Of a stretch of 64,000 bases of DNA, positions 1-64,000 are shown piece after piece. The DNA comes from Octopus sinensis (lineage: Eukaryota), in assembly GCF_006345805.1 (NCBI RefSeq), contig NC_043000.1, positions 42,842,001-42,906,000 of the forward strand, read 5' to 3'. The stretch's first letter is position 1. Each line of letters starts with the position of its first letter. A program made the position numbers and the translations under genes. Below the pieces are notes generated by a model. The model was not told the origin of the DNA and searched no databases. It saw only the letters and a list, made by a program, of their open reading frames with translations.

Positions 1-696
1 CTGACTGTGAGTAATTACCATTGGACCGTGGCCGATATGATTCTAGTGTCCTTGTTAGCAACTGTTGGAATGATTTTCATCTCAATCCGATATATACTTT
101 CTTCTTAAACTTAGCTCGCCCATAAAAGGTTTTATCTCCAGACGAATACAGCCGTAAATTTGCCTGTCAAAGATGCAATTACATTAAATACGATACAAGT
201 TAATTAGTTTATCAATTCCGCTCGGCGGTTACTTGTAATACCAGTGAATGCTTTTCGCTGTTTTCCAGTATAACGGAGGCGACAAATTTTGTTGAAGCAT
301 GTTGCTGACTATGACTACGCGTAACAGACAAAATTGAGAGGAGCTGCAATACGTCTGGTGTTGTCACTTGTTGCCACTGGAAAAAACTTTTCCCTATCGC
401 TGATATATATCTATATTTCGCCATGATAGTGTCTTCTCGGTATTATGTACTTGAAACAATTCGAAACGAATGAATTGCTGGTCTGTGAAATATATCTAAA
501 TAATGTGAAGTCTATTTGCTGGTGAACTGCGACATGACATGAAGATTAAATTACGGATTGAAACTAGCTCTAATAACGTATACATTATCGGTCGCACATA
601 CATAATATATGTGTTCTGTGTATACGCGCATTTGCTGCGGTATATCAATATCTATCATTCTCAATCATCTCAAGGTGCAGAGTTTTATTATTGCCT

Positions 697-699
697 ATA

Positions 700-759
<60 letters not shown>

Positions 760-947
760 CATACATATATATATATACATATATATATATACATATATAT
801 ACATACACACACACATATATATATATATAATATATATATATATATACACATATACATATACATACATTCATACATACATACATACATACATACATACATA
901 CATACATACATACATACATACATACATACACACATACATACATACTT
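697..947. repeat. Compound (TA)n/(TACA)n microsatellite
   Basis: Directly visible; source of the YIYI/HTYI pseudo-ORFs. Confidence 0.95.
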
Positions 948-984
948 ATAGATGCATACAACCATATTTTGTTCCATTATAAAT

Positions 985-1102
985 CAAAACTGTCCGAAAA
1001 ACGGGTACGTGAAACACTGAGTAATAGTTTTTGTGATGTCTTAGCAGCTTTTTTAATAAAGCATATTAATCTACTCTGTTACGCATTTATGCGCTTACTC
1101 TG

Positions 1103-1105
<3 letters not shown>
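985..1105 (+). mobile_element. Degenerate copy of the HHR mini-element family seen at 12419-12648
   Basis: CTGT-CCGAAAA-ACG ggta CGT-GAAAC actga GTA-ATAG followed by ...gcagctttttaataaagcatatta..., which matches the 12.5 kb element; flanked by microsatellites. Confidence 0.65.
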
Positions 1106-1159
<54 letters not shown>

Positions 1160-1352
1160 TCGCTACGCGCGTTTCCAAAGATCGCATGACTCTAAAGATC
1201 ACGGTCCGTATTCCTGAGAGGATTACTGTATCGTCCGTAATATCCGTGGGTATGGCGTTGATCACCATTAATTTCTTCAAACGAAATTATGGAATTAGAG
1301 CTTTATTTGCATATTCAAAACGTTTCCTATAAACACATTTAAAAGATAGACA

Positions 1353-1435
1353 TGTGTGTGTGTATGCGCGCGTGTGTGTGTGTGCATGTTTGTGTGTATG
1401 CGTGTATGTGTGTGTGTGTATGTGTGTGTGTGTGT

Positions 1436-1486
<51 letters not shown>
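1353..1486. repeat. (TG)n microsatellite
   Basis: Directly visible. Confidence 0.95.
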
Positions 1487-1487
<1 letters not shown>

Positions 1488-1978
1488 CAGGCTAGACATT
1501 CATTGAAGGATTGAGCTCCCAGGGAAAAAAAGAGTTCACTTAGAATCACGTTCTTTCATACTTCGGCGTCTGTTTGCACTGTTAAACAAAAATTAGGTTG
1601 TTCTTTAATTGTAGCGTTCAGTATAGTTAACGGTACTGCACGGAGCTCTATACTAAGATGTCTCCACTGCCCCTGACACCAAAACTGAAAAAGCGCTGTA
1701 TAATGTGTGTGACAGAATAAACCTAAGATATATGAGTCGCGCTTCTACGTTTAGGTAGATTTCACCGATTCTGCTTCACAATTGCGTTATGTTTACGATA
1801 AGACCGGATACAGTATGACATCGTTGGTCCATTTCAATGGTGGTTTTTCTGCGGAATACTCAACCATGTACACTATTTTTCATTAAGTAATTCACTTATC
1901 TGAACTATAGGAACGTTTATTGTAGAAGCCGTCGTTGATCAATTTACGTAATTTATTCTTTTTCGTTAACTGTGATAC

Positions 1979-2168
1979 TTATTTTGTATGCATTTAGCGA
2001 AGTCCTCTCTGATGCAAACATTTGGGTCATGTTTTCGGTTTGAGCACACCTTCCCTCCTTCCGACCCTTCTGAGTCTGGTTGGAAGAAGAGAAGACGATT
2101 TGCTCAAACCGGAAATGTGCTCCAAAAGCTTGCAGTAGGGTGAACTTCGCTAAAGCCATACAAGATGA
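1979..2168. other. Long imperfect inverted repeat (hairpin) in non-microsatellite sequence
   Basis: ttgtatg..tttagcgaagt...cggtttgagca pairs without gaps to tgctcaaaccg...acttcgctaaa..catacaa; inner stem cttccctccttccgacc/ggttggaagaagagaag; 11-nt loop. Confidence 0.85.
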
Positions 2169-3112
2169 AAAGTGTTGGTGTTAAACCTAATGATGGTTTA
2201 TGATTAAGATGAAGTTAAATAGAAGACAAGGAGGGCCTGAAATCAGGAAAATCAATTGACTTCAAATATTTTAAATATAAATCTTTTACGTATAATTTAA
2301 CATTTTATTTATTAGGAACGTCAGAACGTGGAAGTAGCGACAGTTAATTAGAGGTAGTTTTCAAACACGTTTCTACTGGTCAGTTTTTCATCACGTATGA
2401 CCAGCCATCATTGTGTTCATGGTCAATAGCACTTATCTCTTATAAGCAGTGTCCATCTTGCAAAACATCTACAATGCAATAAATATACTAATATATACAG
2501 ACATAAACTACACGTCTACGCAAATTCTGTTTGAATGGGAAGCTTGAAGATAGAAATACAATGTAGAGAAATTGTAATTTTGAAAGCAATTTCGTATTAT
2601 ATATTGTATCAATTACAGACATTTGCATTCTTCTAGCTTACGTTGGCAATTTTCTTCGAAGCTATTGCAAGAGAAGAAAAAAGTGAATGGCATAATGATT
2701 TACTTTACCATGGTCAAATTCTTTTTAGATTGAATTGAAAGACTACACTATTATAATAAAATTAGAATCACTGTTGCTCAAGATACGTAAATTGATATTA
2801 ATTATAGCAAGAAAACAATGATTAGCTCTCTCTCTTTCTCTCTCTCTCTCTGCCTCTCTTGTATCAGCACCACCATTAATACCGCCATCACCGCAGGCCT
2901 GATAATCGTCAGCAGGTTTTCTGAGATTGAAATCTCAATGCTTTACTTTGTTCTCAATAAGATAAGATAATGCTCAAGATTATCATGTTTTCACTGACCC
3001 GGTCAAACTAAACAGCCAGCCATTGAATATATATATATCGGGCTTTGGGAAGTATATATATACGAGTGATGAGTGTGTGTGTATATGTATATATGAATAT
3101 ATTTATGTATAT

Positions 3113-3165
<53 letters not shown>

Positions 3166-3182
3166 TATATATATATGTACAT

Positions 3183-3213
<31 letters not shown>

Positions 3214-3388
3214 CATGTATATATATATGCACATATGCATGTAAGTATATACACATACATATTTATGTTAATATAATTGTGTAGGTGTATATGTGTGTAT
3301 ACATACATATATACATATATATGAATGTGGGTATATATGTATATACATATATGTATATATGTATATATATATATATTTATATATATAT

Positions 3389-3425
<37 letters not shown>

Positions 3426-6400
3426 AGACAGAGACTATGAGAGACACATAGAGAATGACAGGAAGTGAGATAGATATGCCTAAATAAGAACTGTAATGCA
3501 AAGATGACCCTAAGGTCAACGTAAAACTAGTTATCTTGATAAGATTGGGCTCAAAGTAGACACTGAATGAATTAACTGTATCATTGATAGACTAAGATCG
3601 GTTGGCATTTCAATTGATACAGTATAAAACTTGTTCATAATTTTCACTGTAATTTCGTTCACGGAAGTTCATATGTTTTGAACTGATTGTCCCTTGGCTC
3701 TTCTATGTCAGTTACATATTTCTCTCTGACTATTTATTCTGTATATTTAATACAGTGAGATGCTCAATTCTCTAATAATTTGTCATTCGCAAACAACAAC
3801 TAGGCAATCTTCGAATCAAGTTGCCATCTATATTTCTCGCTGTGTCGTTCTCTTTGTCTTTCTCTGTAGCTCTCTATACATGCATACATAAATGCGTAAA
3901 CACTCATATATATGCGCATATATACATACACACATACATATATAAGCGTGCATGCACACACATACATACACACACATACACACACATATATATGAATGCT
4001 TATATGTTTATATTATACAAGTTATATATGCTCGTACGCATGTGGGTCTGTGTTCATGTGGTTATGTTCTCTAGACTTTCAGAAAAAAATTATCAGCGTG
4101 TGTTCTTCACCGTGTAACGTATTGTGCCATATATTACTGCATAATATATATAGTATTGCGCGCGCGCGCGCGCGTGTGTGTGTGACTGTGTGTGTGTCTG
4201 TGTGTCTGTCTATATATGCGTTTACATCTACGTTTATTACACAATAACATGCTTTGCCCGCATGCATATATTGATTGTGGTTTAAAGACCTGGAAACAGG
4301 ATAACTTAGGGATATATTTGCTAAGGAATTGCAAATATTTAATGCGTTTATTGCATTATTATCCTTAATGAAAACAGTACAATTTTGTTCTAAACGTCCA
4401 AATTTATAAAATGTAATTCTGCGATAAATGCTTTGTTTATTAATACTCTATTTATATTGGATTGCTGTTATTATGGAAACTAAATAAGTACCGTCAGTTA
4501 AAGTAATCAGTACAGTACCAGGTAAATAAGCAGAGAACTGGAACGACTTCGTAATAGTATCTAGCTGACCTTATGTTCTCTTCGTTACGAGAGAAAATAT
4601 GTTCATATTAAAGACGTATACATGCATTGTCAGTAAATTCTGCATTTCTTTCGGCGTTGCTTAAAAATATTATGTAAAAGACAACAACTAGAAAATACTG
4701 AGGTTTATGCACTGCTCAATACCCTCTAACTACAAAGATTAACATAGTGTTTGATCAAATAAACGCATTATTAGAAATATAATGTTGGTGAGCATTGAGG
4801 AGTAAGAGATAAGCTCTCAAACGGACCGAGAACGTGTGGTTTGTTTGATGCTCATTTACTTCAAATTTACTTCTGAAGTCTTTGAAAAAGTTTCCCAAGT
4901 CGTATTATCTTAGTCCAATACCCAATGCAATTTCTGGTTCCGTGGCTTTGTAACCGAATTGTATTCACTTATTAGTATTGTAATGGGGAGTTGTGAAAGC
5001 TTCGGAGAGCAAGACGTAGATATTTGATAACCGAAGCTGTGCGATCTAGTTTCAATCTCCATCTGTGGCAATTTTGAATTTACTCTATATAAGTTTTCTA
5101 AAATTGTGAAAAAGTAACAGTATGCTAACATCTATTTCTTTTTTGGCTATTAGTCAAAGCATTTTATACATTCAGTAAAATATCACCCTTATATATTATA
5201 GAAAGAGATGTCAATGACAATGTAAGCATTTATTCTTCTGTTGCAAAATGTATCACACACGTTCCTCTGTGTTTCAATGAATTGCAACGCACAAATTCTA
5301 ATGAAGCTATGAGTGTTTGTTTCTCAAATTTGAGGGTGATAATATAGTTCTATGCTTTTTTATGAATACAGTTCTATAAGGGGACTTTTAATATATGTCA
5401 CCGGCTTGATTGAGGTACTTTTCAATCAGGTAAAATCTTAAATTATTAATTGACACATTAATTAGCATTATAGCATATCCTGGAAAAAAACATGTAATAA
5501 ATGGAAAATGGAAGTCAAAAATATTATTTTTAAGATTATAAACCTGGAAAAGTACAGTACAAGTTATTGCAGTTAGAAAAGTTCAGGACTACTTATTATA
5601 ACTGGTAAAGTAGAGAACAAGAAATTTTTTTTACTTGAAATATTCCACCTAAGGATAAAATTTGAATATTAAAAATTATTTGATTTTAATTTTAAAAGTA
5701 ACATTATAATTAAATAAGTTATCATTATTTTGTTAAAATATTGACACAGTAGACGACTTAAAAAATGAGAGCCAGAAATACCAATTTAGTTAAAGTTTTA
5801 TGTAAAGTTGAATAATATATATGGTAGGAAAATTCATTACTTAAAAATTAGTCATTGGGTCAAGACTAAAAATGTGAAAACTTGGCAATAACTTAGGCAG
5901 TGACTCAAGCAAATTTTACTGTGAATTTACTATTATAGGTAGTTGTTACTATAATATATAACTAATGCTTGTATTATTCTATTTATTGTACTAACTAATT
6001 ATGTACTACTATTATCTTTTATAACCTATTTTCCAATTTCTAATCATTTCTTGATATATTTTAAATTTTTAATAGAAGTAACAAGTAATAACAAACTTGT
6101 AATAAAAGTTTTAGTTTTAATAAAAGCTAATATTTTCTAAATCTAAATAGTTTATTTGAAATTTTATCCTTAGCGGCAATATTTTAATTACAAATTTTCT
6201 TGTTTTGTACTTTACCCGATTGAATAAATTGTTCTGAACTTATCCAAGTGTAATAACTAGTCCTGTACTATTCCAGGTTTATAATCTTAAGAATATTATT
6301 TCTCTTGCTCGCATTTTTCCATGTAATGATAATATGATGCCCAATCGAAACCGAATGGCGTTCAAATAGTAACTATATTGTGGGATTTATGTCTTCTGCA

Positions 6401-6544
6401 CCGATAAAATAACAACAAAATATGCTCCAGTAACTTCTACCTTTGAGCATCGATTTCACATTTTCTTATTATTAACAAAAAAAAGCAAAAATTGCATAAG
6501 CAAGAAATGTTTTTAATAAGTGTATATATCTTCGTATGCTGTCA

Positions 6545-7245
6545 ACATTTTATTGACTCTCCTCACTAGCACGAAATTTGGAGTCTGCGTGGTTGATTGT
6601 GCTTTTTAAGATTTCTTTTGGGAATGAAGTGGTGCTGGTGGGGTAGGTGATATTGTCGGTATGAGAATCTGCGTCTTCTTGTGGGTGTGTGTGTGTGTGT
6701 GTGCCGGTGTGAGGCCGGATGTTTTCCCATCTTTTCGTCTTCACTTCGTAGTGTGGAGGAACCAGAGTCCGTTTCAGATATGGGAGGGTTTGAGTTTGTG
6801 TTTGTTTATATGAGTAGGAGATGGAGAACTGGGTTGAGGAACGCCATTGGTAGTCGTCTCTGCTGATATTCTTGACGTTGGTGGTGACACTTGGGTGGTT
6901 TTTTTAATGCTGGGGCTGTTGTTTCTTCTACTGCTCTTTCTCCTACTACTGGTGCTGTCGGTCGTTCCGCCGCTGATGGAGTCAATGCTGGAAACACCGA
7001 TACTGCCTCCGTCATTTTTGTGTAGTGAGTTTTGCTTGTGATACACTAGCCACTTTGGTGTTATTGCTACACTCTTTTTGCCTTGTTGTAGATGTTGTTC
7101 TTGCAGCAGTGGCTGTTACGTCAGAAGGGGGCCCTCCTTTCTCTCCTTTTGTTTTTGATGTGTGGGCAGAAAGCTCGTGGATGATCTTTCATTCCACAGA
7201 CATGACATCTGGATCGTCTACCCTCCACACACTTAACTCTTCCAT
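6545..7245 (-). pseudogene. Gag-like/ORF1 retroelement fragment with CCHC zinc knuckle and Thr/Ser-rich tail
   Basis: RCHVCGMKDHPRAFCPH (CX2CX4HX4C) at 7166-7207; downstream frames broken by stops/frameshifts. Confidence 0.65.
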
Positions 7246-7743
7246 TCGGCAGAATCGACAACACTACCGACAGCCACACATGCAGAATGTGTGGTAAGAT
7301 GGGTGAAAAGGTACGGCACATCGTTAACGAATGCCCGAAATTGCGCAACGCGAATACAAAAGACATGACAATGTAGCAAGAATGATCCATTGGAAGTTCT
7401 GTGGAAAATTTGGCCTACAAAGAGAAAAGGCGTGGTATGAGAAAACTCCAGAAGGAGTCACTGGGAATGAAAATTGCAAAATCCTGTGGAATGCAATGAT
7501 TCAGTGCGGTCACCTGACCAGATATCGGAAACGGGACATTGTGGTAAAACAAAATAGGAAGAACATGCATGATAATCGACATAGCATGTCTCGGTAACAG
7601 CAGGATCAAAGAGAAAGAAGAGAAACTAAACAATTATAATGATTTGAAGTGGGAATTACGAATGTCGCAATACCAATAGTAATTGGCGCATGTGGAAGTA
7701 TCAGCACTCCATTACCAGCATGGCTCAAAAAAGTTAGTACAAA
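7246..7743 (+). mobile_element. 3' fragment of an RLE-type non-LTR retrotransposon (R4/Dong-like)
   Basis: CRMCGK..HIVNECP..AQREYKRHDNVARMIHWKFC..WYEKTPE..NENCKILWN..RKRDIVV: the CCHC plus restriction-like endonuclease region; frameshifted. Confidence 0.8.
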
Positions 7744-7745
7744 TA

Positions 7746-8664
7746 TTGGGTCAGCCCATAAATAATGCAGGTTTTTATACTTCTTTTATTTTTCAAAATT
7801 AAGAGAAACAAAGTTCTTTTTTAATCTAAAATATACTCTCCTTCATTTTCTACAATGCTTTTCCATGTATCTGGTAGTCTTGCAAGACTCCTCTTCCATA
7901 ATTAACTTCTCCTTGACGAAAAATACTCCCCCACTACTGCTGTGACCTCATCCACAGAATTCATATTTTTTCCGTCCAAATGATTTTGAAGAATGCGGAA
8001 TAGATGATAATCAGATGAGGAAATGTTCGGTGAATATATGGTGGGTGGGGCAACGTTTACCATTTAAACTGCTCCAGCATTTGGAATGTCATCCTGGATG
8101 TATGTAGCCGAGCATTATCCAAATGGAAGAACCACTTTCGTCTTGAAACCAAAGATAGTCGTATTTCTTCTAGTGCTAACTTGAATGTCTGGTTGAATGA
8201 ACAAATCCAAGCTTGTCTGCTAGATCCTCAACAGTTACAATGGGATTTTGTTCCACCAAGGTTTACAGGACGTCCTCATTGAGCTCTACAGATCATCGAG
8301 GACGGGGATCGTCTTCTAGGCTGTAGTTTTCGGCTCGAAATTTCAGGAACCACCGTTGACACTGGCTTACGCTTATTGTCCGTTCCTCAAATACTGTATT
8401 AATATTCTTCGCACTTTCCGTTGAATTATTGCTTTTATTGAACTCATAATGCAAAATATGTCGAATATGCTCCTTTGTCACTTCCATTATAGCTTTGAAA
8501 ATATAAATGGTAAAATCGAACTTCAAAACTTGCACTAAAAATAGGTGCAAGGTAAAATTACTACCTACTTTTATAGCAAGTTGATGCAGGTAGTTTATCC
8601 TGTCTCCTTCCGACTTTTACTACATGCAATTGAAAAAATCTGCATTATTTATGGGATGACCCAA
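7746..8664 (-). mobile_element. Internally deleted mariner (Mos1-like) transposon
   Basis: TIRs ttgggtca(g/t)cccataaataatgc with TA on both sides (7744-45, 8665-66); MEVTKEHIRHILHYEF..QRWFLKFRAENYSLEDDPR N-terminus; DDD core largely deleted. Confidence 0.85.
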
Positions 8665-8834
8665 TATAAAGGTAGAATACCAACAAAAATAAACATTCTT
8701 TGGAACTACAGGAATTATGCGTTGGGTTCCTGAAGTATGATCAGTAAACAAGTGTCACTTTAGTCTGCTGGCTGTGGACAGCTGATACATTCCATCATGC
8801 CCAAGAAAATAAGCTGCGAGTTTTCATCAACTAC

Positions 8835-9059
8835 TAATAATAATAATGCCTTCAAATTTTGCCAGATGGGCAGCCACTTTGGGGAGGGAATGAGTCTATT
8901 ACATCGACTCCGGTGTTTCATTGGTACATAATTTGTCGACCCTGAAAGGATGGGAACCAAAGTCAACCTCGGCAGAATTTGAACTCAGAACGTGTAGAGA
9001 GACGAAATACCGCTAACAATTTCGCTCATTGTGCTAATAATTTTGCCAGCACACCACCT
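8835..9059 (-). mobile_element. SINE, same family as 17926-18156
   Basis: Reverse complement matches gctggcaaaa..gttctgagttcaaattctgccgaggttgac..tttcagggtcgac. Confidence 0.75.
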
Positions 9060-9279
9060 AAATAATAATCCTTTCTACTAGGGTAAAAGGCCTGAGGATT
9101 GGAGAGAGGGGACTAATCTTCGTTAATATTAATAGTGATGATGATGGACTCTCCCGTCGAAGACGACGTATGGGCGTTGAGCTTTTGCCGAACAACCTGC
9201 TCAAATTATATTTTATAGTGATCAAATGTACATGTTGTACATTAGCTCACTCTCTCCATCAAATCGACGTTGTCTTAAC

Positions 9280-9408
9280 AGGTGTCGAAGTGGTCGCAGA
9301 GCAACGTCAGGTGAAATATTTAGCTCAAGAACACAACGCACTATTTGGTCTAGGAATTGGAATGACGATCGCTAGATTGTGAGTGCAACACCCTAACCAC
9401 TAAGCCAT
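9280..9408 (-). mobile_element. tRNA-derived SINE 5' fragment
   Basis: tggcttagtggttagggtg A-box-like head, then gcgttgtgttcttgagc. Confidence 0.6.
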
Positions 9409-11291
9409 AATAAGTAATAACAACAATAATAATGTGGAGACCTATGTTAATTGATTTGGTTGAATACCATACATTACATTAATTTCTTGGTTTTTGTTTA
9501 TGAGTATCTTTCACCACTTCGAAATCAATAAAAAATTACCAGTGATAAACAGAAAGTGGCTATTCTATTGACTGCATTCCTCTCTTATAACTCTATGGCT
9601 TTATGCCGATATAAGAAACTATTATTAATTATAATAGAACAGCCGGTTCCATTGAGTTTCTGAACGGACATCTCTGACAGCAAAGATATCTCTCAACTCA
9701 ACATTATATTACAATATACAGGATAATATTTATAATAACACAATGGATGTGTATGTCAATTGCAACCGTCGATGTAAGTTAGTTACAGGCATTTCATACA
9801 GATGTCGCCATGGAATAAACACTGAAGCATAAACAGAGGTTGTAATAATGACTTAGTCTTGAAACACATGATCACTGTTCACCCCTTTAGAATTATTATG
9901 TATGCATAAAATCACAGAACATAAATAACAAGAGTTCAACACGAGTGTTCACAGTATAAAATAGAAGAAAGGAGGAAAATTTTATCATGAAAAAGAGATG
10001 GACATACTATAAGAAGATTTTCGAGTTACCGATTTAACTACAATCTTGAAAGAGAGTAAGCTTTTAAAATTACTTATTGGTTTCATCTCAATATTTTGAA
10101 GTAATATTCAAATGTTGTTTAATTTTGCTGTTCTTTACTGTTATTCTTGGTTCAACACTCGATCTAAAACTGATCTAGGTGACCTTTGGTGAAAGAATTT
10201 ATAATGATAGTTACTCCTTCATGTAATTTTAGATGTCATGAAAGACTATATTATTTAAATCTTCCTCCTTTACCGATTTATAAATCCGCGAAGTTTGAAG
10301 TGAGGGCAGATGGTTGGCATTTTTTCCAGGTTACCAGTGGTAGAAAAACGAGTAAGAAGCGAAAACGATAATATAAAGGAGTAATGCAGATTAGGATGTG
10401 CGAAAAGGGAAGCAAAGGTTGCAAGTTGCCTATTGAAATCAGGTGCCGTGGCTTTCCATTGACGTTAGTGTGCTATTTTCTGCAGAAGATCAATTTGGAA
10501 TTGAAGCAGTTGAAGGAAGTTATGAAGGAGATAGCCATGATGTTTGATGAATGAGTGCAGGTGGAATATTTTGGCAGGTGAAAGCTAATTCAGTCCTCTC
10601 TGCCTCCCAACCCCAAATTCGAAGCGCACCGGCGAAAAGCTTGTGACTCTGTTATACTTGCTCAAGATACGGGAAGATTCCCCACCAGTAAAATCTTCAA
10701 GCAGATCCTCAACTTTTTGCGTAGATCAGAACATCTTTGGTGTTTATTTCTCTCATTTGACAATGAAATAACATAATCATTCCAATTCCATGCTAATCTT
10801 TATTATCTATGTATTTTTCTCTTGTTGTATAACATCTTTTGGTTATATAACTATAGGTAATTGAATAGACTAAGCTGTAATAACATTTCTTCCTTCACAG
10901 TTTTATTACGGGTAATATTTCTGAGAAGCGACAAACTTATGCTGGTCGTAGCCTTTCAATAGTCAGTCATAGCTTAACAAAAATCCTTTCTTGGAAAGGT
11001 TGAATTTGCTGTTGCTAGTACCTTTGAAAGGTAGTTTTTCGAATGAAAAGAATTCTGCTCATGTGATTGTTAATTTTATTGATAAATCAATAAAACACTT
11101 TGCCTATTTCGATAGCAAAACTTTTGATTTAATAGAAAAAGTTCAGAAACTTGATCCATTTCTCGTTTATCAACCAAAGATCACTGGACGAACTGAACTG
11201 AACGAATACTTAGCTGCCATTCATGAAATGAAAATGGCTGTTGATTTTCCTCCGTGTTGTGCCATTAGTAATGAAAATGTTGGCGTTCCGT

Positions 11292-11292
11292 T

Positions 11293-11362
<70 letters not shown>

Positions 11363-11536
11363 ATGTTTCAACCGCTTTTAGTGATTTCTTACAATGGCGC
11401 AAGGCCACAATTATCTCCCGGTGGTACGCATACCTTGTTTGAGATAAGACAGTAGCATATATATTTACTAGTAAAATCTCAGATTTAGCAACCGCACAAA
11501 GAGAAAAAAAAGGGGCTAGGTAAAATAAAAGTGCTG

Positions 11537-11588
<52 letters not shown>

Positions 11589-11625
11589 AACTACTACAAC
11601 TACTACTACTACTACTACTACTACT
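11292..11625. repeat. (GCA)n(GTA)n and (CTA)n trinucleotide tracts in inverted orientation
   Basis: (GTA)n ~11311-11362 and (TAC)n ~11538-11625, about 175 bp apart. Confidence 0.9.
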
Positions 11626-11932
11626 GTTGTTCTTGTTGCTATTTGTGTGACGTTTTATTTTAGATCTTTTTGCTTTTAATGCATGTGGAGGCAGAGTGTT
11701 TAATAATATAAACTACCTGCAGAGTAATGGGTCGATGCGATCGATTGTAACCTCCCATAAATTTCTACGCTCTCGTATATGCATCTTAAGATACTGTTAT
11801 TGTCAGAATAATGATGTAAATAATGCTATCTGATTGAAGTGGTATTTTGCAGGGACCATTTACGTTTTGAATTCAAATTCTATCGAAGAATATACATAAG
11901 CACACATGTAGACACACACACACAAAGACACA

Positions 11933-11976
<44 letters not shown>

Positions 11977-12354
11977 CACATTTATGTTATTTACATATAT
12001 CCGTTACTTTGGTTTTCTTTATATTTTCATCCTAAATTTGTCATTATACGAACAATTTTTCTAATTTCTGTCCCCTTCTTTGATACGTTTACGCTCGCTC
12101 TCATTTATGTCCTTGCAAATCTTATGGGTTGTGAGCACTGTTGGAATAAATAATTTGGTTCAGCCGACGAAATTTTGAGAAAGATTTCTAATTGACAACT
12201 GACGAACAGACTTTCCAGTATCCATTTGTGGTTTCTTTCAGTTTTACTGGAAAAACCCGTATGAATCTTGTTATCGTTTCAAATATCTGTGTGTGAGTGT
12301 GTGTATATATGTTTGTGTGTGTGAGTGTTTGTGTATGCATAAGTATATGTATAT

Positions 12355-12418
<64 letters not shown>

Positions 12419-12421
<3 letters not shown>

Positions 12422-12648
12422 GAAGTAAACATATAAATGTGAAACAAGGTGGGAAAAAGAGTACTCAAATACAAGGGTAGAGTAATATGCTTTATTTAAA
12501 AGCAGCAGAAAATTCAACAAAACCTGTTACTCTGAGTTTCACGTTCCCGTTCGTCAGACAGTTTTTGCTAGAAAAACTGCCCGACGAACGGGCACGTGAA
12601 ACTCAGAGTAACAGGTTTTGTTGAATTTTCTGCTGCTTTTAAATAAAG
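12419..12648. mobile_element. Head-to-head palindromic HHR mini-element in (TA)n
   Basis: ~79-bp inverted arms 12490-12568/12570-12648; each arm carries an HHR motif; (TA)n on both sides. Confidence 0.85.
12524..12561 (-). ncRNA. Minimal type I hammerhead ribozyme (canonical core)
   Basis: CUGU-CUGACGA-ACG ggaa CGU-GAAAC ucaga GUA-ACAG: stems I, II, III and all core bases present. Confidence 0.8.
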
Positions 12649-12679
<31 letters not shown>

Positions 12680-14467
12680 ATTATATTCAAGTATATAACT
12701 ACACATGTGCTTTATGTATATATATAAATGTAGATACACGAAAATAATATATATATATATATATATATACATGCAGGTATACATATGTGCATATATGTGC
12801 GTGCGTGCGTGCGTGTGTGTGTGTGTATTAATAAGCATAATTATAATTATGGTTAGCAGTGTAAGAGTGAAATGAGAAACTATTCTGGGAACTACAACTC
12901 ATTGCTTGATAGATACCACTATTATTTTTTTTATTATCTTACTGATTTTTCTGCAACATTTTTACAATCTTCATTTAATGCAAAATCCCTAGCGTTCCAT
13001 TCCATAATGAGAACATATATATTGTTAACCTACTATTATTCCAAACTTGAATGAATGAAAAACACAAAGACCCACGAAGCATTTTCTCTGCATAAATTAG
13101 TTACTATTTGCATGTAATTGCCATCAGTACAAATATATTTCCTATATAACAATATATGTATAAAACTTCACAACTTCATTTCTTACATGGAGTAAATATC
13201 TGAAATAATATGAGCCCTAAATAATGTAAGCAACATAATCAAGCGAAACAATTTTTATACTACACATCTGTTAATATTGTTATTGCATTGCATTATTTTG
13301 AAGAAGAAATAAAGTTGATATTTAACTATGTATATGATCGTATTTCTACTGAATTCCATTTTTCGTCTAACCAATTTAGCTATGCCTACAATCCGTATAT
13401 CGCCCGAGATATATCCTCATATAATATCACGTATTTAATATCAAAATAATTTACTATCAATCCAAAATTTCGGCAGAAAAAACATCTGTATTTTTTCAAT
13501 AAAAAAACCATTGGAAAGATATCTTGACTTCTTAGCTTCGAAGACATTTGGGGTATGAGAGAGGACAATGCAGCAAACAGACGTGATAAAAGCTTAACAT
13601 CCACTTTTTTCTATTCAATTCTTTTTCGCCATCGGTGATTCAATAGTTTCTGAGAGTACGTGCGGACATTGAAGAAATTAACCAAACAGACGTGAGAAAA
13701 ATAGTGGAATTTAATTGCTTCATTTTTTCATGTTCTCGACATCTTATTTCAATAAATTGGAGACAGGAAAACGGATAATAATGCAAGCAACTTTGATAAA
13801 ATAGTGGCCAAAAAATTGTTAATATTTATCATTTTTATTTTTTGTGCATCTGTCAGTATATGACTTTGTGTCAGTAATGGTTTACTCGCACTAAGTATTC
13901 TGTACACACAGTGACATTTTAAGGAACAAATAGGATTCAGATTTTAATATCAATAGGAAGAAAAAATAACGTATTTTGCAAATATTTCTCAGCAAGATAA
14001 TTTAACTCTGTATATTATGTATATATAAGGCAAAAACTAAGTTTCACAAGATGACGTATAAAGAAAATAAGAAAAATCATGAGAAATGAAAAAAATAAGT
14101 AAACGAATGAAATTAACTGAATCTAGTCTATATGGACCAATTTTGCATTAAAATTCTGTTTTTAATAAACGAAAACGAATATATACTTCGAACAATCTCA
14201 TCGTATTATTTACTTAATTGCAACATTAATTTCTAAATGATTTTCTATAACAACTGTTTAGTTAATATTTCTTTCATACAATTGAAAAACTAATGAAAGA
14301 CAAATTTCTTTTCAGGCCATTATTTAGTTAATCATTTTCGTATTTATTCGTATAGTTATTTCTTACATTTTTAAAAAACAAATTTCGACATTAAATATTG
14401 AGTTTTGAAAATATATATGAATTAAGACATTTTGTTTAGATTTCAAGAAGTTTATACGTCAATATAT

Positions 14468-14507
<40 letters not shown>

Positions 14508-14527
14508 CGCTCAGAGATTTATGATAT

Positions 14528-14576
<49 letters not shown>

Positions 14577-14827
14577 AGCCAGCCAGTAATACCAGCACAC
14601 ACAGACACACACACACACACCAACACACAGGTACACACGTACGCATGCATACACATACACACGCGCATACTCTCTCACTTCCCTATGCATATATACACGC
14701 AAACAGATAATTTGTTTTGAACATATACATATAAGTGAATAAAAACAAATTTATACACAGAAATATACATACAGGCATATATATATATATTTAAATGTAG
14801 ATTAATCAATATATTAGTATTTACAAG

Positions 14828-14922
<95 letters not shown>

Positions 14923-15371
14923 TGTAAATATATACATAGACGTGTATATTAATACATTATCTCTGAGAGAATTTTAATTAAGTGCAACTGAGAAAATGAG
15001 TAATATTAATTTAAAAGAAATAATTGAAAATATTTATGTGTTTCATTTTAAATTACCACAGAATCATAGTTGATGCATATGTTAAAAAATGATATACAAG
15101 GCTTGTTGATATTATAAAATGTCTTCTATACGTAGGCATACATAAAACCAGTATTTCATATAGACACACACGTTTACGCAAATATACACAGGAAAAAAAA
15201 GTAAGGTTTGTACAAGTAGAAATTTAAAAACAGTAAATACAGTCAATACTCGTAAGAGGGAATTGCAGATTTTATACATCTAAACCCGATGAGTGTGCTT
15301 TCACATCTTCCCTATTTAACCAGTCATGTCAGTATAAAATATCAATGACGAAACACACTACACCCACACAC

Positions 15372-15426
<55 letters not shown>

Positions 15427-15428
<2 letters not shown>

Positions 15429-15571
15429 GGAGTACACACAAATGTGAAACAAGGTGGCAAAAAAGAGTACTCAAATACCAGGGGTAGAGTAATATGCTTT
15501 ATTTAAAAACAGCAGAAATTCAACAAAACCGAGTAACAGGTTTTGTTGAATTTCTGCTGCTTTTAAATAAA

Positions 15572-15572
<1 letters not shown>
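15427..15572. mobile_element. Same family as 12419-12648; palindrome joined so that no complete HHR remains
   Basis: Arms ..agcagaaattcaacaaaacc / gagtaacaggttttgttgaatttctgctgc; (TA)n flanks. Confidence 0.8.
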
Positions 15573-15659
<87 letters not shown>

Positions 15660-15778
15660 AAATAGTAAAAAGTGAGAAAACTACAGAAGGCTTGTTTTAA
15701 AAAGGTTAAAAAATATATATTTGAGTCAATATGTCTGAAGAATATTATAAATTTTTTTCATAAAATGACATAATATAG

Positions 15779-15818
15779 AAGAAATGACCGGTTTCGCGTT
15801 CAGCTTTCCAAATTTCTT
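15779..15818 (-). ncRNA. Hammerhead-like motif with U3-A8 variant core
   Basis: AAGAAAU-UUGGAAA-GC ugaac GC-GAAAC cg GUC-AUUUCUU: perfect 7-bp stem I, palindromic ACCGGU stem III, GUC triplet; A6G deviation and only 2-bp stem II. Confidence 0.5.
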
Positions 15819-16060
15819 AAAACGTTATGTTTACGTTGAGCGGGGATTTTGATTAGTGATTTCTTCCGGTGTAAGGGAGATAATCGCTTAAAATTATTTG
15901 CCTTTCTTTTGGATTGAGTTTCTCTGTATAAGTATGTTGGAATGGTTAAGTTTGGGCTTGTATTTTTCAATGAAGAATGTTTCCTTGTTTAGTCTAATTT
16001 GTGTTGGTGTTCCGATAGACCGAACTGTCCAAACCTGCTAGAAGGATCAGAATTCCTCTT

Positions 16061-16357
16061 CAAAGCCTTGTCAGTGGATTTGGTAGACGGAAACTGAAAG
16101 AAGCATGTCGTATATATGTATATATATGCGTGTGTGTGTTTGTCTGTCTGTGTTTGTCCCCCTAGCATTGCTTGACAACCGATGCTGGTGTGTTTACGTC
16201 CCCTTTACTTAGCGGTTCGGCAAAAGAGACCGATAGAATAAGTACTGGGCTTACAAAAGAATAAGTCCCGGGGTCGAGTTGCTCGATTAAAGACGGTGCT
16301 CCAGCATGGCTGCAGTCAAAAGACTGAAACAAGTAAAATAGTAAAAGAGTAAAGAGT
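16061..16357 (+). mobile_element. 5'-truncated tRNA-derived SINE (major family)
   Basis: gtggatttggtagacggaaactgaaagaagc..gcattgcttgacaaccgatgctgg..(aaagagt) tail, shared with 20496 and 21646 copies. Confidence 0.85.
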
Positions 16358-17112
16358 GTTTCATATTTGTAGAAGCAGCATTGTCCCGCATATGAAAGCA
16401 ATATTTCTTTGTGAACTCCGAACTGCTACCGTCCGTAACTGGAAAATATTATATCAAATAATGACTAAGTTAATATGTTCTATTTCATTTGATTCGATTA
16501 TATTATCCGATAAGCTGATATCTGAATGGACCACTGAAGAATATTTGAAACGTTAAGTTAAAAGATTTTAATTTTTTCTATTGAATACTACATTTAATTT
16601 CCATGTTTTCTTCTATTTTGTATCTTTCAGATATTGTTTTATAACACTCAATTCCTTTCTCTTTTCTTCCTTTCTTCTGTCATTATACACTGAAAGCCAG
16701 TTTTAAACTCTTGTAATGTGTCCTCCAATTTTACGCATACATAGTAATTCTGTAAGGGTGAACAATAAGCGGGTATTTGGAGACTTAATCATTATCACAG
16801 CTTCCGTTTATGCTTCAATGTTTACTCTGTGGCAACGGCATCTGTACGCAGTGTCTGTGACTAACTCTCGCCGACGGTTTCAATTTAACACTTGGTAATT
16901 ACCAAGTGAGAAAATATGCACCATTAATAGGTACTGGTTCAAAACTATCGATTACTTTCATTGGCTTGAAGCCTTGTAAGCATAGCAAAACCAAATATGA
17001 GGTTGCGTGGCCTTTACTATTTTCCTTCCTCACCAGCCAGACCCATCTCAAATTTTCTTAATCTTTCTTTCTCTCTCTCTCTCTCTCTCATTTTCTTATT
17101 CAGACAATCTAC

Positions 17113-17191
<79 letters not shown>

Positions 17192-17925
17192 ACTATCTAT
17201 CAAATGTTAGTATAGTGAAATAGCATCAATCGAAATTAGGAAAACATCGTCCCATGTGTAGCAAAGATAAAAATCAGACAACGTAGTCTTCATTCTTTTC
17301 TCTCTCTTTCTGTTCGTACGTCGAGCAGCCTGTCTGTTTGAATGTCTGCATGCCTGTCCATCTATTTGTTTATGTATTTATCTATAAATCTATCAATTTA
17401 ATCTCATTGAGTCTATCTCTGTCTCGTTATTAACGGCCCAAGCGAAATAATACAGCATAAAATGACAATCGAATTGGAGTTGTCGCTTGAGTTCATTGAA
17501 AGTTCTTCTTTACTCCTTAGCACTCCTCCACTCACTAATTGCCACCACTAATTCTCAAGAAATGAACACAACACAATGTAATTATTCAGGGAATAGAACT
17601 TGTATAGCAGTGTGGTTAAAAAGCCTCTCTTCTCAATTGGATAGTTCGGCTTTCGGCTCAAATTACACAGCTCAGTCTTGCCTACTTTCATAATCTCTTT
17701 TCCCACCTCTTTAATCTCCATCTCCCCCTCTCTAACTATTTACATATGTGCATATGTGTGTATGTGTGTGTAGTTGTATGTATTTATATACATGTATATT
17801 CGAATGTTGTATTTGATGGTACTCAAAAATGTAAACTTTATCAGTGTCACGTACTTGATGTATGTGTGTTGTTAAACGCCAGTACCATCGGATTTTCGTT
17901 TAAGGTATATCCCTTCCTAAATGTA

Positions 17926-18156
17926 AGGCAGCGAGCTGGCAGAAACGTTAGCACGCCGGGCGAAATGCTCTGCAGTATTTCGTCTGCCGCTACGTTCTGA
18001 GTTCAAATTCCGACGAGGTCGGCTTTGCCTTTCATCCTTTCGGGGTCGATTAAATAACTACCAGTTACGAACTGAGGTCGATATTATCGACTTAATCCGT
18101 GTGTCTGTCCTTGTTTGTCCCTTCTGTGTTTAGCTCCTTGTGGGTAGTAAAGAAAT
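17926..18156 (+). mobile_element. Full-length SINE with 23-bp flanking direct repeat (TSD)
   Basis: aggtatatcccttcctaaatgta at 17903-17925 and 18157-18179; tRNA-like head with gttctgagttcaaattcc B-box-like motif. Confidence 0.85.
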
Positions 18157-18639
18157 AGGTATATCCCTTCCTAAATGTATGTTGATAAAATAAAACACAA
18201 TATACTTCAAAGTTAGGAGAAACGACATCGCCCCAAAAGTGGATGAGAACTACAGATATGTCGCAGTGTTTTGATGCTCATCGGTGTCATGTATTACCCT
18301 TGCTTCTAACATAAGATTTGAGTTTCGTTCTACTCGTATGGTGTTATGGCATGTGAGCAATTGAATTTTACGCTATTTGCATATATTTCTAACTGACAAT
18401 TTAGACTTCGTTTCGGATGTGAGGTCAGTATAAGGCATCGATAAGCAGCAGAAACTGTGAAATATCGTTATCTGCAATTTTGTCAAACTTCCGAGGCGGT
18501 TTCGTTCCGCTTCACGTTGTGATATTTTTTTTTCAAGACTATACTTCACTGAAAGTTTTCCCTGGCGAAAGATCCCTTTAGAGATGTATTTGTACTAGTG
18601 TTTCACAACACACTTACATTAAGTATGTGATATTGGTAA

Positions 18640-18685
<46 letters not shown>

Positions 18686-18686
18686 A

Positions 18687-18791
<105 letters not shown>

Positions 18792-18858
18792 ATCTATCTA
18801 TCTATCTCCCCCTCTCTCTCTCTCTCTCAGTCTATATATATTATATATATATATATAT

Positions 18859-18895
<37 letters not shown>

Positions 18896-18924
18896 TATAT
18901 ATTATATATATATATGTATGTATA

Positions 18925-19136
18925 CGAGGGGTTGTTGAAAAGTTCCTGGTTTGGGGTAAAAGAAATACAAAAGAAAATATATAACGATTTTATTCAATGT
19001 TTACTCCTCTCAGATTCACATACTTATTGCAGCGGTCCTTCAGTTTTTTAAGCCCTGTAAAAGAACTAGGAATGTTAGGCCTTCAATCGGGCCTTCCGTT
19101 ACAACCTTACGGTCAGAAACTTTTCAGCACCCTTCG
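18925..19136. mobile_element. Mariner-type MITE (~212 bp)
   Basis: Imperfect TIRs cgaggggttgttgaaaagttcc / RC cgaagggtgctgaaaagtttc, TA on both sides. Confidence 0.65.
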
Positions 19137-19212
19137 TACGTGTATGTGTGTGTGTGTGTGTGTATGTGTGTAAATATATATGTGTATCTATGTATATATA
19201 TATATGTGTTTG

Positions 19213-19252
<40 letters not shown>

Positions 19253-19257
19253 TAGAC

Positions 19258-19346
<89 letters not shown>

Positions 19347-19356
19347 CATACCACAC

Positions 19357-19411
<55 letters not shown>

Positions 19412-19695
19412 ATATATATATAAGGGCACATTGCGTACTGGTTAGAGTGCTGTACTCACGATCGAAATCAATATCAATTGTTGTTGATCAATGTTGATCA
19501 ATAAAGTAAATCGAAAACGTTCTCCTTTTTCTGTTTGATTCCTGATAAATTCCTGTTTATCTTTGCCATTGGCTGTATCCTATAGGCATAATATGCTTGT
19601 ATATGTATGCCCACAGTTAACATGGGTAATTATACCGGTAGTAAAACGGATATTTTTATCCCTTAGACAGTTATTCCAAACACTAGCTCCACTAG

Positions 19696-19726
<31 letters not shown>

Positions 19727-19730
<4 letters not shown>

Positions 19731-19890
19731 AAAAAAAGACAAAAGACGAAGACAGGTGGTGTAGACAGCAAACAGATATATTAGTATAACGCTCGGGAAG
19801 TGAAAAAGTCTTTAGCGTTTCGATCTACCCTCTTCCACAGAAAGGAACACAGAGAAAGAAACAAGGAGAGAAGATAAAAAATATGTGTGG
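19727..19890 (-). mobile_element. Short HHR-relic element related to 44765 family
   Basis: CUUU-CUGUGGA-a-GAGgguagAUC-GAAAC GCU-AAAG at 19810-19844 (degenerate core); (TA)n on one side, (GATA)n nearby on the other. Confidence 0.5.
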
Positions 19891-20378
19891 CTAGCGAAAG
19901 AGAAATAGATAGATAGATAAATGGATAGATGTCTTCTATAAAATGAAGTAAATACTGCTATTAACATAGTAAAACATGACTTTCTGTTCATAGTTTCTTC
20001 TTCCTTGTGACTGTTTCTCGGAAAGATGCTAAAAATATTGCACTTAGTGTTGTTTTATTTTCGGGAAAATTTAGGTCAGTGTCAAGAATAGTGATTGATC
20101 TAAACTTCTGTAAATGACTTTTGTTGTCACCTAATGTATTCTTCTAGGAATTGAAGACATAGAATAATGTCTAGTCATGTAATGCAACGAATCTAGGTTA
20201 TTGTCTAAAACCTGTAAAATGTAATTCGAACGTCGAAAGGGAAGGAAGTTGACACATCTAATAACTGACAGTCACGTTTTTCGGATTACTGATAAATATA
20301 TTGGCACATGAATACTTAACTACATATGTGCGTGCAGGTTTGCATTACATATTATGTATGATATAAACAGAATAAATT

Positions 20379-20467
<89 letters not shown>

Positions 20468-20495
20468 ATATATGTATATATTATATGTGTATATA

Positions 20496-20660
20496 GGCGC
20501 AGGAGTGGCTGTGTGGTAAGTAGCTTGTTTACCAACCACATGCTTCCTGGTTCAGTCCCACTGCGTGGCACCTTGGGCAAGTGTCTTCTACTATAGCCGC
20601 GGGCCGAGCAAAGCTTTGTGAATGGATTTGGTAGACGGAAACTGAAAGAAGCCCGTCGTA

Positions 20661-20693
<33 letters not shown>

Positions 20694-20920
20694 GCGTGTG
20701 TGTGTTTGTGTGTCTGTGTTTGTCCTCTTAGCATTGCTTGACAACCGATGCTGCTGTGTTTATGCCCCCGTTACTTAGCGGTTCGGCAAAAGAGACCGAT
20801 AGGATAAGTACTGGGCTTACAAAAGAAAAAGTCCCGGGGTCGAGTTGCTCGATTAAAGGTGGTGCTCCAGCATGGCCGCAGTCAAATGACTGAAACAAGT
20901 AAAAGAGAAGAGAAAGAGAA

Positions 20921-20922
<2 letters not shown>
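20496..20922 (+). mobile_element. Full-length tRNA-derived SINE (major family) with internal (TA)(TG) tract
   Basis: ggcgcaggagtggctgtgtggtaag..ggttcagtcccactgcgtggcacc head; aaagag tail; inserted in (TA)n. Confidence 0.9.
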
Positions 20923-20960
<38 letters not shown>

Positions 20961-21006
20961 ATCGATATATATATATATATATATATATACCTATCGATAT
21001 ATATAT

Positions 21007-21065
<59 letters not shown>

Positions 21066-21580
21066 CAAACGGATGTATGCCATTTCCATATAACTAAATA
21101 AAATATATAAACTGTTTGGTCTGCACTCATGTTCTAATTCTTGAAATATATACAAATATTTATTTTATGTGGTGTTACATTCCCTATATGTTTAGTAAAT
21201 GCTGCCTTCAAGATTAATATAATACTCCATTCTTCTCAACATTAGAGATTTATCACTAACTGTTCTGAAAAGTCCAAAATTTGTCATTTGTGTCCTTATC
21301 TTTAAAACTTTTGTTTTTCTTGACAAAGAAGTAAGTTATGGTCAGTGACAGGAATGAAGATTGATGTAAATCTGAAAATAAATCTACATTGTCTCATGAA
21401 AAAATGCTTTATTTAGGGACTTAAAACAAAACAAATATATATCATATGCTCCTCTCAGACAGTAGAAAAGTAGATAAGTGATGTTAAATGTAAATCAAAT
21501 GACAACTGACAGAGACGGAACAGAATAAAAAGTTACTGACATCTGCCTATGTGCATCTGTTTAGAAGACCTATTCACAAA

Positions 21581-21620
<40 letters not shown>

Positions 21621-21645
21621 TTATATATATATATATATATATATA

Positions 21646-22074
21646 GGCGCAGGAGTGGCTGTGTGGTAAGTAGCTTGCTAACCAACCACATTGTTCGGGT
21701 TCAGTCCCACTGCGTGGCATATTGGGCAAGTGTCTTCTGCTATAGCCCCCGCGCGCCGACCAATGCCTTGTGAGTGGATTTGGTAGACGGAACTGAAAGA
21801 AGCCTGTCGTATATATGTATATGTATTATAACTTGTGTGTGTGTGTGTGTGTTGTTGTGTGTGTTTTGTTGTTTTGTGTGTGTGTGTTTGTCGCCCTAGC
21901 ATTGCTTGACAACCGATGCTGGTGTGTTTAAGTCCCCGTTACTTAGCGGTTCGGCAAAAGAGACCGATAGAATAAGTACTGGGCTTACAAAGAATAAGTC
22001 CCGGGGTCGATTTGCTCGACTTAAGGCGGTGCTCCAGAATGGCCGCAGTGAAAGAAGTAAAAGAGTAAAAGAGA

Positions 22075-22076
<2 letters not shown>
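21646..22076 (+). mobile_element. Full-length tRNA-derived SINE (major family)
   Basis: Same head, body and tail as 20496 copy; inserted in (TA)n. Confidence 0.9.
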
Positions 22077-22114
<38 letters not shown>

Positions 22115-22291
22115 TTATAAATATTAGGGAATAAATCCAAATTATAGGGGAAAAAAAATCAGATTTAGGATTAAATCGATTTATAGTAAAATCTTATAAA
22201 TATTATTCGAGACAAAACCACTATTTTGCAAAACAAACAAGGAAAGACTTAATCAATACATAAAATTTTAATAAATAGTCAAAAAAAACCG

Positions 22292-22334
22292 CCACTACAA
22301 TCGTTTCTTGTCTTGATCGACAATCTTCAGGTGG
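22292..22334 (-). ncRNA. Type I hammerhead ribozyme in 3' pseudo-LTR
   Basis: CCAC-CUGAAGA-UUGUC gaucaa GACAA-GAAAC gauu GUA-GUGG: canonical core, 4-bp stem I, 5-bp stem II, short stem III. Confidence 0.88.
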
Positions 22335-23538
22335 ACTTCCAATCTAAAAATCAATATTTTAAAATATAAAAATAATAATTTTAAAATAATTAAAGTATGA
22401 ATGAAAAAATATAAGTATATAATCCATATATAACCTATCTATAATCCATATATAATCAATATATAAACAATATATAAACTAAAAAAACCTATCAACAATT
22501 AAATATAAAATATAAAATATAAAATATAAAATATAAAATATAAAACAAAAAAAAAAAAAAAAAAATAATAATATAATAATAAACTATATATACACCCATA
22601 CGCATATACCTAATTATATATAACCATATCTAACTACATACACTAAATCACACACCTATATATATATCCCTATACATACACATAAAAATGTCTAGGCAAC
22701 TATAAATAAATAAAATAGCTAAATACTTCAACACAATACTATTCATACTCCCACACACACACACATACAACCCACATTCACGCTCTAGAAAACGGACATC
22801 ACTCAAAACTATGAACGGAGAAATGGAATAAATGGAATTAAAAATTATATTCACTTGGTAAAACGAACACTACTTAAAAATTATGAATGAAACAATGCAA
22901 TAAAACAACAGACATCGCAAATAGACACAAATTACTACAAATTCCTTATCAAACCTACCATGATAACCAAAACTCATAAAAACATATAATGATAAAATCT
23001 CCCTTTACTAAACTCTATAACAAATCTATATAGCAATCCCCCTAACCTAAACATTCACACACAAATACACACACGTAAACACACACCCACGACATATACA
23101 AATACCCACACCACTTACACATACCAATACATACATATAAACCTCAACATATACTCCAAAAACCCACTCAACCCCACACAGACAAATAAACACAAAAATT
23201 ATGAATGGATTCTTTTATAAAACTACCATGATAAGCTAAAAAAACAAAACAGAAATGATAAAACCTCCCTTTACTAAACACTAAAACATACTTATATAGC
23301 AATTCTTTAACCTATACATTCACACACAATACCACTCGTAAACCACACACCCATAACAAATACAAACTCCCACCCCACTCACACACACCCACAAGTACAT
23401 ATAAGCCTCAACATATACACCAAACAAAATTACTTTACCAAGGAACTTAACATATATATAAAAAGTATAACCGCTCTGGAAACGAACATCTCTAAATTAA
23501 TGAATGGAGAAATGGAATAAATGGAATTAAAAATAAAA

Positions 23539-26435
23539 TTCACGTGGCAAAACGAACACCACTCAAAAATTATGAATGAAACAATATAATAAAACAACCA
23601 ACATCGAAAATAGACAAATTACTACGAATTCCCTAAAAAAACCATGATAAACCAAAACTCTTAAAAAACATATAACGATAAAATCTCCTTTTGCTAAACT
23701 CTATAACAAACCTATATAGTAATCCCCCTAACCTAAACATTCACACACAAACACACACGTAAACCACAGACCCACGACTTATACACATACCTAAACTAAC
23801 TTATAAACCTCCATATACACCAAAACCCACTCCCTCCCACACAGACAAATTAACTCATACATCCCAAAACCTAAATAACAAACCCATATACACATTCACA
23901 CACAAACACACACACACGCAAAACACACACACACAACAGATACATATACTCCCTCACATATACGCATATACATACTCACTAAACTCAATATATACAACAA
24001 TATTTACACACCCACACTCATACAGATAAATAAATTATACAACTAAAAACTCGCACACAATCTCATATACATAAACACTCCTACGAAAACAACATTAAAT
24101 ACATCGTAATTAACCAGAATATCAAAAATAACAATATGACATAAAGGTAAATAAAATACATACTTACAATTCAGTGTCAAATTATGAAGTGAAATTAAAT
24201 TCTTAGCCGTTAAAAAATCAAACCAAAATTACGTTACCATAGAAATAACTTATGTAAAAAAAGACTAACAAACAACTTGCAGTAACCCAAACCCATTCTC
24301 TATGCCTACCTCACTACTACACTATTCCATTCACAATTCCAAACAACGCTAGTCCACCTCCCGGTTATTCACGTGGCAAAACGAACACCACTCAAAAATT
24401 ATGAATGAAACAATGTAATAAAACAACCAACATCGAAAATAGACAAATTACCACGTATTCCCTAAAAAAACCATGATAAACCAAAACTCCTAAAAACATA
24501 TAACGATAAATCTCCCTTTGCTAAACTCTATAACAAACCTATATAGCAATCTACCTAACCTAAACATTCACACACAAAAAACACACTCGTAAACCACAGA
24601 CCCACGACTTATACACATACCTATACTAACTTATAAACCTCAATATACACCAAAACCCACTCCCTCCCACACAGACAAATTAACACATACATCCCAAACC
24701 TAAATAACAAACCCATATACACATTCACACACAAACACACACACACACGCAAAACACACACACACAACAGATACATATACTCCCTCACATATACGCATAT
24801 ACATACTCACTAAACTCGATATATACAACAATATTTACACACCCACACTCATACAGATAAATAAATTATACAACTAAAAACTCGCACACAATCTCATATA
24901 CATAAACACACCTATGAAAACAACATTAAATACATCGTAATTAACCAGAATATCAAAATAACAATATGACATAAGGATAAATAAAATACATACTACAAGT
25001 CAATTTCAAATAATGAAGTGAAATTAAATTCTTAGCCGTTAAAAAAACCAAACCAAAGTTACGTTACCATAGAAATAACTTATATAAAAAAAAAAAATAA
25101 AAAAAAGAGAGATTACGCGCCATAGAAATTAAACGTCATTTAAATTATGAATGGAGAAATAGAATAAATGGAACTAAAAACTATATCCACGTGGCAAACC
25201 AACACTACTTAATAAAAATTATTATGAATGGATTCTTTAAAAAACTACCATGAAAAATCATTATATACATCTATGAGCTTTAGCTCACCTTAGCAGCTCT
25301 AACAAACAACTTGCAGTAACCCAAACCCATTCTCTATACCTACCTCACTACTACACTATTCCATTCACAATTCCAAGCAACGCTAGTCCACCACCCGGTT
25401 ATTCACGTGGCAAAACGAACACCACTCAAAAATTATGAATGAAACAATGTAATAAAACAACCAACATCGAAAATAGACAAATTACCACGAATTCCCTAAA
25501 ATAACCATGATAAACCAAAACTCATAAAAACATATAACGATAAAATCTCCCTTTGCTAAACTCTATAATAAACCTATATAGTAATCCCCCTAAACCTAAA
25601 CATTCACACACAAATACACACTCGTAAACCACAGACCCACGACTTATACACATACCTATCCTAATTTATAAACCTCAATATACACCAAAACCCACTCCCT
25701 CCCCACACAGACAAATTAACACAAACATCCCAAAACCTAAAAATAACAACCCATATACACATTCACACACAAACACACACAAACACAAAAAACACACACA
25801 CACAACAGATACATATACTCCCTCACATATACTCATATATATACTCACTAAACTCGATATATACAACAATATTTACACACCCCCACTCATACAGATAAAT
25901 AAAATATACAACTAAAAACTCACACACAATCTCATATACATAAACACTCCTATGAAAACAACATTAAATACATCGTAATTAACCAGAATATCAAAATAAC
26001 AATATGACATAAGGATAAATAAAATACATACTACAAGTCAATTTCAAATAATGAAGTGAAATTAAATTCTTAGCCGTTAAAAAAACCAAACCAAAGTTAC
26101 GTTACCATAGAAATAACTTATGTAAAAAAAAAAAAAAAAAAGAGAGAATACGCGCCATAGAAATTAAACGTCATTTAAATTATGAATGGAGAAATAGAAT
26201 AAATGGAACTAAAAACTATATCCACGTGCCAAACCAACACTACGTAAAAAAATTTATAATGAATGGATTCTTTAAAAAACTACCATGAAAAATCATTATA
26301 TACATTTATGAGCTTTAGCTCACCCTAGCAGCTCTAACAAACAACCTACAACAACCCAAACCTATTCCCGATGCCTACCTCACTACCACACTAATCATTC
26401 CCAATTCCAAGCAACGCTAGTCCACCACCCGGTTA
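23539..26435. repeat. Three ~0.8-1.0 kb tandem units within the PLE 3' region
   Basis: ttcacgtggcaaaacgaacaccactc recurs at 23539, 24368 and 25402; a diverged unit starts near 22851; + strand is strongly A/C-rich and G-poor. Confidence 0.9.
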
Positions 26436-27582
26436 CAATTCCCAACTCCACCCATTCATTCACAATTTCAACGACATTCGCCTCCACAGCGCTACATATA
26501 AGCCTCAACATATACACCGGAGATACACTTACACATCCGTGCGGATGGGTGAGAGTATACATTGAGTGTAGTGATGGGGCTCCCATTACTATACACATTT
26601 GTACCTGTGTGGTAGTCTCCATGTGTATATTACGCACGGTTATAAATGCAGGGGGTACACTCGCACGTCATTTGCGTGTACCCCTCACATGTACATATGC
26701 ATGCTATTTGGGCTCGATATATGCAACAATGTAAGCGCGCCCGCATACATGCATATGGGCGAATTGCACAATCAAAAAACGCACACGTGTGTGTGTGCGT
26801 TCCCTGGTTGTGCAATTCACCCATCTGGGTGTGAGTGGGTGTAATCTTATCACTGTGGATGTCGAGCTTAATACGTATTTATATAAGTGTGTATTAGGGG
26901 GTTGTACGTATTAATTATGTGCATGTGCTTCACGCACTTGCGTCCATATATGGATGAATATATTGGGATTACTATGTGGGTGTAAATTGGGTATGGAGGG
27001 GGGAATTTTGTCATTGTATGGGTGTGGGTTTCATTTGTGATAGTGGTTAGTTGGTGATTTTTAGTATGTTCTGTATATTTGGGTTAGTTATGTATTATTC
27101 TAGTGTGTATAATTGTATACATATAATTGGTGTGAATGGGATTACACCATTTTTGGGGATGTATGTGTTTATTTATCCATGTGGGGCGGGAGTGGCCGTT
27201 AGGTGCATATGCCGAGGCTCACATGCAATTCCAGGTACATCGAATGAAGTGGGCACTTATATTTGTTATGGGTGTGTGTACTTTATAATAACAGACAATA
27301 CCCAATAAAATCTGTCAATTCAACATACCAAATAAAAAACAAAAAACAAAGGGATCTTAAACATTCACACATACATACAAAACTCAATAAAAACACCACT
27401 AAATAACACCCATAAACATATAAATATATCCTCCAAAATATATACATTAAAAATGAACTAATTAAAACAAAGAAATATAAATAAAGACTAACTATAATTA
27501 AAGCCTAGACAACATAACCAAAAATATATTATCTAAACTAATTTAAACTAAACTAAAGTAACCTAAAAGGGAACTATTATTG

Positions 27583-30103
27583 CTATTTATCATGAAACTT
27601 ATTATATAGGTAAAGTAACTTATGTCTGCATTTTATTTTGCGCTCCTCGCCAGTATTAAGTAAATTATCATACTTATAAAATAAAATTTCTTTAAACTCA
27701 TTAGAGCATAAATAACAACAATTAGCTCCTATAGTATATGATTTAGTTTTACAAATTATTTCCCAAATTAAACTATAATTAATATTTAGTGATTTAAGAC
27801 TCCAAATGTACTTACTAAGTCCGGTTGAGTTGATTAAGTTTTTATTTTTAAAAGAATTCATATGTTGTGCGATTCTTAGTTTTATTTTTGAGGAAGTAGA
27901 ACCTATATAAACCGCTTTTTTGTAATTATTATTCTTAAAGTTATTATCATGTAATGTAACTATACATTTATACACTACATCGTTAATATCACAATTATTA
28001 TTTAATATACAATTAGATTTATCTCTACATGTACAATTAATATAAGTCTTATCATTATTAATATTATTATCAAATAATTTCTTTTTATAAAAATTATTCA
28101 GTTTATATTTATTAAATGAAGAAATAATGTTACCAACATTATTAGTGGTAGAGTAACCAACTCCAAAATTATTAAAAGAGAAAATGTTTCTATATTTACG
28201 ATTATCTCTAATAAATAGTTCTATAACATCTAAAATCTCTTTAATAATATTCGTTTTTACTTGATCTCCATAAGGAACTATTAACCAAATTTTATTCTTA
28301 TTAACCTTATTATTATTATCATTATTATAAATATATTTATAATTCTTTATTTTATTAAAATTATTATCAGAATTATATCTATGTACAGCATTTAAGGAAT
28401 TATTAATATTATTAAATTTATCAATATAATTATTATAATAATTATTAAATTTATTTTTATTTATATTATTCTTATTTATATTATTATTATTATATTTATT
28501 ATTATTATTATTATTCTTATTTATATTTTTATCATTTTTATTATTTTTTTAAAAATATCTATTATTTTTACCACTAAACCTAACAAAATTATAATTATTA
28601 TTAGAAGTATCTCGAAAATTAACAATTAAATCTTTATCACTAATATTATAAAATTTAATATTCCTATTATAACCTGCCCCTCTAAGGGCCTCATTATAAT
28701 AATTAGCATGTTTATTAAAAATCTCTATATCATAAGAGAGTAATGAAATACGTTTACTTATATTATTAATCAACGATTTTTTAATAGAAAATGGGTGATT
28801 ACTATTAACATTTATATATCTAAGGTTCTCATTAAGTTTATGATATGGTTGTGTTTTACCTGTAATAAGATTAAAATTAACATCTAAATAATTAACATTA
28901 TAATTCTCCTTATATATAGTAATACTTAAACCATATCTTTTAAAGAAACTATATAGTTTTTTCTTATATACTTCTAGATTCCTATTAGTACAATTCTTTG
29001 TAACTAGTAGAAGATCGTCTCTATATAAACCACCCTCTATCTTAAGATTTTCTAATTGGAGTTCAGATAAAAGAAAAATACCTACTAAATCAGTAGCCTG
29101 TGCAGAATCTGGTGCTCCCATAGGTATATCAAAACAATCTCTAGTATCATTCCTAGCCCATAATTTATTTTTATATTTAATTAGCGATTTCCTAGCCATT
29201 TTAATTACATTAACTTCTTCCCGTGACATACCCGCTTTATTCATTGCGAAAATAAGCGCTTTATTAAACACAATTTCATTAATAGAAGAATAATAATTAT
29301 CTATATCTATTTGAATAAATTTATAACGATTTTTATCTTTAATATTATTAAACCATTTCAATGTATTATTATTACTAAACCATAATTTTAAATAATTAAG
29401 TTTATTTAACTTATCAATATATTTATCTAAAATAAATTTACTAAAATAAATTTACTAGGTCCGATTTACATGGGCAAATTAATCTAACTTTAGGGTCTGA
29501 ATAAAAATTATCTTTATGGTCTTTAAGAGTAATTCTGGGGTGCAAAGGTACATAAGGTTCAGTTTTATTATCCAACTCATATTTTAACATTACTACTTTA
29601 GAGGCCTTATTAATATTATAAAGAATATCATCTGGAACAATTTTATATTTTTTAATTATTTCTTTCCCTAATAGTTTATCATATAATTTAACATCTAATT
29701 TATATAAGTTCCTTGTTTTATCAGATTGTACTATAATACCATCCATATTTCTCATATCTTTAATTTTAATTGCTAAATTCCTTAAATATTCATTATTTCT
29801 ATTTGGGTATTTATGGAATTCAATATTTTTTACCACCTTCCATATACTATCTTCAAGTAATTGTAATTCTTTATTAAATGGAGGTTCCTTTCTAGATTTA
29901 AATTTAGAGGTAAAATTATCATTCCTACTATCAATATCATTAAATAAATAAAAATTATAGTAAAAAGCTTTCCATTTAATTCTAGAAATAAAATCTTTAA
30001 CATTATTAACAAGTTTCAAAATAAATTCCTTTCTAGAAGGAATAGGAATATCTTTCAAAGATGAATCCCAAAACAGCGGTTCTATCTTACCTGTAAAATC
30101 CAT
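27583..30103 (-). CDS. PLE polyprotein (RT + Asn-rich linker + GIY-YIG endonuclease), ~840 codons, with one frameshift (~29445) and one in-frame TAA (28549-28551)
   Basis: RT motifs IQIDIDNYY, IPMGAP, GGLYRDDL, NYLDVNF; YINVNSNHP thumb; IWLIVPY; CTCRDKSNC..C; VVYKC..YIGST..R..H; CYLC..CRH. Frame read manually with no stop from 28548 to 27586. Confidence 0.88.
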
Positions 30104-30337
30104 AATTTACGAAATTGAGGTATTACACTCAATATACAAAATTATCAATATTATATAAATAATAAATATTAGGGAATAAATCCAAATTTACAGGGAAAAG
30201 AAATCAGATTTAGGATTAAATCGATTTTATAGTAAAATCTTATAAAATATTATTCGAGACAAAACCACTATTTTGCAAAACAAACAAGGAAAGACTTAAT
30301 CAATACATAAAATGTTAATAAATAGTCAAAAAAACCG

Positions 30338-30380
30338 CCACTACAATCGTTTCTTGTCTTGATCGACAATCTTCAGGTGG
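30338..30380 (-). ncRNA. Type I hammerhead ribozyme in 5' pseudo-LTR
   Basis: Identical to 22292-22334; lies ~235 nt upstream of the ATG at 30103. Confidence 0.88.
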
Positions 30381-33035
30381 ACTTCCAATCTAAAAAATCA
30401 ATATTTTAAAATATAAAAATAATAATTTTAAAATAATTAAAGTATGAATGAAAAAATATAAGTATATAATCCATATATAACCTATCTATAATCCATATAT
30501 AATCAATATATAAACAATATATAAACTAAAAAAACCTATCAACAATTAAATATAAAATATAAAATATAAAATATAAAATATAAAACAAAACAAAAAAAAA
30601 TAATAATAATATAATAATAAACTATATATACACCCATACGCATATACCTAATTATATATAACCATATCTAACTACATACACTAAATCACACACCTATATA
30701 TATATCCCTATACATACACATAAAAATGTCTAGGCAACTATAAATAAATAAAATAGCTAAATACTTCAACACAATACTTATTCATACTCCCACACACACA
30801 CACATACAACCCACATTCACGCTCTAGAAAACGGACATCACTCAAAACTATGAACGGAGAAATGGAATAAATGGAATTAAAAATTATATTCACTTGGTAA
30901 AACGAACACTACTTAAAAATTATGAATGAAACAATGCAATAAAACAACAGACATCGCAAATAGACACAAATTACTACAAATTCCTTATCAAACCTACCAT
31001 GATAACCAAAACTCATAAAAACATATAATGATAAAATCTCCCTTTACTAAACTCTATAACAAACCTATATAGCAATCCCCCTAACCTAAACATTCACACA
31101 CAAATACACACACGTAAACCACACACCCACGACATATACAAATACCCACACCACTTACACATACCAATACATACATATAAACCTCAACATATACTCCAAA
31201 AACCCACTCAACCCCACACAGACAAATAAACACAAAAATTATGAATGGATTCTTTTATAAAACTACCATGATAAACTAAAACTCACAAAACAGAAATGAT
31301 AAAAACTCCCTTTACTAAACACTAAAACATACTTATATAGCAATTCCTTTAACCTATACATTCACACACAATACCACTCGTAAACCACACACCCATAACA
31401 AATACAAACTCCCACCCCACTCACACACACCCACAAGTACATATAAGCCTCAACATATACACCAAACAAAATTACTTTACCAAGGAACTTAACATATATA
31501 TAAAAAGTATAACCGCTCTGGAAACGAACATCTCTAAATTAATGAATGGAGAAATGGAATAAATGGAATTAAAAATAAAATTCACGTGGCAAAACGAACA
31601 CCACTCAAAAATTATGAATGAAACAATATAATAAAACAACCAACATCGAAAATAGACAAATTACTACGAATTCCCTAAAAAAACCATGATAAACCAAAAC
31701 TCATAAAAACATATAACGATAAAATCTCCCTTTGCTAAACTCTATAATAAACCTATATAGTAATCCCCCTAAACCTAAACATTCACACACAAATACACAC
31801 TCGTAAACCACAGACCCACGACTTATACACATACCTATCCTAATTTATAAACCTCAATATACACCAAAACCCACTCCCTCCCCACACAGACAAATTAACA
31901 CAAACATCCCAAAACCTAAATAACAAACCCATATACACATTCACACACAAACACACACACACACAAAAAACACACACACACAACAGATACATATACTCCC
32001 TCACATATACTCATATATATACTCACTAAACTCGATATATACAACAATATTTACACACCCACACTCATACAGATAAATAAAATATACAACTAAAAACTCA
32101 CACACAATCTCATATACATAAACACTCCTATGAAAACAACATTAAATACATCGTAATTAACCAGAATATCAAAATAACAATATGACATAAGGATAAATAA
32201 AATACATACTACAAGTCAATTTCAAATAATGAAGTGAAATTAAATTCTTAGCCGTTAAAAAAACCAAACCAAAGTTACGTTACCATAGAAATAACTTATA
32301 TAAAAAAAAAAAATAAAAAAAAAGAGAGATTACGCGCCATAGAAATTAAACGTCATTTAAATTATGAATGGAGAAATAGAATAAATGGAACTAAAAACTA
32401 TATCCACGTAGCAAACCAACACTACGTAAAAAAATTTATAATGAATGGATTCTTTAAAAAACTACCATGAAAAATCATTATATACATTTATGAGCTTTAG
32501 CTCACCCTAGCAGCTCTAACAAACAACCTACAACAACCCAAACCTATTCCCGATGCCTACCTCACTACCACACTAATCATTCCCAATTCCAAGCAACGCT
32601 AGTCCACCACCCGGTTACAATTCCCAACTCTACCCATTCATTCACAATTTCAACGACATTCGCCTCCACAGCGCTACATATAAGCCTCAACATATACACC
32701 GGAGATACACTTACACATCCGTGCGGATGGGTGAGAGTATACATTGAGTGTAGTGATATATATGTGTGTGTGTGTGTGTGCGTATGTGTGTGTAAGTGTG
32801 TGTGTTCGTGCGTGCATGCGATGTTAGATGTTTGCATGTGGCTTCACTTTACATATTTATTTCAGTAAATATTTACATGCGTAAATATTATCCACCGAGA
32901 GATATATATTTACCTGCCAAACTGCTTACCTACCTGCCTACCAACATATCGACCTATATTTTTACATACATGCAAACTTACATACAGAAAGGTAGATAGA
33001 CTGATAGACATAAATATTACATGTATATATATATG

Positions 33036-33107
<72 letters not shown>

Positions 33108-33230
33108 ATATGTATATATATATATATATAATATACTCATACATACACATACAGAGATAGAGAGAGAGAGAGGCTGGTGGATAAATAGATTGACAGGCAT
33201 ATAAGCATGCAAACATCAACTCAGACTGTC

Positions 33231-33275
<45 letters not shown>

Positions 33276-33324
33276 ATACACTTGATTGCTTTGGAAATTT
33301 GTTTTCCTAAATTATATATATGTA

Positions 33325-33360
<36 letters not shown>

Positions 33361-34316
33361 TATATGTATATGTATATATTTGTGTGTGTATATATTTGTG
33401 TGTCTGTGTGTATCTTTGACAGCCTGTGTTGGTGTTTGCATGCTTATATGTATACATGCATATATAAGTATGTAAATACATACATATTTCGGCGTATGTA
33501 TACGTGCATGTCACATGCCCTCTCCGCACGCAAACTAATGTGTGTGTGTATTTATATATATATATAAACCCCCACACACAAACAAGGATGCAAACATAGA
33601 CACACACACGCACGCACACATACACACACACACGCAAACATGTATAGAGTGAGAGGGTGAGGAGAGAGAAAGAGCATGAGAGAAAGAGAGAGAGACAGAC
33701 AGACATCTTAATGCTGTATACATTTGAGATTACTGCGGTCAAATGTTTCTCTTGGATATATTAAAAGTGATGAAACAAATTTTAACATATAAAAGGAACT
33801 ACTTCAACTTCCCTCGCCAAATATTTACTTGTAATAGTCTTTGCATTGAGCGGCATTCAAATGAAAGTCTTTTACAGTTCAATACTTACTTCATCAATAT
33901 ATATATATATTGTTGGTCATCTTTTTTAAAGTTGCTAGCTAAAATACAAACATATGCAAATATACATTCTTACACACACACACACTCAACACTCAGAACT
34001 CCAGCTGCCGGTATGCCGGCCGCCAGACGCACAAAAATATCCCAGCGACCGCTTTACCGGCCATTATTTTCTGCGTTGGAAAACATTACAGTAACCGTTG
34101 GTTCGACTGGCACAAACAAGCGCCAGTATTGGCGATAAAACAAAATACAAACATAAAAGAAACCAGTGAGAAGGACGATGTTGCCTTTATTTGGCATTTT
34201 AGTGGCGCTGAAAAAATATTAGATGGGGTATCATTTATTTTGGCTCTTTTATCCAGGGAACATGGGATGAGGGCGCCAAGGATAATGGTTATCTAGAGTT
34301 CAAAGGGTTAACGAAT

Positions 34317-34737
34317 ACTCTTTTACTCTTTTACTCTTTTACTTGTTTCAGTCATTTGACTGCGGCCATGCTGGAGCACCGCCTCTAATCGATCAAATCG
34401 ACCCCGGAACTTATTCTTTGTAAGCCCAGTACTTATTCTATCGGTCTCTTTTTGTGCCGAACCGCTAAGTGACGGGGACGTAAACACACCAGCATCGGTT
34501 GTCAAGCAATGCTAGGGGGGGGCAAACACAGACACACAAACACACACACATACATATATATATATACATATATACGACAGGCTTCTTTCAGTTTCCGTCT
34601 ACCAAATCCACTCACAAGGCATTGGTCGGCCCGGGACTATAGCAGAAGACTCTTGCCCAAGATGCCACGCAGTGGGACTGAACCCGGAACCATGTGGTTG
34701 GTTAGCAAACTACTTAGCACACAGCCACTCCTGCGCC
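34317..34737 (-). mobile_element. Full-length tRNA-derived SINE (major family)
   Basis: Reverse complement of the 20496 family with (aaaagagt)n tail. Confidence 0.9.
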
Positions 34738-34869
34738 TATATATGCATACAAATATTAAAAAATAATAGAGGATGAAGTTCCCTTCCTTATGAGGTATGC
34801 CTCATTCTGTGGTGGAAATATTTTTATCACGGTAGGACGACGATCCATCACAGGATTACAAAATTTTGC

Positions 34870-34992
34870 CAGAGGTGGACTGGAGGCATGTGAGGCAATG
34901 TTTTTCTCAAGAGACAATGCGTCGCTTGGTCCAGGAATCGAATCAACAAACTTACGATCATCAGAGACCCCCCCCCCTAAAAACTAAGCCAT
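34870..34992 (-). mobile_element. tRNA-derived SINE head fragment
   Basis: gattcgattcctggacc B-box-like motif followed by gcattgtctcttgag. Confidence 0.5.
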
Positions 34993-35651
34993 GCGAGTAC
35001 ATAACGGTTCAGCGTGTGTAAGCTTTTCATGTCCGGCCAGGACAATCAAGCACAACACAATCATCAGATTCAGGTCTTTAAACTTTGTGGCTACCTACGT
35101 TTACTCACACGCACTGACAGACAGACGCACACACACACACACATTCACATGTATACGTGTGCGACACGCCTATATACATTCACGCACGCATGCGTCTAGC
35201 CACACGTTCACATACACACGTATACACATACATAAATAACGATTGACATACGCTCGCCCCAATACGCACTGATGTCATGTTACTCATGTACATATACACA
35301 TCCCTCTATATTTACACATACATACACCGCTCTACGCATACACACACACACACGCCTGCATGCATATATGTATGCATGTATATTTAAAAAGTTTTGACTG
35401 GCTACCAACTTAGTACCAAGGTTGTGAATGAAGCATCTTGTTTTAACCTTCATCATTCAAATCTTAAAGTCTTGTAGATTTTTAAAGTACTAGATATCGT
35501 GATCATTCTTTGCATATGAATTTAAGATTTACTTTCTCTCCCCAAGATCCCAAGTTCGGCCATACTCTGCTCCAGACGTATGTATCTATCTATGCATGTA
35601 TGTATCTTCGATTAATAATTATTTTGTCGACATCTAATGAATAAGTATATA

Positions 35652-35741
<90 letters not shown>

Positions 35742-36069
35742 CGTGTGTGTGTGTGTGTATGTATGTGTGTGTGTGTGTGTGGTGTGTGTGTGTGTGTGTG
35801 TATGTGTGTGTGTGTGTTGTGTGTGTGTGTGTGTGTGTATGTGTGTGTGTTTGTATGTTTGTGTTTGTCCCCTTACCATCGCTTAACAACAGATATTGGT
35901 GTGTTTATGTCACTCACCGGGACTTAACTGTTCGGCAAAAGCAACCGATAAAGCAGACCCAAAGTGGAATACCAGCTTAATTGTTTGTAATAAATAATCA
36001 ACAATAATCCGGGAACAACAGAACAATCACCAGTATTCAGCAAATTTCTCTAACTGCAATAATATGGCA

Positions 36070-37560
36070 GAGGTTAAAATAACTGGAAAGTAAAAAAAAT
36101 TAGAACATACTTCAAGAAGAACAAAAGGGACGCTGCAAGAATTTCATGCAGCTCTAAAGATCAATTATAGATCAACTGTGCCATAACCAAAATATGATGA
36201 AGAAATGTACCTGGATATGGCACGAACTGATTTAATAATTAAAAAACTTTTGACAGAGTTTTCTCGCGAAACTAAGGCCATGTAAAAAGTAGAACTACTA
36301 ATTCGCAGATACATCGAGCACATCATACATAAATGGGAAGCAATTTTGCTGGCAAAAATGAAATTATAAAAATTTACGGCATCACAATTAAAGGAGGAAT
36401 AATCAGATGGGATTTCCATTCACCATGCCTTTCTTTTCTACTTTGGATTAATAATTTTAACCAGTGTGATTAACAAGACTGAACTCAGATACACATGCTA
36501 TGGGAGGACGACCCACAGTCTTTTATATATTGATAAGCTCTCGTTATGCGTTGCGGAAACTCTGCAACTGACAGTACTCCGACATACTGAGCGAAATTAT
36601 ATGAGAATCGCATTAGTAAAATAGGCTGAAGCAAACTTAAAGATACAAATATAAAGAGACACAAATAAGAGAATTAGACGAAACGTAGGATCTAAAGTAC
36701 TTAGGAATCAATTAACTAGGAAGTGTACGACACATAAATGAAAAGAAAAATCAATATTGTAATAACATTAGATTGATGCATAAGACCGCTAAAAGCAAAA
36801 GTTAAAGTAATAAGCTTCAATATTTTAGCTGTATCAGTAATAATTTATTGTTATAATATTGACAACTGGACAATTAATTCACGAGAAAAACAAGATGACA
36901 GAAAAACCAGAAAAACAAAATGACAGAAAAACCAGAAAAATAATAATGACGTCTGAAATGCTCAAAAATTTGTTAGTGGAAGAGTATCTTTATGCAAGCA
37001 GTAATTTTATGCAACAAGAAGACTAATTGTAGCTTTACAAAAATGAGTAGTAAACAATGAAGAAAGCAAAAAAAAACCCCACCAAAACAGTTACAAAACA
37101 CAAACAAACTGAAACACGATTTTCTATCTTGCAGAATACCGACAAATACAAAACAGAAGCTTAAATAAATCAGAAAAAAAAATTGGAAAAAATAAGCAGA
37201 AATTGTACACGTTTAACAATAAGCTAAGGGAAGTTAAGTCTAGTATGCCATGATAAAGCGGAGGTTAGTATACAAAGAAAAAAAAAGAGGACAACTGATC
37301 AGGCTAGAAAGAGACGAGAAATTGCGGCAATACATGAGAAGTACAGGACTTAAAGCTAAGATTGAGGGACTCACTATTGTGATATAGGATCAAAATCGTT
37401 CCACCAGAAAGTACCAAAGTATGCGGTGAAGCAAAATGCATTAAGTAGTTGCAGGATACACTGAGGCGAGAAACAAACTCTCTGCTACATCTCCTTTGGT
37501 TACCCAGTGTCAGCCAAAAGAAAGTGCATTACCAAGCATGACATAGTTGGAAATTTTGAT
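36070..37560 (+). pseudogene. Highly degenerate non-LTR retrotransposon RT remnant
   Basis: Scattered motifs resembling LYIDxL, KYLG, LAVSVI and RKTRKIM in shifting frames. Confidence 0.45.
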
Positions 37561-38094
37561 GCGTGTATTACTTTATGACAGGAAGTCAGCGGAACGATAT
37601 TTAGAACTTACTCAGCAGATAGACAGCAAGACCCTATACGCGACAGTGAAGCTTCACCAGTCAAAAATTCTCAGCTACTAAACAGATGCGCCGAAGAGAA
37701 TGTTTTTTGACTCTCTTCGGATACCTGACAATTGAAATTATTGCCGAAGTAAGGATTCTTGCGAAACTTTGGTAAAATTGATGAGCCAAGGTTTTTTTAG
37801 GAAGTTGCCCTCATCCCTAACCTGAAAATGCATTACATTTCTATGGAACAGACTTCTGAGTTGATCCTCATCGATGCCTAGAACATTCATCTCTTGATGT
37901 AGCTGTTAAAGATTGGAGCCATGCATGTAGTTGTTGTGAAGGTAGTGGAATGGGTGCTAAAAATATAATCGATAATTCACGCATTTTAAAAATAATCCAG
38001 ACGAAACCCAATCGGATTCTAAAATAAATATTGCGCTTTGACCATGTTTGTTTTCAATTTGCGTAATATTTGTCTTGTATCCGTTTCCCCCAAC

Positions 38095-38290
<196 letters not shown>

Positions 38291-39190
38291 TCCGTATCTC
38301 TTTCCTTCACAGCAGTTGTCGATGTTGTATTTTGTTGACAAACAATCAATGCCGCATATTGCTTTTGTTCTTTTGATTAGTCATAATCGTATTCCCGTTG
38401 TTATATTTACTGTTCTTGTTTTTTCTTCATTCGTTTATAAATGATGTATATACTGCAATGGCTTTTGTTTTTATGGTTTTGGTCGTTTACACATTTCTGA
38501 CTATGAACTTTATTGCTACAATGAAATGATAATATCAAGAGAAATGGCAATTTTTTTCATTTCATTTAAACATGTAAAAAAACTATTTTAAAATTTGTTT
38601 TATATTATTTGCAATATTTTTAAGAAATGTTATATTTCAAAGAATATTTGATACTTTCTGTGATCCATAACATATGTTGTATTTTACTAATATGCTATTA
38701 CATGTCCACCCAACAGGGAATTATTGATCCCTTGTTCATGTTAAATTTTATGGAATTCACCAAGTGATAGATATTTCACACATAGATCGTTTGTCAGTTT
38801 CTAGAAACAATAAAAGAACTTTACCCTACAAAAGAAATGAATCTAGGATTGGAAGCCAACGAACCACTCTACAATTTCACTGTTTACCCACATGCTACAG
38901 CAGTGAATTATAGTGTTTGTCACGCATATATAAATGCAGTGATTCTCAGAGAATGATAACATTTTTGATCACAGATATAACACAATGATAGGAGAAAAAG
39001 CAATGGCGTCTTAACTGGGAGTCTAATATCGAATGAATTTTTTATGATTTATGCATACAAACTTACATCGCTTACGTTTATATAGATCAGAAAATAAATT
39101 CATACTGTATGAAAGATGGCGAATAATAGAAAAATGTCAACAAATTTGCTTTTTAGGAGAAAACACACACATGCTAGCGCATGCATGCGA

Positions 39191-39243
<53 letters not shown>

Positions 39244-39244
<1 letters not shown>

Positions 39245-39915
39245 TAGCTGACGTACCCGGTATTTTCCGGGAAAGCTGAGCTTATCCTTTGGTTCCGTTC
39301 TCATAATTGTTTCTCTAATCCAATAACAACAATACAAAATATGTAGCCTTTAAAACGGTTTTTGTGCATTTACAGAGAATGCTGAAATTAGTTACCCGAT
39401 AGTAAGAATTCAAATAAAGCAGACCCGAAAAGGGCTTTAATGCGTTCCCAGAGTATCTAGAACATAGGAGGCAATACTAATAAGATATGTATATTAAAAT
39501 CGTGAAACATGTTAGGTAATAACAGGCTAATCAGATATGAGATAATAACAATTCAAAGTAAATAACTCTGAAAAGGGCTTTTGTGCGTTCCCAGAGATTA
39601 TTACCCTCAGGGGCGCTAGTGCTGGTATATTCGTGAATAAGTCACTAACTGAAATAAGTGGATCTATTGTTTAGGAAAATACTATTTACTTGTTTAAGGG
39701 TTGTACTGGATAAATAGTTAAATTAACTCTAGCAGTTCAAATACTAAGAAATAAGCATACTCAATTTCATTTTTACCAAATAGTTTATTTAAATGAATAG
39801 GTTATTTCCCTTGGCTATATATAAGGGACCCTTTCAAGGGCCCTATAATCAAATTTGTCAACAATTTGAGCATGCCATGTCGTTTCCAGACATGAGTTCT
39901 ATTCATGTGTCAAGA
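39244..39915 (-). mobile_element. Putative non-autonomous Helitron (3' end well supported, 5' end tentative)
   Basis: Minus strand ..CCCGG aaaata CCGGG tacgtcag CTAG|T: hairpin just upstream of CTAG, followed by T; possible A|TC start at 39915. Confidence 0.5.
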
Positions 39916-40009
39916 TTCAACATAATCGATAAAACGATGTAGGAGGAATTAGCTAACGACTCCACAAACACACCCACAGACAGAATTTCCCACATATGTT
40001 GTATATATA

Positions 40010-40435
40010 GGCGCAGGCGTGGCTGCGTGCTAAGAAGCTTGCTTCTTAACCACATGGTTTCGGGTTCAGATCCACTGCGTGGCACATTGTGGAAGTGTCG
40101 TCTGCTATAGTCTCGGACCGACTAAGACCTTGTGAGTGTATTTAGTAGTCGGAAACTGAAAGAGATCTATTATTTATACATATGTGTGTGTGCGTCTGTG
40201 TGTGTACTTGAGAGTATGGGTCTGTGTTTGTCACCCCATCATCGCTTGACAACCGATGCTGATCTGTTTACGTGCCCGTAAATTAGCGTTTCGGCAAGGG
40301 AGACATGTAGAATAAGTACTGGCCAAGCAAATAATATTATATCCTGTGGTCGAATTCTTCAACTAAAACTGTTTAAGGCTGTGCTCCAGCATTACCGCTG
40401 TCAAATGACTGAAACAAGTAAAAGTATAAAAGAAT
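40010..40435 (+). mobile_element. tRNA-derived SINE, older subfamily of the major family
   Basis: ggcgcaggcgtggctgcgtgctaag..gggttcagatccactgcgtggcac head; diverged body. Confidence 0.85.
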
Positions 40436-40444
40436 ACATACATA

Positions 40445-40514
<70 letters not shown>

Positions 40515-41199
40515 TATATAAACAACTTATATACAAGAGCAAAAGAAAATTATATCTATGCCAATATGCTGATAACGGACTTTTAAGTCGTCAATTTCCA
40601 CATATTATTATACCCAATACAGAAATACGTTGTGCTGAAATCGAAGAAAGCTAGCCAACAGAATTTTTTTTAAAAGTTCGTTATTTCTATATTGAATCAA
40701 TTTCGGAATTAATATCATAATAGATTTTTTCCTCTTCAGTAGAAAATACGAATAGAAATAAATGAAATACTTACATGTGCCTATGGAAAAAAAGCCGAAG
40801 CAAAAATCAGGGGTACATATAAGTACCCCAGATGAATAAATGAAATACTTACATTGCCGAAGCAAAAATCATGAGTACATATATGTACTCTGGGGTACTT
40901 ATATGTAGTATATACTTATATGTAGTATCTATTTAGTACATCAGTCATTGTGTATCACTTTGAAAACTATACATTTTCGAACGGTGCTTAGCAGCGTCAT
41001 CTCAGCTGGGCAGTTATTTTGTGCTGAGGAAGAGAAAGAAACCAGAAACCGTGGTCCACAGATATTGCTCTGTGCTGAGTGGAGTTGCTAAACTCCGCTG
41101 TTCAAAAATATAAGGACACAGATATGCGACGTATAGCCAACTGGAGACGATATTATTTTAATTTCATCTCCATTTTCCATACATGATCAGCTATACCCG

Positions 41200-41925
41200 A
41201 TTTATCACTGGACGTTTCCTCAACTTCAAATTCCACCATCCATATAGTGTAAAGAGAGGAATTGCTCAGTGCCTAAAACTTCGAGTAAAGAATATAAGTA
41301 GTGATCGTGATACCCACCACGGAGAAATGATCAAGCTCAGTAACAATCTATTAAGTAACAAATCGATTAAGAGAGGATGAAACCAATGAACTATCCACAG
41401 TCTCTCTATCCTATGTGAAAGGCCTCTCCGAAAAGATACAAAAGATATGCGGCCCATATGACATCAGGACAGTATTCAAGAGTAAAACAATACTTCGCAA
41501 ATATCTCCTTTGAGTAAAGCCACCAATAGAAGAGAATATGGCCAAAAACTGCGTGTACTCCATCCCATGCAGCTGTGGTAGGTTATACAAAGGCGAAACA
41601 AACCGTCCCTTCAAAATAAAGGTAGAGGGACATCGCAAAGCTGTGATACGAGGAGATATTGATAAATCGGATAAAGCTGATCAAGTATGGAAAAATGGAG
41701 ACCACCTCCATTATTAAAAATAATAGACAGAGAACACCACTGGAAAATACGAAAACTAAAAGAATCATGACATATGCTAGGACACAACAACATCCTAAGC
41801 AGACCGAGTGCAAATATGAATAGCATATGCGAACCCGTATTAAGGAAGGATAGAAAATATTGCGTAGTGGTTAAGAGCGCGGGCTACCATCCCCAAGAGT
41901 CCGAGTTCGATTCTATGCTGTGACT

Positions 41926-42004
<79 letters not shown>

Positions 42005-42130
42005 TAATAATAAGAATAAGAATAAGAATATATTTCCCCAAGGCCGATGAAGGCTGGAGAGTATATAAGCGGAAACATTGAGTTAACAACAAACAAAATA
42101 AGGACAAATATCCGTCAAATGAAATAATGT
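41200..42130 (+). mobile_element. 5'-truncated Penelope/Poseidon-type PLE relic (thumb + GIY-YIG + 3' tail), interrupted by a SINE head and (AAT)n
   Basis: NFKFHHPYSVKRGI..; SYVKGLSEKIQKICGPYDIRTVFK; NCVYSIPCSCGRLYKGETNRP; tail with degenerate HHR CCGAUGA-a-GGCU..AGCG-GAAAC at ~42040-42085. Confidence 0.8.
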
Positions 42131-42672
42131 AAATACACACACACACATACATACACACACACACACACACGGGGTGGTACCTAAATGTTCCTCACTTTAA
42201 AGGTATCACGAACGATCTAGCTGGACGCAAAAACTTCTGAAGGAACGCTGTTATAAATGTGTGAACGTTGCAATAACTGTGTGAATCTGGGAGATGAATA
42301 TGTTAAATAAAATCATGATGGACTGATCTGGCATGTCTTCACCATTTCAAATTCTTTATGTACAACTTTTCTAGATCTTGTTGGATTCTCTTTCTATCAT
42401 TATCTGTGGTTATTTTCCTAAGTAATTAAGATAACCTCTCTTTGATTTCTTTATTTAGTTGATGTTTTTTTCCAACGGTTGTAAGGGATCCTCTCAGCCC
42501 TTTCCGCTAACTCTTCTAGCTTTATATGAATCCGCTGGCTTTGAGTCTCTACATCTACACGGTAAAGTTAGATGGTTTGGAAATTTTCCTGTGTAGATGT
42601 TGATCTTCCGGTGTTTTTGTTTTCAGTCAATGCCATGGATTTTTGAGCCCTCTTCGTGTGTGTGCGTGTGTT

Positions 42673-42704
<32 letters not shown>

Positions 42705-43749
42705 ATATAATATATATATATATATATAAATAAACTTAAAATGAGGGTAACAAATTAGATATTAATTTAATTAACATCGATTTCATACCAGTGGTCTATC
42801 ATATAAAAAAGCTGAAGGTTCAGTAAAATTGTATTATATACATCGATTTCACACACTCTAATATGCATATATATATATATATATGAATGTGTGTGTAATT
42901 GTGTGTGAGTGTATGTGCGTGTATGTGTGTGCGTGTGTGGATGTGTGTGTGTGTGTGTGTGTATCTGTAAAGATAGATCAAAACTATTTGATTCACACTC
43001 TTTGGTACTCTGAGTTTCAAACGTGTGGTTAGTCTTCGAGCAATCGAAACTGTGCCAGTGTTTTACTAATCCTCCATTTATGCATTTTGTACAATTTCTC
43101 CATTATACACACACACACGCACACATGTATATATTTACACCCCCTCCCCCACAAATATATATATATATTATATATTTATGTATATATATATATGATATAT
43201 ATTATATATATATGATATATATATAATATATATCATATATTATATATGATATATATATTATTTATATATTATATATGCACACACACACACACACACATAC
43301 ACATGTATACACATGCACACAAGCACACTCAAACACAAACCCGAGAAATAGTCAATGAATATTGGAAAGTTTAATTATTCGCTCGAATGCAGTGGGACCC
43401 GCCGCTTCTCTTCAGAATATTTCGTTAGCTCGTCGAATACCCACAAAATGTGTCCTTTCTTTTTGAAATACTCTGAAAAAACCCCCACTTAAATCAAGAT
43501 AGTCAGTATATCAATCGCATGAAACATTAACTCCGAAAGAAGAAACCCCTCCCCACCCTTACACCCCACACTCCCGCACGCACAAACACACAAACACACA
43601 AACACCCACACACATACACTCACACACACACACATATGCATAGTGTTGTACATTTATGTATTTATGTACGTGCATTTATGTATATATATAATGGCAAGAA
43701 TAAACTGTGGGCAGCTTTCCATATGTTTGTATAAGGCACCACAATTGTC

Positions 43750-43813
43750 GCCGCTGCTGCTGCCGCTGCCGCTGCCTCTCCCCCTCCTCCTCCTCCTCCT
43801 CCTCCTCCTCCTC

Positions 43814-43902
<89 letters not shown>

Positions 43903-43925
43903 GCTACTACTACTACTACTACTGT
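43750..43925. repeat. Compound (GCT/GCC)n-(CCT)n-(ACT)n trinucleotide repeat
   Basis: Directly visible. Confidence 0.95.
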
Positions 43926-44764
43926 CTTTCTCGTCATGCTATATGTAGTTAATGTTGATTCCCTGTTTCAATAACTCCATCAAGCTCTTGCTAAATAAAT
44001 AACTTACTAGCTTGTGGATAATAAAAAAACCTTGAGAGCAAGAATAAACATACGTTGACGATTTTAATCAGTTCAAAGCCATATCAACGTTGATAATGTA
44101 TCATAACAGTATTTAATATCGCTTAGCATTTTAATGGCCACTGCTCTGCACAAGTGATAAAGACGGTCATTTCTTTATCAACATGCCATCAAATATTTTG
44201 CCTAGAAATATAAAAAAAAAGTTATATAACCAGTCTGCACATCTTACCAATAAAACTGGTAGCTACCGCGTTTAGTCCATCGACGTATATTTGTGCTTTC
44301 GTCAGCATCAACCGTTAATTTTTCATTTTTCTCTTTTATAGTTTTGATGTTATTGTTTAGCCATGGCTCTGTCTTAACGTAACGGTCAAATGCCTATTAT
44401 CAAAAGTACTGCAGTTGTAAACATTTTGTATTTTTTCTCTTTTTTTTTAGACATATTATTATCCAGTGGACAATTTCGTTTTCATATTAAGATAACAGAA
44501 AGAGGCCTCAACTTGGTAACTCGACCTATTAGAAATAGCAACCAAACCTCCCTAACAAAACAGCCAATCTTTAAAAGAGGGAGGATATTGTGGATGATGT
44601 TCTTTTCTACTCTTGGCACATGGCCCGAAATTTTGGGGGAAGGGACAATCAAATAGATCGATCCCAGTACGCGACTGGTACTTAATTTATCGATCTCGAA
44701 AGGATGAACGACAAAGCCGACCGCGGCGGGATTCGAAATTAATATATTATATATATAGATATAT

Positions 44765-44969
44765 GTGACCTCGTGTGTACCGTTGGCGATTCTTTTTCCT
44801 CTGTCTTCCCTTCTCTGGATCTTTCCTTCTCCTATGTTTCCGACGAAGAGCTCCGCTCGAAACGTTAAACCCTCCTTCTTTCCTTCTTTCCTGAGCGTCC
44901 AATAATACCATATTTGTTCCACGTCCTCGCGTTGTTGTGTTTTTTTGTGCTTTCTTGTTTGGATTAACT
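44765..44969 (+). mobile_element. ~205-bp HHR mini-element ending ggattaact|(TA)n
   Basis: GUUU-CCGACGA-a-GAGC ucc GCUC-GAAAC GUU-AAAC at 44836-44870; same family at 51405, 51615 and 60593. Confidence 0.8.
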
Positions 44970-44977
44970 TTATATAT

Positions 44978-45023
<46 letters not shown>

Positions 45024-45349
45024 GCTCACATTGGGCTTCTAGACTTTCTGTCAACGCCATGTTTTCTTTCCTTTTCTTTATACTGTATGCTCTTGATTTT
45101 TTTAAACTCTAATGAAGCTTATGAAGCTTATGGAAAGCTTATGAAGAGGAAGAACATTATTCTCGCATTCAGTCATAGGCAGCATTTTGGTAACCGATCG
45201 GAAACGGACGTAATATATGTTACGTCCCCTATGCAAATGTTGGAAGTCTCATTTGCTCTGTATATCAGGACAATTTTGAAAACATATGAGCCCATTATAA
45301 ACTTTTTACAGATTCAAAGATCAATGTTTTAATATATAGTTGAAACAAT

Positions 45350-46567
45350 TTACATGTTGATATAACAACCTTTCTTTTCAATCAACGTTACTAATCTGTT
45401 TTCCATCAAATTTGTCAATTTTTCAATTTGATCTGGCGAAACTGCAGCTGTAATACTTTGCATAGCATCCCACAGTTCTACCTTACTGTTTGCCTCCTTC
45501 ATAGAGTTTCTGTTTGACGATTGACCAGAGATTTTCTATTGGATTCAAGTCAGGGCTGAACGGTGGCCTCTCCATTCTTTTGTCTTCAGCAAATCGTTTG
45601 CGCTCAAGAAACTAACGAGTTAGGCGAGAAGCATGTGATGGAGCATTGTCAAGCATAAACATATACTTTATCTTGAAACTGTGAGGCTGACGCTTGTACC
45701 ACTCAAAGAAAGATTGATCCAAGAATTCACAATAATTAGAACTGTTCAGTTTTACACAATCGTCAACTTTAAATGGTCCAATGATGGTTCTATTAACAAT
45801 GCCAACCCATATTATTACACCGCCACCTTCTTGTTGCCGTCTTCTCGACATAGGAGCATCTTGGCCTGACAGGACCCATCTAATGTGACGCGCGATTCGT
45901 CAGCGAACATGACGTTTCTGAATCCTGTTTTTAAGTACTTTCTTGCCCACTTTACACGTTTATCAATATTAGTTGGAGATATAGGAGGCTGGCGAGGAGA
46001 TTTTTTCACAGAACCAATGTCGCGAAGGACTCAACTCATTTTATCTCTCTTTACACCAACAATCCCAGCCATATTAAATGTCTTATCACAACTGAATAGT
46101 GGGTTTTTAGCGGCAATGCATTTCAGCTCACGTTTATCTGTCGTGGACAAGTTCTTGAAACCCTTTCCAGATCTTGGTTTCCTGTTCTTTGTTATATCTT
46201 CAATTGCTTTCTTGATTGTTCGATGATCTCGGCCAAGTAGCTTCAAAATGTTCAAAGAGGTCATGCCATCACTTAAAAGCTTAGTTATTTTCTGCTTTTC
46301 AGATGCTGTAATATCTTTCTTTTTACTCATGATTATATTATAACCTGCAAAATAAGAAAAACGTATTATAAACAATGTAAAAATATAAATACCAACATTT
46401 GCATAATAACTTCAGGCAGCCAATTTCAATAAATTCTCAATTACTCACGAAAACCAAATCAGATGTATGTCAAATTTTAGCTACAATTAAGAAATTTCAG
46501 CTTCCTATGTACATGTACATTCATTTTATTGAAAAAAAACGATCTGCATAATATCTTCAGACAAGGC

Positions 46568-46570
<3 letters not shown>
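45350..46570 (-). mobile_element. Degenerate Tc1-superfamily DD37E (TRT-like) transposon
   Basis: ATG at 46330; MSKKKDIT..LGRDHRTIKK; MFADESRVTLDG; RRRQQEGGGVIIW; MLDNAPSHA..PPFSPDLNPIE with 37 codons between D and E; several stops/frameshifts; end at gtg|TA 46570. Confidence 0.85.
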
Positions 46571-46619
<49 letters not shown>

Positions 46620-46742
46620 TTAGACACACACACATATACACTTATAAATATTCACATGTAATTTATATATATATATATATTTAAACATATGCATATATGC
46701 CTGTATATACATATATATGTGGTGTATATATACTTATGTATA

Positions 46743-46777
<35 letters not shown>

Positions 46778-47055
46778 GTGTGTGCGTGTGTGTATGTTTG
46801 TATGTTGGTATGTACGTTTACATATTTACATTTGCGTGAATATGCTTGTATATGGAAGTGCCTATGAGCGTTTCTGTGTATGTGAACATCAGATATATTT
46901 TCATTTGAAATATTCAAACAAATGAAATTTGTTAATTTCAAATTTCCAGTTATATTAATTACCACACTGATTTGTGTCAGTGAATACTGTACATTGCCAG
47001 ATAATTAATAGCTAGGTAAATTTACACGTTGTAAAATTATGTGTTTCACTGGTTA

Positions 47056-47221
47056 TGACATACTAGGAAGATGAAAACTGTGCCAGTGTAGCACAAATAT
47101 GTTGATTACATATATATATATATGATAGTGTGAAATCCTACTTTCACCAGCACATGGAGGAACATGTGTGTAATCAATATATTTGTGCTACATTGGCAGT
47201 TTTTATCTTCCTAGTATGTCA
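47056..47221. other. Imperfect inverted repeat (~55-bp arms)
   Basis: tgacatactaggaagatgaaaactg..gttgattaca versus its reverse complement at 47169-47221. Confidence 0.75.
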
Positions 47222-47260
47222 TTCCTAGTATGTGATACATATATATATGTGTATATGTAT

Positions 47261-47330
<70 letters not shown>

Positions 47331-47333
<3 letters not shown>

Positions 47334-47648
47334 ATGTAGGATAAAATTTATTTCGAAAATTTTAGCCACCATATTAAAAAATACCTTTAAAGGTTAAAAT
47401 TATAAACAACTTATAAATAAGGGCAAACGAGAAAATTTCTAATGTCAAATATGCCGAAAAATTGGACATATTGTCCATTACCATATAATTTTTCACAATA
47501 TGCACGCTACTCGAAACATGCACGCTACTCAAACGAACAGCTTCGAGTAGCGTGCATATTGTGAAAAATTATATGTTAATGGACAATATGTCCAATTTTT
47601 CGGCATATTTGGCATTAGAAATTTTTTCATTTTCCCTTATTTATAAGT

Positions 47649-47651
<3 letters not shown>
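47331..47651. mobile_element. Palindromic element in (TA)n, ~110-bp arms
   Basis: Arms 47406-47515/47542-47651, left arm extended by ~75 bp; (TA)n on both sides. Confidence 0.75.
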
Positions 47652-47688
<37 letters not shown>

Positions 47689-47695
<7 letters not shown>

Positions 47696-47994
47696 ACCAC
47701 GTGACCGACCAGGCCATGAGATGTTATTACACATCGCTGGTCACAATGCGTTCGCAATGTTTTAACCTTCGAATGACGCCACCCCGCTGGCTAAGCGAGC
47801 AGGCCAACAGAAGAAAGAGTGGGAGAAAGAGTGGTGAAAGAGTACAGCAGGGATCACCACCCCCTGCCGGAGACTCATGGAGCTTTTAGGTGTTTTCGCT
47901 CAATAAACACTCACAACGCCCGGTCTGGGAATCGAAACCGCGATCCTGCGACGGCGAGTCCGCTGCCCTAACCACTAGGCCATTGCGCCTCCAC
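47689..47994 (-). mobile_element. Full-length tRNA-derived SINE (third family)
   Basis: gtggaggcgcaatggcctagtggttagggc A-box, ggtttcgattccc B-box, (gtcacgtg) tail; in (TA)n. Confidence 0.85.
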
Positions 47995-47997
47995 TAC

Positions 47998-48051
<54 letters not shown>

Positions 48052-48059
48052 TAGATAGA

Positions 48060-48103
<44 letters not shown>

Positions 48104-48177
48104 ATATACATATAGTTATATATATATATACATATATATATACATATATGTATACATATATATATATATATATATAC

Positions 48178-48922
48178 AATAGTTTTTAAAAAGTTTTTTT
48201 TAGCTACTATTTCTAATGAGTTCAGTATGCGGCAAAGTAATTTATTTTACTAAGCCCTTTTATATAATGTAATAATTTGAATTCGCCTTAAATGGTCCCT
48301 TTGCATACTGAATACTTGGTGAAATTGATTAATAATTAATTAATTTTACCCTCAATTGTTGAAATTATAATTCATCTCTCTCTATTTAATGCCTCGGATT
48401 TTACCGAAAAAAGCATAGTGTTTGCTGATTTTAACCCACGCTGGTGGAAAGGGGAGAGCAGAAATTCTTCGCTTGCATATTTGAGTTTGCTGGCACTGTT
48501 AGTTTCGAGCAGATCTTCAGAAGCGATAAGAAGCCGAAAGGGTATGCTCCCACTTTCAGTGTTTTCAAATCCAAACCAAAGAGTTCTGAGCTGATGATAG
48601 AAATGTCGAGTTGACTAATCTTGAAACGTACGTTCTCAAATAACCTTGCATTTGATTTTTTAATGTCTTACCCCCATACTTTCGTGAGTTGAATTGAGCA
48701 AACACTATATGAGAGAGGTTTTCTTTAAGTATTAGAAATAGTTTTTAAAAAGTTTTTTTTAGCTACTATTTCTAATGAGTTCAGTATGCGGCAAAGTAAT
48801 TTATTTTACTAAGCCCTTTTATATAATGTAATAATTTGAATTCGCCTTAAATGGTCCCTTTGCATACTGAATACTTGGTGAAATTGATTAATAATTAATT
48901 AATTTTACCCTCAATTGTTGAA

Positions 48923-48924
<2 letters not shown>
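48178..48924 (+). mobile_element. Retrozyme-like element: 559-bp unit plus 188-bp terminal redundancy, in (TA)n
   Basis: 48178-48365 appears identical to 48737-48924; HHR motif in the middle segment; no ORF. Confidence 0.7.
48587..48638 (+). ncRNA. Type I hammerhead-like motif
   Basis: UGAG-CUGAUGA-u AGA..GUC gaguu GAC..UCU u-GAAAC guac GUU-CUCA; 10-nt palindrome AACGUACGUU as stem III; stem II imperfect. Confidence 0.65.
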
Positions 48925-48962
<38 letters not shown>

Positions 48963-48995
48963 AATATATATAATATATATATATATATACATAAT

Positions 48996-50830
<1,835 letters not shown>

Positions 50831-50871
50831 ATATGTATTTATATATGTATGAATATAGGTATACAGTTGTG

Positions 50872-50949
<78 letters not shown>

Positions 50950-51319
50950 AATCTTCCAATACTGAAACGTGTAGTTCCTTCATATTTAATAAATGTAAGT
51001 ATTAACTAAAGTAAGATATAATTAACGAAATATATCATATAACTTGCTGAAAATTTTGGTTATATCCTTTAAGTATTATTTTGTGATGTGCAAACTGATA
51101 CCATGTGTTTACTCAGGTTATTTTTGTATTATCTGAAATAAACAACCCGCATATCGATTAATACCAAAAAATTGAATTAACATTGACTTTTATCAAATGC
51201 TTTGTATATTTATATATAAATATATAAATATAAGATAAATAAGACCGAAAAGTACGATGTGTAGATGCATATAAAGCTAAAGGGTTGCACCTGATTGATT
51301 TGGAAATTTTGTTTTCCCA

Positions 51320-51394
<75 letters not shown>

Positions 51395-51404
51395 ATATAT
51401 ATAT

Positions 51405-51820
51405 AGTGAATCCAAACAAACAAACAAAGAAGAACAGACGAAAAACAATAACGCGAGGGCGTGGTACAAGAACTGTGTTATAAGACGCTCAGGGAAGGAA
51501 GGTAAGAAGATTTAACGTTTCGAGCTAAACTCTTCGTCAGAAGTAGAGGGAAGTCCAAAGGAAGGGAAGACGGAGGAGAAAAATTGCCAACGATACACAT
51601 ATATATGTATGTGTGACCGCGTGTGTATCGTTGGCGATTTCTTTTCCTCCGTCTTCCCTTCCTTGGATCTTTCCTTTTCCTGTGTTTCTAACGAACAGCT
51701 CTGCACGAAACAGTAAATCATCCTTCTTTCTTTCCTTTCTTGAGCGTCCAATAGCACTATACTTGTTCCATGTCCTCGCGTTGTTGTGTTTCTCTTTGTG
51801 TTTTCATGTTTGAATTAACT
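51405..51820. mobile_element. Two head-to-head copies of the 44765-family HHR mini-element
   Basis: Left copy (-) with CUGACGA-a-GAGU uua GCUC-GAAAC GUU at 51510-51544; right copy (+) degenerate; junction ccaacgatacac..gtgtatcgttgg. Confidence 0.8.
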
Positions 51821-53497
51821 TTACGTATGTATGTATGTATGTATGTGTGTATGTATGTATGTATGTATGTATGTATGCATGCATGTATGTATGTATGAAT
51901 GTATGTATGACCATGGGATTGCAACTAGAAAGGTACCAATCGAAGCGTAAGTCCGGGTAAGGTTGTTTTTGGAATACGAGCAGTCGCCCTTGCATACGAG
52001 CTCTCCCTCTCCACGCCACCGATGTTATCCAAAGGAAAGGCAAAGAGGAGTGGTTCGCTCTCTTAATCGCAATATATCAGACACAGGTTGTGTGTCGTTA
52101 ACCAGCTAGAAAAAATGTTTCCCTGAGGTTAAAATCTCGTAACTTAGTTCTGCATAGAACAATCGCGCAGAAGTAGCAACACATATTACTGCTTAGGCAT
52201 CGTTACCACTTGCATCTCTTTCAGAGATTTTAAAATCAGCTACTTTAGCTAGTTATACACACATACACACGCCCCCACACCCCTATATATGTATGTAGTT
52301 AGATATGAGTATATATCTATACATACAGAATTCATGTAGCACACGCATATTTGTACAATCCCATTCGTACATATCACATATATACATATACATACATGTA
52401 TGTGTAAATGTGTGAGTTTCTGTGTATGTGCGTGTGTGTGTGTGTGTTTGTGGGTATGTGTGTATGTCCTTGTATTTTCGGTTTATTATTATGCCTTAGA
52501 TATTGAAATTCATATAGATAATACTTGAAGGACTATACAGGTGTGTACACATCCTTCCCTTTGTTTCTAAGAATGCATGTTTATATGTATATACCATTTG
52601 TATGTACATATATCTGTGATTGCGTACGCTTTTGTATGCGCCTCACTTCGTTCGGAATTTTATGAATATGATATCACACACTTGAGGAATTTTCACACGT
52701 TAATGCAAGCAAATCAAAGTCCCTACAATTATTCGATAGGAAATGATATGCGAAATATATCCATATAAATCTAACTTCATCTCCATACGCTACAAACGTA
52801 TACATATATTTATGCATGCGTATGTGTGCGCGCATGTACATGTATATACATATATATATATATACGTACGTATATACACGTGCACACACACACGCGCTCA
52901 CATATTTGGCTTGTGCCATTACTGGTCGAAACGTATCTACGTATCTAAGTATATATACATACACACATGCATCTGTCTATCATATACATCTAAAGTAGCA
53001 TTAAATTGAAGTAGCCGTCTGTGTATCATGGTTAATGTATATACACTATTAAACTATTATATATATATATATATATACTATTACTGCGGTATTCATCAGA
53101 AATAACATCTTATGGAAGACCAATGTTGAAAAGGACAATATATATCGGAGGGAGACACAAAATCCACCAGCGGACATGTACAGTGCCAGATGATGGTGAG
53201 TTAAGTCTCTTGATAAATCTCAAATAGTCCAATATGGGTCTGCCGTTCTTGCTACAGGCTACCCGGGACAAATCTTCAGCTTTATATTGTGTTTTACAAC
53301 ACAGCAAGGCCATGAGAGATGATATTTCGGGCGAACAGCGCACTAACCAGCCTTGCAAGTATGTATATGCAATAAGTATATTAACATAGATTATATATAT
53401 ATGTATGTATATAAATATATATATATGTGTGTGTGTGTTTATGTGTGTGCGCGCGGGTGTGTGTATGTGTGTGTATGTACATATATATACATATATA

Positions 53498-53546
<49 letters not shown>

Positions 53547-53554
53547 TCATATAT

Positions 53555-53590
<36 letters not shown>

Positions 53591-53591
<1 letters not shown>

Positions 53592-54745
53592 TTGGTCGTC
53601 AAGTATGAAATTTGTAGCAGGGTATATGGTAAAATTTGACAGTTGCTCATTTTGCGCACTTACTATATTTTGACAATCTTTATTTTTTGGTAGATAGCTG
53701 ACACATCTATGTTTCTTTATTCTAACTTATTTTGCGCCGTATAAAGTATTTATAAATCATTTATTTGCTATGAGTTCTTTCATGGAAATACAGCATCACA
53801 GACACCTCAGGATAATAATGGAATATTTCATTCTAATGATATTACACAGCAGACAGTATCAAATTGAGTTGCAAAATTTCGTTCTGGTAACTTTGACTTC
53901 ACAAATGAGCAACGCGGTCGACCAGAAACAAAGGTGGATTATGACGAACTGAAAGCCACCGTCTACTCAGATCCATCTCAAAGTGCCCGTGAATTATCGT
54001 TGTTCAAATCGGTAAAGTGTAAAAGTTGGATAAGTGGGTTCCACATCAACTCAATGATAATCAGAAACAGCAACGTTTGGAAGCCTGCATTATGCTACTT
54101 TATCGCCACAACGATGAATAACTTTTGAATCGAATTGTGATGTGAAATACAACAACCGTAAACGTTCATCTCAGTGGTTGGACAAAGACAAGCCACCAAA
54201 ATACAGTCCAAAATGTAAATTCATCAAAACAAGCTGATGGTGTGTTTTTGGTGGTCTGGCGCAGTTGTAAGCCATTATGATTTCATTAAACCTGGCTCAT
54301 CAATCACGGCCGAAGTATACTGCAGCCAACTGAACCAAATGATGCAGAAACTTAGATTAGTCAACAGATCCACTCCTATTTTATTGCAACTCAGACCACA
54401 TCGCAAAAATAACATTAGCGAATCTACATGAGTTGGAGTTGGAGGTTTATCCACCACACTCTCCTGATCTTGCCCTCACTGACTACCACTTTTTCCCGAA
54501 TTTGCATAACTTTTTGATAGAAAAAAAAATTTAATTCCGACAATGCTGTAATACAACCTTTCCAAGAGTTTATTGACTCTAGATTGCCAGATTTTAATAG
54601 TTCAGGGCTGGACAAGCTACCGCTGAAATGGCAAATGTGTATTGACAATATGGGTGCATACTTTGGTGAATAAAACTACTCCTTGTTTTTATAAAATATT
54701 AGCAAACTTTTTTCTTTTCTGCAAATTTCATACTTGGCAACCTAA
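53591..54745 (+). mobile_element. Degenerate mariner (Mos1-like) transposon
   Basis: TIRs tttggtcgtcaagtatgaaatttg / RC ttaggttgccaagtatgaaatttg with TA; RGRP, WVPH, MVCFWW, SPDLALTDYHFF motifs. Confidence 0.85.
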
Positions 54746-54792
54746 TATACATACACACACACATACACACACACATACATACATACATACAT

Positions 54793-54841
<49 letters not shown>

Positions 54842-54862
54842 TATATATTATATATATATAAT

Positions 54863-54899
<37 letters not shown>

Positions 54900-55039
54900 T
54901 ACGGAGATGTACTCGCATAGCAAGTAATTTGATCTGAGATCGTGTGCTGAAACGAAAACAATTGCAGCGTGGAAGGTGTTTATAAGCCATTTAAGAAACA
55001 CACAAAAGCCGTTCGATTCACTTCAACATTTAAGTTTAA

Positions 55040-55090
55040 TTTGTCAAAATATTTTCGTCGCTATAAGACCGCGACCTGTTCACTGACAAA
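55040..55090 (-). ncRNA. Hammerhead motif with G3-C8 swapped core
   Basis: UUUGUCA-GUGAACA-g-GUCGC ggucuuaua GCGAC-GAAA AUAUU U-UGACAAA: 7-bp stem I, 5-bp stem II, palindromic AAUAUU stem III. Confidence 0.7.
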
Positions 55091-55105
55091 AATGCAGCAC
55101 GGATT

Positions 55106-55155
55106 TTTGTCAGTGAACAGGTCGCGGATTTTAGCGATGAAAATATTTTGACAAA
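55106..55155 (+). ncRNA. Second copy of the G3-C8 hammerhead motif
   Basis: UUUGUCA-GUGAACA-g-GUCGC ggauuuua GCGAU-GAAA AUAUU U-UGACAAA. Confidence 0.65.
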
Positions 55156-57129
55156 TTAAACTTAAATGTTGAAGTGAATCGAACGGCTTTTGTGTGTTTC
55201 TTAAATGGCTTATAAACACCTTCCACGCTGCAGTTGTATATATATATATATATATACAAACATGTATACATAATACAGACAGAAAGACAGAGAGATAGAT
55301 AGATAGATGTGATGATAGTCTAGTTGAATCATGATGAAACATCGTTAAACGCTTGTTATTTTTTTCCAATTCAATTGTATTCAATTGAAAGATTTATTCA
55401 GATCATTATATAATAGTTTCATCAAGCATCAAATTTCGTTTCATTAATTCTGACTGATGGATGTTTGAAATATATATTTAGATTCACACCAAAAATGAAA
55501 GATAATTTGAAATTTTTTGTTGCCTACTATAAATCCTCGACTTCTAGAGAACGACGTCTACAGAAAGACCAAAATATGTAGCAGGTGTATATTTAGTTAT
55601 TTCGAAGAGTTTTCCCTGAAGAGGTTTCATTAGGTTTTTAACTAAACGACTGTGATGTAAGTGATAAAGAGCTCTGTCGGGAATTTATGAATATTACAGT
55701 ATGTTTACACACCATATATAAGCGAAAACTTTGTAAGTTTAATGAATGCTAGCATCGGGATAAATAGCATAAATATACCGAAATAGACGCACACTTGCAC
55801 ACGCATGCGCAGATATACATTTATTTACATTATGGCAGGTCATAATATTGACCAAAATACAGTAACATGTAAATTAGTGTAGCCCTATTGCTTGGTCAGG
55901 CCATCGGTGACCACACTAGCAATTTCATCAAGATATCTTCTTGATTTCCAACATGCTACAGAATGAGAAACAAAGCATATGAAGGGCGTATAAGCTCAGA
56001 GGAATCAATGGTTATCAAATAATAGTTACATATGCACGTTAAGAGTAAATGTTTTGTGTGAGTGTGTGAACGTGTGATTAGTCGCTTGTTCGCATTTCAT
56101 TTTAATAGTTAACTCCCATCTTCACAGCTTTAAATTTAGCGGCAGCAAGCCAGTGGAGGCAACCTGTGCTGGATGTAAAATACTGCCATACTGGTCATGT
56201 TGGACTTAGAAGGCATGATGCAAAGTAAATATCTGAAATAATATCATATGGCCTGGACCCACTTTATGTTGGATTGTAGCATGAGGGATGGGGACAATTT
56301 CATCGATGTTGCAACCTCCTGCATTTTCATACAGGCCTCACTTTCTTGAATTTCTTTTGCCAATTGGCATATTGTGTGAGATCACAATAATTTATTTGAT
56401 ACACTAATATATACATACATATATACATACATAAATGTATTCATACACACACACAGACATATAGATATATACATACATGCATATAGATATATAATACATA
56501 CTTATACATATATACATAGATACACACATACATACATGCATACATATAGTGAGAATTTACAAAAAAAAAGCAAAAAGACAAAGACGGGTGTGTAAACAAC
56601 AAACAGATGTATTAGTTTAGAGAGTGAAAGGTAAGAGTTTGCTCAGAATACGAGCTTGTTCTGGAGCTCATTAAGTGTATTGCAAAGGAGTGTTACCGAC
56701 GATGACCTTGTTTATTTGAAGCACCAATCAGGATTTCCTTACATGGAGTTTGTGTGTAAGCGGTTGGAAAGCATATTGTCGGGTGGAAGAAGAAAAATTT
56801 GGAGGGGATTGCTTAAGGGTGTTTAGTGTGGTCAGCGAAGGTTTGAGGCTTTTTCCAAAGGGCTACTGCTTACAGAATCTTTTTTGTTTAATCGAGAACT
56901 CCAGCCAGTTCGGGTAAGTGGGTGAGAGTGACTATGTGTGGTAAGTTGGTCTTGTATGTAACGTACCTGAATAGCAACGTCACTAATTTGAGTAAACAAT
57001 TTGGCGGAATCCGGACATCGGGCGTTGTTCTTGTTGAATGGAGGATATGTGAGTGTATGTGTGAGTGTATACATACATGCATGCATACATGCATACATAC
57101 ATATATACATACATACATACATACATACA

Positions 57130-57161
<32 letters not shown>

Positions 57162-57443
57162 AGTAAATGTAAGGACAAGATATGTTAGGACAAACAAGTT
57201 AGACAAGTCGATCTACAAAAAATATTAAAAACTTTTAATGCAAAAAATATACATACATGTACATATAAAAAGTTTGACTTACACAGAATAGAAATGATAT
57301 CAGGAATTCCTGATATCATTTCTCTTCTGTGTAGGTCGAACTAACTTTTTTATATGTACACCTATGTACATTTTTTGTATTAAAAGTTTTAAATATTTTT
57401 TTTGTATATCGACTTGCCAAACTTGCTTGTCCTTACATTTACT
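57162..57443. other. ~280-bp loopless imperfect palindrome
   Basis: Centre gatatcaggaa|ttcctgatatc at 57306/57307; ends agtaaatgtaaggacaag / cttgtccttacatttact. Confidence 0.85.
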
Positions 57444-57559
57444 CCTCTACCTGTTCAAGTTAAAATCTCTTGAGCACTACGAAGTGTATTCTATACAGAG
57501 ATTACCTATCACTAATCCATAAACTGCACACACATACATGTATATATATAAACATATGT

Positions 57560-57594
<35 letters not shown>

Positions 57595-57620
57595 CATATA
57601 TATTTATATATGAGGCTTGT

Positions 57621-57885
57621 TCATTCTTTTTCAAATAATATACTCTCAATTTGTGCACAATGTGTCAAGTACCAGTCACAAAAGGGCGCATACTTATGAA
57701 GTTCGGGATGCAAAGCGAAGATAGTGTCTGTTAACCGTGACAATGAGAGACCCATAATGGACTGCAAACGTTCTCTCATTTCTTCGAGATATAAAAGAGT
57801 TTCAGATAGGATTTCAACCATTCTTTCTCCAGCTTTCTTAAATATCTTTTCAATGAAGCCATAGAAAATGCTGGTCTTCTGAATT
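57621..57885 (-). CDS. Candidate coding exon of an unidentified host gene
   Basis: Branch-like CTGAC (57904-57908), TTTTGTAG acceptor, then 88 open codons IQKTSIFYGFIEKIFKKAGERMVEIL..FEKE* of ordinary complexity; possible internal donor AA|GTATGC. Confidence 0.4.
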
Positions 57886-58766
57886 CTACAAAACTTTTAA
57901 TACGTCAGAGAAATATTACCTTTCACTCTCACATATAAACACATATACCCCTACACACATATTTATAAGTAAGTGTGAATGTTTGTATGCTTTTGTGTGC
58001 GTACGGTCGCACACATATGGTGTTGAAACGAAAGATAATGCGTGTTTGTGCCATATAGCAATGTTTTCGAACTTAAAGCTTCACTAGTCCTCAACTACAA
58101 ATGTCCATTTCCTCTTTGTGAATATTCGCCAAGGTTAGTATTATGGTATTTGAATTCTTAACTGGTGAAAGTGTCGAGTACTTAACTTTCATTAGTGTTA
58201 ATATTTTGAAGACAGGAAGAAAAGAAATTCGTAGAAAATCCACTCTTTCTGCAACAAATAAAGAAGCAAATAAAAAATAAATTTCCCCACAGAACAGAAG
58301 AGGTAATATATCACTATTCTGGCTTGAAATTGAATTCTCAACACCTCGTGTCAAGATGACTTTCTTCATGCATCTTAAGAACCTTATGCAGTTACAAACT
58401 CAAAAGCATGCAGTTCCCCTAATCACAAAATCCGCACGTAGCCGTTTGGAGGCCACTGCTCATTAAACTTAAACTTGTAATTTTAAGTATTTATCTGAGT
58501 AAGTTTATTTGTGTGGGCTGACGAATATATATGTATTTTATGAAGAAAACATAACTGGTTAAATAATCAAGTAGTAATCAGGGGATCTCTGCTTCAATCC
58601 AGTTGATGAATAATTTTTACCTTAAATTCGGGTCTATACATTTTCCCGAAGATGAGTTCCTTCTTATGCATAGCGCACCTATACACATACACACACAGAC
58701 TGGTCTCATAAGTGTCATTACACACACACACACTTTCTCTCTCTCAATTCATGTGTATGTAAGTAT

Positions 58767-58835
<69 letters not shown>

Positions 58836-59240
58836 GAGAGAGAAGAGAGAATAATGATTCTTACAAGATCAGTCTGCCCTTGATGAAGAAAATATATTTA
58901 ACCTTATTTCTTGTAAACTGAATTCTTACGACCTTGTAGTATCAATACCAAGCATAAAAACATGCATATGTACAAATCCATGCACATACACACATACACA
59001 CACACGTACGCACACACACACACAAACACACAAAACACACAAAAAATCTCACAGATTTTTGGGGGTGGTTTTCTAAGTGGGAACTCCGCTAATTATGCAC
59101 TTGTGTATATGTATGCACACACGTATGTGTGTACACCTGTATGTTTGTTTTATGTCTCGTTCGGTATGTCTCCACTGTCATTGAAGATTCATACTGTTGT
59201 TGAATACTCGAATTGAAGTGTAGATAGAGAGCCGACAATT

Positions 59241-59272
<32 letters not shown>

Positions 59273-59274
59273 CA

Positions 59275-59445
59275 CGATGGGTTTCTTTCAGTTTTCCTTT
59301 ACCAAATTCATTCGCAATGGTTTGATCGGCCTGTGGTTATTGTACAAGATACTTGCCCAAAGTCCCAAAGTGCCACGCCGTGGGACTGGACTAGAAACAA
59401 TGTGGATGGGAACCAAATGTCTTTGCACATAGCCATGCCTGCGAC
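59275..59445 (-). mobile_element. Diverged 5' part of the major SINE family
   Basis: Reverse complement resembles gcaggcatggctatgtg..agtcccacggcgtggcactttgggac..ggaaaactgaaagaa. Confidence 0.65.
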
Positions 59446-60107
59446 TATCTGTATATTATACATAAATAAGTTTATATATATATATATATTTCAACTCCAT
59501 TCTCAAACAAAATAACAGAGATTCCTATCCGTGCGTCTATAACTCTTCTTAAATTGTTGGAATGTCCAACTGATCGAAGCCAAATATTTAGTAGATCATC
59601 CAAAACACATGTAACTGCAAACATTGTTAATAGAATTTTATGTCCGTTGCAAGGAAGACGCATGCAAAATAATTGATATACTGCGCGCAGAACCTTCACT
59701 TTCACATATAAGATTATCCTGAAATTCATTTAGAAATCCATTTGCTCAGCAAGAACTCTATTTTAATAACCTGAATAGAAAAAAACATCAACATGTTTTC
59801 CATGCACATAGGAATTTAAAACATTCTAACATTCAGCTATAACACATTTTGAAAATTATTTTACACGCCAAACAATACCATATAAAAAAAAACGTGACAA
59901 CTTAGTACTTTAGGATCTTACGGAATTTCTTTTCTAAACAAAAATTCCCTCCACAAGTGTTTTGCATTATATTTCTCTAACCATGAGACGTATTCAACTG
60001 AAGCAAAACTTGAAATCAACATTCTACGCTGCATACCGTATTGTATCCGTTTCATCATCGTACATGTTTGATGTTTACTTCACTTAACAACCCAAATTTT
60101 GATATAA

Positions 60108-60535
60108 ATATTGGCATCAAATTTTGGCACAAGGCCAGTAAATCGATTACACCGACACTATGTACTCAATTGGTACTCATTTTATCGAACCCGAAAGGAT
60201 GAAGAGCAAAGTCGACCTCGGTGGAATTTTAACTCAGAACATAAAGATGGACAAAATGCTTCTAAGGCCGGCATGTTAACGGTTCTGCCAGCTCATGGCC
60301 AATATTTTTCTGGGTTTTTTTCCTATAATAAAAATATTGGCACAAGACCAGTAAGTTCGGGGAGGAGAGTGCCGATTACATCGTCCCCAGTGCTCAACTG
60401 TTACTTATTTTATCGACACCATAAAGATGAAAGTCAAAGCCGACCTCGACGGAATGTTAAATCCGAACGTAAATCCGAACGGAATGCCGATAAGTATTTT
60501 TGCTAGCATGCACACGATTCTGCCACTCGCCTCCA
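60108..60535 (-). mobile_element. Two tandem diverged copies of the 17926-family SINE
   Basis: ttggcacaag(g/a)ccagtaa..ttttatcga..aaagtcgacctcg repeated twice. Confidence 0.7.
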
Positions 60536-60592
60536 ATCATTATTGTTTTTTTATATATAGAAATATTGATATATATATATATATATATATAT

Positions 60593-60794
60593 AGTTAATC
60601 CAAACATGAAAACACAAAGAGCAAACACAACAACGCGAGGGCCTGGAACAAATGTAGTATTATTGGACGCTCAGGAAGGAAGGGGAGAAGGAGGGCTTAA
60701 CGTTTCGAGCGGAGCTCTTCGTCGGAAACATAGGAGAAGGAAAGATCCAGAGAAGGGAAGACAGAGGAAAAAATCGCCAACGGTACACACGCGG

Positions 60795-60795
<1 letters not shown>
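60593..60795 (-). mobile_element. 44765-family HHR mini-element
   Basis: GUUU-CCGACGA-a-GAGC ucc GCUC-GAAAC GUU-AAGC at 60695-60729; between (TA)n and (GATA)n. Confidence 0.8.
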
Positions 60796-60891
<96 letters not shown>

Positions 60892-61534
60892 GCGTGTGTA
60901 CGCGCGCTTGTGTGTGTGTGTGTGTGTGGTTCTCTCTTTCATATTTATTTAAGACATTAATAGATAGAAAATCGTTGAGAAGCCTCGATGTAGTCCGTCA
61001 CTATTTTCCCAAATAAAAACCATAATATTCCATTATAAATGCTATTTACTAATTTCCCTTCAACACCTGCACTGTTACCAGATGTCTCTTCTGTACATTA
61101 ACTGGTATTTGTAAGAGCCAATGAGTAGCATAAGAAAGGCATTCTATGGAAAGCGTTGTGTTATTACATTTCCTGCATTTAATTCATTAATTTAAATTTC
61201 TAAGTCGACGTTACCTTTTCAAATTTAGGATAGGAAAAAGTATGATGCTGACAAGAGCTGCCAGAATTTATGTATACCCCACCCCCTTTGGTTTATGCAT
61301 TTATAGCTTTCTGCTTTATTTGGAAATCAGGATTCCTTCATTCACTCCTCCTCGCCAAAAAGGCATTAGAATATTTGATTACCAGCTGGCTTAAAACGTC
61401 TTTGGAAGCAACATACAAAATCGTTAATGGTTGTCACTTGTCATGCACTCACCAAGGCCAACACTGCCTGGTATTTTTTTCAGCCATTTTCTTGGTTAAT
61501 ATAATGAACTAATATTCATCACTCTTTTGCTCTA

Positions 61535-61594
<60 letters not shown>

Positions 61595-63481
61595 GCCTTT
61601 GCATAGATTCTAACGCTGGAGGTGCACTACTGTGTCAGCTGTTCAATACCAGTGAACTAAAGTAACACCTCTTATTTTTCGAGAACCTTTCGGAGTATTC
61701 GAACAGCTCCAAGCGGTGCTGCTTTCTGCAAGTGCTCCACCCTTATTGCAGCCCCTATTTGTTCCACGTACTTCTCGAGATTTTTGCTCACTGTTTCCAA
61801 GGCTCCGACAATTATTGGTACTACTGCTACCTTTTTCATCTGTCACAACTGCTTCATTTCCCATGCTAACCTGTCATATCTATCGACTTTTCTTTCTTCC
61901 TAATCGCATAACTTGTTGTCAGCTGGGCATACTATATCTATGATCCAGTATAGTTTGTTCTCTTTCTCAATTAAGACTATAACCGGCTTCCTATTCTCTA
62001 TCTCATAGTCGCACTGAATCATAAAATCCCATAAGATTTTTGCATTTCTATTTTCGACGATGCCTTCACAATTGTGGTCGTACCAATTTTTTGCTCTGTC
62101 AAGTCTATACTTGTTGCAAAGTGTCCAATGGACAAGCCTGGCTATATTGTCACGGCTCTCTTATATTCCTTCTGGGCTAGTGGCGTACATTGGCTGGTAA
62201 TATGAAATACGGTTTCACTGCTTTGTCCACAGGTTCTGCACATATCACTTTCTGCTGTGCAGTCTATTCTGTATTTTATGTAGTTTGTTCTTAGTACTTG
62301 CTCTTGGGCAGCACAGATTAGAGCCTCCGTTTCCGGTTTTAAATCACTTTTAGTCATCCACATCTATCTTTTTTCTCTGTCTGTCTTATCTTCAACATCC
62401 CTATAAAATTGACCTTGCATTCTTTTCTTTACCCACCTATTTTCAGTTTCATTTGTTTTCAATTTCTTGTATAGTGCTTCATCTTTGCAATCTTTCATCC
62501 TACACAAGCATGACCTTCTTATTTCTAATAATAGCAGTTCGGTGGCATTTTTTACATACCATGCTATGTTGTTTTCTTCTGTTCTAATACTGTACTGGCA
62601 CTCAAGAAATCCCCCTTCCCCTTCTTTTTCTTGGTATATACAGTCTGTCTATGTCACTTTTTGGGTGGAGTGACCCATATCTAGTTAGCAACTTCCTTGT
62701 CTTTCTGTCTAAGTAGTTTAGTTCGTCTACTATCCATGCGATTACCCCTGCTCCATATCTAAGAAGTGAAACCACTCAGATGTTGATAGCTTCGATCTTA
62801 ACCCGTCCGTTTAATTTCGACTTAAGGATCAGTCTCAGTCTATTCCGCCTTAAATTTTTCTGTCATTTCTTTCTCCATCAATTTATCTATTTCCAAAATC
62901 CCCATGAACTTATAGCCCGTCTATTCTATCTATTTCATAACTTTCTCCGACGGTTTCGTTAGCCCGTTCATGCACTTGATTTTCCCTTTCTTCGTGACTA
63001 ATACACCACGCTTTCTCAGTCCGAACTCCATTCTGATATCAGCACTGAAGCTATACACCGTTACAATGAGGGAACTGGCTTGGGCTTCATCTTCGCCATA
63101 AAGTTTGAGGTCATCCATGAATAACAAATGGTTGACTTTTTGTTGGCGGCTTCTGAATATATACCCAGCTTTTGCTCAGAATCAGTGTTAGTGGTATCAA
63201 GCACAGTACAAAGATCAGTGGGGACAGGCGTTCTCCTTGGAAGATGTCCCTCCTAATTTCTACTGTCCCTAAACTTCTTCCATATGCTGTCAGGTCCGTC
63301 CTCCAATTCGCCATACTTTTTCCAAGCAATCGCTCAACATTCAATGCAATACTAAATAGGTTCATACACTCCATAATCCAAGAATGTGGGATCATATCAT
63401 ACGCCTAACGATAGTCGATTCATGACATGTCTAAGTTACTTTTCCTCCTCTTGTAGTCTCTAAGTACAGTTTTGGCTATCA

Positions 63482-63483
<2 letters not shown>
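61595..63483 (-). mobile_element. 5'-truncated R4/Dong-like RLE non-LTR retrotransposon inside a (TAA)n tract
   Basis: IDYR*AYDMIPHSWI, IFQGERLSPLIF, LLFMDDLKLY, ETEALICAAQEQ..CRTC..HITSQC, KILWDF..RKPVIV; (ATT)n at 61535-61594 and 63482-63620; many stops/frameshifts. Confidence 0.88.
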
Positions 63484-63570
<87 letters not shown>

Positions 63571-64000
63571 ATATTATTATTAATATTATTATTAATATTA
63601 TTATTATTATTATTATTATTCTACAATAAAAACATGTTAATCCTTCCCGCAGAAATATTGCCTTCAGATGTCAACATGTTCCCTTACCTTTAAAACATCA
63701 CGGAAATGCAAAATCATTGATCTTACACGACTTGTTCTGTCTCTTCCACAACCATATCTTGTCACTTTGCTTCGATAATACTATCAATTTCTATGGAGGA
63801 ATCCCATGAAAACTTATAAGTGTCATTCACCTTGACAGTCTCTAGATCATCGTTAAAGCATTTCTCTGAATCCGGAAAAAAAAAATTCAAGTCATTTGAA
63901 GTTTCGAATTCCATACAACATGACAATAATCGCACAAGTTTACCCAACTTAACCGAGCCGACGAAGAAACTGTTACGCCTTAGCTAAAATTGTTGTAAAT

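What the first reader, a model, noticed from the sequence alone, without database searches (positions are those of the whole stretch)
22118..32757. Young Penelope-like element with an ~8-kb unit and multi-kb pseudo-LTRs
The repeat unit is 8045 bp, of which only 2.5 kb codes. The 3' non-coding part is ~5.4 kb, and the upstream partial copy provides a 2.6-kb pseudo-LTR whose HHR lies ~235 nt before the ATG. This is long for an EN+ PLE as I know them. The LYRDD active site, IW.VPY and CxC linker resemble non-Poseidon C-terminal-EN clades (clade assignment is inference). It is the obvious candidate RT donor for nearby HHR mini-elements.
Basis: partly seen in the sequence, partly recalled or inferred. 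Interest (0 to 1): 0.8.

Follow-up and report, generated by a model that had tools for sequence, protein, structure and literature searches.

The report
Long, broken Hydra-clade Penelope-like retrotransposon
This is a real but inactivated copy of a Penelope-like retrotransposon of the known "Hydra" clade, probably in an octopus-type genome; it is ordinary except for a non-coding tail about eight times longer than in its relatives.

Summary
On the minus strand, a 2,610-bp 5'-truncated partial copy (32757→30148) sits directly upstream of a full 8,045-bp unit (30147→22103). The two share 98.8-98.9% of bases in their unique parts. Each carries an identical minimal hammerhead ribozyme; the upstream one cuts 238 nt before the ATG.

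The ORF (30103→27583) encodes a telomerase-like RT plus a C-terminal GIY-YIG nuclease. It shows every published hallmark of the Hydra clade of Penelope-like elements: DKT, an RWK-like motif, a CxCX5C linker, CxxC/CxH instead of CCHH, and insertion into (TA)n.

Three corrections:
- The ORF is not intact. It has a +1 frameshift in a T-run (29446-29443) and an in-frame TAA (28551-28549).
- The 5.5-kb 3'UTR is mostly iterated copies of one ~1-kb GT-rich module. The full unit has three tandem copies, the upstream copy has one, and there is an old inverted copy.
- Nothing links this copy to the nearby hammerhead mini-element. Their ribozymes and 3' tails are unrelated.

Relatives in Argonauta, Octopus bimaculoides and this same window have 0.65-0.9-kb 3'UTRs and ~3-kb units, so the length is the only unusual feature. 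It rests on one locus.

Verdict: new member of a known kind, low to moderate interest.

The parts
30148..32757 (-). Upstream 5'-truncated partial copy (pseudo-LTR), 2,610 bp. It corresponds to 26575->22103 of the full unit but holds only one R module (31580-32617).
   Evidence: Self-BLAST. Alignment: 1.1-1.2% substitutions against the full unit. The 5' edge abuts (CA)n(TA)n.
30338..30380 (-). Hammerhead ribozyme 1 (minimal type, PLE style): CCAC/CUGAAGA/UUGUC-GAUCAA-GACAA/GAAA/CGAUUG-UA|GUGG. Predicted cut after A30342, 238 nt before the ATG.
   Evidence: Dimer cofold pairs ACGAUUGU with itself to form an extended helix III.
30104..30147 (-). 5' leader of the full unit, between the end of the upstream copy and the ATG.
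   Evidence: Alignment of the junction with the true 3' end: similarity stops at ...CCCTAATATTTAT.
27583..30103 (-). RT + GIY-YIG ORF, ~840 codons, about 21% G+C, interrupted twice. Motif coordinates: RIKWKAF 29963-29983; SDKTRNLY 29702-29725; GGLYRDDLL 29008-29034; IWLIVPY 28270-28290; CTCRDKSNC 28009-28035; VVYKCIV 27958-27978; VYIGSTS 27892-27912; CCYLCSNE 27697-27720; KCRH 27622-27633. Stop TAG at 27585-27583.
   Evidence: Homologues at E 3e-137. A homologue model matches telomerase RTs.
29443..29446 (-). Frameshift site: a run of four T. Reading continues in the +1 frame. Frame 0 ends at TAG 29443-29441.
   Evidence: The alignment to homologues shows KSDL..SKFILD continuing across the shift.
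28549..28551 (-). In-frame TAA stop at the start of the Asn-rich insert.
28399..28570 (-). In-frame (AAT)n-like microsatellite. It forms part of the ~85-residue Asn/Lys-rich insert between the RT thumb and the W..PP motif. Most homologues lack the insert.
   Evidence: TRF; alignment.
26576..27582 (-). Proximal 3'UTR, found only in the full unit. It has a T-rich part (27582-27301) and a C/A-rich block (27300-26576). The block is an old inverted copy of the R module, with a strong hairpin at 26740-26839.
   Evidence: Composition. Inverted similarity scores 72.5 bits against 32+-5 for shuffles. Hairpin z = -9.7.
23538..26435 (-). Three tandem copies of the GT-rich R module: R3 25401-26435, R2 24367-25400, R1 23538-24366 (829 bp). 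They are 3.4-4.5% apart.
   Evidence: The sense strand has only 5-8% C.
22103..23537 (-). Distal 3'UTR. It holds a partial R-like copy (22781-23106), AT microsatellites (22416-22588), hammerhead 2 and the 3' terminus ...CCCTAATATTTAT (~22106), which abuts (TA)n.
22292..22334 (-). Hammerhead ribozyme 2, identical to ribozyme 1. Predicted cut after A22296, ~190 nt from the 3' end.
32758..32815 (.). Target microsatellite (CA)n(TA)n at the 5' side. The matching (TA)n at the 3' side is ~22060-22105.

Best explanation
What it is. This is one insertion of a Hydra-clade, endonuclease-containing Penelope-like retrotransposon. It went into a (TA)n microsatellite as the usual partial tandem: a 5'-truncated copy directly followed by a full unit.

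Likely life cycle (inferred from other PLE clades):
- Transcription starts in the upstream repeat and reads through the unit.
- The single ORF gives a telomerase-like RT fused to a GIY-YIG nuclease.
- The nuclease, guided by its CxCX5C linker, cuts (TA)n DNA.
- The RT copies the RNA from the unit's 3' end, which lies just upstream of the next ORF start. It often runs on into the preceding unit, and that creates the pseudo-LTR.
- The two minimal hammerheads can pair as a dimer through their quasi-palindromic loop 3 (CGAUUG). If they cut, they would release an 8,046-nt unit RNA.

State of this copy. It has since decayed by one frameshift and one stop, so it is a dead copy of a family that was active recently.

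The long 3'UTR. The 5.5 kb is not extra coding capacity. It grew by repeated duplication of a ~1-kb GT-rich module, in tandem and once inverted. This happened before this insertion, because the modules differ more from each other (3.4-4.5%) than the two pseudo-LTR copies do (1.1-1.2%).

Shown here: anatomy, motifs, homology, fold, target site, decay. Inferred: promoter, ribozyme activity, and the RT initiation site.
For: Anatomy and identities.

ORF homology:
- 43 full-length relatives, best E 3e-137.
- At least 2,738 relatives with a profile.
- The RT core hits Apostichopus japonicus proteins at 41% identity. Craig et al. name this species as a Hydra-clade host.

Hallmark motifs conserved in the alignments:
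- DKT and LYRDD are invariant.
- R.RWKAF is conserved.
- The linker is CNCR.K..C, that is CxCX5C.
- The nuclease has C..C-E...N...C.H.

Fold: a homologue model (pLDDT 92) has telomerase RTs as its best PDB matches, 6zdq and 3du5, E 4e-9 to 1e-8.

Target site: (CA)n(TA)n on one side and (TA)n on the other, as published for the clade.

Hammerheads:
- Two identical copies, with a dimer fold.
- Relative L002 has one ~190 nt before its ORF, with the same GUA site. Its helices I and II have different sequences but keep their pairing.
- The architecture matches the minimal dimeric PLE hammerheads of Cervera & de la Pena 2014.

RT initiation just upstream of the ORF start, and tandem transcripts: Frangieh et al. 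2024.
Against: - No other copy of this family could be examined. It is not shown that the 5.5-kb 3'UTR belongs to the family rather than to this one lineage or locus.
- The upstream copy's 5' edge (32757 = 26575) falls exactly at a sharp change in base composition in the full unit. Random 5' truncation does not predict that.
- Hammerhead activity is untested. Rfam models do not score these motifs. In the one PLE studied in vitro, cleavage was not needed for insertion.
- Pfam and PDB sequence searches find no RT or GIY-YIG domain. Domain identity rests on motifs, on homologues, and on the fold match for the RT part only.
- The clade call rests on published motif descriptions, not on a tree with reference sequences.
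Confidence: 0.85

Rival explanations
1. Composite of two elements. The GT-rich, hammerhead-bearing module (32757->30148 and 26575->22103) is a separate non-autonomous element, a large retrozyme-like or pLTR-derived parasite. It flanks or has fused to a ~3.6-kb autonomous PLE body (30147->26576). On this view the '8-kb unit' is not one transposon.
For: - Both GT-rich blocks begin at the same base (CACTACACTC...). In the full unit this coincides with an abrupt switch from C/A-rich to G/T-rich sequence.
- Relatives have only 0.65-0.9-kb 3'UTRs.
- Retrozymes are proposed to derive from PLE pseudo-LTRs.
Against: - The 3.6-kb body has no hammerhead or recognisable 3' end of its own. Its relatives keep a hammerhead near the 3' end.
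- The upstream block ends 44 nt before the ATG, as expected for a canonical pseudo-LTR junction.
- The C/A-rich block is itself an old inverted copy of the same GT-rich module, so that material has been part of this 3'UTR for a long time.
Confidence: 0.1
2. Local rearrangement or assembly artefact. The second long repeat would come from a segmental tandem duplication, or from a falsely duplicated haplotype, and not from retrotransposition.
For: - Long tandem repeats at 95-99% identity are hard to assemble.
- The two copies differ in R-module number.
Against: - The duplicated block ends at the element's own 3' terminus and is joined head-to-tail to the 5' leader and ORF.
- Its outer edge abuts the target microsatellite.
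- The same partial-tandem layout occurs in the Argonauta relative.
- The copies differ by 1.1-1.2% spread evenly along their length.
Confidence: 0.04

Closest known systems
Hydra clade of C-terminal EN+ Penelope-like elements (Craig, Yushenova, Rodriguez & Arkhipova 2021, PMC8557442)
   Same: - DKT instead of DKG, and an RWK-type N-terminal motif.
- A CxCX5C linker.
- No CCHH in the nuclease; CxxC and CxH flank the conserved E and N.
- A hammerhead in the pseudo-LTR.
- Insertion into (TA)n.
- An aquatic invertebrate (mollusc) host.
   Different: - The published families are 'generally short (<3 kb)'. This unit is 8.0 kb because of a 5.5-kb repeat-built 3'UTR.
- The ORF carries an ~85-residue Asn-rich microsatellite insert.
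- The ORF has only 8% C on the sense strand.
Cephalopod relatives found here: Argonauta hians locus L001, Octopus bimaculoides locus L006, and the relic at window 49095-50870
   Same: - Same protein family, 31-59% identity.
- (TA)n targets.
- Partial-tandem or inverted arrangements.
- The window relic has a degenerate hammerhead near its 3' end.
   Different: - Their 3'UTRs are 0.65-0.9 kb, and the Argonauta unit is ~3.2 kb.
- No nucleotide similarity to this element's 3'UTR was found.
Chlamys clade PLEs (same paper)
   Same: Long units (3.3-8.2 kb without pLTRs), with length increased by internal tandem repeats.
   Different: Chlamys elements have an N-terminal nuclease, lack canonical hammerheads and occur in the green lineage and protists.
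[quoted passage not shown]
   Same: RT followed by GIY-YIG in one ORF, pseudo-LTRs with minimal dimeric hammerheads, 5' truncation, and probably the same mechanism.
   Different: Those clades have DKG and the CCHH nuclease motif. Neptune and Nematis have a CX2-5CxxC linker and Penelope/Poseidon has none. This protein has DKT, CxCX5C and no CCHH.
Octopus vulgaris curated Penelope families (PMC13282606)
   Same: PLEs make up 6.8% of that genome (190 families). Thirty families have recently active insertions averaging ~5.5 kb (1,795,539 bp over 329 insertions), so long, young PLE copies are already catalogued in octopus.
   Different: I could not compare sequences, so I do not know whether this exact family is in that library.

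Membership tests
Penelope-like elements, EN+ (C-terminal nuclease) | Reverse transcriptase of the telomerase-like type | tested here: met
   RT motifs are present (FDIPMGAPDSA, GGLYRDDLL). The model of full-length homologue P0004 (37% identical to the window protein, E 1.5e-107) has telomerase RTs as its best PDB matches. Pfam RVT_1 does not hit.
Penelope-like elements, EN+ (C-terminal nuclease) | GIY-YIG nuclease fused at the C-terminus in the same ORF | tested here: met
   VVYKCIV ... VYIGSTS ... R..QH ... E ... N lie at 27978-27622 and are conserved across 67 homologues. The assignment is by motif only: there is no Pfam hit, and no domain-level fold search was run.
Penelope-like elements, EN+ (C-terminal nuclease) | Partial-tandem insertion that forms pseudo-LTRs, with 5' truncation | tested here: met
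   A 2,610-bp truncated copy is joined head-to-tail to a full unit.
Penelope-like elements, EN+ (C-terminal nuclease) | Hammerhead ribozyme motif in the pseudo-LTR | tested here: met
   Complete cores occur in both repeats. The dimer fold is compatible, and relatives keep the pairing of helices I and II with different sequences. Catalytic activity was not tested.
Hydra clade | DKT in place of DKG; RWK motif; GxKF/Y not conserved | tested here: met
   QSDKTRNLY, with DKT invariant. The window has RIKWKAF and the homologues have RMRWKAF. The position of GxKF/Y reads FKSRK.
Hydra clade | Linker Zn-finger-like motif CxCX5C | tested here: met
   CTCRDKSNC at 28009-28035. The consensus is CNCRxKxxC, with the Cys residues invariant.
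Hydra clade | [quoted passage not shown] | tested here: met
   The motifs are CYLC-SNE and N...KCRH. The only invariant Cys/His in the nuclease part of 67 homologues are the catalytic-region H plus C..C and C.H.
Hydra clade | Insertion into (TA)n | tested here: met
   Both flanks are (TA)n. The same holds for the relic at 49095-50870 and for Argonauta L001.
Hydra clade | Short unit (<3 kb); typical of the clade, not defining | tested here: not met
   The unit is 8,045 bp. Most contigs carrying relatives are 2.2-2.9 kb.
Hydra clade | Placement inside the clade in an RT phylogeny with reference PLEs and TERTs | not tested
Indirect support only: close hits in Apostichopus japonicus, a named Hydra-clade host.
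Penelope/Poseidon, Neptune, Nematis | DKG motif and CCHH nuclease motif; linker absent (Penelope/Poseidon) or CX2-5CxxC (Neptune, Nematis) | tested here: not met
   The protein has DKT, CxCX5C and no CCHH.
Non-LTR retrozyme | Short tandem units bounded by hammerheads, without an ORF | tested here: not met
   The hammerheads are 8,046 nt apart and enclose an RT-EN ORF.

The most novel reading that the evidence does not exclude
An octopod lineage of Hydra-clade PLEs may have acquired, and kept through active transposition, a multi-kb GT-rich 3'UTR built from a ~1-kb module. Alternatively, that hammerhead-bearing module may be a large non-autonomous partner that now travels with the RT gene. Either case would be a new structural variant of the clade and a possible link between PLE pseudo-LTRs and retrozyme-like elements.
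Probability: 0.2. Interest if true: 0.45.

Novelty: new member of a known kind. Interest (0 to 1): 0.3.

Why it matters
It matters little on its own. PLEs fill about 7% of an octopus genome, and the Hydra clade, its motifs, its (TA)n preference and its hammerheads are all published.

Three modest points:
- It gives a clear mollusc example in which every Hydra-clade hallmark can be read off one locus.
- It shows that a clade described as shorter than 3 kb can carry a 5.5-kb 3'UTR. If a census confirms this, RT recognition needs only the very end of the RNA, and internal repeats can inflate PLE size.
- Standard Rfam hammerhead models miss these PLE ribozymes, so automated annotation will undercount them.

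Tried and rejected
- Rfam at gathering cut-off and at E<=10 gave no hammerhead hit, only spurious microRNA matches on microsatellites.
- Pfam on the three ORF pieces and on 15 homologues gave no RT or GIY-YIG hit.
- A PDB sequence search with a profile found nothing.
- An exact-protein look-up of the 220-aa ORF piece, to find other copies, returned 'not on record'.
- I looked for closer relatives with the RT core alone. The best was 59% identical over about half the query (O. bimaculoides), so the same family was not found in the protein collection.
- I considered a short intron at the frameshift, since the sequence there reads GTAAATTTATTTTAG twice. I rejected it because no GT..AG choice restores the frame, whereas one extra T in the T-run explains it.
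- I considered a variant genetic code for the in-frame TAA. I rejected it because it is a single stop, and the ORF ends normally at TAG with further stops just downstream.
- I considered recent editing or hypermutation as the cause of the C-poor sense strand. I rejected it for the recent past because differences between the two repeat copies show no directional bias.
- MAFFT could not align the hammerheads in register, so I built no covariance model and compared the helices by hand.
- The Logan contigs of the two closest proteins (L003, L004) carry almost no flanking sequence and were uninformative about architecture.
Full report
**1. The observation**

A self-comparison of 20-35 kb shows two long direct repeats:
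- 22103-24262 matches 30148-32308 at 96.9%.
- 25401-26575 matches 31580-32757 at 98.6%.
- The offset is 8,045 bp.

The only long reading frames lie on the minus strand between 30103 and 27583, so the element reads right to left. In that sense the order is:
- a 2,610-bp partial copy (32757→30148);
- a 44-nt leader;
- the ORF (30103→27583);
- a 5,480-nt non-coding region (27582→22103).

**2. The ORF is broken**

- Frame 0 runs from the ATG at 30103 to a TAG at 29443-29441.
- The protein continues in the +1 frame from 29451.
- The switch lies in a run of four T (29446-29443). The alignment with homologues runs straight across it (KSDL…SKFILD).
- Further on there is an in-frame TAA at 28551-28549. 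It sits at the start of an Asn/Lys-rich insert made partly by an in-frame (AAT)n-like microsatellite (28399-28570). Most homologues lack this insert.
- The ORF ends at TAG 27585-27583.

This copy cannot make RT as it stands, unless both lesions are assembly errors. Only raw reads can settle that.

**3. What the protein is**

Sequence libraries do not name it:
- Pfam finds nothing in the three ORF pieces or in 15 homologues.
- A profile finds nothing in PDB sequences.

Homology is nevertheless overwhelming:
- 43 full-length relatives, best E 3e-137 at 44% identity.
- At least 2,738 relatives with a profile.

An AlphaFold model of full-length homologue P0004 is confident (pLDDT 92). P0004 is 37% identical to the window protein. 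The model's best PDB matches are telomerase RTs: 6zdq at E 4e-9 and 3du5 at E 1.5e-8. That is what is expected of a Penelope-like RT. The C-terminal 130 residues carry the GIY…YIG…R..H…E…N series.

**4. Clade**

Craig et al. 2021 define the Hydra clade of C-terminal-nuclease PLEs by these features:
- DKT instead of DKG;
- an RWK motif, with no conserved GxKF/Y;
- a CxCX5C linker;
- no CCHH in the nuclease, with possible CxxC and CxH around the conserved E and N;
- readily detected hammerheads;
- insertion into (TA)n.

The window element has each one:
- QSDKTRNLY, RIKWKAF, CTCRDKSNC, CYLC…E and N…KCRH. The same residues are invariant across 67 homologues.
- Its 5' edge abuts (CA)n(TA)n and its 3' end abuts (TA)n.

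I did not make a tree with reference sequences, because none were available.

**5. The ribozymes**

Rfam finds no hammerhead, even at E≤10. A pattern search finds two identical complete cores, at 30338-30380 and 22292-22334:

CCAC-CUGAAGA-UUGUC(GAUCAA)GACAA-GAAA-CGAUUG-UA↓GUGG

- Helix III is a single pair, and its loop is quasi-palindromic. In a two-copy cofold, ACGAUUGU pairs with itself.
- This is the dimeric minimal design described for PLEs: short helix I, long helix II, small palindromic helix III.
- The cut sites are 8,046 nt apart. The upstream one is 238 nt before the ATG.

Related hammerheads keep the same cleavage triplet GUA and a 4-bp helix I, with different but still complementary sequences:

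| Source | Helix I |
|---|---|
| Focal element | CCAC/GUGG |
| Relative L002, ~190 nt before its ORF | UCUC/GAGA |
| L002, second site | UUGC/GCAA |
| Window mini-element at 12557 | CUGU/ACAG |

Activity is untested. In the one PLE studied in vitro, cleavage was not needed for insertion.

**6. The long 3'UTR**

Reading in the sense direction:
- a T-rich stretch (27582-27301);
- a C/A-rich block (27300-26576);
- 4.5 kb of G/T-rich sequence with only 5-8% C.

The G/T-rich part holds three tandem copies of a ~1-kb module:

| Module | Coordinates |
|---|---|
| R3 | 25401-26435 |
| R2 | 24367-25400 |
| R1 | 23538-24366 |

It also holds a partial copy at 22781-23106, then microsatellites, the hammerhead and the 3' end.

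The C/A block is an old inverted copy of the same module:
- Its inverted similarity scores 72.5 bits, against 32±5 for block shuffles and 48 for the reversed sequence.
- A strong hairpin sits at the turning point, 26740-26839, z = -9.7.

The upstream partial copy has one module, and that accounts for the 1,863-bp length difference.

Timing: the modules differ from each other by 3.4-4.5%, whereas the upstream copy and the full unit differ by 1.1-1.2%. The array therefore existed before this insertion. So the long 3'UTR was already present in the source element and did not arise by expansion at this locus.

**7. Is the length unusual?**

For the clade, yes:
- The paper says 'generally short (<3 kb)'.
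- Most contigs carrying relatives are 2.2-2.9 kb.
- The Argonauta relative has a 3.2-kb unit with a 656-nt 3'UTR and a 255-nt pseudo-LTR in (TA)n.
- An O. bimaculoides relative has at most ~0.9 kb of 3'UTR.
- A second, older Hydra-type copy in this window (49095-50870, + strand) is flanked by (TA)n. It has a 0.7-kb 3'UTR with a degenerate hammerhead.

For PLEs as a whole, no:
- Chlamys families reach 8.2 kb, partly through tandem repeats.
- Recently active Penelope insertions in Octopus vulgaris average about 5.5 kb, and PLEs fill 6.8% of that genome.

**8. The donor claim**

The nearest hammerhead mini-element (about 12400-12660, minus strand) is a ~260-bp insertion flanked by (TA)n, with an inverted partial copy. 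This is the typical look of a severely 5'-truncated PLE insertion.
- Its ribozyme helices and its 3' tail are unrelated to those of the focal element.
- A sensitive BLAST of the focal element's last 318 nt finds nothing there.

Trans-mobilisation by an intact sister copy cannot be excluded.

**9. Mechanism**

The best-supported picture is the ordinary PLE cycle, as set out under Best explanation. One point follows from Frangieh et al. 2024. In a Poseidon element the protein binds the first ~170 nt of the ORF RNA and starts reverse transcription just upstream of it. The 3' end of a unit is therefore defined by the next ORF start.
- Here the upstream copy ends 44 nt before the ATG, which fits.
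- If the rule holds for Hydra elements, this locus in cis could only have mobilised its upstream 2.6-kb piece. No ORF start follows the full unit.

This is inference.

**10. An open detail**

The upstream copy starts at exactly the base where the full unit switches from C/A-rich to G/T-rich sequence. Random truncation does not predict this.
- It could mean that RT tends to stop at the structured inverted block.
- It could mean that the G/T-rich block is a module with its own identity, which is the composite rival.

A census would decide.

**11. Verdict**

The feature is real and the main interpretation is right. The element belongs to a published clade, and this copy is dead. The only unusual trait is a long, repeat-built 3'UTR known so far from one locus.

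Noticed in passing
window 49095-50870 (+): A second, older Hydra-type PLE copy. It is 5'-truncated, flanked by (TA)n on both sides, and ~50% identical in its nuclease region. It has a 0.7-kb 3'UTR and a degenerate hammerhead near 50790.
   Followed up: partly
window ~12400-12660 (-): A ~260-bp mini-insertion between two (TA)n tracts. It carries a complete minimal hammerhead (core at 12557: CUGU/CUGACGA/ACG-GGAA-CGU/GAAA/CUCAGAG-UA|ACAG). Head-to-head with it is an inverted partial copy whose core is mutated. It is unrelated in sequence to the focal element.
   Followed up: partly
window ~40690-40745 (-): A weak, AT-rich hammerhead-like match (UUUCUA/CUGAAGA/…/GAAA/…AUA|UAGAAA). It may be chance.
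   Followed up: no
window 20429-20950, 21584-22102, 34334-34768 (inverted), 16061-16320, 40002-40322: A ~450-520-bp SINE-like repeat family, 77-92% identical between copies. Where the ends were read (21584-22102), the copy is flanked by (TA)n. That copy sits just beyond the (TA)n tract at the PLE's 3' end. No tRNA-like gene was detected by ARAGORN.
   Followed up: partly
window 22103-30147 (-): The sense strand is extremely poor in C along nearly the whole element. The ORF has 8.4% C, with 3-7% C and 48-59% T at third codon positions. The G/T-rich 3'UTR has 5-8% C and ~70% G+T. Homologous ORFs in other species have 20-25% C. Differences between the two repeat copies show no directional bias, so this is a long-term property of the family and not recent hypermutation.
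   Followed up: partly
window 26740-26839 (-): A strong RNA hairpin (z = -9.7) lies at the turning point between an old inverted copy and a direct copy of the R module in the 3'UTR. Several Rfam microRNA models score it weakly; these hits are probably spurious.
   Followed up: partly
window 32757 / 26575: The 5' edge of the upstream partial copy coincides with the sharp C/A-rich to G/T-rich composition switch in the full unit.
   Followed up: partly
window 47401-47515 / 47542-47656; 54958-55066 / 55129-55237; 44793-44942 / 60623-60772: Three inverted-repeat pairs at 95-97% complementarity. Two are close hairpins (MITE-like) and one spans 15.7 kb.
   Followed up: no
L001 6802-9542 / 10272-13012 (Argonauta hians): Two head-to-head inverted copies of the related PLE, 99.96% identical. 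A 255-nt pseudo-LTR precedes the ORF and the 3' end lies in (TA)n. My pattern found no hammerhead there.
   Followed up: partly
window, whole: (TA)n and (TA/CA)n microsatellites are very dense, and every PLE-type insertion seen here sits in one. Rfam's relaxed search reports many spurious microRNA hits on them.
   Followed up: no
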